DNA of 55,979 nt, taken from IMG/VR virus record IMGVR_UViG_3300032421_000002, positions 1 through 55,979 of that record, one strand, 5' to 3'. Below the pieces are notes generated by a model. That model saw only the letters and a list, made by a program, of their open reading frames with translations. It had not been told where the DNA came from and ran no database searches. Below, piece by piece: positions 1 through 55,979 of this stretch. A program made the translations under genes and the position numbers. Position 1 is the stretch's first letter. Each line of letters starts with the position of its first letter. Origin of the DNA: a virus. Lineage: Duplodnaviria > Caudoviricetes.

Positions 1-848
1 AAGCAGGAGACCTACGAAAACGTGCCGATTGGCGCGCACGGCACGGTGCGGATCACGAAGAATGCCCAAGGCAAAGAGATCGGTCGCGAGGTGCTTGCGC
101 CCACGGCGGGCACCGCCACCGGGGCCGGGCCGCTCGGGAAGAAACTTGCCGACATCGACGCGTCGGACCTGACCGACGCCGAGAAGGAAAAGGCCAAGCG
201 CGTCGCGGCCGGGCTCGTGAAGGTCAAGGCCGGCGGCGCCGGGGGTGGCGGCGCTGGCGCAGGCGGCGCGCCGGCGGGCGGGCTCGACCCGAAGACGGTC
301 GACTTCTACGCCACCCAGTCGATCGCGGGCGACGACCGCTGGCAAGTTGGACTCGCGCGCGGCAAGGCCGGGCAGCAGCTCATCTCCGCGGTAAAGGACC
401 GCATTCCGGCCATGGCCGCCGAGCTCGGTCTGTCGCCGCAGGACGTGGGCACGAACAAGGCGCAGAATGCCGCGCTCGCGAAGACCCTGGCCGATCGCCA
501 GAAGTACGTGACTTCCGTCGAGCAGCTGACCGGCACGCTCACGCGGCAGGGCGATCTCGTGAAGTCGCTGCTTGCGAAGGGCGGCGCCACGGAAGGCGGC
601 CCGCTGTTCAACAAGCCGTTGAACGCGCTCAAGACCGTGCTCGGGGATTCCGACTTCGCGCAGCTGCAAGCCTCGCTGATCGGGCTCGCGCGCGAGCACC
701 AGCGTGTGCTCACTTCGCCGCTGTCGAATGCCCAGCTGCACGCGTCGGCGCAGGAGACCGGCGACAAGCTGATCAACGCCAACATGCCGCCGAAGACGAT
801 CGTCGACATCATCGACAACGTCATGAAGAAAGAGGCCCAGAACGGGCT
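1..848. repeat. Terminal direct repeat, left copy (imperfect match to 55132-55979)
   Basis: Colinear with 55132-55979, no indels, about 34 substitutions by manual count; indicates circular permutation or terminal redundancy. Confidence 0.95.
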
Positions 849-975
849 GGAGCAAGGCCGCGCGACGCTGGAAGACACCCGCGCGCAATTGCGCGGACTG
901 GGCAAGGCGGCCGGCGGGACGCCCAAGGTTTCAGCGGAAGACGACGCGCTCATCAACAAGTACCTGAAGCGGTGA
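1..975 (+). CDS. C-terminal part of a putative internal virion (ejection) protein; continues the ORF starting at 54049
   Basis: Frame open from base 1 (KQETYENVPIG...) and in frame with the ORF at 54049 across the repeat; joined protein about 685 aa; Ala/Gly/Gln-rich; lies in the ejection gene block. Confidence 0.75.
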   Translation, partial: KQETYENVPIGAHGTVRITKNAQGKEIGREVLAPTAGTATGAGPLGKKLADIDASDLTDAEKEKAKRVAAGLVKVKAGGAGGGGAGAGGAPAGGLDPKTVDFYATQSIAGDDRWQVGLARGKAGQQLISAVKDRIPAMAAELGLSPQDVGTNKAQNAALAKTLADRQKYVTSVEQLTGTLTRQGDLVKSLLAKGGATEGGPLFNKPLNALKTVLGDSDFAQLQASLIGLAREHQRVLTSPLSNAQLHASAQETGDKLINANMPPKTIVDIIDNVMKKEAQNGLEQGRATLEDTRAQLRGLGKAAGGTPKVSAEDDALINKYLKR

Positions 976-978
976 CGC

Positions 979-3900
979 ATGCCCTCCTACGATGACGTGA
1001 TGACCGCGCTCCGCAACGCGGACGCTTCCGGCAACGTCGAGGACGCGAAGCGCCTCGCGCAGATCGCGTCGCGCCTGCGTAGCCAACAGACCGAGGCGCC
1101 CGCTCCTAGCGCCCCGAAACCTGCGGTCGGGGCGCCCGGGACGGTGCGCGACATTACCGGCGCGCCGACGAACATTTCCCGCGAGGCGACTCTCGCGATG
1201 ATTCCCGGTAGCGCGCCACCGGCGCCGCCAGCGCCGGAACCCTCTTTCCTGGAAAAGGCTCGCGGCGCGGTCGAGGCAGGTCTGAGCCTCGCGAGCGGGC
1301 TCGTCAACTCGCTGCCCGGCGCCGTTTCCGGCTTTGTGGGCGGCGCGGCCGGCGCGGCGGAAGCTGCGTTGCGCGGTGGGCCGCAGCCCGGCGCAGTCAA
1401 CGCCCCGGGAATCCCGGCCGGCGCGCAGATCCGCGGCGGCCAGAGCAATGCAGGGGGCATGATGTCTGCCCTGAACGAAGCGATGGGGCAAGGCGCGCAA
1501 GCCGTGACCTACCAGCCCTCGACCGAGACAGGACAGCAGTACGCCGAGAAGACTGGCGAAGCTCTCGGGCCGTTGATGGCGACACTAGGTGCCCACGCGG
1601 GTACGCTCGCGCCGACGACACTCGCCGCGCCGCGCGTACTGGAGGCCACGGGCACCGCGGCGAAACGCGCCGGCGCCGCCGCAGTCGAGGCAGCGGTTCC
1701 GCCGATCTCGCCGCAGCGCGCGGCGAACGTCAACGCCGGTATGGAGCAAGGACTCACTTTCGCTCCGCACCAGCTCGCCGAAAACAAATTCGTGAAGCTG
1801 GCCGGCGAGGCGGCCGAAACCACGCCGGGCGCCTTCGGCGGCATGCGGCAAGCCGAGCGCCAGCAGGCTTTCAACCAAGCCCTGATCAAGCACGTCAACC
1901 CCGAAGAGACCGCGACGCGGCTCACGGGCGACGTGCTAGGCGCCGCGATGGACCGCTCGGGCGGCAAGATCGGCGACATCACCGCAAAAACCGATCTGCC
2001 CTTTGAAGACGTGCAAGGCGGCTTCGCGGCGCAGCGCCGCGCGCTGGCACGCACGACCGAGGACGCGCAGCGCGTGGTGGGCGGGTACATCGACGAGTTC
2101 GAGCGCTTGGCCGCGGAGAACGGTGGCAACATCCCCGGGACCGCGTTCAAGGACTTGAACAGCGACCTAGGCCGCGAGATCCGCGCGAACGCCGGCAACC
2201 CGCTCGGCAACAAGCTGAGCGATCTGCAAGACGTGGTTCTTGACGCCTTCCGCGACAGGCTCAGCCCCGAGGACCGGGCGACCTACGACACATCGCGCAT
2301 GGAGTACGCCAAGGCCAAGACGATTTTGCCGCTCGTGGCGAAGTCCGTCGAAGGGGACATTTCGCCCGGCGCGCTGATGAACGCCGTTACCGCGTCGAAG
2401 GCCGGCAAAGAGGCGATGGGCCGCGGCCGCGGGGGCGATCTGGGCGATCTGGCGCGCGCCGGCAAGTACCTCGTCGAGCAGAAGTCGTCGGGCACCGCCG
2501 AGCGCAGTCTCGTGTACAAGTTCATCCTCGACCCGCTCAAGGAAACGGCCAAGGCCGCGACGATGTACCCTGCGGCCGCGGCGTACAACCTCGCTGGGCC
2601 GGCTATCGCGCGCGCGATGGTGCGCAAAGGGCTGAAGAAAGGCGGCGCCGAGCTCCCGCCCGAGGAACCGCCGCCCGGTGCCGGCGGGGCCGCAGAGCCG
2701 CCCCCAGGCGGCGCGGGCCCGGCCGGCGGGCCGTCAACCCCGATCGACCCCCGGCTCGCCGAGGTCGAGAAACTGCGCGCCCAGTCCACGGATCCAGCGG
2801 TGCAGGCTGCGCTCGACGAGCACGCGAAGACCGTGCAGAAGGTCATCGCCGCCGAGACCGCGGCGAAGAAGCAGGCGGCCAGCGTGGAAGCGCTGGAAGC
2901 CGCGGCCAAGGCCACGCAAGACCCGGCGTTGCGCAAGACCCTCCAGGCGCGCGCCGACAAGCTGCGCGCCGAGAAGATCCCGGTCGGCGAGGTGACCGAG
3001 GGGCAACCCGAGATCCCGGTCGAGAAGCCCGGCAAAATCCCCGTGGGCAAAGCGACCGAGGGGCAACCCGAGATCCCGGTCAGCAAGCCCGAGAAGGTGC
3101 CGGCCGGTGAGGCGACCGAGATCACGCCCGAGGTCGCGCCGGAAGTGACCGCGCCGCCCGAGCCGCTGCCGGTGGGCGAGGCGACTGAGCTCAAGCCCAC
3201 GGTGCCCGTGGGCGAGGCGACCGAGATCGCGCCCGAAGTGGTCGAGCCCGAGGCGCCGATCCCGGTCGGCGAGGCCACGGAGGTGACGCCTATCCCGGCC
3301 GGCGAGGCGATCTACGTGCACCAATCGCTGTTCGACGCGGCCAAGAAACGCGGCATCGAGACCCGCGGCCGCCGTCCGAGCGAGGTGCGCGTCGCGGTCG
3401 AGAACGCGGTGGTGAAGGAGCACAAACTAAGCCCGCAGGACACGGAACGCGCGAAGGCTGTAGCAAAAGCTCTCGACATCGACGAGAAGGCAGTCGAGAA
3501 TGCGGCCGTTCAACACGAACGGAGCCCCCGCATGTTTGATCGCGAGATCGACCGAATCATTGAGCAAGGAACCGCGCAGCCCGAGTCTGCGCCCGCTGCC
3601 GCTGCGCCGACGTACCAGAAAGGCAACTCGTGGGTGTTGCGCGAGAAGGCGACGGGCAAGGTGGTCATGGAGACCTACGACCCCAAGAAGGTCGCAGCGC
3701 TGAACACCGAGAAGTACGAAGCCGTGCCTATCGGCGAGTACCTTGCCGGTGCCAACCGAAAGATCAAAGAAGGAGCACCTGATGCGCCTGAAACCAAGCA
3801 AGCTGTTAGCAGCGGCGAAGGCCCTGCGGCCGGTGCTGCCCGCGCAGAAGCCCGCCCCGGGGCTGGACGTGGCGGGGACGCAGACATCGGTGCCCAACGT

Positions 3901-5394
3901 ACCGGCGGCGCAGTCGGTGAAGGCAATCCCGACACCGGCCGTGCCGTTGGCGCAGCTGCGCCCGCTGGCGAACAGCCCGGGGCCAACCGCCCTGCAACGC
4001 CCGGAACCGAACGTGCGGGGGATCAGTCCGGCGGATCGAGCGAAAAACGTGGTGTAGACAAGCAAGGCGCCGAGTACGCGCTCTCGGTGAAGACCGAAGA
4101 GTTCGGCGCCGGCCGCGAGAAGACCAAGGCGATCATGGTCGAGGCGCGCGATCCGCAGACCGGCGAGCGCCGCGGCTTCATCGACTTCGCGATCCGGCCC
4201 GATGGTGTGCTCACCGCGGAGAATGCGAAGGTGGCGCCCAACTTCCAGAAGCGCGGCGTTGCCGAAATGATGTACAAGGCCGCGCGCGACGCAGGCCACG
4301 ACATCGCGCCCGGTCGTGTGCAGACGGATGCCGGGCAGGCGATGGTCGAAGCGCTCCAGAAGAAAGGGCTCATCAACAAGGAAGCCGAAGGCCCGCGCGC
4401 CAAGGCGAGCGAGCTCGCTGCCGAACGCGCTGCCGAACCGCTTGGCCGTGAGGCACCGGAAGACTACGCCGCGCGGCGTTCCTTGGAGACCAAGAAACCT
4501 TACATCGTGACCGGCATGGGGCACGCGATGCTCGACGAACCACTCAACCGGAAGAACGCGCAGGAACTCGGTGGAGTGGCTGCGCGCTTCGTGAAGGGCG
4601 AGAAGGTTGAAGGCTTCGAGAAGGGCGCGCAGAAGAAAGTCGCCCCGCCAATCGCGCACAAAGACCCGGGCGAGCCGACCGAAGCCGTGACGCCCAGCGT
4701 TGTCACGCAGTCGCTGAGCAAGAGCACGAAGCCGGCCGAAATGCGCGACACGCTGCTCAAGCAAGTCGACGACGCGATTGCGAAAGCACCGGAGCGCGCT
4801 GCCGATATCGGTACGACCGAGCCGCGAACGGTGCGCGGCAAGCGTGAGTTCTCAGGGTCACGCGGGAATCTTCGTGTCGAAGTTCGAGAGGGCAGTGACG
4901 GTCTCTGGCACGTACAGGACATGGGCCGCCCGGTCATCGAACGCGCGCGCGGGGCCGAGATCATCCAGGCTTCCACGCCTCGCATCGCGCGCCAAGTCGT
5001 CGAGTCCATGCTCTCGCGGGCCTCGCGCAACGACAAAGGCCACATCGTCTATGGCGAAGGCGGCTTCGTGAAGTTCAAGGTCGAGGGCGACGGTGAGTTC
5101 AAGGTGCTCAACGATCCCGATCGGCTCGCCGAGTTTCGCGCCAAGGTCGAGAAGTCCCCGGGCTTCAGCAACTCGGGGCAGCGCACGCAACGCGCACCCG
5201 AGCTGGAAGGCGCGCAGCGCGGCAGCGGCGGTCCTGCCAATGCCATCGCGAACATGGTCGACGAAGGCGACTTCCAGGCCGCTTACGATTACGCCACGTT
5301 CAAGGGCATCGACCCGGCGACCGTGAAACTCGACCCGAAGGCCAAGGCGCGGTTCTCGTCCTGGCTCAAGGAAAACGCTGAACCGCTCGACTGA
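979..5394 (+). CDS. Large internal virion/ejection protein of polyvalent type, with Pro-Glu repeats and a GNAT-like domain
   Basis: 1471 aa; last gene of the ejection block; N-terminus 'MPSYDDVMTALRNADASGNVEDAKRLA'; seven [ILV]P[VA]G[EK]xT-like repeats; acetyl-CoA motif A 'VAPNFQKRGVAEMMY'. Confidence 0.7.
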   Translation: MPSYDDVMTALRNADASGNVEDAKRLAQIASRLRSQQTEAPAPSAPKPAVGAPGTVRDITGAPTNISREATLAMIPGSAPPAPPAPEPSFLEKARGAVEAGLSLASGLVNSLPGAVSGFVGGAAGAAEAALRGGPQPGAVNAPGIPAGAQIRGGQSNAGGMMSALNEAMGQGAQAVTYQPSTETGQQYAEKTGEALGPLMATLGAHAGTLAPTTLAAPRVLEATGTAAKRAGAAAVEAAVPPISPQRAANVNAGMEQGLTFAPHQLAENKFVKLAGEAAETTPGAFGGMRQAERQQAFNQALIKHVNPEETATRLTGDVLGAAMDRSGGKIGDITAKTDLPFEDVQGGFAAQRRALARTTEDAQRVVGGYIDEFERLAAENGGNIPGTAFKDLNSDLGREIRANAGNPLGNKLSDLQDVVLDAFRDRLSPEDRATYDTSRMEYAKAKTILPLVAKSVEGDISPGALMNAVTASKAGKEAMGRGRGGDLGDLARAGKYLVEQKSSGTAERSLVYKFILDPLKETAKAATMYPAAAAYNLAGPAIARAMVRKGLKKGGAELPPEEPPPGAGGAAEPPPGGAGPAGGPSTPIDPRLAEVEKLRAQSTDPAVQAALDEHAKTVQKVIAAETAAKKQAASVEALEAAAKATQDPALRKTLQARADKLRAEKIPVGEVTEGQPEIPVEKPGKIPVGKATEGQPEIPVSKPEKVPAGEATEITPEVAPEVTAPPEPLPVGEATELKPTVPVGEATEIAPEVVEPEAPIPVGEATEVTPIPAGEAIYVHQSLFDAAKKRGIETRGRRPSEVRVAVENAVVKEHKLSPQDTERAKAVAKALDIDEKAVENAAVQHERSPRMFDREIDRIIEQGTAQPESAPAAAAPTYQKGNSWVLREKATGKVVMETYDPKKVAALNTEKYEAVPIGEYLAGANRKIKEGAPDAPETKQAVSSGEGPAAGAARAEARPGAGRGGDADIGAQRTGGAVGEGNPDTGRAVGAAAPAGEQPGANRPATPGTERAGDQSGGSSEKRGVDKQGAEYALSVKTEEFGAGREKTKAIMVEARDPQTGERRGFIDFAIRPDGVLTAENAKVAPNFQKRGVAEMMYKAARDAGHDIAPGRVQTDAGQAMVEALQKKGLINKEAEGPRAKASELAAERAAEPLGREAPEDYAARRSLETKKPYIVTGMGHAMLDEPLNRKNAQELGGVAARFVKGEKVEGFEKGAQKKVAPPIAHKDPGEPTEAVTPSVVTQSLSKSTKPAEMRDTLLKQVDDAIAKAPERAADIGTTEPRTVRGKREFSGSRGNLRVEVREGSDGLWHVQDMGRPVIERARGAEIIQASTPRIARQVVESMLSRASRNDKGHIVYGEGGFVKFKVEGDGEFKVLNDPDRLAEFRAKVEKSPGFSNSGQRTQRAPELEGAQRGSGGPANAIANMVDEGDFQAAYDYATFKGIDPATVKLDPKAKARFSSWLKENAEPLD

Positions 5395-5409
5395 AAAGGA
5401 AAGTGACCC

Positions 5410-5547
5410 ATGTCCATGATCTTCGGCATCTTCGTCGGCCTCGTGCTGGGCTGGCTCGGGCACACGTACTGGCTCAAGCGCCAAGCGCCCGCCGGCGGCA
5501 CAGAGAAGCCACAAGGCGGGGGCGGCCCCGGTGAAGAACAGAAGTGA
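5410..5547 (+). CDS. Small single-TM membrane protein (45 aa), not in the ORF track
   Basis: AAGGA upstream; MSMIFGIFVGLVLGWLGHTYWLKRQ...; its TGA overlaps the next GTG (GTGA). Confidence 0.65.
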   Translation: MSMIFGIFVGLVLGWLGHTYWLKRQAPAGGTEKPQGGGGPGEEQK

Positions 5548-5981
5548 GGTTCGGGCTCGCGCTCACTGCGGTGCTGCTACTTGCCGTGGCAGTGCCGCAC
5601 TACGCCTATGAGCTGCTCGGGTCCATGTGGCCCGATCCGGTGCGCGCGGCGCGGGCGTGGTTCTATGTGCTGCGCGGGTTCTCGGGGGCGATCCTGTTCG
5701 CCACGGTCGCGGTGCTGGCCGGCATGCTCGCCGGCGCGACACAGCGGTGGCGCTGGTTCGTGCCCGTGGCGCTGGTCTGCGCCTGGGGGTTCACAGAAGA
5801 AGCCGAAACCGGGATCTGTCGCCTCGGGCTCGGCATTGGCGCTGCGCCGCCCGATGTGCACTGGCGCGGCCTTTGCGATGCGCTGACAGGGCTTCCGCTG
5901 TACTGGCTCGGCTTGGTGACGCTGAGCCTGCTCGGGGTGCTGGTGGCGGCGATAGGGGGAGAGAAAAAATGGCTGACGTGA
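5544..5981 (+). CDS. Multi-TM membrane protein in the lysis region
   Basis: About four hydrophobic segments; coupled to neighbouring genes. Confidence 0.65.
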   Translation: MRFGLALTAVLLLAVAVPHYAYELLGSMWPDPVRAARAWFYVLRGFSGAILFATVAVLAGMLAGATQRWRWFVPVALVCAWGFTEEAETGICRLGLGIGAAPPDVHWRGLCDALTGLPLYWLGLVTLSLLGVLVAAIGGEKKWLT

Positions 5982-6358
5982 CGACTTCTGCCGCGGTGGG
6001 GGTTGCCGCGTTTCCGCTGCTCGCGGCGATCGGTATCGATCCCGCGGCCATCGCCGCCGGGCTCGCCGGCTGCGTGGTGGTGCAAACCCTTTTGCCCAGC
6101 GAGCAGCATGGCATCGTGAAGGTCGCGCTGCTGACGCTCGGCAGCGTGCTGTTTGCGTCGCTGACCACGCCGTTCGTGGCACCTGTTGCGGTCGGCTACG
6201 TGCTCGACCACTACCCCAAGGCGACAATCTCATCTGACGCTGTGAAGGCCGCCGTTGCGGCCACGCTTGGCGGCTTCGCACAGCCCATCCTATTCCTCGT
6301 CCGTGCAGCCATTCAGGCCCGAATCGCGTCCAAGGTGAAGGAGAGCAGCGATGCTTGA
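5969..6358 (+). CDS. Putative holin
   Basis: Start at ATG 5969 after GGGGGAGAG; 3-4 TM segments, charged C-terminal tail; upstream of the endolysin. Confidence 0.65.
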   Translation: MADVTTSAAVGVAAFPLLAAIGIDPAAIAAGLAGCVVVQTLLPSEQHGIVKVALLTLGSVLFASLTTPFVAPVAVGYVLDHYPKATISSDAVKAAVAATLGGFAQPILFLVRAAIQARIASKVKESSDA

Positions 6359-6719
6359 GTACCTGAACGCCGCGGCATGCTCCCTGCTGTTGGTGTATTG
6401 CCTGCCGGTGGCGACGGTCATGGAGACTCCGCACCGTTGGGCTTTGTGGCCCGTGTTCGTGGCGGTAGTCGTTGCCCTGACCGTGCAGATCATCGATCCA
6501 TTCGCGACCTGGGTGCCCGAGATCGGTTGGCCGGCTGAGGTGCTGAACATCGCCATGGCGCTCATGCTCACGATGTGGCGCAAAGAGGCAATGCTCTTCA
6601 TCCGCTGTCGGCTAGGACCGGAGACCGAGCCGCCGCGGCACCCCATGCGCCGGCTGTCCGATCTGCGTGAGCTCACCCACGCTCAAGCCGCGCAGGTGCG
6701 CGGGAGAGGTCTCGAATGA
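6351..6719 (+). CDS. Membrane protein (holin or antiholin candidate)
   Basis: Three hydrophobic segments, Arg-rich C-terminus; ATGA overlap with the endolysin. Confidence 0.6.
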   Translation: MLEYLNAAACSLLLVYCLPVATVMETPHRWALWPVFVAVVVALTVQIIDPFATWVPEIGWPAEVLNIAMALMLTMWRKEAMLFIRCRLGPETEPPRHPMRRLSDLRELTHAQAAQVRGRGLE

Positions 6720-7243
6720 ACGCCGAACAGCTCGCCGCGGCTTGCGGGTGCTCGATCACGCTGGCGCAGGTGTGGCTCGATCCGATCAACGAGGCGATGC
6801 AAGCCTACGACATCGACACGCCACTGCGGCAAGCCGCGTTCCTTGCCCAGATCGGGCACGAGAGCGGCGGCTTGCGCTGGGTGCGCGAGATCTGGGGCCC
6901 GACGCTCGCGCAGGCGGGCTACGAGGGGCGCGAAGACCTGGGCAACACCGAGCCCGGCGACGGCCGGCGGTACATGGGCCGCGGGCTCATCCAGGTGACC
7001 GGGCGTGCCAACTACGCACGCATGAGCGGTGCTCTCGGCTTCGACTTCGTGGCGTCGCCCGAAGCGCTGGAACAACCGCACTGGGCGGCGTTGAGCGCCG
7101 GCTGGTATTGGCACGCACGTGGACTCAACGCGCTCGCGGACGCGGGCGACTTTGAGCGGATCACGCGCCGCATCAACGGTGGCCTGAACGGGCAAGTGGA
7201 CCGCGTGGCGCGGTTCGAGAAAGCACAGCAGGCGCTCGCATGA
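6716..7243 (+). CDS. Endolysin, glycoside hydrolase family 19
   Basis: 'AAFLAQIGHESGGL..VRE', 'YMGRGLIQVTGRANY', 'ITRRINGGLNG'. Confidence 0.93.
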   Translation: MNAEQLAAACGCSITLAQVWLDPINEAMQAYDIDTPLRQAAFLAQIGHESGGLRWVREIWGPTLAQAGYEGREDLGNTEPGDGRRYMGRGLIQVTGRANYARMSGALGFDFVASPEALEQPHWAALSAGWYWHARGLNALADAGDFERITRRINGGLNGQVDRVARFEKAQQALA

Positions 7244-7737
7244 TCGGCGCGCTCGGCCTGCGGCTCCTTATCATCACGGCCGCGCTCGGCGCGCTCGCGG
7301 CGCTGATCGGGGGCATTCACCATCACGGCGTCAACGAGGGCCGCGCCGAGGTCCAGGGGAAGTGGGACAAGCAGACCGCCGAGCTCGACGCGCAAGCGCT
7401 GGAGCAGTCACAGGAAAACCGACGCATCGAGCAACGCAGCGCAGTACGCGCAGGAGAGATCGCCCATGACACCGCAGTTCAGTTGGACCATGCTCGTACT
7501 GTTGCTGTGCGGGCTCGCGCTGATGGCGACAGCTTGCGCCAACAACTCGCCGCTGTGCAAGCCAGTGCCGCCGCCACAGCTTCCGACACCGCCCGAGCTG
7601 CTGATGCGATCGCCACCCTCAGCCGACAACTCGGCGAGTGCAGCGGCCAGCTTCAAGAGGTGGCAGATCGAGCTGACGCGGCTTCAGTCCAAGTGACCGG
7701 CCTTCAGGAGTTCGTGAAGGCCGAGCGCGAGCCCTAG
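7240..7737 (+). CDS. Rz-like inner-membrane spanin
   Basis: N-terminal TM plus Ala/Gln coiled coil, late Cys; follows the endolysin. Confidence 0.85.
   Translation: MIGALGLRLLIITAALGALAALIGGIHHHGVNEGRAEVQGKWDKQTAELDAQALEQSQENRRIEQRSAVRAGEIAHDTAVQLDHARTVAVRARADGDSLRQQLAAVQASAAATASDTARAADAIATLSRQLGECSGQLQEVADRADAASVQVTGLQEFVKAEREP
7466..7696 (+). CDS. Rz1-like outer-membrane lipoprotein spanin, embedded in Rz (+1 frame)
   Basis: AGGAG SD; hydrophobic stretch ending in lipobox-like 'LMATAC'; Pro-rich mature part (PVPPPQLPTPP). Confidence 0.85.
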   Translation: MTPQFSWTMLVLLLCGLALMATACANNSPLCKPVPPPQLPTPPELLMRSPPSADNSASAAASFKRWQIELTRLQSK

Positions 7738-7913
7738 GGCCGGTGCTTGGCGAAGGTCTGCGCGAGCCGCGCCTGCTTGCCCACTTTGCCGGGCATCTTT
7801 GCCGCAGCTGCGACCTTCGCCGCCGGGATCTTCTGACCCTTGGGCACGCCAAGCGACTCGTGCAAGCCGCCCTTGTGCATCTTGCTCGCGATCTTGGTGA
7901 GGGTCTTCTTCAT
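7734..7913 (-). CDS. Small Lys-rich phage protein (59 aa), not in the ORF track
   Basis: GGAG SD; MKKTLTKIASKMHKGGLHESLGVPKGQKIPAAKVAAAAKMPGKVGKQARLAQTFAKHRP; stop overlaps the Rz stop (convergent CTAG). Confidence 0.75.
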   Translation of the reverse strand: MKKTLTKIASKMHKGGLHESLGVPKGQKIPAAKVAAAAKMPGKVGKQARLAQTFAKHRP

Positions 7914-7925
7914 GGCTTCACTCCG

Positions 7926-8417
7926 TCACTTGTACAGACCTTTGCGGTGCACGAATCGATTGATCGCCGCGGCGATCCTGCCGGCGGGGTAGCACACATT
8001 CTCTTCATCGAGCGCCAGAGCGTCAACCCAGTGGTCGCCCCGCCGGCGCTTTGCGTAGGCGAAACCCGCGTGCCCGGCTTCGTGGCAAATGATCTCCATG
8101 CTCAGAAACCCATGCACGAGACCGATGAGGCAGAAGTAGCGGGGGTCAACTTGCATGGTGCTACGGCCGTGCGCGTCCACGATCTCGCGCGATAGCCCGT
8201 TCACGGCCCCTAAGCATCCTCGTCCGAGGTCGTGGTGGGCGCCGAGAGCCTGCCACCAAAAGCGACGCAGCGCGGTGCGGTTCTTGAATATCAACAGCTT
8301 TGCGTGCAGTCCGCGTTTACCGCGCACGCCGATGTCGCATTCAGCGAGAATATCGCCGCCGAGCGGGTGGTTGATGAAGTCGCGGGGAAGCGGGTTCTTG
8401 CCGCGCCGGACTCTCAC
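7926..8417 (-). CDS. Putative zincin metallopeptidase
   Basis: GTG start coupled to the upstream stop; 'IICHEAGH' followed by downstream 'EE..CY'. Confidence 0.6.
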   Translation of the reverse strand: MRVRRGKNPLPRDFINHPLGGDILAECDIGVRGKRGLHAKLLIFKNRTALRRFWWQALGAHHDLGRGCLGAVNGLSREIVDAHGRSTMQVDPRYFCLIGLVHGFLSMEIICHEAGHAGFAYAKRRRGDHWVDALALDEENVCYPAGRIAAAINRFVHRKGLYK

Positions 8418-9115
8418 CGTGCGGCCTCGTGCCAAATGTTGTCGTGCTCCGCGCCCTTCCATCCGTCGTTGAAAGGCCCGCCGAGCGTGAAATGCGCGAT
8501 ACCTACGCGAGCCGGCCGCGGTTGCACGTTGATGAGCCAATTCCAAGCCGGATTGAGCGCGCCGATCTCGTCATCCGCGAGCCAACCGAACTGATGCAGC
8601 CACAGGCCCGGCCGCGTGTTCACATCGTGCAGCGTGAGCCTGCGGTTCGCTGGGTGGTCCGTGTTCCACAGGATCACCGAGCTCCAGTTCTTGCGCGCGT
8701 ACGCGGTCTGAGGCTGACCGTCCATCTTGGTCGACTCCGTGGGCACGTGCTCGTGCTTCACGACATAGACGGCCTTGCCCGGCTCGATCTCGCGCAGCAT
8801 CTCCACGGGGCTGCGCAGGAACACGACATCACAATCTGTGAAGAGCGCGAAGCCGCTTTGGCACAGGATCGGCGTGAGGAACCGGCTGAACGCAAAGTCG
8901 GTCGACGCCTTCGCGTTGCTGATCAGGTCGTGATGCGCGTAAGCGCCGTCCTCGCTGCGTCGGTCCGCGAGCCGGGTCAGGAGCCCGGTCTCGCGCAAAC
9001 GGTCAAGGCAGAGAAACTCGGCGTGCAGTGCGCTACGTGCATTGAGGGTCCGTGCGGCGACGCGCGCAGCGCGGGCCTCGCGCTTGTCCCACCCGATGAA
9101 GCAGCGAAGCGTCAC
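8414..9115 (-). CDS. Glycosyltransferase, GT-A fold (GT8/CDI-like)
   Basis: 'FIGWD.RE', 'ASTDFAFSRF', DxD motif 'FTDCD', 'RKNWSS', 'HFTLGGP'. Confidence 0.85.
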   Translation of the reverse strand: MTLRCFIGWDKREARAARVAARTLNARSALHAEFLCLDRLRETGLLTRLADRRSEDGAYAHHDLISNAKASTDFAFSRFLTPILCQSGFALFTDCDVVFLRSPVEMLREIEPGKAVYVVKHEHVPTESTKMDGQPQTAYARKNWSSVILWNTDHPANRRLTLHDVNTRPGLWLHQFGWLADDEIGALNPAWNWLINVQPRPARVGIAHFTLGGPFNDGWKGAEHDNIWHEAAR

Positions 9116-9630
9116 GCTTTCCTCGCTTCCATGCGGAAGTCGCGATGCTTCTTCCCGATGGCGTGCCACTGCGTTTCGGCTTCGCGGATCTCGGTGAACC
9201 CGGCCTTCTTGAGCAGCGGCCGAAGGGTCTTCGGAGTCCACCCCCAGCGGTGGCACATGAACGGGTCTTGGTAGCTCGGATCACCGTAGAGGCCGAACAT
9301 CGCGAGACTGTCAAGACTCTTCACGTCCTCGGTCTCGATGAAGCGTACGAGGTTCTTGGCGCACTTCTTCACGTCCGGCATTTCGAGCACGAGCAGGCCG
9401 CCGGGCTTGAGCAGACGGTGCCACTCGGCGAGCGCCTGCGGGGCTTCCCACTTGTAGAAGTGCTCGAAAATGTGTATGCCCATCACCTCGTCGGCACAGC
9501 CGTCCGGCAAAGGGATCTCGGTTGCTTTGGCGAAGATTTCGGGATCGCGGGATGCCTTCGGGGAGCGCACGACATCGACATTTGTCCACCCGTCGAGGAC
9601 GTGACGACCACAACCAACGTTCACACGCAT
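9112..9630 (-). CDS. Class I SAM-dependent methyltransferase (Methyltransf_11-like)
   Basis: 'VNVGCG', 'WTNVD', 'HIFEH', 'LKPGG.L.LE.PD'. Confidence 0.88.
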   Translation of the reverse strand: MRVNVGCGRHVLDGWTNVDVVRSPKASRDPEIFAKATEIPLPDGCADEVMGIHIFEHFYKWEAPQALAEWHRLLKPGGLLVLEMPDVKKCAKNLVRFIETEDVKSLDSLAMFGLYGDPSYQDPFMCHRWGWTPKTLRPLLKKAGFTEIREAETQWHAIGKKHRDFRMEARKA

Positions 9631-10436
9631 TTCAGCACCATCCCCCAAGCCTGGGCCGCTTCATCGGGCCGCCAGTTGAAAAACATGCACCGCCACAGCA
9701 GTTCAAGCCGATTTTCCGCGGTATAGGGCTTGCCGTCCAGCCACGTTGCCGCGCCGTCGCTCGCCTCGAACGGGATGCCTGCCACGCAAGCGTCCAACGC
9801 CACGTTCGAGTGCCGGCACACGACGAGCGATGCGCCCTTGAGCACTTGCTCGATCGGGGAGTGCGCGTCGATCAGCGAGCACGGGATGGTGGGATAAGAG
9901 CGGTTCGGCTTGGGCCGAAAGATGATGCGGTGCCGCGGGAACCGACGCTTGAGCTTGCCCAGCATCACGAGCTCCCAATGCGGGTTGTCGATGATGGCTC
10001 GCGTCTTCGGGCCCATGCCGACGAGGATGATCGGTCCGTTCGGGTCGTAGTCGTTGCGCAGCGGCAAGTGCAGCGCATCCCATCGCGAGCTGTCGCGCGG
10101 CGCCCGGTCGAGCAACTTCTGGGGGTGCCAGTCATTGACCGAGAAACGCAGGCCGCCGACGAAGTCCTTCGTTGCGAAGTAGCCCATGTCCCACACCACG
10201 GTCGTCTTGCCGGCGGCGCGGTGCTCTTCAAGCATGCGCATCCGCTCAGGGTCACCGGGCCCGTAGGTCATCAGCACTCGCGCGCGGCCGGAAGGCTTGT
10301 CGACGACGGCGTGCGGCACCGGCGCAGCGCTGGCGAGAGCTTGGAGCATGCGCGCGCCCTTGGCGTGCATGTTGGACTGGAGCAGGATCTCGATCACTTT
10401 CGGCCCCTGCGGTGTCGGTTTACCTCGGACTTCCAT
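9621..10436 (-). CDS. GT-B glycosyltransferase-like (KpsC/KpsS-like)
   Basis: 'WDMGYF', 'IIFRPKP', 'VCRHSNVALDACVAGIP'; apparent paralogue of 12278-13045. Confidence 0.65.
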   Translation of the reverse strand: MEVRGKPTPQGPKVIEILLQSNMHAKGARMLQALASAAPVPHAVVDKPSGRARVLMTYGPGDPERMRMLEEHRAAGKTTVVWDMGYFATKDFVGGLRFSVNDWHPQKLLDRAPRDSSRWDALHLPLRNDYDPNGPIILVGMGPKTRAIIDNPHWELVMLGKLKRRFPRHRIIFRPKPNRSYPTIPCSLIDAHSPIEQVLKGASLVVCRHSNVALDACVAGIPFEASDGAATWLDGKPYTAENRLELLWRCMFFNWRPDEAAQAWGMVLKCV

Positions 10437-10594
10437 TGGGCGCCGCGGCGAACGGGATGCGGCTTAGACAGTAGTGTCGGCTTACTCTCACCGGAGGGCA
10501 GCTTGGACTGCTCGATCACGCGATAGTCACTGTTGCGCAGCGCATCGATCACATCGCGGTTGTCTGGGTGAACGATGATGACGAACGGCTTCAC
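10394..10594 (-). CDS. Small hypothetical protein
   Basis: GTG overlaps the upstream stop; basic C-terminus. Confidence 0.5.
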   Translation of the reverse strand: MKPFVIIVHPDNRDVIDALRNSDYRVIEQSKLPSGESKPTLLSKPHPVRRGAQWKSEVNRHRRGRK

Positions 10595-11439
10595 AACCAC
10601 AACCCCTCCAACCAGATGCGATAGATAGCGGCCACGGCCTCAAGCGACGGCGCCGCGGTGCGCAGCTCTGCCGACACGTGGTGTCGCACCGAGGCGTCGG
10701 CCAGCGTGTCGAATGCATCGCGGAGCTCGGCCTTCGTGTCGGCCCACGTTGCGGCCGAATTGTCGGTCTCCAGATACCCGGCCTCGCGGTTGCAGACGAT
10801 CGGTGTACCGGAGCCCTGTGCGTTCGCCAACTTGACGTTGGACTTCCAATGCTTCGCGGCGTAGCCGCCCGCCTCGCGCAGTGCCACCACGATGTCGAGA
10901 TCCGCGAGCGCCGCCGGCTTGGTGGCGAACCGCCAGCCGCGGCGCGCGCACTCGGATTCGAGGATGGCTTGCCACATGCCCAGGTACTGCACGCCGCCCT
11001 CATAGCCCACGGTCTCGACGACACGGCGCACGGGGTTGATCTGCTGGGCCGGGCGCGCGTGGTGCGCCAACGCGAGCACCGGCCGCTTGAAGCCTACTTC
11101 GGCGATGTCTTCAGCCATCGCGCGCGTTGCGGCGACGAGCGCGTAAGGCTTCAGCAGCTCGATCTGGCTCTTGAGCCAGCGCAGGCACGCACCGCGGTCC
11201 CACAGGTTGCCGTGAGGTTGAGGCCACGCATCGACGATGTCCCAGATGATCGGGATGTGTTGCGCGCGCATTGCCTCGATCGTGCGAGGGTCGAGCCGCT
11301 TGACGATGATCCCGAGATCCATCGGCCTCGCGGGGCGCGCGTGCGGCACGATGGTGGCCTCGATCGCTGCGCCGAGCTGCTCGCCACGGATGCGCCAGCT
11401 GCCTGACTTGCCGTTGCCGGTGATGAGGATGCGCTTCAC
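10591..11439 (-). CDS. GT-B glycosyltransferase-like (GT4/Glycos_transf_1-type C-terminus)
   Basis: 'SWRIRG.Q', 'IIWDIVD', 'VGYEG', 'DLDIVVA', 'WKSNVKL...GTP'. Confidence 0.65.
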   Translation of the reverse strand: MKRILITGNGKSGSWRIRGEQLGAAIEATIVPHARPARPMDLGIIVKRLDPRTIEAMRAQHIPIIWDIVDAWPQPHGNLWDRGACLRWLKSQIELLKPYALVAATRAMAEDIAEVGFKRPVLALAHHARPAQQINPVRRVVETVGYEGGVQYLGMWQAILESECARRGWRFATKPAALADLDIVVALREAGGYAAKHWKSNVKLANAQGSGTPIVCNREAGYLETDNSAATWADTKAELRDAFDTLADASVRHHVSAELRTAAPSLEAVAAIYRIWLEGLWL

Positions 11440-11966
11440 TTCTTGGTTCCGAAGCCCAGCACTTCGCTGCGCGCGAGGAACACTTGCCCGTCGATCGCAG
11501 CCTTCTCAGACTTGCGGTCGCCCTTCGACAGCGAGCGCTCAGTCGCGTACATCAGCGCTTGCCACTCGATGTCCGGGAAGAGCTCGCGCACGGCCTCGAT
11601 CGTGAAGCGCCAATAGTCGCTGGGGTAGGCGTGCACCTTCCACACGAACGGTACACTGAGATCCAGCGTCGCGCCGGGCGCCATCAGCCGCTCGATGTTC
11701 GCGGCCAAGAGCCACGGCCGGCGGGAGTGCTCCAGCACGCTGCGGCATTCGACGTGGGCGAATCGCATGTTCTCGTGGACCGTCAGCGGGGTTTCAAGAT
11801 CATGCATCCAGTCAACTCCAGGGCCGTCGAGCATGTCGATGCCAACCACGTCCGAGTAGAGCTTGCGGCGATCGGTGCGCGTGGCGTAGATGCGCGAGCC
11901 GACGATGAGTGTGCGGCCGGGCTTCGGCCGGCGAAACTTGCGCTCGAATTGCTCGTGAGGGGTCAT
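11436..11966 (-). CDS. Class I SAM-dependent methyltransferase
   Basis: 'LIVGS', 'GIDMLDGPGVD', 'SVLEH', 'VPF...H.YP.DYWRFT'. Confidence 0.82.
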   Translation of the reverse strand: MTPHEQFERKFRRPKPGRTLIVGSRIYATRTDRRKLYSDVVGIDMLDGPGVDWMHDLETPLTVHENMRFAHVECRSVLEHSRRPWLLAANIERLMAPGATLDLSVPFVWKVHAYPSDYWRFTIEAVRELFPDIEWQALMYATERSLSKGDRKSEKAAIDGQVFLARSEVLGFGTKK

Positions 11967-12281
11967 GGTTTAGCAATCTTGAGAGAAGCAAAGGCCATCG
12001 CGCGCATGTCGGCGAGGTGTCGTTCAGTAGCGGCCAATGAACCTGCGCTCCCGCTCCCTTCGGAGGGGCGCAGGCCGCAGGACCACAGCCTCATCCATCA
12101 GTTCTTGCGCGGTTTTATACGCAAGACGCATTGCCGGTTCTGCGTGCTCGCCGCGCACTTCTCGCGTTTTGAACACCAGCGGTAGCGCCATTGCGCCAGC
12201 GATGCCAGGGGCAGGATCGAACAGCCAAACATCAATGCTGTCGCCGTGTATGTTGCGCTGTGCGCGGGCTTCGATTGTCAT
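11963..12281 (-). pseudogene. Hypothetical phage gene interrupted by a 1-nt insertion near 12089-12090 (true frameshift or sequencing error)
   Basis: Span is 319 nt (3n+1) between ATGA-coupled ends; removing one base gives ...AQELMDELWSCGLRPSEGSGSAGSLAATERHLADMRAMAFASLKIAKP*. Confidence 0.7.
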
Positions 12282-13045
12282 GCCAGTAACCTCCTGAATG
12301 CTTCGCCGCTCTCGACTTCGGACATGCTCCACTGAGCCCAGGCCAAGCGCCGGAACATCGCGAGCCGCGCAGCATCGTCGCAGAGCGGCCCCATCTTGAA
12401 CCGCGTCAACGGGCGCCCAGCACTGGCGCCAATCCACGACTGCATGCCGTAGAACACGGGCACGCCCATCATCAGAGCCTTGATCGCGGCGCCCGAGCTC
12501 CACGTCGCAACGCTCGATGCGCGCGCCAAGTCCTCTTCCAGCGTCGGGCCGTCTTTGTTCGTGCCCGGGTGCCGGCGGATGCGTCCCTTGGTCGTGCTCA
12601 CGGCGAGGTTGAGCCAGCCATCTGGTGCACGCAGGCCGGGCTCGCCGATGCCGCGCTGCGCAAGGATGACGCACTCACCGCCGGGCTCGCGCCACGGGGC
12701 GAGATCCACGCCCCGCGAGTCCCAGCGTTCGGGGCCACCATCGGGCCAGCGGCCGGCGCCGTTGTGGTGGCCTTGCGCGATGGCGAACGATTGCTCGCCG
12801 CGCCACTCTTTGCCCAGGTAGCCGTTCTCCACGACGAGCACCTTCGCCTTCGCGGCCTCGAACTCGCGAGCACGACTGTGGCCCTCGCCCATGCGGTTCC
12901 AGATCACGAGCACGTCGCCCGGCCGCGGGTTGTCGGTCACGCGGAACGACGGTGCATAGCCGAGCGCCTTCAGCCCCGCGGCAAAGGCTTCGCGGCGATA
13001 GGTCAGCGCTTCGCGGAAGAGGATGAAGGCTCGGGGGGTCATCAT
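12278..13045 (-). CDS. GT-B glycosyltransferase-like (KpsC/KpsS, Capsule_synth-like)
   Basis: 'VVENGY', 'RIRRHP', 'ATWSSGAAIKALMMGVPVF'. Confidence 0.7.
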   Translation of the reverse strand: MMTPRAFILFREALTYRREAFAAGLKALGYAPSFRVTDNPRPGDVLVIWNRMGEGHSRAREFEAAKAKVLVVENGYLGKEWRGEQSFAIAQGHHNGAGRWPDGGPERWDSRGVDLAPWREPGGECVILAQRGIGEPGLRAPDGWLNLAVSTTKGRIRRHPGTNKDGPTLEEDLARASSVATWSSGAAIKALMMGVPVFYGMQSWIGASAGRPLTRFKMGPLCDDAARLAMFRRLAWAQWSMSEVESGEAFRRLLA

Positions 13046-13296
13046 CGTCCGATCAATCCGTCACGCTCGGCTAAGTCCGATCCAGGGCACGGGATGCCCT
13101 TCTCGTAGTAGTCGCGCCAAAGACCTGTGTAGTACCCGATCCGGCCGCATTGCGTGCAGCGGAAGCGGCCGATACCCGCGGCTATGTCAGTGCTCTCGCC
13201 GCCGACTTCGATGAGCTGCTGTTCAGTTTCACCAAGCAGACCAATTTCCACGTCCTGCCACACGGAATAGACGGGCTTGCGGTGCGTGCAAGTCAC
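13042..13296 (-). CDS. Small Cys-containing (Zn-ribbon-like) protein
   Basis: GTG coupled start; 'CTH...RCTQCG...CP'. Confidence 0.55.
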   Translation of the reverse strand: MTCTHRKPVYSVWQDVEIGLLGETEQQLIEVGGESTDIAAGIGRFRCTQCGRIGYYTGLWRDYYEKGIPCPGSDLAERDGLIGR

Positions 13297-13901
13297 ATCA
13301 GCTCCTTCCCGACCGTCGACATCGGGAACCACTCCAACGCCGATCCCGGCGTGCAGTTGATCACTTCGCACTTGTGCTCTGCGAGGTCTTCCGCGAGTTT
13401 CTTGCCCTTGTGCCGCCATTCCTCGAACAGTTGCGCTTGCACCAGCGGCTTCTCGTGATCGCCGTGCCGATGCTTCTCGCCGTTCGGGCCGAGCTTCATG
13501 TCCATGCCCAGCAGCAAGATGCGCCGACAGCCCCACAGGAACGCGAGATTGATTGCCTGCATCCCGCTGTTGCCGTTCATGTGAACCACGTTCAGGCCCA
13601 GCCCTTCGCGGTTGCCGCCGCGCTGGCGGTTGAGCTGGAATCGCTCGGCCGCGCTGCCGTCCTGGGTCCAGCGTTCGGACTTCGGGCACTGCGCTCTGAT
13701 GCGCGCGTGGTGCACCTTCCAAAACATGAAGTCTCCCGCGTACACCACGTCCGCCCACGGCGCATATGCGTACGCGGTGTTGACCGCGATCGTCTTGATC
13801 GGCTTGTGACATGACACCACTGCGTCGAGTTGCGCGTCGCTCAAGCTCGGGCCGGCGCAGATGACGATCGCGGTGTGCGCGGACCAGTCAGGCGTCTTCA
13901 C
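13293..13901 (-). CDS. Maf/DUF115-like (CstII-type fold) glycosyltransferase
   Basis: 'ICAGPSL', 'IAVN', 'YAGD..FW', 'NSGMQAINLA...G.RRILLLGMD'. Confidence 0.75.
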   Translation of the reverse strand: MKTPDWSAHTAIVICAGPSLSDAQLDAVVSCHKPIKTIAVNTAYAYAPWADVVYAGDFMFWKVHHARIRAQCPKSERWTQDGSAAERFQLNRQRGGNREGLGLNVVHMNGNSGMQAINLAFLWGCRRILLLGMDMKLGPNGEKHRHGDHEKPLVQAQLFEEWRHKGKKLAEDLAEHKCEVINCTPGSALEWFPMSTVGKELM

Positions 13902-14116
13902 GCCAAGTTCTCCATCTCGCCATCCCACTCGTACACCATGGCGTCGGGGCCGTCGCCCATGCGCACGTTCAGCGTTCCCTCGCTCACGCCGGTCGGCCAG
14001 ATCGAACCGAGAGCCGGAATCCCGTGCTGACGCAAGCATTTCAGGACGAAGACACCGCGGTGCACGTCCTGCCCGAGATCCGCGAGCCGCGTCCTGCTGA
14101 TGGTGACCGTGATCAT
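13898..14116 (-). CDS. Hypothetical protein
   Basis: 72 aa; start and stop coupled to both neighbours. Confidence 0.6.
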   Translation of the reverse strand: MITVTISRTRLADLGQDVHRGVFVLKCLRQHGIPALGSIWPTGVSEGTLNVRMGDGPDAMVYEWDGEMENLA

Positions 14117-14601
14117 GTCGGAATCGTAACGTTTGCTTCACGCTCGCGCAACTCAAGTTCGAGCGCGGCGAGCAGGTTCCAAATCATCTGCGCACGATGA
14201 AGGCATCCGGTCTGCGCATCCACACGTTCGCCCGCGCCGAAAGAAAGTGCATGCCTTCCAAACGCGTCCATGTACCGAGTTTCGCCATCAGGCACAGTGG
14301 CCCAGCCGTTCGGTGTGTACTTGATCGCGCCCGCGGTCGTGACCTTGGCTACCTCGTCGATCGCGCGCGCGAACCCGGCAAGGCACAACCACACGCGCGT
14401 TTTCCCTGCGTCGAGTTTCGCGCCGGGCGTGTGCGCATCCGTTCCGTTGGGGTCGGCTTCGGCGAGCAATACCTGCGCCGAACGGCAGTAGCGTTCAGGT
14501 ACTCCGGTGTCTCCCCATCCCACTAGCAAGGTCTGAACCTCGACTTCGCCCTCAACAGGACACGGCTCGCCTTCCGGCCACCGAACCCAAAAATCGCTCA
14601 T
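14113..14601 (-). CDS. dATP/dGTP diphosphohydrolase domain protein (DUF5664-like)
   Basis: 'GAKLDAGK', 'VTT.GA.KY..NGW', 'RYMDA..RH', 'D..TG..H.A...WN'. Confidence 0.85.
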   Translation of the reverse strand: MSDFWVRWPEGEPCPVEGEVEVQTLLVGWGDTGVPERYCRSAQVLLAEADPNGTDAHTPGAKLDAGKTRVWLCLAGFARAIDEVAKVTTAGAIKYTPNGWATVPDGETRYMDAFGRHALSFGAGERVDAQTGCLHRAQMIWNLLAALELELREREANVTIPT

Positions 14602-16145
14602 GCCAACACCTCTTCCGGTTTGTGCGCAAGCGAGTCCATGGTCTCGTCTTGCAGCTGTCGTTTCTCGATGAGCCGCGCGGCCACGATCTCGTCGATCGTG
14701 CCGCGAGCGAGGATCTGATAGACCATCACCTCGCGGTCGAAGCCCGCTTGCACCTGCCGCATGGGACCGATGCGCTCGATGATCTGGTCGTGAGTTTCAA
14801 GGTCGTAGTTCAGCGCAAAGAACACGATGATGTGGCACACGTTCTGGAAGCCGTCGACCCCATGGCCGATGCTCTGGGGGTGGACAAAGGCGACCGGCAC
14901 GCGGCCCGCCTTGAAGTCGTCCTCGTCCAGCTTCGTGTCGATGTGCCGGCCCTGCGGAAAGCGCTTCAGCAGGCGCGCGAGGTCGGGCTTGAAGTGATAG
15001 GCCACCAGTATCGGCTCGCCCTGCGCCTCTTCGATGATCGATTCGAGGGCTTGCAGTTTCTCGTCGTGCGCTTCGACCCAGTGCGAAATGTCGCTCTCGA
15101 TCTCGGCGTCGGTGCCCGTGTAGACCGCGCCGTTCGCCAGTTGCAGGCACTTGATCAGCTTGGCCGACGCGGCGAAGGCTTCGATGTCGTGGCCCTCCAG
15201 CCGCGTGAACAGATCGCGTTCCATTTCGCGGTATCGCTTGCGCGCATCCGGCGGGAGGTCGACGTACACCGGCTGCACGATCGGCGCCTTGATGTTGAAC
15301 CAGTCCTTCGGGTTGAACGCGAGCGCTACGTCCTTGATGCGGCCGATGATCTCGTCGAAGGAGTGAGGGAACAGGATGCGCTTGATGCGAGTCTTGTGTG
15401 CAGTCAAGGCGTCCTTGGCGCGCTGGAAGCCGAACCAGCGACTTTCAAAGTCGTCGTAGCTGCGGCCGAGCCGCGCGCCGCGGTCGATGAACCACATCGG
15501 CCCCCACAGGTCCGAGAGCCCGTTCGGCGCAAACGTGCCCGTGAGATTGATCCAGAAGCGCGTGTGATCGTGCGCGATTCTGGCGAGCGCCTGCGCGCGC
15601 TTGCCACCTTGGCGCAACCGAAAGGACTTCACGCGTGTGGCCTCGTCGGCCACGACCAGCTGGAAAGGCCACGCTTCGCCGAGAATCTCGACGAGCTGGG
15701 GGACGATGTCGTAGTTGACGCACAACACGTCGAGCTGCGCGATCACAGCGAGCCGTGAGCGCCGCGCGGCCGGGCGAAACTCTTCAACGCGTGCCCAGAG
15801 CGCCTTGGTCTCTTCGCTCTTGGGATCACGCAGGTCGGCGGCATCGGCCTTGCGCAGCACGCGCAGAAACTCGCGCTCGGCCGCAGTCCACTCGATGAAC
15901 TTGACGCGCAGGCCCGCGAACTGGGTCCACTTGTGCGTTTCCTCGGGCCACGTGGAGCGAGCCACGCGCAGCGGCGCGAGCACGATCGTCTTGCGCACCG
16001 TGCCCGCGAACATGCGGGCCTCGATGATGGACAAGACCGCGGGGGTTTTGCCCATCCCCATGCGCGCGAGCAATGCGCATCGATCATGCGCAAGCCCGAA
16101 GTCAACCATCGGCGGTTGCCACGGGCGGGGGGTGAAGTCACGCAT
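14598..16145 (-). CDS. SNF2-family helicase
   Basis: Start MRDFTPRPWQ; Walker A 'MGMGKT', 'ADEA', 'LTGT', motif VI 'QIIERIG..RQ'. Confidence 0.9.
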   Translation of the reverse strand: MRDFTPRPWQPPMVDFGLAHDRCALLARMGMGKTPAVLSIIEARMFAGTVRKTIVLAPLRVARSTWPEETHKWTQFAGLRVKFIEWTAAEREFLRVLRKADAADLRDPKSEETKALWARVEEFRPAARRSRLAVIAQLDVLCVNYDIVPQLVEILGEAWPFQLVVADEATRVKSFRLRQGGKRAQALARIAHDHTRFWINLTGTFAPNGLSDLWGPMWFIDRGARLGRSYDDFESRWFGFQRAKDALTAHKTRIKRILFPHSFDEIIGRIKDVALAFNPKDWFNIKAPIVQPVYVDLPPDARKRYREMERDLFTRLEGHDIEAFAASAKLIKCLQLANGAVYTGTDAEIESDISHWVEAHDEKLQALESIIEEAQGEPILVAYHFKPDLARLLKRFPQGRHIDTKLDEDDFKAGRVPVAFVHPQSIGHGVDGFQNVCHIIVFFALNYDLETHDQIIERIGPMRQVQAGFDREVMVYQILARGTIDEIVAARLIEKRQLQDETMDSLAHKPEEVLA

Positions 16146-16465
16146 CACAGTGGCGGCAACCAATCGTCGAGCTGCGCGATCGTCGAGATCACGAGGACCG
16201 TGCACCCAGCATCGCGCATGCGCTCGTGTTCGCGTGCCTGCGCGGCCGTAGGCTTGCCATCCGGTGCCTTGGTTTCGGCGAAGGGGTGCGGAGAAGGATT
16301 GTTCGTGGGGCTGGCGAAAACCCAGTGGTAGTAAGCCACTGACGGGAACAAGCACAGCACGTCCGGCGCGTGCCGCCGGCCCAGCCAGCTCACGGCCCGG
16401 ATCTCGCCCCCATAGGCTTCGACGCGTTCCTTCAGGGCTTTTCGGATCTTGCCTTCTGCGGCCAT
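16145..16465 (-). CDS. VRR-NUC nuclease
   Basis: 'E..I', 'APD', 'FAETKAP..KPT..Q'. Confidence 0.85.
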   Translation of the reverse strand: MAAEGKIRKALKERVEAYGGEIRAVSWLGRRHAPDVLCLFPSVAYYHWVFASPTNNPSPHPFAETKAPDGKPTAAQAREHERMRDAGCTVLVISTIAQLDDWLPPL

Positions 16466-16803
16466 CTCGGGTTCCTCTGCTGACTCAGTTTCGAGTTTTC
16501 GGCCAGCGTGACGACTTGCCAGTGATCGGGGTTGATGCACAGAGTCTCGGTGCACAGATGGTCGAGGGTCTCGCCTTCGCTGAGCAGCATCTTTTCCAGC
16601 ATGCGCCGACACTCGTTCTCCATCTCGCGATGCGCGGCGACGGTCACGAGCTTGCCATCAACGCGCTTGTTCACGCGGCCGTAAGGCCAGCGCTTGCCGC
16701 ACGTGCGGCCGGTCCACACCCAGCACCCGTTCTCGTTCTGGTCTTCGGGCTTCTCGCTGTTCGCGACGAGTCTCTGAAACATCGTGTGGTACTTCGTCGC
16801 CAT
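16432..16803 (-). CDS. HNH homing endonuclease
   Basis: 'CWVWTG', 'YGR', 'AHR', 'DHLC....CINPDH....T..EN'. Confidence 0.88.
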   Translation of the reverse strand: MATKYHTMFQRLVANSEKPEDQNENGCWVWTGRTCGKRWPYGRVNKRVDGKLVTVAAHREMENECRRMLEKMLLSEGETLDHLCTETLCINPDHWQVVTLAENSKLSQQRNPRWPQKARSEKP

Positions 16804-17008
16804 CGTGACGAGGCTCCTTGATCAGTCCTGACTGCAACGCGATCACGACAGCATGCACCAGCGAGCGCGCGCCCAAGCGCTGCTTGGCGATGGCGAGCTG
16901 ATCGGTGACACCGTGCGCGAGGATGCCGAGATCGTGCGCGATCTCTTTGACGTGGTGGCCGCGGGCAAGCCGGGTCAGGTAGTCCAACTGGCGCGGCGTG
17001 AGGTTCAC
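16658..17008 (-). CDS. LuxR-type HTH regulator
   Basis: 'LTPRQLDYL..LA.G...KEIA..LGI'; C-terminal tail overlaps the HNH gene. Confidence 0.8.
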   Translation of the reverse strand: MNLTPRQLDYLTRLARGHHVKEIAHDLGILAHGVTDQLAIAKQRLGARSLVHAVVIALQSGLIKEPRHDGDEVPHDVSETRREQREARRPERERVLGVDRPHVRQALALRPREQAR

Positions 17009-17226
17009 TCGACCGCTCCGAACGCATCGATGCTGATCGGGCCGGTCTCACACCTGTGCGGACGCTTGCTGCGCCCGTCGAAGAGCGCGTATCGCTCGCC
17101 GCGGCCGTCGGCTTGTGTGACGCTCTGCCAGTACAGCCCCGCGGCACCGCAGCGCTTGCACACGATGTCGTCCTGATCGCCGAGCTCGGCCGCGTCGTCC
17201 ATGTCGAATGCGTCGGGTACTCGCAT
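17005..17226 (-). CDS. Small Zn-finger-like protein
   Basis: 'CKRCG...LYW...HRC'. Confidence 0.6.
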   Translation of the reverse strand: MRVPDAFDMDDAAELGDQDDIVCKRCGAAGLYWQSVTQADGRGERYALFDGRSKRPHRCETGPISIDAFGAVE

Positions 17227-17230
17227 GCCC

Positions 17231-19411
17231 TCACCCCTTCTCGTAGCGCTTTGTCGTGAACCCTGCCGCGGCAAGCGGCAAGCCCTGATTCCATCCTAGA
17301 TCACTGCAAAGGAGTGTAGCAAGTGCTTCGTGCGAATACTCGTCGGTGTCAGGCGTTTCCGTGACGAGTTCGTCATGCACGCCAAAGATCGTTTCGTACC
17401 CGGCCGCCTCCGCGAGCGGCATGCACCCTGCCAGCTGATCGCGAGCCACGGCTTGCGTGACGTTCTCGAACAGCTTGCCTCCGTAGGTCTTCGTCGGGCC
17501 CCATTGCTTCGTGTAGGGGTTGAGTCCGATGAAGCTGATCTTGTCGCTCTTGTCGATCGTCGGTGAAAAGTAGCACAGAGCGCGGCCGCTCGGTAGCCCG
17601 ATACGAAGCCATGAGCCATCGCGTCGCACCTTGAGCTTGCGCGCCTGCATCGTGATGCCGGGTGACGCAATCGCGGCGCGCACGGTGTTCTCCAGTTCCT
17701 TCCAGTAGGACGAAATAGCGGGGTGCGCTTTGCGCCACAAGCGTTTGATCGCGTCGCAGGCGATGAAGGTCTTTTCGGAGAGCCCGTAGCGCGCCTTGAG
17801 CTTCGCGGCCTCTGGGTCTTTCGCCCCCGGGGGGATCACGTCGTACAGCCATTGCAGAAAGTCGGCGGCCTCTTCTTTCTCGGTCTCCGGTAGCACATCC
17901 CACACGGCTTCGGTCATGGCCGCGAGATCGATACCGTAGGTCGCGGCCCCGGTGATCCACGCGCCAACGCCGCCTTGGTACTGGAACATCAGTTCCTCGA
18001 CCTTGCCGATCTGGCGCTGTTCCTTGTTCACGTCATCAGGGCTGACGTTGAACGACTTCCCGTAGGAGAGCTTGTAGAGGTCGGGGCCTTCGCCTGCGTC
18101 GAAGTCACGGAACGCTTGCAGCTTCCAGTCCTCGCCGGCGAGCCAAGCCGCGACCCGGCCCTCGATGTTCGCCAAGTCGGCGATCGGCAGTTTCTTGCCC
18201 GGCGGCGCGATGATGGCGCCGCGCACAGCTGCGCCGGCGAGTGCGCGCACGTTGCCGTGCGTCAAGTCTTCCGCGCCCGCGAGCATCGCCTCGATGCCCA
18301 CGGTGATGTACTCGTGGATATGGTGATCCTTTACCGCGACCTTCGCGATGCCGTGCCACTGCGCGATGACATCGATCGGTGGGCGCATGAGGTTGCCCGG
18401 CTGGAACATGCGGTGGGCCCAACGGCCGGTGCGGCTCGCGCCGCAAAATTGCTGGAGACCGCGCAGCCGGCCGTCGCGACTCACGCCGTTGAGCAACGCC
18501 GTGTACTTCGATGCGCTGTTCATGGACGCCTGGAGCCGGATCGCGAGCAGGTCGCGCACGCTCTGGGGCAGATCCGGGTCGTTCATGCGCCGCTCAAGCG
18601 TGTCGGCCTTCATGTCGGGCAGCGTCACGCCGTGTGCGTCGAGCACGTAGGCCAGCAGCGCGTCGCGCTGCGTGGTGCTCGCGACTGCGCCCTCGGTGAT
18701 CTCGGTCGTTCGGTCCGCGAGCTTGTCGAGCGATGACTTGGCCGCGCGCACCGCGGCGCGGGCGAGATCCTGATCGACGAAGGCGCCGCGGGCATTGATC
18801 TTGAGATCGAGGTGCCACAGTGCGAGCTCGGCGCCCTTGTAGTTCCACATCGGCACGCGGCGGTGCACCTCGCGCATTGCCTCGATGTCCTGGCCGGCGT
18901 AAGCGACAAACTCGGCCCACTCCGCGGGGTGCGTCTTCACGGTCGCGCGCCGCGTGCCGTATTTCTTGAAGAACGCATCATTCTGCGGCTTGCAAAATAG
19001 GTGGATCAGGTTGCGGCCGCCGGCTGATTTGCGCTTGCCTTGGTCGAGGCGCAGCACTTCGCCGAGTGTGCCCAGCGCGCCGGGCAAGCCGTGGCAGTAG
19101 GCTTGCACCATCGTGTCGCGGCGTCGATGCATCGGGATGCGCGCGGCCACGTCGGGCATCGCGTGCTCCAACACCACAAGGTCGAAGGCGCCGCCGTTGT
19201 GGAACCAGATCAAGCACTCGGGGTCATCGATCGATTCGTCGAGCGCCGTGGGCATGCGCTTGCCGCTCGTGATGTCCCACACGTCGGTCGCGCCGTCGTC
19301 GATCGCGTAGGCCCAGATCATCACCTCGGCCTCTTCGGCGTATCGGTGCGTGCCGTGGGTGATCGGGACCGGAGAGAAGGTCTCCAGATCGGAGAAGTTG
19401 TCACGCACCAC
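17231..19411 (-). CDS. DNA polymerase, family A (APSE/BPP-1-like)
   Basis: Exonuclease 'DLET', 'HN..FD'; 'TGRW'; motif A 'DLANIEGR'; motif B 'RQIGKVEEL...Y'; motif C 'VHDE'. Confidence 0.95.
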   Translation of the reverse strand: MVRDNFSDLETFSPVPITHGTHRYAEEAEVMIWAYAIDDGATDVWDITSGKRMPTALDESIDDPECLIWFHNGGAFDLVVLEHAMPDVAARIPMHRRRDTMVQAYCHGLPGALGTLGEVLRLDQGKRKSAGGRNLIHLFCKPQNDAFFKKYGTRRATVKTHPAEWAEFVAYAGQDIEAMREVHRRVPMWNYKGAELALWHLDLKINARGAFVDQDLARAAVRAAKSSLDKLADRTTEITEGAVASTTQRDALLAYVLDAHGVTLPDMKADTLERRMNDPDLPQSVRDLLAIRLQASMNSASKYTALLNGVSRDGRLRGLQQFCGASRTGRWAHRMFQPGNLMRPPIDVIAQWHGIAKVAVKDHHIHEYITVGIEAMLAGAEDLTHGNVRALAGAAVRGAIIAPPGKKLPIADLANIEGRVAAWLAGEDWKLQAFRDFDAGEGPDLYKLSYGKSFNVSPDDVNKEQRQIGKVEELMFQYQGGVGAWITGAATYGIDLAAMTEAVWDVLPETEKEEAADFLQWLYDVIPPGAKDPEAAKLKARYGLSEKTFIACDAIKRLWRKAHPAISSYWKELENTVRAAIASPGITMQARKLKVRRDGSWLRIGLPSGRALCYFSPTIDKSDKISFIGLNPYTKQWGPTKTYGGKLFENVTQAVARDQLAGCMPLAEAAGYETIFGVHDELVTETPDTDEYSHEALATLLCSDLGWNQGLPLAAAGFTTKRYEKG

Positions 19412-19724
19412 GCAGCTCCAGCTCCACGATCTCCATGTCGCCGCGTGTGCGCGGCACTGGCGGCGCGTTGACTGTCATTTCGTCGTAGCCCTCGGGGCCG
19501 TCGAAGCTGTAGCTCGTGCCTTGGTCACGTTTCCACTTGCCCTGCAACCACATCGTTAGCGCATTGCGCGCTGATTGCAGCGTGAAGAACAGTCGCGGGT
19601 TCGCGTCATGCGGCTTGTCTAGTTCGTCGCCCGGGATCCAGTGGGACCATCCGCCGGGGGTGCGATTCAGCCTGTGTGGCATCCACTCCCCGGTAGGCTT
19701 GTGACGGATCGCGAAGACCTTCAT
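19401..19724 (-). CDS. Hypothetical protein
   Basis: AGGAGG SD; MKVFAIRHKPTGEWMP... Confidence 0.65.
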   Translation of the reverse strand: MKVFAIRHKPTGEWMPHRLNRTPGGWSHWIPGDELDKPHDANPRLFFTLQSARNALTMWLQGKWKRDQGTSYSFDGPEGYDEMTVNAPPVPRTRGDMEIVELELRGA

Positions 19725-19741
19725 TGTGTGACCCTCCTGCA

Positions 19742-19895
19742 TTTTGGTGAGCGCCAGAGGGAAAGAAACCCCGTGAAGGAGGGCACCGACTGCTCGCGCG
19801 AGCCGGCCTCTGGCGCTCACCAAAACAGACCGTTTTGCGCTGGCTGGTCAGGCCACCAAGCTACCCGCAGGGCTGCGCTACGTCTTGGGCCGCTC
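19742..19895 (-). ncRNA. Structured intergenic RNA element
   Basis: Perfect 19-bp inverted repeat 19742-19760/19807-19825 enclosing sub-hairpins, plus a second folded domain. Confidence 0.5.
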
Positions 19896-19901
19896 TTTCG
19901 G

Positions 19902-20543
19902 TCAGCTCAAGTCATCGGCATCGCTGCCGTCCGCCACTTCGCCGAACGCCTCGGTCACCGGCGCGGTGGCGCCGCTGAACGCATCGCCGTCCTTCAGGCG
20001 CTGGATCACCATGAGCGTCGCGCGCAGGCCTTTGCCGGCCTTGTTGTCCTGCGCCCAGAGCTCGACTTGCGCGTTCACGTACATGCCCGAGTAAATGCGG
20101 CCGGCCTTGCCCGACAGCAGCGCGCCGGTGGCGCGATCGTAGACCGGCGACAGGTCCGTGTCGATCACGATCGGGCGTTGCTGATCCTCGGTGCGGTGCG
20201 AGGCCAAGATCCACACGCCTTCCACGTCCTTGCGAACGCCGTCTTGCCAGCAGCACCCCTTGGGGTCGGGCAGGATGTTGGCGAGGTGCATCTTGGCCTT
20301 GTCGTTCCACTTCTCCGCGGCGACCTTGACCAGTGCGTCATCGATGAACTTCTTCGCGGGCATCGGCGAGCCGACAACCTTCTTATCGATCACGAACTGC
20401 GCGAGGCTCTGCGGGCCGATGTGGAACGATGCGGACCAGCGCCGCTTGTCGTTCTCGCGCTGCTTCTGGCCCTGGAAGTATTCCGGGGCGTCGAGCTTGG
20501 GGTAAGAGAGGCGAACGTCTTTCAAGAGGACAACGAGACCCAT
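19902..20543 (-). CDS. ssDNA-binding protein (DUF2815, gp2.5-like)
   Basis: 'VRLSYP', 'IYSGMYVNA', 'DGDAFSG', acidic C-terminal tail; lies between the nuclease and PolA. Confidence 0.88.
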   Translation of the reverse strand: MGLVVLLKDVRLSYPKLDAPEYFQGQKQRENDKRRWSASFHIGPQSLAQFVIDKKVVGSPMPAKKFIDDALVKVAAEKWNDKAKMHLANILPDPKGCCWQDGVRKDVEGVWILASHRTEDQQRPIVIDTDLSPVYDRATGALLSGKAGRIYSGMYVNAQVELWAQDNKAGKGLRATLMVIQRLKDGDAFSGATAPVTEAFGEVADGSDADDLS

Positions 20544-20576
20544 GGCGGGTTTTCCTTTCGGGGTTGTGCAAACGGC

Positions 20577-20861
20577 TTACGGCTTGCGGGGTGGGGGAAC
20601 GAGGGATTGAATGGGCGGGAGCGGGGAGAGCATCGCGGTCTCGATGAGCTGATCCATACAGCGCTCATAGCCCTTAAGGGCTTCATAGGCAAGCCACGTC
20701 ATCGTGTCTTCGCCTGACAGTCCTTGCTGCTCTGCGGCGACGAGAACGTTGCGCACGAGCGGCGGGGATAGCGAGAGCTTGCCGTCCTCGGTGAGACGTT
20801 CGCCACGGAACGCCGCGTTCGTGATCGCCTTGCGCATCTCGCACACTTCAGTGGGGGTCAT
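20577..20861 (-). CDS. Hypothetical protein
   Basis: MTPTEVCEMRKAIT...; fills the gap in the operon. Confidence 0.6.
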   Translation of the reverse strand: MTPTEVCEMRKAITNAAFRGERLTEDGKLSLSPPLVRNVLVAAEQQGLSGEDTMTWLAYEALKGYERCMDQLIETAMLSPLPPIQSLVPPPRKP

Positions 20862-20869
20862 TGGCGGAC

Positions 20870-21181
20870 CTAGAAACTGGACGGTTGAGCGACGGCGCGC
20901 GTAAGCGCCATCAGCCCCTCTTGGAAGTGCGTGCGCCCGATCGCGGCCCAGCGCCGGGGCTGGGCTCGATCGATCCGCTTGATCTCCTCGGGCAGATCGA
21001 ATGGGCTGTCGTCTTTGCTCGTGTCCTTGGCGGCCAGATATTGATCCGTCAGGTGGTCGTCGACCTTCGCCAACAGTGCTTCGATCTCGGCGCCCTTGGC
21101 CTTGATCTCGTTTATCAGCGCTGCCTCGGCTTCGCTCAGTTGGCGGTAGCCCGTGATCTTGGGTTGGGTGAAGGTTTCCAT
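20870..21181 (-). CDS. acb2: Anti-CBASS cyclic-oligonucleotide sponge Acb2 (T4 Vs.4 family)
   Basis: 'KITGYRQLS..E..LINEIK' and 'RWAAIGRTHFQEGLMALTRAVAQP'; Y-x14-K and R-x6-T spacings match Acb2 ligand residues. Confidence 0.88.
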   Translation of the reverse strand: METFTQPKITGYRQLSEAEAALINEIKAKGAEIEALLAKVDDHLTDQYLAAKDTSKDDSPFDLPEEIKRIDRAQPRRWAAIGRTHFQEGLMALTRAVAQPSSF

Positions 21182-22488
21182 TACGCGAGGTTCTCCTGCT
21201 CATTAGGCTCAACTGCGAACCCGGCTGTTGACAGCTCGGGCGGGGTGTACGGTTTCTTGATCTGGGCCGCGGGCTTCACGCTGGGCTTAGCCGGCGAGCG
21301 GCTGATCAGCGGCTGCAACTTCGTCCACTGCTTGCCGCCGAGCGCGGCCTTGCCCTCGGGCGTGTCCTTCGTCATCTTCTCGACGCTGGTCGGGCTCTTC
21401 AGGCTCAAGTCGAACGTGTCCTCGATCTTGAGGCGGAATGTCTTGCGCATCAGGTCGGTGACGGCCTGCTCATCGCTCCACTTGCGCGGGCCCTCGCGGC
21501 CGAGCTCCAAGCCCCACCCTTGTACCGATTGGCCGGCGAGCAGGCGCCGCTCGACTTCGGCGCGCACTGCCTTGATCCAGTCCTCGATCATGCCGGTGGC
21601 GGCCATCGCTTCCGCGAGTTCATCCGCCGCGGCAGGGACGCGCACGGTAGCCTCTTCGTTGATGACGGTGAAGCTGCCCGCAAAGCTCTCCACTTTTCGC
21701 TTCATCGCTGGGCACGTCGCCATCGCGCGGCAGAAGCGGCAATCCTCTTCGTTCGGGTCCGGGTGCAGGTAGACCTGCGCCCATTCATCTTCCGTTGCGA
21801 ATGCCTGACTATTGCGCGTGCGCTCGGCCTCTTCGACCTTCGCCGCGCGCGCCTTCGCGAAGTCCGCGAACACGAGCAGGCCCTCGACGCTGATCGTCCA
21901 CTCGCTCAAGCCCTCATGCTTCGGCTGATAGATGCCGATGCGGACTTGGCGGATGTCGTAGGCCATCTCCAGCTCGGCGTAAGCGCCGAGAGCGTAGAGC
22001 ATGCCCTGACTGTTGTTCTCGGGGCTGACGCGCACCCATCCGGTCTTGAGGTCGATCACGAACAGCTCATAGCCGCCGGTATCGAGTGGGATCAGGATGA
22101 TGCAGTCCGCGGTGCCGAACTGCCCCGGAACGCCGATGTACTCGCTGAAATCGACGCGGTGCTCGATCAGCATCAGGTTGCCGATGCCCAGCGCGCGCAC
22201 GGTGTCGACATAGCCCTGCGTGAGCTCGGCCATCACTTCCGTGAACTTAACCGTGCGGGTCAGTTCGCCCGGGGCGTGCACCGGCACCAGCGTGCCGATG
22301 GCCTTCGTGGCACGCCAGTGCTCGGTGAGGCACATTTTCGCGACCGCGTGCATTGCGGTGCCGTCGTCGCTGGCCTCGTTCGCGGTGTTCGGGAACGCGG
22401 ATTCGAGCGCGATGCGGCCGGCGCACTTGAGCCAGCCTTTGCTGGCGCTGGGGCTCAGCCGCGCATGCGCGTCTTGGTGTTCGGTCAT
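21181..22488 (-). CDS. DUF2800 Cas4-like PD-(D/E)XK exonuclease
   Basis: 'HARLSPS...W..C', 'GT..H', 'FGTAD', 'IDLKTG', 'Q..LYALG', 'CRFC.....C'. Confidence 0.9.
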   Translation of the reverse strand: MTEHQDAHARLSPSASKGWLKCAGRIALESAFPNTANEASDDGTAMHAVAKMCLTEHWRATKAIGTLVPVHAPGELTRTVKFTEVMAELTQGYVDTVRALGIGNLMLIEHRVDFSEYIGVPGQFGTADCIILIPLDTGGYELFVIDLKTGWVRVSPENNSQGMLYALGAYAELEMAYDIRQVRIGIYQPKHEGLSEWTISVEGLLVFADFAKARAAKVEEAERTRNSQAFATEDEWAQVYLHPDPNEEDCRFCRAMATCPAMKRKVESFAGSFTVINEEATVRVPAAADELAEAMAATGMIEDWIKAVRAEVERRLLAGQSVQGWGLELGREGPRKWSDEQAVTDLMRKTFRLKIEDTFDLSLKSPTSVEKMTKDTPEGKAALGGKQWTKLQPLISRSPAKPSVKPAAQIKKPYTPPELSTAGFAVEPNEQENLA

Positions 22489-22703
22489 TCGAGTTCTTCC
22501 CCTTCGACGAAGATCGCCGAACCGTGGATGTCTTGGATGGCTTCGCAGCCCTTGATCGCGGCGGCCTTGCGCTTGTACGCCTCGCCGCTGTCCGCGATCA
22601 CGCGGCCATTGCGCGCGAAGAGGCGCCAGCGCCAACCGTCCTTGGCGCGGTACACGCTGAAGACATGCGGGAACCGCGACTTGGGGCGACGTGGTTTGCT
22701 CAT
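22485..22703 (-). CDS. DUF1508/YegP-like protein
   Basis: 'WRWRL.ARNG..IADSGE.Y'. Confidence 0.8.
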   Translation of the reverse strand: MSKPRRPKSRFPHVFSVYRAKDGWRWRLFARNGRVIADSGEAYKRKAAAIKGCEAIQDIHGSAIFVEGEELE

Positions 22704-22846
22704 CTCGGGATTCCCTCCAGAGGGTGCAGATACGAGCGCAGGCTCAGATGGAACGCGAAGAGGCCACAGCATATGCGCCGGTGGTGATCGGCCGGGCTGA
22801 GAAGCCCGGCCGTCGTCAGCGCGGCCGCGAGCGGCGTCAGGTTCAC
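22700..22846 (-). CDS. Small hypothetical protein (48 aa), not in the ORF track
   Basis: GTGA overlap at the start and ATGA overlap at the end; open frame between. Confidence 0.45.
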   Translation of the reverse strand: MNLTPLAAALTTAGLLSPADHHRRICCGLFAFHLSLRSYLHPLEGIPR

Positions 22847-23286
22847 GACATCGATTCAGTGGCAGCGGCCGCCGCGTCGTCGAGCACCTTGACGAGCGCC
22901 GGACGATCCTCGGGCTTCACGTCCTGGCCGGTCTTCACGGGCGTGCCGTACTTCTCGGCGAGCGTGGCAAAGAACGCCTTGATCGCGACGCGGTTCGCGG
23001 CGTTGTTCGGGTTGCTCACGGCCACCATCTCGGCGATGCGCTGACCGATCGGTGCGTAGGGCAGCTCAGTGGATTCGGAGGGCGGGATCTCGGGCGCAGC
23101 GGGAGCGGGGGCCGGCGCCGGGGCGGCAGAAGGCGACGAAGCCGCAGGGGGCGCCGTCTTCGCAGACTTTGGGGTCTTGGGAGCCTCCGCGGCGGGCGCC
23201 GGCGCGGTGGCGGGAGCTGCGCTCTTCGTCAGGTACGCGATCGCTTCGTCCATGCTGGCGAAAGTGAGCTTGATCTCGACGGTCAT
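22843..23286 (-). CDS. Ala/Pro-rich hypothetical protein
   Basis: Usual position upstream of DUF2800 in this type of replication module. Confidence 0.7.
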   Translation of the reverse strand: MTVEIKLTFASMDEAIAYLTKSAAPATAPAPAAEAPKTPKSAKTAPPAASSPSAAPAPAPAPAAPEIPPSESTELPYAPIGQRIAEMVAVSNPNNAANRVAIKAFFATLAEKYGTPVKTGQDVKPEDRPALVKVLDDAAAAATESMS

Positions 23287-23501
23287 GTGTTGCCTTTCTG
23301 TTTGGCGGTGAGGAATTCGATGGAGCTGACGAGCGCGGCGCGTTCCATGCGCAGATCGCCGAGAAACCAGCGCAGCGAACGCGCGTCATCATCGCGGTGC
23401 GCGAGCATCGCGTCGGCGTAATCTTCGGTGGAGTCCGCGATCTCGCGGTCGAGAAGGCGCAGCTTGAAGCGCGCGGCCCAGAGGCGCAGGGAGGTGATCA
23501 T
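23283..23501 (-). CDS. Hypothetical protein
   Basis: ATGA coupled at both ends. Confidence 0.6.
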   Translation of the reverse strand: MITSLRLWAARFKLRLLDREIADSTEDYADAMLAHRDDDARSLRWFLGDLRMERAALVSSIEFLTAKQKGNT

Positions 23502-23659
23502 TGCGCAATCCCGAGCGCAGCCTTCAAGTCGCCCCGGAGGATGTCAGCATGGATGCCTTCGCTCAGGCTGTCGCGGCCGGAGGCCTCGCGGATCTTCTCG
23601 TCGATGCGGGCATCGATGTACTCCAGCAACGCGGACAGTTGTTCCTCGGTCATCGGCAT
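23498..23659 (-). CDS. Hypothetical protein, first gene of the leftward operon
   Basis: MPMTEEQLSALLEYID...; downstream of the promoter at 23694-23722. Confidence 0.6.
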   Translation of the reverse strand: MPMTEEQLSALLEYIDARIDEKIREASGRDSLSEGIHADILRGDLKAALGIAQ

Positions 23660-23693
23660 ACGGTTCTCGGCTTTCGGCGTGTTGTGGGTCGGC

Positions 23694-23722
23694 AGACTAA
23701 CTGCCGTAGCAAATGCTGTCAA
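23694..23722 (-). promoter_or_regulatory. Sigma70 promoter for the leftward replication operon, overlapped by an operator
   Basis: TTGACA-17-TAGTCT; spacer contains AGCATTTGCTA. Confidence 0.75.
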
Positions 23723-23931
23723 GCGTTTTTGGGGACTGCGGGACAGGAAGCTCCCCGCATGGTGACTAGCCTTCGGATCTGTGCCTCGCTCACGTAGTCC
23801 GCGTCTAGCCCCGCAGCCTGCAAAAACGCTCGAAAAAGAAGCCCGAGACCGAAGCCCCGGGCTTTCGCTGGCAACTGCTTACCTGCGGCGCCGGGGGAAG
23901 GAAAGGAGGGAGGGAACTGCACCCGGCGCGC

Positions 23932-23961
23932 TTGCAGTATGCATAGAGCGAATGCTACAGT
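23932..23961 (+). promoter_or_regulatory. Promoter of the Cro-like gene (extended -10, probably leaderless), with operator
   Basis: TTGCAG-18-TACAGT with TGn extension; AGCGAATGCTA at 23947-23957; ATG 8 nt after the -10, no SD. Confidence 0.6.
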
Positions 23962-23969
23962 CAACGTCC

Positions 23970-24233
23970 ATGAACACGAAATTGAAGCGATTCATGCACG
24001 CGCTTACTGGCGAACAGCAAGAGCGTTTTGCGCGGTTGGCGGGCACTTCCGTGGGCACGATCCGGCACTACGTGACAGGCAGACGCACGCCGTCGAGCTC
24101 GGCCGCGATTGCGATGGAGAAAGCCGCGATTCGCATGAACGTCGGAGGCGCGCCGGTGCTTGGGCGCCGCGACTTGTCGCCCGCGTGCAAAACCTGCGAG
24201 TACGCGAAGGCGTGCACGGAAAGACTGGACTGA
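23970..24233 (+). CDS. Cro/XRE-like HTH transcriptional regulator
   Basis: 'QERFARLAGTSVGTIRHYVTGRRTPS', C-terminal CxxC; divergent from the replication operon. Confidence 0.8.
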   Translation: MNTKLKRFMHALTGEQQERFARLAGTSVGTIRHYVTGRRTPSSSAAIAMEKAAIRMNVGGAPVLGRRDLSPACKTCEYAKACTERLD

Positions 24234-24246
24234 AGGGAACCCCGCA

Positions 24247-24594
24247 ATGGCAACTGACCCTCTATCCATGAGCGCTGCGCCTGTTCTGAGCGATGAGGAG
24301 CAAGCCTACGATGAAGTGATCGCGCCAAAGCTGCTGGAGCTTGCACACCTGTGCCGCGACCACGGCATGCAGTTCGTCGCCGTCGTCGAGTACGAAACCG
24401 GAAGCGTGGGCCTCACTGAGCAATCGAACCTCGAGATCGCAGGTCCGCAGTTCCGCCTCGCTGCCTACGGGGCGCGCTGCAACGGCAATGCCGATGCGCT
24501 AATCACGGCGCTGCTGAAAGACGACAAGAAGCACGCCGTTGATGGCGTCTCTAAGTCGTTCTACCTTCATCGCCTTGCCAAAGAGCAGGAGTGA
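24247..24594 (+). CDS. Hypothetical protein
   Basis: 'EEQAYDEVIAPKLLELA..C..HG..FVA.VEY'. Confidence 0.65.
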   Translation: MATDPLSMSAAPVLSDEEQAYDEVIAPKLLELAHLCRDHGMQFVAVVEYETGSVGLTEQSNLEIAGPQFRLAAYGARCNGNADALITALLKDDKKHAVDGVSKSFYLHRLAKEQE

Positions 24595-24597
24595 CCA

Positions 24598-25224
24598 ATG
24601 ACCCAAGACAAGGAGAAGGCGGTAGAGCGAGAGGCGTTCGAGAAGTGGTGGGCGTCGGTTGAAGACGATCACGGCAGCCTCGACGAAATTCCGGCTTGGG
24701 CCGCATGGCAAGCGCGCGCCACCCAGCCCCCAGACCGATCCGTGCGCCACCATTGTTCGCCAGTTTCGGGCCAGCCGAGCCGCATGATTGAGCGCGTCGG
24801 GCGCGATCGTGAATCGGCTATTGCTGCATGGAACCGTCGCGCCACCCAGCCCCCAGCACCAGCAGACCGCGTAGCGCTGGCGGAGGAGGCAATGGCCTGT
24901 ATTTCGCCATTGATCGCAGCTGTAAAGGAGTCGGCTAAAGATGGCCGTGACTATCTCGTAGGCTCGTATGACGTTCAGCTCGCTGCTGCCATCATCCGCC
25001 TCCGCGATGCACCACCAGCAGCGCAGGCAGTGCCGCAGTGCGCATTGCTGGAAGCCGTGGACACGATCCTGGATGAAGCGCCTTGCGACTGTCCGCACAG
25101 CATGCGGTTTGATCGCGGCGACCACATGAGCGGCTGCTACCTGTTCGACCTGAACATTACCAGGGTCAAGATGCTCAGTGCCGCCATCCCGGATGTCTCC
25201 ACCCCACCCGAGGAAAGAAAATGA
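24598..25224 (+). CDS. Mosaic accessory protein with a Lar-like 'AIAAWNRRA' segment
   Basis: AGGAG SD; 'EREAFEKW', 'AWAAWQARA', 'AIAAWNRRA' modules. Confidence 0.65.
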   Translation: MTQDKEKAVEREAFEKWWASVEDDHGSLDEIPAWAAWQARATQPPDRSVRHHCSPVSGQPSRMIERVGRDRESAIAAWNRRATQPPAPADRVALAEEAMACISPLIAAVKESAKDGRDYLVGSYDVQLAAAIIRLRDAPPAAQAVPQCALLEAVDTILDEAPCDCPHSMRFDRGDHMSGCYLFDLNITRVKMLSAAIPDVSTPPEERK

Positions 25225-26297
25225 GCCGCCTCCACGTCCTCAAGACTGACCCTGATGTGTTCCGCGCTGTGGCCGATGGTCGAAAGACATTCGAGATCAG
25301 GCTCAATGACCGTGACTTCCAAGTTGGCGACACACTAGACCTTCAGGAAACTGAGTTTAGCGGCGAGCAAATGCGGGCCGGTGCGCGTCTGGAATACACC
25401 GGCGCACGCGTCATCAAGACGGTATCGCACGTACTGACCGGCTATGGTCTCAAAGAAGGCTGGGTATGCTTGTCATTCGCACCCGCAGGAGCACAAGAGG
25501 CGCCAGCGGGGCAGGAGGCGCAGCCGGTGGCGCACATGCGGACTTGGTTTAAGGAAGGCGAACGGCACGCCCAGCTTGAAGACTGGTGCGACGCAATCGA
25601 CGAACTGGCAGAGGGCGACTATCTACTCTACGCCGCACCCCCACAGGCGCCGGCTGCCGTGCAGGGGGAGCGCGTCCTTTCGGTTGACCGCTCGACGTGG
25701 AAGACGTTGAGCCCGGAAGCGCAAGCGAAGCTGGAGAAGATCACTGGCGCCGAGCATCCCGAGACGCGACGCGCCAAGGCCCAAGCCGCAGAGGATGTGC
25801 GCGATGTGCCGTTGTTCGCCGCCCCACCCCCGCAGGCCGCCCAGCAGGCAGAGGCCGCACCAGCACAGCCCTCTGCCGAATATCTCGGCGAAGTCATGCG
25901 GGTGGCGTCGAGCCTGCGCGCTTCCGGACGCTACCTTGCGGCCGACTTGCTTGACGACTATGCCGCCACCCTCGCACAGCCCTCTGCCACAGCAGGGGAG
26001 GCGTACACGATTGACGTTGTGCGGCAAGCCATCGCCGATGTGCGGCGATCCAATAATATGCCATTGGCGGACCTGATCCCGCTGATGCAGCAGGCGGCCG
26101 ATGCCCTCGCCTCTCCAGCAGAGGCAGCACAGCGGGTGCCGCTGACCAAAAAGCAGATCAAAGAAGCATTAGCCGATGTTTCTGATTTGGCGATGCCATT
26201 CGGCGACTTGATCGAGGCAATTGTTCGCGCTGCAGAGCGCGCCCACGGCATCACATCCGAGCCACCCATGGAGCAGAAGAAGGGCGCACCCATCTAG
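25221..26297 (+). CDS. DUF3850 (ASCH/PUA-like) domain fused to Ead/Ea22-like modules
   Basis: 'HVLK....F.AV..G.KTFEIR.NDRDFQVGD.L.L.E'; 'PVA', 'LYAAP', 'RAAERAHGI'. Confidence 0.75.
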   Translation: MSRLHVLKTDPDVFRAVADGRKTFEIRLNDRDFQVGDTLDLQETEFSGEQMRAGARLEYTGARVIKTVSHVLTGYGLKEGWVCLSFAPAGAQEAPAGQEAQPVAHMRTWFKEGERHAQLEDWCDAIDELAEGDYLLYAAPPQAPAAVQGERVLSVDRSTWKTLSPEAQAKLEKITGAEHPETRRAKAQAAEDVRDVPLFAAPPPQAAQQAEAAPAQPSAEYLGEVMRVASSLRASGRYLAADLLDDYAATLAQPSATAGEAYTIDVVRQAIADVRRSNNMPLADLIPLMQQAADALASPAEAAQRVPLTKKQIKEALADVSDLAMPFGDLIEAIVRAAERAHGITSEPPMEQKKGAPI

Positions 26298-26330
26298 CCA
26301 AGCGGACACAGGCTGTGACACACTGAGCGC

Positions 26331-26430
26331 CCGCGCCGCCAAGCACCCCATGCATTTCCGAAAGCCCGAGTGAGAGGACAGCCCGCCATCGGCGGGTGGC
26401 TTGGCGGCCCGTCCTCTCACTCGGGCTTTC
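26331..26430 (+). ncRNA. Structured RNA leader of the primase-helicase gene
   Basis: Perfect 20-bp inverted repeat 26360-26379/26411-26430; its loop is complementary to upstream GCCGCCAAGCACCC. Confidence 0.55.
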
Positions 26431-26455
26431 TCACTTCTTTCGGAGAAGGCCCCGC

Positions 26456-29035
26456 ATGCCGGACACGATCTCGATCCTGCGCCACTCGACTGCAAGTCTC
26501 GCGAAGACGTGGCGCTCAGATGGAACGGTCAAGCCTTACGATGATGCAAAGTTCTTCACGCTGGAGACCGCGCAAGTCGGCGACATCGAAGCGTTGTCGG
26601 CGCTTCTGGCGCGGCTGGAGGTCAGCCCTCATGCCTGCCTGATCCGTGGCGCCTACGTCGGCGATACGCTCGCGTCACAGCGCGATGGCGATCAGTTCAA
26701 GCCCGGCCGCGTGCGCCGCGCTCTCGACTACTTCAACGACCAGCCGCTGCACGCGCTGCTCGTCGAGGTCGACAATTTCGAGCCCTTGGCGTTCGATCCG
26801 CTGGCCTCGCCCGAGGGCGCGGTCGACGAGTACATAGGCGCGGCGCTGCCGGCGGCGTTCAGTGGCGTGTCTTACCACTGGCAACTGTCGAACAGCGCGG
26901 GGCGCGCCGAGCACGCGGGCAAGCTCAAGGCTCACGTGTGGTTCTGGCTGGAGACCGCCTACACAAGCGAGCAGGTCAAGACGTGGGCCGTAAACGAAGG
27001 CGTCGCGCTGGACCGCGCGGTGCTCAACGCGGTGCAGGTGCACTACACCGCGGCGCCTGTGTTCGAGGCCGGCGTGGCCGACCCCGTGCCGCGGCGCAGC
27101 GGCTTCGTGCAGGGACTGGTGGCCGACGCGGTGCCTCTGGTGCTGGATGCCGACGCGGTGCGAGCGGTAGGGAGGATGGGCGGGCGGCAGGCGCGGCTGC
27201 GCGAGCTGCGCGAGGATGACCCGATTGCGCAGGCCCTGGTCGATCGTGGGCTTGTGCTGAGCGAGGGCCGCGCCGGCGAGCTCAACATCACGTGCCCTTT
27301 CGCCGAGCAGCACACCGGCGCGAGCGGCGAGACATCGACGAGATATTGGCCGCCGAATACGGGCGGCTACGCAAAGGGCAACTTCAAGTGCCTGCACGCG
27401 CATTGCGTGGGCCGCGGGCGCGGCACGTGGCTCGCGCGCCTGGGCATCTTTGAAGACCTGGATGCAGAGGCTTTCGGTCCGGTGGACGGGGCAGGGACAG
27501 CGGGCGTGGGAGGGAGCGGGGCGGGAGGCGCAGGGGGCGTCAACGCGGATCCCGCGGCGGCCGTCGTCGACATCAAGGGCATTCCCGAGGCCAAGCACCT
27601 GTGCACGGACCAAGCGAACGCGAACAGGCTGGTCGAGAGCTTCGGCAAGCGGCTGTTCGTCGCGGCCGGGCGCTGGTACTCGTGGGACTCGCGTCGCTGG
27701 GTGCCGGACGAGGGCGACGTTTACAGGTACGCGTGCCAGTTGTCCCGGATCGTGCACGCCGAAGCTGCGGCGTGGCGCGCCAAGGCAACGGCCGACTTGT
27801 CTACCGCGAACAAAAACAAAGCCTTGGCGGACGCGCTCGACAAGTGGGCCGTCAAATGCGAGATGAAAGGCTCCATCGAGGCCGCGGTGGGGCTCGCGCG
27901 CAAGATGCTGACCATCGACGGCGCCGCACTGGATCGCAACCCTTGGCTGTTGAACTGCCTGAACGGTACCGTCGACCTGCGCACGGGCGAGCTGCGGCCG
28001 CATCGCGCCAGTGACTACATCACGAAGTTAGTGAGCCTTAACTTCGACTTGGAGGCGGCGGCGCCGCTGTGGGGTGAAGTGCTCGCGCAGATCACTCTGG
28101 AGGTGGGGCGCGGCACGCAGCCGGTCGCGCAGTTCCTGCAACGCTGGTTCGGCTACTGCGCCACCGGGCTGACGCGTGAGCAGCAGTTCGTCGTGCACTA
28201 CGGCAACGGGTCAAACGGGAAGTCGACCGTGTTGGACATGGTGGCCGACGTACTGGGCGATTACGCCGGCACGGCCGCGCCGGGGTTGCTCGTGAACGGG
28301 GGCCGGGATCGACACCCCACGGAGATCGCTGACCTGTTCGGGCGTCGCATGATCACGGCGCACGAGAGCGGAGATGGCGGGGTGTTGCGCGAAGACTTCG
28401 TGAAGCAGGCCACGGGGGGCGATCGGATCAAAGCCCGGTTCATGCATGCCGACTTCTTTGAGTTCGTGCCGACCCACAAGCTCCAGCTGCTGACCAATCA
28501 CAAACCGCTGATCAAGGGTCAGGATGTGGGGATCTGGCGGCGCGTGGTGCTCGTGCCTTACTTGGCGCGGTTTGGAGGACGCGAAGAGGTGAACGCGGGT
28601 CGCGCGCACTTCGTCAAGGACGTGGGCCTGCTGGAGCGTTTGGGAGCTGAGCGGGCAGGCGTCTTGGCGTGGGTAGTGCGGGGCGCGATTGCGTGGGCCC
28701 AAGACGGCTTGCAGCCCCCTGATAGCGTGCTCGCGGCGTCGAAGGACTACCAGACGGAACAAGACCGCATCGGGCAGTTCGTGGCCGAGTGCTGCGAGGT
28801 CGGGGGCGAGTTCGCGGAACCGTTGGCAGTGGGGATGGGGGAGGGGTTGTATCCGGCTTACGTCGGATGGTGCAAAGAAGGCGGCACCATGGCGCTCGCC
28901 AAGAACAGGTTTCAGGCCGAAGTTTTGCGCGCGGTGGCGGGCTCGCGTGTCGAATTTGGCAAGGTGACGGGCGAAAACGGGCGGCGACGGAGTGCTGCAA
29001 AAATTCGCGGACTCAGGCTTTTGCCTTTGGAGTGA
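26456..29035 (+). CDS. DNA primase/helicase (primase-like N-terminus, Zn finger, P4/D5-family SF3 helicase)
   Basis: 'HVWFWL', 'VHYTA.P'; 'CPF...H..C.H.HC'; 'LLNC.NG.VDL.TG.L'; Walker A 'GNGSNGKST'; 'VK..TGGD.I.ARF'. Confidence 0.92.
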   Translation: MPDTISILRHSTASLAKTWRSDGTVKPYDDAKFFTLETAQVGDIEALSALLARLEVSPHACLIRGAYVGDTLASQRDGDQFKPGRVRRALDYFNDQPLHALLVEVDNFEPLAFDPLASPEGAVDEYIGAALPAAFSGVSYHWQLSNSAGRAEHAGKLKAHVWFWLETAYTSEQVKTWAVNEGVALDRAVLNAVQVHYTAAPVFEAGVADPVPRRSGFVQGLVADAVPLVLDADAVRAVGRMGGRQARLRELREDDPIAQALVDRGLVLSEGRAGELNITCPFAEQHTGASGETSTRYWPPNTGGYAKGNFKCLHAHCVGRGRGTWLARLGIFEDLDAEAFGPVDGAGTAGVGGSGAGGAGGVNADPAAAVVDIKGIPEAKHLCTDQANANRLVESFGKRLFVAAGRWYSWDSRRWVPDEGDVYRYACQLSRIVHAEAAAWRAKATADLSTANKNKALADALDKWAVKCEMKGSIEAAVGLARKMLTIDGAALDRNPWLLNCLNGTVDLRTGELRPHRASDYITKLVSLNFDLEAAAPLWGEVLAQITLEVGRGTQPVAQFLQRWFGYCATGLTREQQFVVHYGNGSNGKSTVLDMVADVLGDYAGTAAPGLLVNGGRDRHPTEIADLFGRRMITAHESGDGGVLREDFVKQATGGDRIKARFMHADFFEFVPTHKLQLLTNHKPLIKGQDVGIWRRVVLVPYLARFGGREEVNAGRAHFVKDVGLLERLGAERAGVLAWVVRGAIAWAQDGLQPPDSVLAASKDYQTEQDRIGQFVAECCEVGGEFAEPLAVGMGEGLYPAYVGWCKEGGTMALAKNRFQAEVLRAVAGSRVEFGKVTGENGRRRSAAKIRGLRLLPLE

Positions 29036-29053
29036 GGGTTAACCCTGACGAAG

Positions 29054-29167
29054 TGTCCCGCGTGTCCCGCCAAATGACCCATTTTCCATATTTTCTCTAT
29101 AGAAATGATGTTTTGATTTCACGCGTGAAAGGTGGAAAAAGGGCTAAATGGCGGGACAGGCGGGACA
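29054..29167. promoter_or_regulatory. Probable replication origin
   Basis: Two TGTCCCGC repeats on each side in inverted orientation around an AT-rich core containing the palindrome TTTCACGCGTGAAA; directly after the primase-helicase. Confidence 0.7.
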
Positions 29168-29222
29168 GTAAAAAATTACATGCGATTTTTTGCGCTTCGC
29201 AGCGTTGGACCCTTCCGGCCAG

Positions 29223-29315
29223 TCAGCGCGAAAGCTGGTCGACCAAAAGCCAAGCCCCGAGCAGACCAATGGTGACTGCAAGCGCGATCCCGGCGATGCG
29301 ATCGGCCCAGCTCAT
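29223..29315 (-). CDS. 30-aa single-TM peptide
   Basis: MSWADRIAGIALAVTIGLLGAWLLVDQLSR; ATGA coupled. Confidence 0.5.
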   Translation of the reverse strand: MSWADRIAGIALAVTIGLLGAWLLVDQLSR

Positions 29316-29557
29316 CGCTTGCCCCGCAGCGCGGCGTGCGTGTCGACCGGGCCGTAGTGGCCGCCCAGTCGATCGGTCCACGTGGTGCGCGGGATGTCGG
29401 CCCAGCTCGGGGTGTACCTGTGGCCACGCAGAAGGCCCACAGAGGGCAGCACGGCGCCCGGCAAGGGGGCGAGGGGCTTGCGGTGCGGGGCGAGCGCTTC
29501 CCGGCGCGTTAGCGCGGCGGCTTCGTGCAGACCCACAGTGATCTCGGTTCGGTTCAT
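29312..29557 (-). CDS. Hypothetical protein
   Basis: AAGGAG SD; coupled to neighbours. Confidence 0.6.
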   Translation of the reverse strand: MNRTEITVGLHEAAALTRREALAPHRKPLAPLPGAVLPSVGLLRGHRYTPSWADIPRTTWTDRLGGHYGPVDTHAALRGKR

Positions 29558-29736
29558 GTCGATCTCCTTTCGAGGGTTGCGGGCCGTTGGGGGCCCTGGA
29601 GCGTGTCCACGAACAGCGACTCGTGGTCACGGCAGAAGTAAATGCGTAGCACCGTTGCGGGTGCGAAGTCGACGGCAAGGTAGCGCTCGCAACGGTGATG
29701 ACGCGGACACATCACGCCCAGGCATACGGGGCTCAC
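29554..29736 (-). CDS. Small Cys-rich protein
   Basis: GTG coupled start; 'CLGVMCPRHHRCERY'. Confidence 0.5.
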   Translation of the reverse strand: MSPVCLGVMCPRHHRCERYLAVDFAPATVLRIYFCRDHESLFVDTLQGPQRPATLERRST

Positions 29737-29831
29737 GCGGCGCGCCTCATGGCGAGGTACCACGCATCAGCGGGGCTCATGCTCGGTATCGCGCGGCGGG
29801 TGATGAAGTAACGGCGGATGACGGCTTCCAT
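29733..29831 (-). CDS. 32-aa hypothetical peptide
   Basis: GGGAG SD; MEAVIRRYFITRRAIP...; GTGA overlap. Confidence 0.45.
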   Translation of the reverse strand: MEAVIRRYFITRRAIPSMSPADAWYLAMRRAA

Positions 29832-29858
29832 GTTTGGTTCTCCCTTGGGTAGTTGGTG

Positions 29859-30134
29859 TCACTCGGTCCCGGTGGCCTTGGCGAGCAGCGCAGCAGCATC
29901 GCGCCGAATCGAAGGCGGCAGATCGCGAGTGGTGGCGTTGCGCCCAGACGCAAGCTCTCGCACGAATTCCAGCAGCTCAGGCGCGGCGGCGATCAGGCGG
30001 GCGTCGGCTACGCTCGCAGCCTGGATGCAGTGGCTCGGATGTTCGGGGGCATGGCCTCCGGTGAAGACGAACCGAGAAGGCCCGCCATCGTCCATTTGCT
30101 CCCACGGCCCCGGTGTGTGCTTTGCTTCGTTCAT
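29859..30134 (-). CDS. Conserved phage early protein
   Basis: 'KHTPGPW...ADARLIAAAPELLE'. Confidence 0.8.
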   Translation of the reverse strand: MNEAKHTPGPWEQMDDGGPSRFVFTGGHAPEHPSHCIQAASVADARLIAAAPELLEFVRELASGRNATTRDLPPSIRRDAAALLAKATGTE

Positions 30135-30184
30135 GTCGGTTCCTTGGTAGCCCCGAGCCGAAGCCCGGGGCGGGTTGCAGTTGG

Positions 30185-31198
30185 TCAGACGATGGCGAGC
30201 AGTTTCTCGAAAGCCGCGGTCTTGAGATCGTCGCCACCGTTGAACCATGCGGAGTTCAGACGGTGCGAATCGGTCTTCGCGGTGGCGTGATGGTCGACGT
30301 ACTCGGTGACCGCGTTGAGCAGGCCCCAGGCCGTACCGTGGACCCCGGGCAGGCTGTCGCCCTTCGCGGCACCCGAGAACAGGCGCAGGATCTCGGCTTC
30401 ACCCCGCGGGGCGCGCTCGTCCTTGGCTTCCAACACCTTGCCCATGAACGCGTCGAACGAGGCAGGCGCCACGGCTTCAGCGGGGCGCAGCAGTTGGCGC
30501 ACGAACTGCTCAGCGCCGGCGCGGTTCATGCGGATCTGGGTCAGCGTGCGCGCTGCGTCGACCATCGAGGCGAAGGACTCTTGCGCGATGCCAAGGGACT
30601 GCTTGAGCGCGGCCGGGTTGAACACGTTGCGGTGCGAGACCTTGACAGCCTTGCCCTTCTCGTTCATCGCCATCGTCAAGGTGTTGTTGCACACCACGCG
30701 TTCCATCACGTACTTGCCCGTTGTGGCGCTGGAGCCGTCGCAGCTCGTCGCGAGCAGCAGGTAACCGCCCACGCGGTCGCCTCTCACGATCTCGGCGCCT
30801 TCGCCGATCTTGGCGAGGGCCCAGAACTTCTTTCCACCGAACAGCGTCCCGGCCGTCGAGAGCTCGAACCCGGCGCCCTCGGTCAGGTCACGGAAGAATT
30901 CGAGCACCTGCGCGGGCTGAACGGTCTTGTACTTGGCGCTGACGAGACCGAGAGCCTCTTTCGTGTCGCTGCGGAAGAGGACGTGCTGATCGGGCATTTC
31001 GAGCTGCGTTGCGCCTTCGCGGTCAGCGAAATAGCGCACCTTGCTGCGCTGGATCTTCCAGTCCATGCCGGCGGCGACTTGCCACGCCTCGATGGGCGAG
31101 CCCGCGCTCAGTTGCTGGCCGAGACCGTGCCAGGGCTTCTCGCCCACGTAGGCCATTTCGGCGGTTTGGTTGGCGCGGATGGTGAGTTCGTGTGCCAT
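30185..31198 (-). CDS. DUF932/DUF945 (TIGR03299-like) phage/plasmid protein
   Basis: 'MAYVG..PWHGLG', 'LGLVS..Y..VQ', 'YLLLATSCDGS', 'RVVCNNTL', 'TAWG.LNAVTEYVDH'. Confidence 0.9.
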   Translation of the reverse strand: MAHELTIRANQTAEMAYVGEKPWHGLGQQLSAGSPIEAWQVAAGMDWKIQRSKVRYFADREGATQLEMPDQHVLFRSDTKEALGLVSAKYKTVQPAQVLEFFRDLTEGAGFELSTAGTLFGGKKFWALAKIGEGAEIVRGDRVGGYLLLATSCDGSSATTGKYVMERVVCNNTLTMAMNEKGKAVKVSHRNVFNPAALKQSLGIAQESFASMVDAARTLTQIRMNRAGAEQFVRQLLRPAEAVAPASFDAFMGKVLEAKDERAPRGEAEILRLFSGAAKGDSLPGVHGTAWGLLNAVTEYVDHHATAKTDSHRLNSAWFNGGDDLKTAAFEKLLAIV

Positions 31199-31284
31199 GG
31201 TGTGCTGCCTTTCAGGGTAGGGTTAATGGCGATCGGTGCGGGATTGCACCCGTGAGCGCTGACACGCAGCGCTCAGGGGCGGAA

Positions 31285-31518
31285 TCAACGAACGCGGACG
31301 GCAGTCTCCCCGAACCTGCGCACGCCATCGGCGATAGCTTCGCGGATCGTGCGATAGCTGCCGCCGGGCGAGCAGTAACCTACGGCAGGTGTGCCGGTGG
31401 ACTCGCCCGGGACCACCCAGAACAGGCGGTACATGCCGGCGCGTTCGCTGTGGAGGTCGTCCCAAATCTCGAGACGGGCTTCGTACTGCGTGCCGTCCGA
31501 CAGATGGATGGTTTGCAT
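31285..31518 (-). CDS. Hypothetical protein
   Basis: AAGGA SD; 77 aa. Confidence 0.6.
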   Translation of the reverse strand: MQTIHLSDGTQYEARLEIWDDLHSERAGMYRLFWVVPGESTGTPAVGYCSPGGSYRTIREAIADGVRRFGETAVRVR

Positions 31519-31530
31519 GATGGTTTCCTT

Positions 31531-31605
31531 TCAAGGGCGAGCGAGGCGGTAGAGCGCGAGCGCGGTTTCGAGGATCAGGGTCGCGAGGATGATTGCGGCG
31601 TCCAT
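31531..31605 (-). CDS. 24-aa hydrophobic peptide
   Basis: CAGGAGCAAACGA leader; MDAAIILATLILETALALYRLARP. Confidence 0.5.
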   Translation of the reverse strand: MDAAIILATLILETALALYRLARP

Positions 31606-31620
31606 GTCGTTTGCTCCTGG

Positions 31621-31770
31621 TTAGGCTCCTGTGCGCAGTTTCACCCACACAATGCCGACACCGATTTCTTCCACAGCATCGACGCCGAGCATGAAGCAGG
31701 CGTGGCTGATGGCGGCGTCTAGGTCGGTAAACCAACTGGCGCGCCAGCCCATGGCGATGGTTGCGAACAT
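31621..31770 (-). CDS. 49-aa hypothetical protein
   Basis: Same CAGGAGCAAACGA leader; first gene after the promoter at 31819-31846. Confidence 0.5.
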   Translation of the reverse strand: MFATIAMGWRASWFTDLDAAISHACFMLGVDAVEEIGVGIVWVKLRTGA

Positions 31771-31818
31771 GGTTCGTTTGCTCCTGTCTGCGTTTGAACG
31801 TGCTTAACTCTTGGATGA

Positions 31819-31846
31819 ACTATAGCAAACGCTACAGCTTTGACAA
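31819..31846 (-). promoter_or_regulatory. Early promoter with palindromic operator
   Basis: TTGTCA-16-TATAGT with TGn extension; TAGCAAACGCTA at 31823-31834. Confidence 0.65.
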
Positions 31847-31866
31847 GTGATTTTTCGCACGGACCC

Positions 31867-31895
31867 AAAGAAAAAGCCCGCGGGGCAGCGGGCTT
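31867..31895 (-). terminator. Rho-independent terminator
   Basis: AAGCCCGC/GCGGGCTT stem followed by TTTCTTT on the minus strand. Confidence 0.75.
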
Positions 31896-31920
31896 GTGCG
31901 GTATGCGGCGGGGCATGTGC

Positions 31921-32232
31921 TCAGCCTCCGGGCTTCTCCGGGGGCGGTTTGGGTTCCTCTTCGGGCTTGGTCTCACGCGCGAGGGCGATGAGGTGCTCCA
32001 ACACCATGAGCTTCGCCTCGACAGGCGTGCTCACAGTCTCGGTGCTCGTCGGCGTGTCGCTGCCGGCGTCGCCGAACAACACCTCGAACTTGCCCGATTG
32101 CACCTTGGTGTAGCGAGCCCAGTGCGGCCCGTACTGGATCGGCTCACCCGGGCGCACGAGTGAGACGAGGTGCGACATGGCGAGCTCGCCGGCCGCGACT
32201 TGCTTGATGAGAACTTGCATGACAGCAGACAT
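31921..32232 (-). CDS. Hypothetical protein
   Basis: AGGAG SD; own promoter and terminator. Confidence 0.65.
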   Translation of the reverse strand: MSAVMQVLIKQVAAGELAMSHLVSLVRPGEPIQYGPHWARYTKVQSGKFEVLFGDAGSDTPTSTETVSTPVEAKLMVLEHLIALARETKPEEEPKPPPEKPGG

Positions 32233-32300
32233 GATGCTTACTCCTAACTTACATGCCTCGAACCCTGTTTTGCGGGGCCGGGTTCGTTTGCCCTGTGAGA

Positions 32301-32328
32301 AACATAGCTTTTGCTAGAAACGTTTCAA
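32301..32328 (-). promoter_or_regulatory. Promoter with palindromic operator
   Basis: TTGAAA-16-TATGTT; TAGCTTTTGCTA at 32305-32316. Confidence 0.55.
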
Positions 32329-32483
32329 GGCGATCGTGTTGTGTTTTCAAGACAAAAAAGTTATGGATCGCGCAACGGCTTACGCACTCAAATGCAAACA
32401 GTTCTCATCTGAAATTTTCTGACCGTGTTTTCGGGATCGGGGGAAGTTGGCGTTCGCTCTCCCAAACTGCTACATTTCCCGCC

Positions 32484-32786
32484 ATGTCCACGAACCTGAT
32501 TCGCCTCGAAAGCGACGATCCGCACGTCGCTGGAGTGCTCATTCGCTTCGATTCCGGCGCCGCGAAAACCGTGTCTTGGCGCGCGGACAAGGTGATCTCG
32601 CCCGCGCTCGACGCCGCGAAGGAGTACACCGCGGCCGTCATTGACGCCCTGGTGAAAGAGAACCGCGAGGCCGACGTGCGCAACACGAATTGGGTGAGCG
32701 TGGCGGCCGCGATGCACAAGTGCATTCGCGACTTCAACGGCAAGCTGCACGAGCTGGGGAAAGAGCGCCATGCCGCGACTCTCTAA
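32484..32786 (+). CDS. Hypothetical protein, first gene of the packaging operon
   Basis: ATG 7 nt after TGCTACATT (extended -10); overlaps the small terminase start. Confidence 0.6.
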   Translation: MSTNLIRLESDDPHVAGVLIRFDSGAAKTVSWRADKVISPALDAAKEYTAAVIDALVKENREADVRNTNWVSVAAAMHKCIRDFNGKLHELGKERHAATL

Positions 32787-33327
32787 TGAGGCGCACGAGA
32801 CCTTTGCGCAGAACTTCGTGCAGTGGCGCAGCTTCAAGCGCGCCGCCGAAGCAGCAGGCAGCACCGCGGAGAACCTTTCATCCGCGGGCATCTCGTTGTA
32901 CGAGCGCGCCGACATTTACGCCCGGGTTCAAGAGCTGACCGAGCAAAAGCTCAAGCCGATCAAGGTCGACAGTGCGCGGGTCATGACCGAGATCGGCCGC
33001 ATGTCGACGGTCGATTACGCGGGCTTCTTCCACCCAGACGGCACGCAGAAGGCACCGCACGAGCTGACACCAGCGCAGAGCGCATGCGTTCGCGGCACCG
33101 ACCGCAACGGCCGCTATCAGTTCTGGGACAAGATCGCGCCCGTCACGATCCTGGCAAAGCACTTCAAGATCATCGGCGAAGAGGGCGACGGCGTGTCAGC
33201 CCTCGCCTCTGCGCTCGCTGATCGCCTCAACAACGCGCGCAAGCGCACTGGCGACGCGCCGCGCCCGGTCGTCGACTCGACGCCCGCTGAGCCCGAGCCA
33301 CAACCCGAGGACGAGCAGCTATGGTGA
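32770..33327 (+). CDS. terS: Terminase small subunit
   Basis: N-terminal 'HE.FAQ.......AA..AG' HTH, 'WDK......LAKH'; upstream of terL. Confidence 0.8.
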   Translation: MPRLSNEAHETFAQNFVQWRSFKRAAEAAGSTAENLSSAGISLYERADIYARVQELTEQKLKPIKVDSARVMTEIGRMSTVDYAGFFHPDGTQKAPHELTPAQSACVRGTDRNGRYQFWDKIAPVTILAKHFKIIGEEGDGVSALASALADRLNNARKRTGDAPRPVVDSTPAEPEPQPEDEQLW

Positions 33328-33476
33328 CGAAGGCGCAGTTCGAGCGTTCGCGCTTCGATGTGGAACCCAAGGGTTCCAAAGAGGGCGACGCACGCGACAA
33401 GGCCGCGGACAAGCGCCAGCTCGCCGCGATGAAGAAAGCAACCGGCCGCACTCCGCGGCGAAAGGGCAAGCGATGA
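33321..33476 (+). CDS. Small basic protein (51 aa), not in the ORF track
   Basis: MVTKAQFERSRFDVEPKGSKEG...; ATGA coupled to the next gene. Confidence 0.6.
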   Translation: MVTKAQFERSRFDVEPKGSKEGDARDKAADKRQLAAMKKATGRTPRRKGKR

Positions 33477-33748
33477 ACAACGCAGGCAATAGCACGCACA
33501 AGGCGCGCGCCATCGATCCGAAGCAGTTTCGCAACCTCGCAACAGGTGTCGGCCAGTGCGCGAGCGAGTCCGAGCTCACGGGCGCACGCCGCGCGCAGCG
33601 AGCCGCGGATTGCGCGCCGGCCGCGCAGCGCGCGGTGTTGGACCCGAGCTATCCGAGCCCGGGCGAGATGGCGAAGCGCTGGACCCCGGCGCCGGCCCAG
33701 GAGATCGCGACTCCTGTGGTGATCGTTCCGGCCAAGGGGCGCGGCTGA
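33473..33748 (+). CDS. Hypothetical protein
   Basis: Coupled gene between terS and terL. Confidence 0.55.
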   Translation: MNNAGNSTHKARAIDPKQFRNLATGVGQCASESELTGARRAQRAADCAPAAQRAVLDPSYPSPGEMAKRWTPAPAQEIATPVVIVPAKGRG

Positions 33749-33752
33749 GCCG

Positions 33753-35387
33753 ATGGCCTTCGGTCCCCGCAAGGCGGCCAAGGCCGCAGCGTTCCCGGTA
33801 GTCGGCTGGAGTGAGAAGGCTGTTCAGAAGCCTGGGACGAACCTGCGGCCGCTGCCCGAGTCCGCGCGCATCCCGGTGCGCATGGCCGACGCGGGCAACA
33901 CCTACGCGAAGCTCACGCCGCTCGATGAGCTGTTCGACAAGCTGGCCTCGTACTCGGCGGACCCGCTAGGGTTCGTGATGTGGGCTTTCCCCTGGGGCGA
34001 GCGCGGCACGAGCCTGGAAGACATGACAGGCCCCGAGCCGTGGCAACGGGAGCAGCTCGAACGCATCGGGGCGCGGCTTCGGGCCGGCGGCGCCGACATC
34101 AGCGACGTGATCGAAGAGGACGTGTCGAGCGGCCACGGCGTCGGCAAGTCGGCCGAAGTGGCGTGGCTCATCCTGTGGGCCATCAGCACGCACGCCGACA
34201 CCCGCGGCGTGGTGACCGCGAACACGGACACGCAGCTGCGAACGAAGACATGGGCCGAGCTGGGCAAGTGGTATCAGCTGTTTATCGGCAAGACTATGTT
34301 CAAGTTCACCGCAACGTCGATCTTCATCGCGAATGATCCCGTGCGCGAGAAGTCATGGCGGATTGACGCGATCCCCTGGTCTGCGGACAACACGGAAGGC
34401 TTCGCGGGCCTGCACAACCAAGGCCGGCGCATCCTCGTGATCTTCGACGAGGCGAGCTCGATCGACGATGCGATTTGGGAGGTGACCGAGGGCGCGCTCA
34501 CCGACGCGAAGACGCAGATCATCTGGTGCCGCTACGGCAACCCTACTCGGACATCGGGGCAGTTCTTCCGGCGCTGCACGCAGCCCAAGCGCAACCACTA
34601 CACACGCGTCGACAGCCGCACGATCAGCTTTAGCAATAAGGGCCAGATCGCGGCATGGATCGACGACTATGGCGAGGACAGCGACTTTGTGCGCGTGCGC
34701 GTCAAGGGGCAGTTCCCGCGCGCTGGCTACGCCAACTTCATCAGCCCAGAGCAGGTGTTCAACGCCCGCCGGCGCCGCGTGCCGTTGGTCGCATATCAGG
34801 CTTACCAGAAGGTCATCGCCGTCGACCCCGCGCGCTTCGGCGATGACTTCTCGGTGATCACGTGTCGGCAAGGGCTCAAGGTGCATTGGCAGGTGGCGCT
34901 AGGCGGCTTCGACGGCGTCGACCTCGCAAACCGCGTGGCCGAGTTCGCGCGCAAAGAGACCGGGCGCATCAGCTGCATCGTGTACGACGCGATCGGCAAC
35001 GGCGCGGACTTCGACAGCGCGATAAAGCGCGTGCCCAACCTCAACATCCCGCTGATCCCGGTTATGTGGGGCCAGCCCGCGAAGGACGACAAGCAGTATT
35101 TCAACCAGCGCAGCGAGTGCTGGGGGCGCATGCGCGACTGGCTCGATGAGGGCGAGGTGCCGGATGACGACACGCTGGCCGACGAGCTCGTGAGCCTGGA
35201 CTACGGCTACGACGCCAAGTTTCGGATCCAGCTCCAGAGCAAGAAGGACATCAAGAAGAACGGCGGCAAGTCGCCGGACCGCGCCGACAGCCTTGCGCTC
35301 AGCTTCGTGCCCGACCTGATCGACCGCAAGGTGACGACAGCCTACGCGCGGCCGGTGAAGCGCCGCACAGTGGTTTGGAGCAGGTAG
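33753..35387 (+). CDS. terL: Terminase large subunit
   Basis: Walker A 'SGHGVGKS', Walker B 'IFDEAS', 'GNPT', nuclease 'VDPARFGDD', 'SPDRAD'. Confidence 0.95.
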   Translation: MAFGPRKAAKAAAFPVVGWSEKAVQKPGTNLRPLPESARIPVRMADAGNTYAKLTPLDELFDKLASYSADPLGFVMWAFPWGERGTSLEDMTGPEPWQREQLERIGARLRAGGADISDVIEEDVSSGHGVGKSAEVAWLILWAISTHADTRGVVTANTDTQLRTKTWAELGKWYQLFIGKTMFKFTATSIFIANDPVREKSWRIDAIPWSADNTEGFAGLHNQGRRILVIFDEASSIDDAIWEVTEGALTDAKTQIIWCRYGNPTRTSGQFFRRCTQPKRNHYTRVDSRTISFSNKGQIAAWIDDYGEDSDFVRVRVKGQFPRAGYANFISPEQVFNARRRRVPLVAYQAYQKVIAVDPARFGDDFSVITCRQGLKVHWQVALGGFDGVDLANRVAEFARKETGRISCIVYDAIGNGADFDSAIKRVPNLNIPLIPVMWGQPAKDDKQYFNQRSECWGRMRDWLDEGEVPDDDTLADELVSLDYGYDAKFRIQLQSKKDIKKNGGKSPDRADSLALSFVPDLIDRKVTTAYARPVKRRTVVWSR

Positions 35388-35444
35388 ACAAAGGCCGCGC
35401 GCTGGCAGTAGCATGCGCTTACTTGCTCGGGGAGGAGCGCGCGC

Positions 35445-35624
35445 ATGGATCTGCCAACGGCTCGGCAATGGTGGCAAAGCCTCTGCGATTCGCAGCGCGC
35501 GTACGTGCTTGCAGTCCTGACCGGAAGCCCGGCGCCGCCAGCGCGCGGGCCTTCTGACGCGTTCGTGTTCTACGCCTACCGGGCCCGGCACTGGCCGGCG
35601 CAAGAGGGCTGGCCGAAGAGGTAG
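35445..35624 (+). CDS. 59-aa hypothetical protein, not in the ORF track
   Basis: GGAGGAG SD; MDLPTARQWWQSLCDSQRAY... Confidence 0.5.
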   Translation: MDLPTARQWWQSLCDSQRAYVLAVLTGSPAPPARGPSDAFVFYAYRARHWPAQEGWPKR

Positions 35625-35645
35625 CATGTCGGCTATGATGGGCGC

Positions 35646-35807
35646 ATGCCGGAAGACGGTCGGGGGAGTGTCCGACCCACGAGCTTAGGTTCGTGTAGCT
35701 CACAGTCACGAGCGCCGGCTCCTAGCACCGGCCCGACAGGCCACTTGGCAGGAGTCGCGATCCCGCCCCTGAAAGCCCGCCACGGAGCAATCCTGGCGGG
35801 CTTTCTT
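35646..35807 (+). ncRNA. Candidate small structured RNA (four-way junction) with its own terminator
   Basis: TATGAT -10 at 35634; closing stem GCCGG/CCGGC with three internal hairpins; terminator follows. Confidence 0.45.
35771..35807 (+). terminator. Rho-independent terminator-like hairpin
   Basis: GAAAGCCCGCCA/TGGCGGGCTTTC followed by TT. Confidence 0.7.
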
Positions 35808-35834
35808 GTGCCTTAGCTAGTGCTCGCTTACACT
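35806..35834 (+). promoter_or_regulatory. Portal gene promoter (probably leaderless)
   Basis: TTGTGC-17-TACACT; ATG 8 nt later, no SD. Confidence 0.55.
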
Positions 35835-35842
35835 CCCGCCTC

Positions 35843-38053
35843 ATGGCTAACCCACTCGTGCGCCAGCTTGGGCTACAGGCAATCCTCAACCGCGATGCCG
35901 CGGCAGCGCCCGAGCCCCAGGCGATCGACGAGACAAGCAGCATGTCGGCGCTCGCGAGCCACGTGCGCGCGGCGTGGGGCCGGAACAAGCTCAGCAAGGA
36001 ACGCATCAGCCTGAAGCTGCTTGATTGCCTGCGCGCGCGCCGCGGTGTCTACAGCCCGGCGCAGCTCCAGGTCATGATGAGCAACGGCGGCGGGATGAAC
36101 ATCGTCTGGGCCGACCTGACCGAAACGAAGTGCCGCGCCGCGTCGGCGTGGATCCGCGAGATCGTGCTGCCTGTCGGCGAACAGCCGTGGGGCATCGACC
36201 CGACGCCGCTGCCCGATCTGCCGAAGGCGCTCAAGCAGTCCATCGTCACCAAGGCGCTCGAACAGGCCAAGCAAGTGATGATTCAGGCGGCGCAAGCCAG
36301 CGCCCCGCCGGAACCTGACCCGAACGCGCCGCCCGGTGCCCCGCCGCCCCCGAGCCCGACCACGATGACGCCCGGCGAGTTCCGCGACCTCGTGATCTCG
36401 CTGGGCGAGAAACTCCGCGACGAGGCCGAGCGCACCGTCAGCAAGATCGCGGCCGCGCGCGCAAAGCGCATGGAGAAGCAGATCGCGGACCGGCTCGCGC
36501 AGGGCGGTTACGCGCAGGCGATGGATGCCTTCGTCGAGGACTTCTGCACCTACCCCGCGGCCATCCTCAAGGGTCCGATCTACACGCGCCACAAGACGCT
36601 GAAATGGGCGGACGGCTGGAACCCGCAGGTATCGAACAACCCCGCGCAGACGTGGAGCCACGTAAGCCCCTTCGACGTGTACCCGGCCGCAGCAAGCCGC
36701 AGTCCGCAAGAGGGCGACTTCATCGAGCGCATCCGCTTCCGCCGCGATGAGCTGTTCGACTTGAAGGGCTTGCCCGACTACAAGGACGACGAGATCGACG
36801 CGGCGCTGCGCGACTACTCGGGCGGCCACCTTGAGGGCTGGCTCTGGACCGAGGCCGAGCGGCAGCGGCTGGAGCAGGAAACCATGTACATGTGGCTTTC
36901 CCCGCCGGGCGTGATCGATGCGCTGAACTACTGGGGCGGCGTGCCCGGCTGGAAGCTCAAGAGCTGGGGCGTGCAGGGCAACGCGAAGACGGGCGAGCTC
37001 GAAGACACCCGCGACTATGAGTGCAACGTGCTCATCTGCGGCAAGTACATCCTCTACGCGGCGTTGAACCCCGACCCGCTCGACAAGCGCCCCTACCTCA
37101 AGGCGTGCTATGACGAGATTCCGGGCGCCTTCTGGGGCCGCAGCATCCCCGACCTCGCGAGCACGCACCAGAAAATGTGCAATGGCATCGCGTGCGCGCT
37201 GGCCGACAACCTCGCGATGGCGAGCGGCCCGATGGTGTGGGTGCACGCCGATCGCTTCGCGGACGGCGAGAGCACGATCGACATTTTCCCGTGGAAGACG
37301 TGGCAGCTGAAGAGCGACCCCTCGCAAGGCGTGAACCCTGGAATCGGCTTCTTCCAGGCGGACGATCGCAGCGGTCCGCTGATGGCGACCTATGAGCAGT
37401 GGGAGCGGCGCGCGGACGACGCCACCGGCATTCCGCGCTACACCTACGGCAACGAGCAAGCCGGCGGCAGCGCCGACACGGCGACGGGTCTGAGCATGCT
37501 GATGAACAACGCGGCGAAGGGACTGCGCCGCGCGATCTCGAACATCGACCTGAACGTGATTGCGCCGACGATCGAGCAGACGTTCACGAATGAGATGCTC
37601 TACAACCCGGACGACTCGATCAAGGGCGATTGCATCACCGTGCCGCGCGGCGCGGCCGCGATCCTGATCAAGGAATCGGCGCAGCAGCGGCGCACGCAGT
37701 TCCTCGGGATGACAGGCAACCCGATCGACATGCAGATCATCGGCCTCAAGGGGCGCGCCGCGCTGCTGCGCGAGACCGCGAGCGCGATGGAGCTGCCAGT
37801 CGACGACATCGTGCCGTCCGAAGAGGAAATGGAGCAGAAGGAGGCCGCGCAAGCGCAGGCAGCCCAAGCCCAGGCACAGGCCCAAGCGCAAGCCGGGCAG
37901 GCACAAGAGCAGGCGATTGCGCAGCGCGAATCGCAGGGCCGGCAAGAGGCGCTGATCGCCGACATCGTCAAGCAAGTCATCGCCGCAAAGGCGAAGCCGC
38001 CGGCGCCGGCCGCGGGGCCGCCAACCGGCCAGCGGCAGCTCGCGGCTGCGTGA
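35843..38053 (+). CDS. Portal protein
   Basis: 736 aa after terL; 'VSPFDVYP', 'FWGRSI', 'D.ATGIPRY..G', 'TATGLSMLM'; Gln/Ala-rich tail. Confidence 0.9.
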   Translation: MANPLVRQLGLQAILNRDAAAAPEPQAIDETSSMSALASHVRAAWGRNKLSKERISLKLLDCLRARRGVYSPAQLQVMMSNGGGMNIVWADLTETKCRAASAWIREIVLPVGEQPWGIDPTPLPDLPKALKQSIVTKALEQAKQVMIQAAQASAPPEPDPNAPPGAPPPPSPTTMTPGEFRDLVISLGEKLRDEAERTVSKIAAARAKRMEKQIADRLAQGGYAQAMDAFVEDFCTYPAAILKGPIYTRHKTLKWADGWNPQVSNNPAQTWSHVSPFDVYPAAASRSPQEGDFIERIRFRRDELFDLKGLPDYKDDEIDAALRDYSGGHLEGWLWTEAERQRLEQETMYMWLSPPGVIDALNYWGGVPGWKLKSWGVQGNAKTGELEDTRDYECNVLICGKYILYAALNPDPLDKRPYLKACYDEIPGAFWGRSIPDLASTHQKMCNGIACALADNLAMASGPMVWVHADRFADGESTIDIFPWKTWQLKSDPSQGVNPGIGFFQADDRSGPLMATYEQWERRADDATGIPRYTYGNEQAGGSADTATGLSMLMNNAAKGLRRAISNIDLNVIAPTIEQTFTNEMLYNPDDSIKGDCITVPRGAAAILIKESAQQRRTQFLGMTGNPIDMQIIGLKGRAALLRETASAMELPVDDIVPSEEEMEQKEAAQAQAAQAQAQAQAQAGQAQEQAIAQRESQGRQEALIADIVKQVIAAKAKPPAPAAGPPTGQRQLAAA

Positions 38054-38054
38054 T

Positions 38055-40553
38055 GTGAAGCTCTGGGATCTCATCGTGACGGCGTTCAACACGATCAGGC
38101 ACAGCGGGGGAAAGAGGCTGGCGCCCAAGGCGGCGTTTGCCGCGACCCCGCTTTCGGGCACCGCGCCCCTGACCGTGCAGTTCACGGACCAGAGCAGCAA
38201 CGGCCCGACCGCGTGGGCGTGGGACTTCACCGGCGACGGCGTCACCGACTCGACGGTGAAGAGCCCGAGCCACACCTACGACACGCCGGGCGTGTACACG
38301 GTCACGCTGACCGCGTTGAATTCCTACGGCTCGGGCTCGGTGACGAAGCCGTCCTACATCACGGTGAGCTCGGCCGCAGCACCCGCGCCGGCGCCTGCAC
38401 CGCCGCCCCCGCCCACCGTTGTGTTCTCCGGGTTCCCGCTGAGCGGCGTTGCGCCGCTGTCGGTGGCGTTCACGGATGCGTCTTCCGGCTCGCCGACGAG
38501 CTGGGCATGGGACTTCACCGGCGACGGCGTCACTGACTCGACGCAGCAGAATCCGACCGCGACCTATGCCACGCCGGGCGATTACACGGTCGGGCTCAGC
38601 GCGACCAGTGCCAACGGAACGGGGAGCCTCGTGAAACCTGCCTACGTACACGTGACCGCGCCTCCCCCGCCCACGGCCGCGTTCGTCGGCACGCCTCTGA
38701 GCGGCACGGTGCCGTTCGCGGTGCAGTTCACGGACCAGTCGAGCGGCTCGCCGACAAGCTGGCTGTGGAGCTTCGGGGATGGTTCGACGAGCAACGTGCG
38801 GAACCCCAGCCACACGTACAACGCCGCCGGCACGTACAACGTCACGCTGACCGCAACGAATCTCGGTGGCTCGAACAGCATCACCAAGACCGCGTACATC
38901 ACCGGCGCGGCGCCGCCTGCGCCCCCGCCACCCCCGCCCCCGGCGCCGGTGGCCGCGTTTGTCGGCACGCCGTTGAGCGGCACGACGCCATTCGCTGCGC
39001 AGTTCACCGACCAGTCGAGCAACACGCCGACGAGCTGGGCCTGGACGTTCGGCGACGGCGCCACGAGCACCGCGCAGAACCCCAGCCACACGTACAGCGC
39101 CGCGGGCACGTACTCGGTATCGCTGACCGCGAAGAACGCAGGCGGCTCGAACACGCTGACCAAGACGGCGTACATCGCGGCGAGCGCACCGCTGCCGCCG
39201 GCGCCGGTCGCCGCGTTCACTGCGTCGCCGACCTCGGGCACCGCGCCCCTGACCGTGCAGTTCACCGACCAGTCGAGCGGCTCGCCGACGAGCTGGTTGT
39301 GGAGCTTCGGCGACGGCACGACCAGCACGGCGCAGAACCCGAGCCACAGCTACAACGCCGTGGGCACGTACACGGTCACGCTGACGGCGACGAATGCCGG
39401 CGGTTCCAGCAACGTGACCAAGACGAGCTACATCGCCGCCGCGGCGCCCGCGCCGGCGCCCACCGCCGCCTTCACTGCGTCGCCGACCTCGGGTACCGCG
39501 CCGCTGGCCGTGCAGTTCAGCGATCAGTCGACGGGCACGCCGACGAGCTGGTTGTGGAACTTCGGCGACGGCTCGACGAGCACCGTCAAGAACCCGGCGC
39601 ACACGTACGCGGCAGCGGGTACGTACACGGTCACGCTGACGGCGACGAACGCGCAGGGATCGAACACGCTGACGAAGACCGCGTTCATCTCGGCGGGCTC
39701 GTCGATCTTGCCGCTGCTCGCGATCCCGTTCCCGCTCAGCCTCGCCGTGAGCAACAGCAACGGCACGCAGTTCCCGAGCCCGTACAACGGCGCAACGCTG
39801 ACCGCGGCGGACGGGCAGGTGCGCTTGGGGTTGGTGGCCGACCCGGGCGGCAGCGGGCAGACTGTGCAGTTGCACCGCGTCAGGCAAGGCGACTTCGTGA
39901 TCTCGGGCGGCGTGCGCAGCGAAGAACTTGCGATCGACCTGCCGGCGTATCGGCTCGACCCGGGCCCGCTTGTCGATCACTGGTACGCGTTCGCGGTTCG
40001 CGGCAAGAGCGGTGAATGGCCGCTAGTCGGGACCGTCACCGATGACTCGTTCGCGGTCTTCCAGACGCACACACCGCTCAACGGCAGCACGCAGCCGCCG
40101 GTTTCGCTCGTCATGTGGCCGCAGGCGAAAATTCTGCGGTGGCGCTACTCTTACCAGAGCGCGGCGCCTGTTGGGGGCGTCACCACAACGCAGTTCACCG
40201 GCGACCTGTACAACCCGTACCCGACCCAGAACCTGCCGGCGCCGGACCAGTGGCTCAGGTACATCGTGCATCAGCGCATGGGGTGGACGACTGCACAGAA
40301 CCCGATCACCGAGATCTGGCAGTCGATCAACGGCGGCCCGTGGGTGCAGATCGTCAATTCGGCGGTGTTCAACTCGTACAACGATGGCGGCGTCGCGACG
40401 CAGGCACCGTACCTGCGCATCGGCACGTACAAGTGGAGCTACAACGACTGGTCCGTGTCGCCGATCGCGCAGTACATGACGCCGATCTTCTACGGCCGCG
40501 GCGCGAACCTGCTCGAAAACGCCAAGGCTTCCCTCGCACCGTTCGTCGGTTGA
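38055..40553 (+). CDS. Six PKD (Ig-like) repeats plus a C-terminal polysaccharide-lyase-like/jelly-roll domain
   Basis: Six 'A.F...P.SG.APL.VQFTD.S...PTSW.W.FGDG..ST..NPSHTY...G.Y.VTLTA.N' units; C-terminus 'RSE', 'WYAF', 'FQ.H', 'YLRIG.YK'. Confidence 0.8.
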   Translation: MKLWDLIVTAFNTIRHSGGKRLAPKAAFAATPLSGTAPLTVQFTDQSSNGPTAWAWDFTGDGVTDSTVKSPSHTYDTPGVYTVTLTALNSYGSGSVTKPSYITVSSAAAPAPAPAPPPPPTVVFSGFPLSGVAPLSVAFTDASSGSPTSWAWDFTGDGVTDSTQQNPTATYATPGDYTVGLSATSANGTGSLVKPAYVHVTAPPPPTAAFVGTPLSGTVPFAVQFTDQSSGSPTSWLWSFGDGSTSNVRNPSHTYNAAGTYNVTLTATNLGGSNSITKTAYITGAAPPAPPPPPPPAPVAAFVGTPLSGTTPFAAQFTDQSSNTPTSWAWTFGDGATSTAQNPSHTYSAAGTYSVSLTAKNAGGSNTLTKTAYIAASAPLPPAPVAAFTASPTSGTAPLTVQFTDQSSGSPTSWLWSFGDGTTSTAQNPSHSYNAVGTYTVTLTATNAGGSSNVTKTSYIAAAAPAPAPTAAFTASPTSGTAPLAVQFSDQSTGTPTSWLWNFGDGSTSTVKNPAHTYAAAGTYTVTLTATNAQGSNTLTKTAFISAGSSILPLLAIPFPLSLAVSNSNGTQFPSPYNGATLTAADGQVRLGLVADPGGSGQTVQLHRVRQGDFVISGGVRSEELAIDLPAYRLDPGPLVDHWYAFAVRGKSGEWPLVGTVTDDSFAVFQTHTPLNGSTQPPVSLVMWPQAKILRWRYSYQSAAPVGGVTTTQFTGDLYNPYPTQNLPAPDQWLRYIVHQRMGWTTAQNPITEIWQSINGGPWVQIVNSAVFNSYNDGGVATQAPYLRIGTYKWSYNDWSVSPIAQYMTPIFYGRGANLLENAKASLAPFVG

Positions 40554-40578
40554 CGTAAGCGTGTGCTCACGTTACATT
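40550..40578 (+). promoter_or_regulatory. Late promoter (probably leaderless)
   Basis: TTGACG-17-TACATT; ATG at 40586, no SD. Confidence 0.7.
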
Positions 40579-40585
40579 GCCCCGC

Positions 40586-40861
40586 ATGCGGTTGAGTGAG
40601 TCCCAACTTGTCTTTCTGGCGCGCTTTGCGAAGTCGCCGGACGGCAAGGAACTTACCGACCTGCTGCGAGCCGAGCTCGCGGAGGTGGAGAAGGCATTGC
40701 GCACCCAGACCGGGGAAGAACTGTACCGGCAACAAGGGCACGCGCAGCGGCTGGACAAGCTGATCGCCGACATCACCGACGCGAGCGCCAAGCTCACCCG
40801 CAACCTGTCAGCGGCAACGCCTCGACGGTTTGTGTTCAACGAAGACGGACCCGCCCGGTAG
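40586..40861 (+). CDS. Small head-associated protein (Bbp19-like position)
   Basis: 'F..SPDGK', 'LYRQQG.A'; precedes the scaffold. Confidence 0.7.
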   Translation: MRLSESQLVFLARFAKSPDGKELTDLLRAELAEVEKALRTQTGEELYRQQGHAQRLDKLIADITDASAKLTRNLSAATPRRFVFNEDGPAR

Positions 40862-40914
40862 GCATCCGCGAAAACCCGATTCCCAGCATGTGATCCTGGA
40901 TCGCGGAGACCCAA

Positions 40915-41898
40915 ATGCAGGCTTCCCAAGCCCGAGATTCCAACGTAACCCTTCCTCGCGCGATCGTGCGCCGCTCCGCTGCCATCCAGGCCCGGATCGA
41001 CGCCCGGAACGCCGAACCGAAGACCGATCCCGCGGACCCGAACGCGCCCCCGGTCGACCCGAGCGCCGTGTCTGCGACCCCTTCCGACCCCCCGGCACCG
41101 CCGGTTGAGCCCGCCGCCCCCGTGGCCGACCCTCGCGAAAACGACCCTGCCTATTGGCGGCAGCGTTTCAACGTGACGGCCGGCGTGCTGAAGGCAGAGC
41201 GCAATGCGCACAAGGGCGAGATCGACGAGCTGTCTCGGAAGATGACCGAGATGCAGGAGCAAATGCGCACCCTGCAAGCCAGCGCGCCGACCAACGAAGC
41301 CAAGCCGGACGTGAAGCAGTTCTTCACGGCCGAGCAGATCGAGCAGTTCGGCGAAGAGCAGTGCGAAGCGATGGCGATGGCGGCGATGAAAAGCGCGCAG
41401 TCAGCCGTGCAGCAAGCGATCGAGGCCGAGGTGAAGCCTCTGCGCGAGCAGCAAGAGCGGACGAAAGCGCAGACCATCGAAGAACGGAAGCAAGTGTTCA
41501 CTGACAAGCTCGGTGAACTGGTGCCCGGTTACGCCGAGATCGACACCGATCCCGCATGGCTCGCGTGGCTCGCGCAGGAGGATGAAGCCTCGGGGCTCGA
41601 ACGTCAGGCCATCCTGAACCAACACATCAGCACCCTGAATGCGGTGAAGGTGGCGAAGGTCTTTCAGGACTACCTGAAGTCGAAGGCCCCGGCACCGCGG
41701 CCGACGCCGCCGGTGGTGGGCAAAGGCAATGGCGCGGGGCCTTCGGGCGACGCGCCGCCGGAACCGCCCGCTTCGTCGCTCAAGGCTCCTACGGACGCGG
41801 AAGTCAAGGACTTCTACAAACGCGCCGCGCTCGGTCGAGTGAAGGATACGGAACGCGTGGAATTCGAGGCAAGGATGAAGCTGAGAACCGGCCGGTAG
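40915..41898 (+). CDS. Capsid scaffolding protein
   Basis: Pro-rich N-terminus, coiled coils, 'W..RF....G', 'W.AWL'; directly upstream of the MCP. Confidence 0.8.
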   Translation: MQASQARDSNVTLPRAIVRRSAAIQARIDARNAEPKTDPADPNAPPVDPSAVSATPSDPPAPPVEPAAPVADPRENDPAYWRQRFNVTAGVLKAERNAHKGEIDELSRKMTEMQEQMRTLQASAPTNEAKPDVKQFFTAEQIEQFGEEQCEAMAMAAMKSAQSAVQQAIEAEVKPLREQQERTKAQTIEERKQVFTDKLGELVPGYAEIDTDPAWLAWLAQEDEASGLERQAILNQHISTLNAVKVAKVFQDYLKSKAPAPRPTPPVVGKGNGAGPSGDAPPEPPASSLKAPTDAEVKDFYKRAALGRVKDTERVEFEARMKLRTGR

Positions 41899-41931
41899 GC
41901 CGGAACCTCCCTTCCCTTTCTGGAGTTCATC

Positions 41932-42990
41932 ATGTTCAAGAAAATCGGCAGCGCGATCGCGCTTGCAGTGGCCTCTGTCGGCGCGTTCGCGCACAGCATC
42001 GCCGAGAAGGCGCACGATGCGCTGTTCGGCTACATGGGCCGCACGGGGCTGGTGCTGTTCGCGGGCGTGCCGCGCGCCTCGGGCGTGCCGGACTACGGTC
42101 CGAGCGGAAACACCAACTTCGACCCCGAGATCTACTCGGGCAAGCTCGTCGAGAAGTTCTACAAGACGACCGTGTTCGGCGAGATCGCCTCGACCGACTA
42201 CGAGGGCGAGATCGCGGGCTTCGGCGCGCAGGTGAAGATCCGCACCATCCCGACCGTGGTCGTCAGTGACTACGTCATCGGCGCGGGTCTAACGCCCCAG
42301 TACCCGGCGAACAACAGCGTCACGCTGGCGATCGACCAAGCCAAGAGTTTCGCCGTCGCGCTGTCGACCGTGGACAGCCGCCAGTCCGACCTGGACTTGG
42401 CCGACGTGTTCGCGAACGACGGCAGCATTCAGCTCCGCATCGCCGCGGACGCCGACCTGCTGGAGACCATTCCGGCCGACGTGAGCGCCGACAACAGCGG
42501 CTCGACCGCCGGTGCCGACTCGAACGACATCAACCTGGGCACGGCCGCCGCGCCGCTCTCCGTGACGAAGGACACGGTAGTGCAGCTGATCACGAACATG
42601 GGTCAGGTTCTCGACGAGCAGAACGTGTCGGACGAAGGCCGCTGGCTGGTGGTGCCCCCGTGGTTCATCAACCTGATCAAAAACTCGGACCTGAAGATCG
42701 CTTCGCTGGCCGGTGACGGGGTCTCGATCCTGCGCAATGGCAAGGTGGGCGAGATCGATCGCTTCACGATCTACCAGAGCCGCAACGTCCTCCAGCAAGC
42801 CACGCCCGGCCCGGCCTCGCACATCGTGTTCGGCCACAGCGCTGGCCTGACGTTCGCGGCCCAGATCGTCGAGTGCCAGATGATCGACAACCCGAGCGAC
42901 TTCGGCTACATCATCCGCGGCCTCATGGTCTTCGGTTTCGAGGTGATCGAACCGAAGTACCTGGGCACGGCCATCGTCAAGCGCGGCTGA
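41932..42990 (+). CDS. Major capsid protein (P22/T7-like HK97 fold) with an N-terminal hydrophobic leader
   Basis: 'F.PEIYSGKL...FY', 'DYEGEI...G..VKI', 'LDEQNV...GRW.VVPP', 'G.IDRF.IY.S', 'FG..IRGL.VFG'. Confidence 0.92.
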   Translation: MFKKIGSAIALAVASVGAFAHSIAEKAHDALFGYMGRTGLVLFAGVPRASGVPDYGPSGNTNFDPEIYSGKLVEKFYKTTVFGEIASTDYEGEIAGFGAQVKIRTIPTVVVSDYVIGAGLTPQYPANNSVTLAIDQAKSFAVALSTVDSRQSDLDLADVFANDGSIQLRIAADADLLETIPADVSADNSGSTAGADSNDINLGTAAAPLSVTKDTVVQLITNMGQVLDEQNVSDEGRWLVVPPWFINLIKNSDLKIASLAGDGVSILRNGKVGEIDRFTIYQSRNVLQQATPGPASHIVFGHSAGLTFAAQIVECQMIDNPSDFGYIIRGLMVFGFEVIEPKYLGTAIVKRG

Positions 42991-43002
42991 TCGCAGTAGG
43001 AT

Positions 43003-43024
43003 AGGGCTTGCGCAAGTGAGCCCT
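43003..43024 (+). terminator. GNRA-capped hairpin after the MCP
   Basis: AGGGCTTGC-GCAA-GTGAGCCCT; weak U-tract. Confidence 0.5.
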
Positions 43025-43050
43025 TCCACTCACCTCACGAAGGAGTTTTC

Positions 43051-43251
43051 ATGAAGACGAGCAATCCCTACGGTGCGAACTACGCGGTCAAGGTTCCTCC
43101 CGAGACCATCCAGGCCGAGCAGTCGCAGGCCAAGGGCAAGGCGACCGCGCGCTACCCCCACAAGCCGCTGATGCCGGACCAGACCAACGGCCAGCAAGGC
43201 AAGATGAAGCGCCCGGCGTACACGCCCGGCACTTCGCCCGCGGGCTCCTGA
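43051..43251 (+). CDS. Small basic protein
   Basis: AAGGAG SD; 66 aa. Confidence 0.65.
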   Translation: MKTSNPYGANYAVKVPPETIQAEQSQAKGKATARYPHKPLMPDQTNGQQGKMKRPAYTPGTSPAGS

Positions 43252-43328
43252 TTCGAGCCGGCGAGCACCCTGAACCGGCGCCCACGCGGCGCCGGTGTTC
43301 TATCCCCACATGATCAACCGGAGCAACC

Positions 43329-43736
43329 ATGATCACCGAGAGTCAAGAGCAGATGGCGGCTGAAGCCCGCGGCAAGAACCGCCAAGACAAGCGCGTTCCG
43401 CTGCTGATCAACCGCGACAACCTGCGCCTGATGCCCAACACGCCGTTGATTCGCCGCCGGCCGCAATACATGCCCTACGACGGCAAGGCCACCGATGACG
43501 AGGCCACGCGCCGCCGCTACGTCGAGGGCGCCGGCAACCATCGGCCGCGCATCGTGAACAGTCAGGCCGAGGCAGACACGTTCGACATCGGCAAGGCCAC
43601 GAAAGACGAGCTCATCGCTTTCGCGATGACCGAGTACGGTCGCATGCTCAACCACGAGACCGACATCCGCACCCTGCGCAAAGAGTTCATGGCCTACGTG
43701 AACACGCTGCCGGGCGGCGGGGAGACGCTGAGCTGA
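43329..43736 (+). CDS. Hypothetical virion-region protein
   Basis: GGAG SD; C-terminal 'TKDELIAFA' HeH-like segment. Confidence 0.7.
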   Translation: MITESQEQMAAEARGKNRQDKRVPLLINRDNLRLMPNTPLIRRRPQYMPYDGKATDDEATRRRYVEGAGNHRPRIVNSQAEADTFDIGKATKDELIAFAMTEYGRMLNHETDIRTLRKEFMAYVNTLPGGGETLS

Positions 43737-43737
43737 C

Positions 43738-44382
43738 ATGACCATTCTGGCGGCCACGATCACGGACGAAGCGGCGGCGCTCCTGCTGGACACTGCGCAT
43801 CGCACGTGGCCGGCCGCCGACTTGCTGGGCTACCTGAACGAAGCGCTGCGCGCGACGGCGTTCGTGAAGCCCGACATGTACACGGTCCAAACGAACTTCA
43901 CGCCCGTCGCCGGCGTGATCCAGAGCCTGCCGAGTGACGGGGTCGCACTGATCGACATCACGCGCAACCTCACCGGCCGCAACCGGGTCGTCACCCAGGT
44001 CGACGAGGGTCTGCTGGAAGAGGCGAATCGTTTTTGGCCGGCGGCCACGCCGCAGGCAGAAGTCGAGCACTTCACCGCAGACCCGCGCAACCCGCGCCGG
44101 TTCCGCGTCTTCCCGCCGGCCAATGGTATCGGCAGCATCGAGATCGTGTATGGCGCGGTGCCGCCCGAGCTCACCGACGCCAGTCAGCCGATTGCGGTGC
44201 CCGACAGCTACCAGACCATCTTGCTCGACTTCGTGCTCGCGCGCGCGTACTCCAAGAACAGCAAAAAGCAGGATCTCGCCAAGGCGAGCTACTATCGTCA
44301 GAACTGGGCCGCAGCGCTCGGCCTCAAGTCGCAGGCTCAGATCGCCATCGCGCCGCACGTGGCGCAAAGCCCGGGGGTCTGA
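43738..44382 (+). CDS. Head-tail adaptor-like protein (DUF6682-like)
   Basis: 'W...DLL.YLNE', 'F.VFPP', 'LLDFVL.RAYSK'. Confidence 0.75.
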   Translation: MTILAATITDEAAALLLDTAHRTWPAADLLGYLNEALRATAFVKPDMYTVQTNFTPVAGVIQSLPSDGVALIDITRNLTGRNRVVTQVDEGLLEEANRFWPAATPQAEVEHFTADPRNPRRFRVFPPANGIGSIEIVYGAVPPELTDASQPIAVPDSYQTILLDFVLARAYSKNSKKQDLAKASYYRQNWAAALGLKSQAQIAIAPHVAQSPGV

Positions 44383-45032
44383 TGAACACCATCGATGTCA
44401 ACGACCAGCTGACGAACGTCGCGCAGATCGCGCGCAAGTGCCCGACGATCACGCTCAAGCGCGCCTACAACCGCGCGTTCCGTGACTTCTGCTCGCAGTC
44501 CCAGTGGCTCACGGTGCAGATCGCCGGCCAGTCGACGCCCAACGTGCCCGAGTACAACCTCGGGTCCGATCCCTACGTCGACATCATCGGCATCAAGGGC
44601 ATGCGCGGCAGCATCACGAACGGCGACGGCTCGGTGCAGTCGTGGCCGATCAACCCGGCCGATCCCGCGGGCTTCGACCCGAACTATCAGCCCACGCTGT
44701 CGGGCCAGTACGCCTACGTGCCGCAATCGCAGTTCGTATTGTTCCCGACGCCCGGCACGCAGGTCTTTCAACTGCTCGTGAGCGCCATCGTGACGCCGAA
44801 GGAGAACGCGACGCAGATTCCTTCGGCGCCGCTGGTGACCTACAGCAACGAGATCGAGGCCGGCGCGTTGGCGTACCTGTTCGACGTGCCCGGCATGCCG
44901 TGGTCGAACCCCGCGATGGCGATGAAGTACATGCGCATTTTCCAGTCCGGCATCGCGAACGCGAAGGCCGAGGTACAGCGCAATTTCAACACCGGACCGC
45001 AGCGCGCGCGCCCGCGCGCGTTTGTGAGGTAA
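44382..45032 (+). CDS. Second adaptor/tail tubular protein
   Basis: TGATG-coupled start; 'DFC..SQW', 'GALAYL...PG.PWSNP..A'. Confidence 0.7.
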   Translation: MNTIDVNDQLTNVAQIARKCPTITLKRAYNRAFRDFCSQSQWLTVQIAGQSTPNVPEYNLGSDPYVDIIGIKGMRGSITNGDGSVQSWPINPADPAGFDPNYQPTLSGQYAYVPQSQFVLFPTPGTQVFQLLVSAIVTPKENATQIPSAPLVTYSNEIEAGALAYLFDVPGMPWSNPAMAMKYMRIFQSGIANAKAEVQRNFNTGPQRARPRAFVR

Positions 45033-45036
45033 GGCC

Positions 45037-46386
45037 ATGGCAACGTTCGGCATCACTCCCGTCACCGGCTACCCGATCCCGCCCTCGGACGACTTCCCGC
45101 AGTTCATCCAGTTCCAACAGGACGGCACGAACCTGGGCGGCCCCGACGCCGACACGGTCAACATCACGGGCGGCCTGACCGCGCGCCGCGGGACCGGCGA
45201 AAACGCCAACGTCATCACGATCGAGGGCGATGGCAGTGCGTTCAGTTGGAACGAGCAAACCGCGGCGTACACGCTCGACCTGAGCGACGCAGGCAACGGC
45301 ATCGCGATGAACGTCGCGACGCAGACACCGCTCACCATTCCCGCGTACGCAGACCAACCGTTCAGCCCCGGCGACGCGATCCTCGTGTACCAGCAGAACG
45401 CAGGCCAAGTCGAGATCGTGGGGGATACGGGCGTCACCGTGGTGGCGCGCGGCAGTCCCTCGCCGATTCTCACGAGCGGGGAGTTCGCGGTGCTCACGCT
45501 CATCAACCGCGACACGAACCTCTGGATCGTCGCCGACGACTACAACGCCTCTGGCGGGCCGATCAACTGGCGCAGCTTCGACGACGACACGACGCTGATC
45601 GCGTCCGACGCCGAGAACGGTCTCGCAGCGAACGCACTCTCATCGGCCGTCGTCAGAATCCCTGCGTTCTCGTCGGTGCCCTTCGCCACGGGCGTGTCGA
45701 TCTTGCTGCTGTGGGACTCGGGCGTGCAGCCGACCGTCATCGGCGACTCAGGCGTGATCGTCAACGTGGATGCCGACTTCGATCCCGCCGTCGCGCGCGA
45801 GCAGGGCATCATATCGATCATCAACCGCGACACGGATGTGTGGGTGCTCGCGGGCGATCTGGCCGGCGGCAACGCCGGGGGCGGCACTGTCACGGCAGTG
45901 GGCCTCGACATGCCGGCCGAGTTCGCGGTCGACCCGTACGAGATCACGACGGCTGGTACGTTCACCGTCACCAAGGCGCCGCAGGGCGCCAATCGAGTTT
46001 GGGCGGGCCCGGTCTCGGGCGCCGCGGCCACGCCGGCATTTCGACCGCTGGTGCGCGCCGATGTCGAGGACGCGCAGCGCCTCGTGTGGCGCACGGTATC
46101 GGGCAACTACACCCTTGTGCTCAGCGACGCCGAGAACGGCATCGCGATGAACGGATCGGTTCTCACGATCCCTTCGCACAGCGAGGTGCCGTTTGATGAC
46201 GGCACTTCGATCCTGCTGCTCGATGAGGGTTACGGTAACCCGATCTCGATCATCGGCCAGTCGGGCGTTCAGGTCAAAGTGCGCTCGGCGCTCCAGCCCG
46301 TGACCGCGGGCGAGAGCGCGATCGTGACGATCATTCAGCGCGGCATCGATGTGTGGTATCTGGCGGGCGACTTGGAGATCAGCTGA
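45037..46386 (+). CDS. Tail fibre-like protein with three internal repeats
   Basis: Three 'YTL.LSDA.NG.AMN...LTIP.....PF..G..IL....W.LAGDL' units. Confidence 0.7.
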   Translation: MATFGITPVTGYPIPPSDDFPQFIQFQQDGTNLGGPDADTVNITGGLTARRGTGENANVITIEGDGSAFSWNEQTAAYTLDLSDAGNGIAMNVATQTPLTIPAYADQPFSPGDAILVYQQNAGQVEIVGDTGVTVVARGSPSPILTSGEFAVLTLINRDTNLWIVADDYNASGGPINWRSFDDDTTLIASDAENGLAANALSSAVVRIPAFSSVPFATGVSILLLWDSGVQPTVIGDSGVIVNVDADFDPAVAREQGIISIINRDTDVWVLAGDLAGGNAGGGTVTAVGLDMPAEFAVDPYEITTAGTFTVTKAPQGANRVWAGPVSGAAATPAFRPLVRADVEDAQRLVWRTVSGNYTLVLSDAENGIAMNGSVLTIPSHSEVPFDDGTSILLLDEGYGNPISIIGQSGVQVKVRSALQPVTAGESAIVTIIQRGIDVWYLAGDLEIS

Positions 46387-47132
46387 TGCGCACCACTCTC
46401 GCTGGTTGCTTGATGCCGCATCCGCGGCCTTCACCTGTTTGCGACATCATTCACTTGATGTTCGATGCCGCTGCCGGCTCCCAGATCTTCACCGATGAGG
46501 GATCTGCGGGGAGCGTTTGGACGCCTTCCACCGCGGTTTCCGGGAAATGCGAGATCACTGCAAACAACGTGGTCGAGGGCATCGGCGCGTTCTATACCGA
46601 GCTCACGCTCGTGCCGGACAACGAGAATCACGAATACATCGCGACACCCTACACCGCGGCCAACGCGATCACGAGTGGCGATTTTTTCATCGGCTTCTGG
46701 CTTCGCCCCAGCGATACGCAACTGACGAATCGCTTCATGTTCGGAGTCACTGACACCGATACGGACCCTGCAAATACCGGTTTCTACTTCTACACCACGA
46801 ACGGCGGGCGTCTCGTCTTCCGATACTCGGACGGCGTGACCGAGCACGAATTCGACATCGCTGGCGTTCCGCCCACGAACACGCAGACCTATATTTGCGT
46901 CGAGCGTATCGGGAACACAATCTACGGATCGAAGAACGGAAGCTCGGTGGCGTCCGCAGCCATCAGCGGAGCGCTGCACCTGCCTGTCGGGCAAGAACTG
47001 CACATTGGTGCGGGCGTCAACGCGGCGCATCAAACGTTCGGATCTTGCACTGTCGACATGATGCAAGTCCGCCGCCAAAGCGTGTTCGGCGGTCTCGCAT
47101 TCACGCCGCCGACAACGGCGATTCCCTGCTGA
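46386..47132 (+). CDS. LamG/ConA-like lectin virion protein
   Basis: 'GDFFIGFWLRP', 'YICVER.G..IY...NG', 'FTPPT'. Confidence 0.7.
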   Translation: MRTTLAGCLMPHPRPSPVCDIIHLMFDAAAGSQIFTDEGSAGSVWTPSTAVSGKCEITANNVVEGIGAFYTELTLVPDNENHEYIATPYTAANAITSGDFFIGFWLRPSDTQLTNRFMFGVTDTDTDPANTGFYFYTTNGGRLVFRYSDGVTEHEFDIAGVPPTNTQTYICVERIGNTIYGSKNGSSVASAAISGALHLPVGQELHIGAGVNAAHQTFGSCTVDMMQVRRQSVFGGLAFTPPTTAIPC

Positions 47133-47135
47133 GCT

Positions 47136-49487
47136 ATGCAACGTGCCGTCACTTCGTTCCGTGGTGAAGCGCCTCGCGTTACTCCGCGCGCATTGCCCGA
47201 CAACGCCGCCGTTGACGCGACGAACGCGCGCCTGCTCACGGGCGATCTGACCGCGTGGAAGCAGTTCAGTTTCACGGCCGCGCTCGCGAACTACCCCGGG
47301 CCTGTCGAAACGATCTACAAACTCAACGGCGCTTGGCTGTCGTGGACACAGGACATTGATGTTGCACGCGGCATCATCCCCGGTGATACGACGTTCCGCA
47401 CGTACTTGACCGGGCTCGACGTACCGCGGTTCACGAACTACGCACTCGCGACATCCGGCGCGCAGCCTTACCCGACCGAGACCCGGATTCTCGGCGTGCC
47501 GGCGCCCGACGCAGTGCCCACGGTAGTGCTCGGGGTCGATCCGACCTCGACGAGTTTCTCGGTTGACGTGACGGACTCGGGCGATGCGCTCGCGACTTCG
47601 TGGACAACTTCTCCGACGACCTCTGGCAGCAACTACACCAGCAGCGTGACGCAAGATGCGGTGATCGGGAACCCGGCACCAAGCTACAAGCTCACGTTCT
47701 ATAACAACAATCTCGACAAGCCCTGCTACGCCTATCGCAACTTCGGAGTGGGAAGCGCGACCGTCGTCACGATGAACGCGGACTTCTACATGACGGCCGC
47801 GGGCGGCCAGTATCAAGCACGCTTTCGCATCGCCAACGACTCGACCGGCGCCGGGCTAAGCGCACAGGTGCAATTTCCCTTCGGCACGGGCGCGGGCCCG
47901 TACCTCGTGATCTGCACGGTCAACGCGTGGAACGAGCCGGGTAGCATCATCGCCCAAGCCGCGTTGTCGGCGCTGACGATGGCCTCGTGGTATCACATGG
48001 CGATGACGTTGGTTCGCAACTCCGACAACTCGGTGACGCTGACCGCGACGCTCACGCACGGCGCAACGGAGCTCGCGTCGGTGACGCACACGAGCGCAAC
48101 GTCGCCAATGGACAACTACTGTGGCATGAACTGCGCCGCGGCGGATCTGGGCGGGTCACAGTCGACCTACTTCGACAACATCCATGTGCAGGCCAGCGGG
48201 TCGACCGGCTACACGCCGGTGAACCTCGCGACGAGCTACGTCTATACGTTCGTCAACGACATCGGCGAAGAGAGCGCCCCGAGCTTGCCGAGCGCGACGG
48301 TCGTGCGACCGGATGGCGTGTCGGCCACGGTGACGACGCCGACGACGCTACCCACGGGGATCAGCACCGACTACGGCATCACCACGAAGCGCATCTATCG
48401 TGCAGCCACCGGCAACACGGGGACCGAGTTCCTGTTCGTCGCCGAGATCCCGCTCTCCCAAGCCGACTACGTGGACGTGCTGACCGACGCCGAGCTCGGC
48501 GAAGTGCTGCCTTCGGACATTTGGACGCTACCGCCTGACGATTTGCGCGGCATCATGGCGCTCCCGAACGGGATCATGGTCGGGTTCCGCCGCAATCAAC
48601 TGTGTTTCAGCGCACAGAACCAGCCGCACGCGTGGCCGGTCGAGTACCGGCTGAACACCGACACCGACATTGTCGGCATCGGCAACATCGACAACACTGT
48701 GGTGATCGGCACACAGAGCTTTGTCTACGTGGCGACCGGCAACGACCCCGCCGCGTACAGCATGAGCAAGTTCGAGGTGCCGTACGCGGCGATGAGCAAG
48801 CTCTCGTTCACGTACCTCACAGGCATCGGTGTGGTGTTCGCCGGCACGAACGGGCTCATGGCTTGCGCTGGCATCGGTCAGGTGCGCAACCTCACCGAAG
48901 GCGTGTTCACCGATACGCAGTGGAAGGCGCTGGAACCGAGCAGCATGCGCTGCGTCGCGCACAATGACATTTGCTTTCTCTTCTGGGAGAACGACACCGC
49001 CAAGGGTTGCTATGCGATCGACATGAAGGCCACGGGTTTCGGCATTGTCCCGATGTCGTTCCACGCGAGCGCCGCCTACGTTGATCCGGTGGGCGACGTG
49101 ATGTATCTCGTGCTCGACTACGACAGCGAGCCGGATGATGCATCGCTGCCCATTCCTCCTACGACGCCGCCCTACATCGAGGGCACGCACATTTACGAGT
49201 TCGAGGGCTCGGACACGGACTCGATGACGTACCGTTGGCGATCGAAGCTGTGGCTTTTGGAGCGGCCAACGACGATGCTCATCGCGCAGGTGCGTGCGGA
49301 GGACTACGACAACATCCTCTTCCGCGTGTACGCCGATGGCGTGCAGGTCGACGAGATAGTGATCACGGAAGAGACCGAGTTCACGCTCACTGCCGTTGAC
49401 GAGTACACGACGCTTCAATTTGAAGTGCTGGGTACGTCAACGGTGCGCGTGCTGGAGACCGCCGAAGACGTTTCGGAGCTCAGCTGA
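47136..49487 (+). CDS. Tail nozzle/stabilisation protein with an inserted lectin-like domain
   Basis: 'F.GE.PR..P..LP', 'LGVPAP', 'YVYTFV...GEES.PS', 'G.M.LPNG', 'P.AWP..Y', 'WRSK'. Confidence 0.8.
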   Translation: MQRAVTSFRGEAPRVTPRALPDNAAVDATNARLLTGDLTAWKQFSFTAALANYPGPVETIYKLNGAWLSWTQDIDVARGIIPGDTTFRTYLTGLDVPRFTNYALATSGAQPYPTETRILGVPAPDAVPTVVLGVDPTSTSFSVDVTDSGDALATSWTTSPTTSGSNYTSSVTQDAVIGNPAPSYKLTFYNNNLDKPCYAYRNFGVGSATVVTMNADFYMTAAGGQYQARFRIANDSTGAGLSAQVQFPFGTGAGPYLVICTVNAWNEPGSIIAQAALSALTMASWYHMAMTLVRNSDNSVTLTATLTHGATELASVTHTSATSPMDNYCGMNCAAADLGGSQSTYFDNIHVQASGSTGYTPVNLATSYVYTFVNDIGEESAPSLPSATVVRPDGVSATVTTPTTLPTGISTDYGITTKRIYRAATGNTGTEFLFVAEIPLSQADYVDVLTDAELGEVLPSDIWTLPPDDLRGIMALPNGIMVGFRRNQLCFSAQNQPHAWPVEYRLNTDTDIVGIGNIDNTVVIGTQSFVYVATGNDPAAYSMSKFEVPYAAMSKLSFTYLTGIGVVFAGTNGLMACAGIGQVRNLTEGVFTDTQWKALEPSSMRCVAHNDICFLFWENDTAKGCYAIDMKATGFGIVPMSFHASAAYVDPVGDVMYLVLDYDSEPDDASLPIPPTTPPYIEGTHIYEFEGSDTDSMTYRWRSKLWLLERPTTMLIAQVRAEDYDNILFRVYADGVQVDEIVITEETEFTLTAVDEYTTLQFEVLGTSTVRVLETAEDVSELS

Positions 49488-50365
49488 TGGCACTCGGCAA
49501 GCCAGCCATTGCCACTCCCACGCGGCTGGAGCAGCGGCCCGTCGCGGACGCGGTAAGCAGTATCCGCCAACGCATCGAGGCGATCGAGGCGGCGCTCAAC
49601 CAGACGAGCGCAATCGCAGGAACAACAGCCAACTCGACCACTTCGCAGCTGGCCGCGATTCAGCAGTCCCTAGCCGTGCTGACGCGTGAGGTAGCCGCGC
49701 TTGAGGCGAGCAGCGGCAGCGGGGGCAGCGTATCGCTCGCGCAACTCTTTCTCGTTCAAGGCGAAGACGGGGACGAAGGCCAAGCAGGCCCCCCGGGGGG
49801 TGCAGGCGCGGCAGGCGCCACGGGCGCGACTGGCGCGACTGGCGCGACAGGGCCGATGGGCCAGTTCATGCAAGGCGAAGACGGGGACGAAGGTCAAGCA
49901 GGCCCCCCGGGAAGCGCAGGCGCAGCGGGCGCCGCGGGGGCGACCGGCGCGACAGGGCCGATGGGTCCCGCGGTTTTCCTTGTCGGCGAAGCAGAGGACG
50001 GCGAGCAGGGGGTTCAAGGCCCAAAAGGCGATGGGTATTTGAACATCCCCCAAAACTCGCAGTCAGCAAACTACACGACGGTTCTTGCCGATTCTGCGAA
50101 GCATCTCTTTCACCCGGCCGCGGATACCACGGCGCGGACTTGGACGATCGACAGCAATGCGAATGTGGCGTACCCCATTGGTACGGCCCTCACGTTCGTC
50201 AATGAACACGGCGCGGGCACGATCACCATTGCGATCACCTCAGACACAATGCGGCTCGCGGGTTCGGGTTCGACAGGAAACCGAACATTGGTCGCGGACG
50301 GTATCGCTACTGCGTTGAAGATCACTTCAACGTCTTGGATCATCAGCGGTACGGGTTTGACTTGA
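49487..50365 (+). CDS. Collagen-like tail fibre protein
   Basis: Coiled-coil N-terminus, interrupted Gly-X-Y tracts, C-terminus 'IPQNSQSANYT.VL.D'. Confidence 0.75.
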   Translation: MALGKPAIATPTRLEQRPVADAVSSIRQRIEAIEAALNQTSAIAGTTANSTTSQLAAIQQSLAVLTREVAALEASSGSGGSVSLAQLFLVQGEDGDEGQAGPPGGAGAAGATGATGATGATGPMGQFMQGEDGDEGQAGPPGSAGAAGAAGATGATGPMGPAVFLVGEAEDGEQGVQGPKGDGYLNIPQNSQSANYTTVLADSAKHLFHPAADTTARTWTIDSNANVAYPIGTALTFVNEHGAGTITIAITSDTMRLAGSGSTGNRTLVADGIATALKITSTSWIISGTGLT

Positions 50366-50379
50366 AGGAGATTTAAATC

Positions 50380-50748
50380 ATGGCGTCAAATAAGGCATTT
50401 CGCTTCGGTCCGGTTGCGTTGTCCAATACCCTGACGACGAACATCCTCAATCCGCCCACGGCCACCGGCGGCGTAAACGCGGGTTCTTCGGCGAATTACA
50501 TCATCCTGCGGCACATTCGTATCGTCAACAAAACCGCAGGGGCGGTGACGTTCTCGCTATGGTTGGGCGCAACTGGCGCGAATGCAGCAGGCACCGAGGT
50601 GATCGGGCAGGGGTATTCGGTTCCTGCCAACTCGGCCGTCGATTGGTACGGTGCGCTGCGGCTGGACAGTGCGGACTTTCTCGTTGGAGGCGCGAGCGCG
50701 GCTACCTCGCTATCGATCGAAGGTGAAGGCGAGATCGGCGTAGCCTGA
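50380..50748 (+). CDS. Virion structural protein
   Basis: AAGGAG SD; beta-rich, 122 aa. Confidence 0.7.
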   Translation: MASNKAFRFGPVALSNTLTTNILNPPTATGGVNAGSSANYIILRHIRIVNKTAGAVTFSLWLGATGANAAGTEVIGQGYSVPANSAVDWYGALRLDSADFLVGGASAATSLSIEGEGEIGVA

Positions 50749-52274
50749 TGGTCGCTGTTCAGCAAGCATTGCTCGTGCACGGCTTCACGCCGGGCGCGGG
50801 CCTGCTGGACGGCTTCACGTCGAACCTCTGGGGGCCTTCGGGGCTCGATCTCCTGCGAAGCAACTACGTCGGGAACACACTACGCATACGTCGGAGCAGC
50901 GACGACACGACCCTCGATGTGGGGTTCAACGGCACTTCGTGGGATTCGGTTACCGCGCTGGCCTTCACCGGCGCCGCGAATGCGTACGCCAACTACGCCA
51001 GCGTGGCACTCTACGTGCCGATCACGGGCAGCTCTGGCAGCACTTCGTTCCGTTGCGTCAAGGGGCACCAGTGCACGGCGGTGGGCAACGCCCAGGTAAG
51101 CACAACGCTTGGGTTCCCGACTGCGTTGTTCGACGGCAACACCGATCGCATCGATATTGTTGTCGGGCGCAGTGTTCAGCTCGCCGCAGGCGACTTCCGC
51201 ATCCGTTGCAAGATCAACGCGACCACGCTCAAGGTTGCGGTGATCGCGGAAGCGTACGGGGGTTCGGCCGCCGCGTCGATGTTCTTCTTGCAGCTGAACA
51301 ACACCTCGGGGCAGATCGCAGCCGGCATCTATTCGGGCACCGGCACGGCGGGAGTCTGCACCTCCGCGAACAGCACTATCGCCACGGGGACAACCTACGA
51401 CATCGAGTATGGACGTTCCGGCACCTCGTTCCAGCTCTCCGTCAACGGCACTTCGGTGGCGACGGCGACCTCTTCGGCAACCGCCAACGCCGGGCCGACG
51501 ACCATGGCTATCGGGGGCGAGAGCGGCGCCGCGACGGCCTCGTTCAATGGACATATCTGGGGCTTGAGCATCGAGCCAGGGGTCGCAGGGCACACGGGCA
51601 GCTTCACGCCGGATGCGCTCTACACGACGGAAGGCGACGGGTTCGTCGAACGCGCGTACTTCCAAAATGCCACGGGCGCATATTGGAACCAGACCACACT
51701 CACGGCGCAGCCGCGGATCATCAGCAACGCTGCTGCCTTGACCGACATTCAATTCGACGGCGCCGACGACTACATGGTGAGCAGCATCAACAGTGGCACC
51801 CCCACTGCGATGTCTGCTTTCTACAAGGGCAATTTCAGGCTCGACACCCTGGCAAGCGCGAGCTTCATCTCGATGCAGCACACGACCGCCTTTTCGACGA
51901 GCAAAGGTTGCTACTTGAGCGACGACACAACCAACGCGATCGGTTGGGGCGTGTCGGACGGGACCGGCAACCGGCTGACGGCCTCGGGCCCCAACAACAG
52001 CAACGTAAAGACGCTGGGGGTTGTCGGCGGCGTGTTCGACAAGTCGCAGGCTGGCAACGCGAAACGCAAAGCCTACTACAACGGTTCGGAGATCACGGCG
52101 TCTTCGACGAGCACGGTCGGAACTGTCGGGACGGGTGCTTTCGATGCTGCGGTTTGGCAGATCGGGGGCTTGGCCGGCGCCAATCCGCTAAACAACGGAC
52201 CGCTTAACCTGCGGCGCTGGGCGATCTACGAAGAAGCGGCCAACGCTGCGAGCGTTAGCGCCGCGCTTGCATGA
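50748..52274 (+). CDS. Tail-associated ConA/arabinofuranosidase-like protein with a nested LamG module
   Basis: 'LR..Y.G..LRIRRSSD....DVGF' and 'DGFV...Y.Q...QT...QPRI...FDG.DD' flank a 'GNAQ.ST...FDG..D' LamG unit. Confidence 0.65.
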   Translation: MVAVQQALLVHGFTPGAGLLDGFTSNLWGPSGLDLLRSNYVGNTLRIRRSSDDTTLDVGFNGTSWDSVTALAFTGAANAYANYASVALYVPITGSSGSTSFRCVKGHQCTAVGNAQVSTTLGFPTALFDGNTDRIDIVVGRSVQLAAGDFRIRCKINATTLKVAVIAEAYGGSAAASMFFLQLNNTSGQIAAGIYSGTGTAGVCTSANSTIATGTTYDIEYGRSGTSFQLSVNGTSVATATSSATANAGPTTMAIGGESGAATASFNGHIWGLSIEPGVAGHTGSFTPDALYTTEGDGFVERAYFQNATGAYWNQTTLTAQPRIISNAAALTDIQFDGADDYMVSSINSGTPTAMSAFYKGNFRLDTLASASFISMQHTTAFSTSKGCYLSDDTTNAIGWGVSDGTGNRLTASGPNNSNVKTLGVVGGVFDKSQAGNAKRKAYYNGSEITASSTSTVGTVGTGAFDAAVWQIGGLAGANPLNNGPLNLRRWAIYEEAANAASVSAALA

Positions 52275-52672
52275 TCTCCGGGACCGCGTTCACCATCGAA
52301 GACCCGCGGATGGTCGAGGCGGCTTGCCGTGGGTTGGCGCCCACTATCGCCAGCGCTTCCGAGATCCGTGAAATTCAGTCACAATGCGCGCAAGAGAGGG
52401 CCATGTGCCTCGCCTGCGAAGACGGAATGATCGTCGTCGACTTGCGGCCGCACGGGGATGCCCTCGAAATGTTCGTGTGGATTGCCGTGGCCTTCAAACA
52501 CGGCGCATTCGAGCGACAAGACGCCGCAGTGCGAGCCATCGCACGCGATCTCGGAGCACAGACGATTGCCTTCCAGTCACGAAGGCGCGGATGGGCAAGG
52601 CGGCTCGGGCCTGAGTGGCACCGGCGCGGTTCAAACGAGTTCGTGAGGCAAGTCGATGAGCAAGGGCGGTGA
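52271..52672 (+). CDS. GNAT-like internal virion protein (T7 gp13-like position)
   Basis: 'FVWIA', 'IARDLGA..I.F.S.RRGWAR'; precedes the ejection genes. Confidence 0.65.
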   Translation: MISGTAFTIEDPRMVEAACRGLAPTIASASEIREIQSQCAQERAMCLACEDGMIVVDLRPHGDALEMFVWIAVAFKHGAFERQDAAVRAIARDLGAQTIAFQSRRRGWARRLGPEWHRRGSNEFVRQVDEQGR

Positions 52673-53306
52673 TCAGGTTCAGGAAACTGTGGCGCAGCGC
52701 GCGATGGCGGAGCACGCCGTCAACCTGATGAACGACTACCGGCAACGGTGGTTGCCCGTCCAGCAAAAGCTCGCGCAACAGGTCGAGGCCATGGGCGCCG
52801 AAGGATCCGCCGCGCGGCGCGAAGCCCAAGGCAAGGCTGCCACTGACACGCAATTGCAGTTCTCTCAGGCCCAAGGCGCCTTGGAGAAGGGGCTCACGAA
52901 CGCTGGCGCGGCGCCGGGGTCTTCGCGCGCGAGTCTCGCGATCACCGGCATGGGCGCGGATCTCGCCAAGTCGAAGGGCTTGAGCACGATGATCGCCGAT
53001 CAGCAGATCGACGACGCCTACACGCAGGGTTTGAGCGCGCTCATGAACATCGGGCAAGGCAAGGCGGGCAGCGTTGCAAACTCGATGGCGATTCAAGCGC
53101 AGCAGAGCGGCGCGCAAGCGCGCGCTGACGCCTCCGCGGCGCTCGCCGAAAAGCAAGCCTACGGTGAGCTCGCAGGACAAGTCGCGGGCTACGGGCTCCA
53201 GACCGCGCTGGGCCCGAACCGCTTCGGGCCCGACTACAGCAAGTTCACCGGCGCCTATACCGGACCGACAGGCCCAGGCATCAACACGCCGCAAGCGGGG
53301 ACGTGA
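52656..53306 (+). CDS. Putative ejection protein
   Basis: Starts MSKGG; Ala/Gln/Gly-rich helical composition. Confidence 0.7.
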   Translation: MSKGGDQVQETVAQRAMAEHAVNLMNDYRQRWLPVQQKLAQQVEAMGAEGSAARREAQGKAATDTQLQFSQAQGALEKGLTNAGAAPGSSRASLAITGMGADLAKSKGLSTMIADQQIDDAYTQGLSALMNIGQGKAGSVANSMAIQAQQSGAQARADASAALAEKQAYGELAGQVAGYGLQTALGPNRFGPDYSKFTGAYTGPTGPGINTPQAGT

Positions 53307-53734
53307 TGAGCATTTTCTCGAATCTCGGCAGTGTCGCAGGAGCCCCAAAGGCGCCCGCCAACACGCCCAGCGGCATGACGGGCAGCGCGAACGACATGTA
53401 TGCCGCGCTGACGCGGCAGCAGTGGGCAACCTACGTGAGCACGTTCGTGCCGATCGAGAATCAACTCATCAAGTACGCCACCGACACAACGCTTCCGGGG
53501 CAGGAAATGCAGAAGGCGAGCGCCGACGTGAACGCCGCGTATACGCAGCAGGCTGGCGCGACGGCGCGCCGGTTGCGCGGGCTCGGCGTCACGCTCTCGC
53601 CCGAAGAGCAGGCCGCGCAGGCGAAGCAATACGGGCTGAGCAAGAGTCTCGCCGATGTGCAGGCACAGAACGTCGCCGGCGACCTGACGCGACAACGCCA
53701 GCAATCGATTCTCGGCAACCCGGCGCCGACGTGA
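53303..53734 (+). CDS. Putative ejection protein
   Basis: Ala/Gln-rich; coupled to the upstream gene. Confidence 0.7.
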   Translation: MMSIFSNLGSVAGAPKAPANTPSGMTGSANDMYAALTRQQWATYVSTFVPIENQLIKYATDTTLPGQEMQKASADVNAAYTQQAGATARRLRGLGVTLSPEEQAAQAKQYGLSKSLADVQAQNVAGDLTRQRQQSILGNPAPT

Positions 53735-53744
53735 AGGAGCAGAC

Positions 53745-54038
53745 ATGATCGGACAAGGTTACGGTGTCGGCGCTTCCCTCAACAGCCTCGGGCGCAATGC
53801 GGGCGGCGGGCTGGCGGGCGCGGCCGAAGCCCGCGAGCAGCAAGGCATGCAGATGCTGGGCGATGTCGCGGCGCAAGAAACGCAGCGCAACATCGCCAAC
53901 ACGCAAGCCCGCGCCCAGGCCAAGGCCGGCAACATGCAGTTGGGCGCGACCCTGGGCGCGGCCATCGGCTCGGTGGTTCCGGGCGTCGGAACGCTGATCG
54001 GCGGGGTCTTGGGCGGCCTCGCCGGCGGCCTTTTCTGA
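53745..54038 (+). CDS. Putative ejection protein with a glycine-zipper C-terminus
   Basis: AAGGAG SD; 'GATLGAAIGSVVPGVGTLIGGVLGGLAGGLF'. Confidence 0.75.
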   Translation: MIGQGYGVGASLNSLGRNAGGGLAGAAEAREQQGMQMLGDVAAQETQRNIANTQARAQAKAGNMQLGATLGAAIGSVVPGVGTLIGGVLGGLAGGLF

Positions 54039-54048
54039 GGACAAAGAC

Positions 54049-55979
54049 ATGGCTTACGGCCTAGGTGGAGCGATCGCGCAAGGGCTTGAGTCCGGCTTCC
54101 AGATGGGCCGGCAAGTCGACGCTGACCGCGCTGCGAAGGAACAACGCGCGTTCGAGAACGCGCGGCAGACCGCAGCCGACGCGCGGGCGCAGCAGGCCGC
54201 CGACATGCTGCAAACGCACAACGCTCTCGCCGCGAGCAAGGAACGGCTCGGCATGCTCGCGACCGAGGGCGCGGGGCTCGCGCAGCAGTATGGCGGCGAC
54301 GTGTCGAAGATCCCGGTCGACGTGCAGACCGAGTACGCGGGGCGCGCGGCCGCCGCGCGGCGCGGGCACGAGGAACTGCTGAACAAGCTCGCGCCGGTGG
54401 CGCAAGACTGGCGCCAGTCTGCGCAGGATGACGCCTCGAAAATGTCGACGGGCCAGCTCGACCCGCTCGACCCGAAATACCCGCCCGCGCAGCTGGTGCA
54501 TACGCTCACGGCCACGGCGCGCCGGCCGCTGCAAGACTTCATGCCGCAAGGCGACCGGCCCGCGCCCGTCACGCAGATGGTCAACGACTTCCGCACGGGA
54601 CTCCAGACCGGCAACGAAGGGATGACGCTCAAGGCGTTGAATGGTCTCTTCGCGCCCGAGCTGAAGACGGGTGTCGGCCAACCTAGCCCGCACGGCGGGG
54701 TCATCGTCGGCAAGCAGGTGGTGAAGCTGCTGCCGGCGCCGAGCGACCCGAACAACCCCAACGATCCGAACGCCGGCAAGGTCACGCCAGTGCTGCGCGT
54801 GTTCGTGCGCGAAGGCCCGAGCTCTGATGCCGGGGTCGCCGAAACGCGGCAGATGGCGAACATCGAGCAGCAACGTTACGGGGCGCCGCCGGGCGCGACC
54901 GGGCACTACGACGCGCCGGTGACGCAGAATCGCTCAACGGACCCGAACGACCCGATCGCGCACATCAGCATGGAAGACGCGATGAACCGTATCGGCCAGA
55001 TGGAAACGCTGGTCTCGGGGCTGAGTGATCCCGCGCTGCGCGCCAAGGTCGATCAAGGGCTCAAGGACGCCGGCACAGCGCCGGATGCGTTCCTGCAAGC
55101 CCTGTACTCGATCGGCGGAAAGATGCCGACGAAACAGGAGACCTACGAAAACGTGCCGATCGGCACACACGGCACGGTGCGGATCACGAAGAATGCCCAG
55201 GGCAAAGAGATCGGTCGCGAGGTGCTCGCGCCCACGGCAGGCACCGGCACGGGGCTTGGGCCGCTCGGGAAGAAACTCGCCGACATCGACGCGTCGGACC
55301 TGACCGACGCCGAGAAGGACAAGGCCAAGCGCGTCGCGGCCGGGCTCGTGAAGGTCAAGGCCGGCGGCGCCGGGGGTGGCGGCGCTGGCGCAGGCGGCGC
55401 GCCGGCGGGTGGGCTCGACCCGAAGACGGTCGACTTCTACGCCACCCAGTCGATCGCAGGCGACAACTCCTGGCAGGTCGGGCTCGCGCGCGGCAAGGTC
55501 GGGCAGCAGCTCATCGCCGCGGTAAAAGACCGCATCCCGGCCATGGCCGCCGATCTCGGGCTGTCGCCGCAGGACGTGGGCACGAACAAGGCGCAGAATG
55601 CCGCGCTCGCGAAGACCCTGGCCGATCGCCAGAAGTACGTGACTTCCGTCGAGCAACTGACCGGCACGCTCACGCGGCAGGGCGACCTTGTGAAGTCGCT
55701 GCTTGCGAAGGGCGGCGCCACGGAGGGCGGCCCGCTGTTCAACAAGCCGTTGAACGCGCTCAAGACCGTGCTCGGGGATTCCGACTTCGCGCAGCTGCAA
55801 GCCTCACTGATCGGGCTCGCGCGCGAGCACCAGCGTGTGCTCACTTCGCCGTTGTCGAATGCCCAGCTGCACGCGTCGGCGCAGGAGACCGGCGACAAGC
55901 TGATCAACGCCAACATGCCGCCGAAGACGATCGTCGACATCATCGACAACGTCATGAAGAAAGAGGCCCAGAACGGGCT
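54049..55979 (+). CDS. Putative ejection protein (runs off the end and continues at 1-975); not in the ORF track
   Basis: GAGG SD, ATG at 54049 (MAYGLGGAIAQGLESGF...); frame open to the window end. Confidence 0.8.
   Translation, partial: MAYGLGGAIAQGLESGFQMGRQVDADRAAKEQRAFENARQTAADARAQQAADMLQTHNALAASKERLGMLATEGAGLAQQYGGDVSKIPVDVQTEYAGRAAAARRGHEELLNKLAPVAQDWRQSAQDDASKMSTGQLDPLDPKYPPAQLVHTLTATARRPLQDFMPQGDRPAPVTQMVNDFRTGLQTGNEGMTLKALNGLFAPELKTGVGQPSPHGGVIVGKQVVKLLPAPSDPNNPNDPNAGKVTPVLRVFVREGPSSDAGVAETRQMANIEQQRYGAPPGATGHYDAPVTQNRSTDPNDPIAHISMEDAMNRIGQMETLVSGLSDPALRAKVDQGLKDAGTAPDAFLQALYSIGGKMPTKQETYENVPIGTHGTVRITKNAQGKEIGREVLAPTAGTGTGLGPLGKKLADIDASDLTDAEKDKAKRVAAGLVKVKAGGAGGGGAGAGGAPAGGLDPKTVDFYATQSIAGDNSWQVGLARGKVGQQLIAAVKDRIPAMAADLGLSPQDVGTNKAQNAALAKTLADRQKYVTSVEQLTGTLTRQGDLVKSLLAKGGATEGGPLFNKPLNALKTVLGDSDFAQLQASLIGLAREHQRVLTSPLSNAQLHASAQETGDKLINANMPPKTIVDIIDNVMKKEAQNG
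55132..55979. repeat. Terminal direct repeat, right copy
   Basis: About 96% identical to 1-848. Confidence 0.95.

Follow-up and report, generated by a model that had tools for sequence, protein, structure and literature searches.

A conserved glycosyltransferase and methyltransferase cassette of tailed phages that probably builds a methylated glycan for the virion

Organization of the cassette

The window, i.e. the whole stretch of 55,979 nt that was analysed, is a complete uncultured phage genome, and GC3-based gene calls place a seven-gene cassette of glycosyltransferases and methyltransferases at positions 8414–13901 of its minus strand. The products Mf, Ka, Kb, G4 and A8 are sugar-adding, with M1 and M2 being methylating. 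The first gene encodes Mf (13293–13901; 202 aa), a minimal DUF115/GT42-like glycosyltransferase of the Maf/sialyltransferase type, and is followed by those for Ka (12278–13045; 255 aa), a KpsC/WbbB-fold glycosyltransferase from a large, unnamed phage family; M2 (11436–11966; 176 aa), which is class I SAM-methyltransferase-like and an optional cassette member; G4 (10591–11439; 282 aa), a GT4-type glycosyltransferase of GT-B fold; Kb (9621–10436; 271 aa), a divergent paralogue of Ka; M1 (9112–9630; 172 aa), a class I SAM methyltransferase; and finally A8 (8414–9115; 233 aa), a GT-A (GT8-like) glycosyltransferase with a DxD motif. Beyond this, also on the minus strand, lies the gene for an HExxH protein (7926–8435; 169 aa), the start of which overlaps the A8 stop, and the gene scan located a spanin gene at 7240–7737.

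The sequence-only reading had described the cassette genes as translationally coupled, which holds for four of the seven junctions. The overlapping examples are M2|G4, Kb|M1, M1|A8 and the upstream boundary, where the GTG start of Mf overlaps the stop of a 72-aa gene; gaps of 247, 311 and 154 nt, however, separate Mf|Ka, Ka|M2 and G4|Kb, respectively. The first of these gaps is spanned by a putative small gene (13042–13297, minus strand; 84 aa with four Cys), which has an AAGGAG Shine–Dalgarno sequence ahead of a GTG start that overlaps the Mf stop, and a stop that overlaps the Ka start. Its GC3 of 0.69 is below that of neighbouring genes, it has no Pfam match, and tblastn found it in none of the best 80 of 186 viral loci, a set picked by similarity to Ka and not an unbiased sample. 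The HExxH protein has a weak match to phrog_1365, none in the Pfam search, and is present in only 1 of these 80 loci, being common solely to the window and its closest relative.

All seven enzymes lack any 19-residue window with a mean Kyte–Doolittle hydropathy above 1.52, and as a result no transmembrane segment is evident, as had been claimed from sequence. Similarly, the proposed absence of flippase and nucleotide-sugar synthesis genes held amongst the approximately 41 gene calls scanned, a set that takes in all ORFs but about a dozen of <215 aa.

Enzyme families, folds and motifs

Mf matches phrog_4603, annotated as 'alpha-2,3-sialyltransferase' (E-value 2.3e-36), and PF01973 with an E-value of 1.1e-5 and 25.7 bits, under the curated cut-off of 34.6. 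When its family profile was compared with the PDB, Cst-I and Cst-II were retrieved (E-values 0.05–0.14), with the GPS and SG..A..G..L.G.D regions aligned. Mf therefore has the same DUF115/MptE-like core, GPS and SG...G.D motifs as Maf proteins and the GT42 enzymes Cst-I/Cst-II, which are CMP-nonulosonate-dependent; the protein that Maf enzymes O-glycosylate in the cytoplasm is a structural one that self-assembles. Unlike these, Mf consists of the 202-aa catalytic core alone, with the flanking domains of Maf proteins missing, is phage-encoded and leads a multi-glycosyltransferase cassette, its donor and acceptor being predicted. A search for longer forms found none, which is weak evidence. A natural Mf–Ka fusion exists (P0249), and Mf homologues in D3, PAJU2 and P1 are positioned under connector or morphogenesis genes.

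At the other end of the cassette, A8 matches phrog_28018 (E-value 2.7e-47) and, weakly, PF03407 (E-value 0.011) and PF01501 (E-value 0.22), with D94 and D96 invariant in 41/41 sequences. Its PDB matches are GT8 GlyE and WbbM (5gvv, 6u4b; E-values 0.17–0.34), and it is 37 % identical to CcrColossus gp129, annotated as a 'nucleotide-diphospho-sugar transferase'.

The AF2 model of Ka (pLDDT 94.6) has the KpsC, KrkA and WbbB Kdo transferases as its top Foldseek matches in the PDB (6mgd, 6mgc, 8fuw, 9yfy and 5fa0; probability 1.0, TMq 0.44–0.59). By sequence, Ka reaches no Pfam family at cut-off (PF05159 being absent) and its profile retrieves nothing from the PDB at E ≤ 10, yet its family comprises 2,814 clusters (50 % identity, E ≤ 1e-3). 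The donor motifs are well retained, with Q in 79, R in 86, H in 80 and P in 87 of 87 sequences. In the parts of PMC12887879 and PMC10148158 drawn on here, the (K/R)XHP motif is common to sialyl- and Kdo-transferases and binds CMP, whilst the Gln of QxxxD binds the Kdo carboxylate. The nucleophile Asp of this second motif is missing from Ka, with Gly at Q+4 in 81/87 sequences and Glu at Q+5 in only 48/87; consequently, its chemistry is probably unlike that of the retaining Kdo transferases. Kb is clearly paralogous (hhalign of the family profiles 99.2 %, E-value 2.3e-19, 236 columns), although in the alignment it carries RxKP where Ka has RxHP, and the Gln is missing. Its Atlas neighbours are 86–100 % viral, with PF05159 found in 17–18 % of the members of some clusters. 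Thus, for the two enzymes previously read as KpsC/KpsS-like, fold and ancestry stand, whereas mechanism does not, as Ka is without the nucleophile Asp and Kb without the His of the HP motif. Both share the modified GT-B-like fold of KpsC (GT107), WbbB (GT99) and KrkA (GT140) at a Foldseek probability of 1.0, but are not detectable as members of these families by sequence, and are single-module phage proteins of 255–271 aa, outside capsule or O-antigen loci.

The AF2 model of G4 (pLDDT 95.4) matches, by Foldseek in the PDB, the GT4-type GT-B enzymes BshA, MshA, SdgB and SenB as well as GtfC (E-values 1e-8 to 1e-7, TMq up to 0.72), and its sequence matches PF13524 with an E-value of 0.014. M1 belongs to PF08241 (E-value 6.2e-9; 36.8 bits, cut-off 21.2) and retrieves SAM methyltransferases from the PDB (E-value 7e-6); the M2 profile retrieves UbiG (E-value 1.2e-4), and M2 aligns with M1 at an hhalign probability of 91.9 %. 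Taken with the profile, Pfam/PHROG and Foldseek matches above, every enzyme family originally guessed proved correct, including the non-obvious KpsC-like call.

Distribution and gene context

Amongst the best 80 of 186 viral loci, A8 is present in 68, Mf in 67, Kb in 56, G4 in 49, M1 in 48 and M2, which is missing from the closest relative, in 15. About 39 of these 80 have the order Mf-Ka-(M2)-G4-Kb-M1-A8, to which truncated versions at contig ends can be added, and Caulobacter jumbo phages have it too, so that the arrangement is far beyond chance. At 45–60 % identity it serves phages with unrelated structural proteins (the window's MCP has no matches in the best 80 of 186 loci), and the gene set is a mobile cassette. 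No paper on it was found by literature search.

Virion structural genes, be they head, connector or tail, accompany the cassette in 72 of the best 80 of 186 loci; within this set they lie no more than 3 ORFs upstream in 49/71 and downstream in 41/63. Neighbours in related loci include genes for TerL, portal, MCP, prohead protease, head–tail adaptor, Hc1, Neck1, tail terminator and major tail protein, and in the Caulobacter jumbo phages CcrBL9 and CcrColossus the cassette comes immediately after the tail genes.

In the window, the cassette follows replication genes and is chained via start/stop overlaps to genes for an SNF2 helicase and a dNTP pyrophosphohydrolase (PF18909, dATP/dGTP diphosphohydrolase-like; E-value 2.8e-24), not to structural genes, which counts against a virion target. 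Co-orientation with these genes and PolA would suit DNA hypermodification, suggested from sequence as an alternative, in which both sets of enzymes would act on a modified base of phage DNA and so protect it from restriction; DNA is, moreover, a substrate common to all phages, and viral glycosyltransferases that act on it have precedent (Pyle et al. 2024, as cited in part of PMC12619734). This suggestion nevertheless finds no support and is highly unlikely: no hydroxymethylase, thymidylate-synthase-like or other base-modifying gene is found amongst the approximately 41 gene calls scanned, and of the best 80 of 186 loci just one, the near-identical relative, has the pyrophosphohydrolase, helicase and PolA alongside the cassette. 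Elsewhere the cassette sits in head–tail modules, apart from nucleotide-metabolism genes, and we know of no CMP-ulosonic-acid-type enzymes that modify DNA. In the closest relative, A8, the spanin gene and the HExxH gene lie in an inverted segment, such that A8 shares its orientation with tail and endolysin genes, and the spanin gene that of M1, suggesting similar expression timing for the two convergent operons.

The enzymes might alternatively work on the cytoplasmic side of the inner membrane, where they would add and cap sugars on glycans carried by lipids (lipid A-core, Und-PP-linked O-antigen or a capsule linker) for export by host transporters, thereby altering the cell surface to serve superinfection exclusion, lysogenic conversion or keeping progeny from adsorbing to debris. 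Amongst solved structures, those nearest to the cassette enzymes are KpsC, WbbB and KrkA (capsule linker, O-antigen terminator), the Cst-I/II LOS sialyltransferases and GT8/WbbM; lipid-linked glycans of this kind are the main substrates of these homologues of Ka, Mf and A8, which counts against the virion. Lipid-glycan enzymes of this sort are peripheral and without transmembrane segments, like those of the cassette, and Kdo or methyl capping is a known device for terminating O-antigen chains. Head–tail gaps and lysis-adjacent positions are likewise classic and frequent moron sites, a further point against a virion target, and several carriers sit in bacterial genome assemblies, e.g. Variovorax sp. 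JS1663. Chain termination by Kdo or methyl caps is described in the portion of PMC9587256 used here. Envelope remodelling is, even so, rather unlikely. Carriers such as the window (PolA, primase; no integrase amongst the genes scanned) and the Caulobacter jumbo phages have a lytic-type gene set, and the cassette is packed in late operons and has no promoter or terminator signals of its own, the one promoter-like and three terminator-like sites predicted being not above shuffled sequence; a surface change late in the lytic cycle would have little time to arrive at the outer membrane. The family is also nearly confined to viruses, with 186 loci from viruses but just 17 from 185,579 species genomes and Atlas neighbours 77–100 % viral; cassette genes are carried by 17/17 of these bacterial-genome loci, with phage structural genes visible in 7/17.

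A putative pathway for virion glycosylation

The structural-gene context, which is circumstantial, favours glycosylation of the virion using host CMP-ulosonic and UDP sugars, at a probability of roughly one half and with a virion protein as the putative acceptor. The spanin gene points to a Gram-negative host, and such hosts make CMP-Kdo. Mf, always at the head of the cassette, would move an ulosonic acid from host CMP-Kdo or CMP-nonulosonate onto a phage virion protein, and Ka, with its KpsC fold, carboxylate-binding Gln and CMP-binding RxHP, may add a second ulosonic-type sugar. G4 (GT4-type) and A8 (GT8-type, DxD) would then draw on host UDP-sugars to lengthen the chain with hexoses, Kb, the divergent paralogue, would also take part, and M1 and M2 would O-methylate the sugars. 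Enzyme folds, motifs, paralogy and solubility are shown, as are the conserved order and the link with structural genes; the donors, step order, acceptor and placement of the product on the virion we infer. The cytoplasmic, virion-decorating pathway first proposed from sequence is thus the reading best supported by context, save that the window's own cassette trails replication genes; the case for its suggested acceptor, the PKD protein, is weakened, as the closest complete relative carrying the cassette has no such protein, which is thus not the conserved acceptor.

The unrelated structural proteins of the carriers weigh against a virion target, as a protein-specific initiator would have to be very permissive about its acceptor, unless the carriers share a non-structural one. 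Such a target might be a non-virion protein within the infected cell, either of the host (e.g. flagellin, pilin or a defence sensor) or encoded by the phage, its glycosylation blocking superinfection or aiding escape from protein-sensing defence. A shared host acceptor would account for one cassette across unrelated virion proteins, Maf-type enzymes glycosylate flagellin, and Caulobacter phages of this group adsorb via flagellum and pili. We nonetheless consider this distinctly unlikely: Mf has only the Maf core, a methylated glycan made by seven enzymes would be an elaborate means of simply inactivating a target, and the association with structural genes is left without explanation.

Methyltransferases occur in some glycosylating mycobacteriophages. 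Virion glycosylation has precedent there, with capsid and tail-tube subunits bearing glycans in Che8, Corndog and Myrna, likewise by phage-encoded soluble glycosyltransferases using host sugar nucleotides (Freeman et al. 2023, as cited in parts of PMC11256854 and PMC12619734), whereas the present cassette is known from genes alone. As far as these parts describe it, that system is smaller than the six to seven genes in fixed order seen here; it also involves another host type and other enzyme families, the present enzymes being DUF115 and KpsC-fold, of ulosonic type. The gene set is probably a portable one with which tailed phages of Gram-negative bacteria build a glycan in the cytoplasm, and it would furnish the virion with a methylated chain of sugars.

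Enzymes of the cassette

Ka (12278-13045, minus strand) appears to possess a KpsC/KrkA/WbbB-like fold. Comparison of its AF2 model (pLDDT 94.6) with the PDB using Foldseek returns KpsC entries as the top seven matches, with KrkA and WbbB next (prob 1.0, TMq 0.44-0.59), and so bears out, at the level of fold, the KpsC-like call made from sequence alone. The model is consistent with the modified two-Rossmann-domain GT-B-like fold of the retaining beta-Kdo transferases (GT99/GT107/GT140). Passages of PMC10148158 and PMC12887879 describe these transferases as harbouring QxxxD, (K/R)XHP and a Glu base, with the Gln of QxxxD contacting the Kdo carboxylate and the Asp serving as covalent nucleophile; a passage of PMC12887879 presents (K/R)XHP as a CMP-binding motif common to Kdo transferases and sialyltransferases.

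An alignment of 87 Ka-family sequences, in which motif positions for Ka and Kb were set by sequence and predicted secondary structure rather than by superposition, reveals that RxHP is retained (R in 86/87, H in 80/87 and P in 87/87), the seven members with K in place of H being Kb-like copies. The Gln of QXXXD is present in 79/87, but the residue at Q+4 is Gly in 81/87, such that the nucleophilic Asp is missing. Glu occupies Q+5 in only 48/87, including the Ka of the window, with Ser found there in the Caulobacter phage proteins; a family-wide role for this Glu as stand-in nucleophile is ruled out by that count. Because Gln and RxHP are kept, with Gly at Q+4 and no conserved Glu at Q+5, Ka looks like a CMP-ulosonic-acid-dependent enzyme that would be unable to use the known double-displacement route. 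It thus resembles the retaining beta-Kdo transferases in fold and in (K/R)XHP, but differs from them in lacking both the QXXXD Asp and sequence-level membership. Indeed, Ka has no match to PF05159 (Capsule_synth) at E<=1, nothing in the window matches this family at E<=10, and the Ka family profile has 0 matches to PDB sequences at E<=10. The only hint of a link to PF05159 is its presence in 17-18% of the members of some Atlas neighbour clusters of Kb.

Kb (9621-10436, minus strand) and Ka are paralogous over their full length (hhalign 99.2%). Kb-type proteins carry RxKP, and that of the window also lacks the Gln. The proposal of two KpsC/KpsS-like enzymes therefore stands with regard to the fold of Ka and the paralogy of the pair, but not with regard to their motifs, as Ka is without the QxxxD Asp and Kb has RxKP. 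An acidic residue within ENGY/DxGY, conserved in both proteins, is a candidate base. A targeted search for longer, fused relatives of Ka found none, which is weak evidence, and the all-against-library search yielded a natural Mf-Ka fusion in one library protein.

Mf (13293-13901, minus strand) matches phrog_4603, annotated as 'alpha-2,3-sialyltransferase' (E 2.3e-36), and its family profile finds Cst-I and Cst-II weakly (E 0.05-0.14). Maf flagellin glycosyltransferases are large proteins with flanking domains, whereas Mf measures 202 aa (family median in the loci, 203 aa), is without the Maf-type domains that flank the core, and falls under the curated cut-off of PF01973 (25.7 bits versus 34.6; E 1.1e-5). 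Longer relatives of Mf were not found in a targeted search, again weak evidence.

G4 (10591-11439, minus strand) is predicted by fold to be a GT-B enzyme of the GT4 type, with Foldseek matches of its AF2 model (pLDDT 95.4) to BshA, MshA, the BA1558 GT4 enzyme, SdgB and WbnH (E 7e-9 to 6e-7, TMq 0.58-0.72). No Glycos_transf_1-type Pfam family scores above cut-off, PF13524 being the only match (E 0.014, 15.8 bits versus 25), and the G4 profile has no meaningful match among PDB sequences. As PDB profile searches gave nothing useful for either protein, Ka and G4 were resolved by fold searches only.

A8 (8414-9115, minus strand) displays weak but concordant GT8/GT-A signals. Its DxD residues, D94 and D96, are invariant (41/41 sequences) and align with the DxD region of GT8 GlyE (5gvv) and WbbM (6u4b), a sequence context that points to a GT-A enzyme; Pfam matches lie below cut-off (PF01501, E 0.22, 11.5 bits versus 24.3; PF03407, E 0.011, 16.2 bits versus 22). 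NCBIfam contains zero matches for all five GT-fold proteins. As judged by sequence, M1 is clearly a class I methyltransferase (PF08241, 36.8 bits versus a cut-off of 21.2; PDB matches at E 7e-6). M2 is a probable one, remaining under Pfam cut-offs (PF13489, E 0.047), with a profile match to UbiG (E 1.2e-4) and an hhalign value of 91.9% to M1. The families originally guessed for Mf, A8, M1 and M2 are thus upheld by sequence profiles, and that guessed for G4 by the fold search. Likewise, a hydrophobic segment is absent from all seven cassette proteins, in keeping with the earlier statement that none has a TM segment.

Arrangement of the cassette in the window

The window, a whole IMG/VR virus record of 55,979 bp, is an estimated 99% complete, has a GC content of 61-70%, and displays a podovirus-like gene set in PHROG and Pfam scans. 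The plus strand carries genes for TerL, portal, MCP (41932-42990), an SU10-type adaptor, an internal virion protein, a 1,471-aa tail protein (979-5394) and the endolysin (6716-7243). An Rz-like spanin (7240-7737), also encoded on this strand, points to a Gram-negative host. The minus strand harbours genes for an exonuclease, a Gp2.5-like SSB, PolA, an SNF2 helicase and a PF18909 dNTP pyrophosphohydrolase-like protein, and then, beyond these replication genes and facing those for lysis, the cassette. The ~41 gene calls scanned, which took in all but about a dozen ORFs of <215 aa, include none for an integrase, a base-modifying enzyme, a flippase or the synthesis of nucleotide sugars, and a tRNA scan of the window found no tRNAs. 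Scanning of 7000-17500 for promoters and terminators gave nothing above shuffles, and 8000-16400 has zero megablast matches to 50,697 phage records.

A small His-Me/HNH-type homing-endonuclease-like gene (16432-16803, minus strand; PF05551, E 7.7e-6, just under cut-off) sits between the PolA and helicase genes, and has relatives in three cassette loci. The SNF2 helicase match is split in the loci L103-L105 (from the relatives' records G003-G005), where it covers 10001-10441 and 11273-12337 with ~830 nt between them, a pattern that suggests either a domain swap or inserted sequence, for instance an intein or intron.

GC3-guided gene calling reproduced all seven genes of the sequence-only reading, and its claim of translational coupling holds in part. 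Overlaps connect the helicase gene, via the pyrophosphohydrolase-like gene and a 72-aa gene, to Mf, and are also found for M2 and G4, Kb and M1, M1 and A8, and A8 and a 169-aa gene; the remaining three junctions instead contain gaps, of 247 nt (Mf to Ka), 311 nt (Ka to M2) and 154 nt (G4 to Kb). Between Mf and Ka, and overlapping both, is a possible gene (13042-13297, minus strand) that has an AAGGAG ribosome-binding site and would encode an 84-aa protein with four Cys. Its GC3 is just 0.69, and it is not kept in G001, the closest complete relative with the cassette, where a different stretch of ~500 nt occupies the site. The 169-aa protein (7926-8435, minus strand), the start of which overlaps the A8 stop, has an HExxH (HEAGH) motif, no Pfam family and a weak match to phrog_1365, and is common only to the window and G001. 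The PF18909 gene (14113-14601, minus strand; E 2.8e-24), which is dATP/dGTP diphosphohydrolase-like, is chained by its overlaps to the helicase gene on one side and to the 72-aa gene leading into Mf on the other. The window shows neither a PurZ-like gene nor any other for base replacement.

Relative to G001 (L004/L101), a 1.9-kb segment at 7238-9117, containing the spanin, a 59-aa gene, the 169-aa HExxH gene and A8, is inverted, with break points located exactly at the start/stop overlaps of endolysin with spanin and of M1 with A8. In G001, A8 thus reads in the same direction as the genes for tail and endolysin, and the spanin gene in that of M1. No convincing inverted repeats are present at the borders. 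Since both arrangements exist in phages that are otherwise 83-96% identical, the gene order suggests that the two convergent operon ends may be expressed at a similar, late time.

Distribution and structural-gene context

A word-indexed search identified 1,354 relatives of Ka, with the 120 matches listed all unnamed and devoid of Pfam domains; an exhaustive search produced 2,814 clusters at 50% identity (E<=1e-3), 282 of them at E<=1e-30. Scanning of IMG/VR found 186 loci, of which the best 80, by similarity to Ka, were kept. Within these best 80 of 186, many of them cut by contig ends, tblastn detects A8 (68 loci), Mf (67), Kb (56), G4 (49), M1 (48) and M2 (15). About 39/80 display the order Mf-Ka-(M2)-G4-Kb-M1-A8, with most of the others either truncated or arranged as a second variant, Mf-Ka-Ka'-MT-(oxidoreductase/unknown)-FkbM MT-A8. 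By these comparisons the cassette is a conserved, mobile unit.

Of the best 80 of 186 loci, just one, that of a near-identical relative, has the window's flanking genes (helicase, PolA, pyrophosphohydrolase, endolysin and tail) alongside the cassette. This window-specific neighbourhood is the sole point in favour of the cassette serving DNA hypermodification, which we regard as highly improbable. A relative with 65% identity carries the second variant at the same site after the helicase, and more distant relatives have no cassette there, such that it is accessory in the window's own lineage; G004 shares only replication genes with the window.

Amongst cultured phages, Ka is confined to 15 records, all of them Caulobacter jumbo phages. 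In the jumbo phages a methyltransferase gene and one more GT gene accompany Mf, Ka, Kb and A8, the group being positioned after tail genes and before lysis genes; CcrColossus, CcrBL9, CcrSC and CcrPW are cultured carriers of this cassette core. Mf alone is more widespread, occurring in 68 phage records (including D3, PAJU2 and P1), where it is placed under connector or morphogenesis genes. A search of 185,579 species genomes yielded no more than 17 loci, with cassette genes in 17/17 and phage structural genes also in 7/17.

When the ORFs of the best 80 of 186 loci were clustered and recurrent neighbours annotated, the latter comprised TerL, prohead protease, HK97-type MCP, portal, head-tail adaptor, head closure, Neck1, tail terminator, major tail protein, tape measure and DUF2460. 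Virion structural genes are present in 72/80 of these loci, within three ORFs upstream in 49/71 and downstream in 41/63. Several loci have Mf directly 3' of the MCP gene, and in others Mf follows the head genes, the remaining cassette genes coming after that for the major tail protein. A virion target, i.e. a soluble cassette that would decorate the particle with a methylated glycan, draws its principal support from this context in relatives. Judged by the placing of GT genes in or beside structural genes, as a mycobacteriophage-type virion glycosylation system would have them, the picture is mixed: the loci of these 72 relatives and the Caulobacter phages show such a placing, but the window's cassette lies after replication genes and opposite the lysis genes. 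That the nearest solved enzymes use lipid-linked substrates would fit remodelling of the host envelope instead; against this, the carriers are lytic, the genes are packed into late operons and their distribution is near-exclusively viral, and we consider such a role unlikely.

Directly upstream of Mf in 29 loci (L006, L013, L015, L020, L021 and others; e.g. L018:7755-8714) is ORF cluster 9, the protein of which is similar to the C-terminal extension seen in long portal proteins, with many copies ending in collagen-like Gly-X-Y repeats.

Acceptor and implications

The PKD protein (832 aa; 38055-40553, plus strand), encoded directly after the portal gene, had been put forward as acceptor. It contains six PKD domains (Pfam), which are Ser/Thr-rich with Pro/Ala linkers, and then a C-terminal domain of no assigned family. 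The PKD protein is missing from G001 (54,260 bp, with terminal repeats) despite the presence of the cassette there, only ~420 nt separating the portal gene from the scaffold-like gene, and it is accordingly rejected as a conserved target. Its absence from this otherwise collinear phage marks it as a recent insertion, and it is perhaps a head or neck decoration. The window's MCP, for its part, has no homologue in the best 80 of 186 loci by tblastn. Taken with the lack of a PKD protein in G001, this requires either a loose acceptor rule or a non-structural acceptor. Modification of a protein outside the virion would explain the portability of the cassette; we nevertheless hold it to be quite improbable, the structural-gene context favouring the virion.

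To our knowledge, virion glycosylation has been demonstrated only in a few mycobacteriophages. A literature search (supplementary files being outside its scope) turned up no account of the cassette, nor any of phage DUF115 proteins or P1 PmgP. The cassette is best seen as a further version of the phage glycosylation systems, made up of unnamed enzyme families. A broader proposal is tentative, and falls a good deal short of probable: the particles of many tailed phages of Gram-negative hosts would be covered with an acidic O-glycan capped by methylation, the first sugars of which would be ulosonic acids from host CMP-Kdo/CMP-nonulosonate pools, assembled by a portable cassette whose KpsC-fold enzymes would form a new phage-specific GT family, having dropped the covalent Asp nucleophile and using a mechanism unlike that of every characterised relative. 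As cultured Caulobacter jumbo phages carry the cassette core, the question is directly testable.

The cassette defines unnamed enzyme families, including a KpsC-fold branch without the catalytic Asp, of relevance to glycoenzymology and glycoengineering. If it glycosylates virions in phages of Gram-negative hosts, then sugar-coated particles would be common, since the Ka family alone numbers 2,814 clusters at 50% identity, and this would have consequences for the stability of phages, for their recognition by the immune system and by bacterial defences, and for phage therapy.
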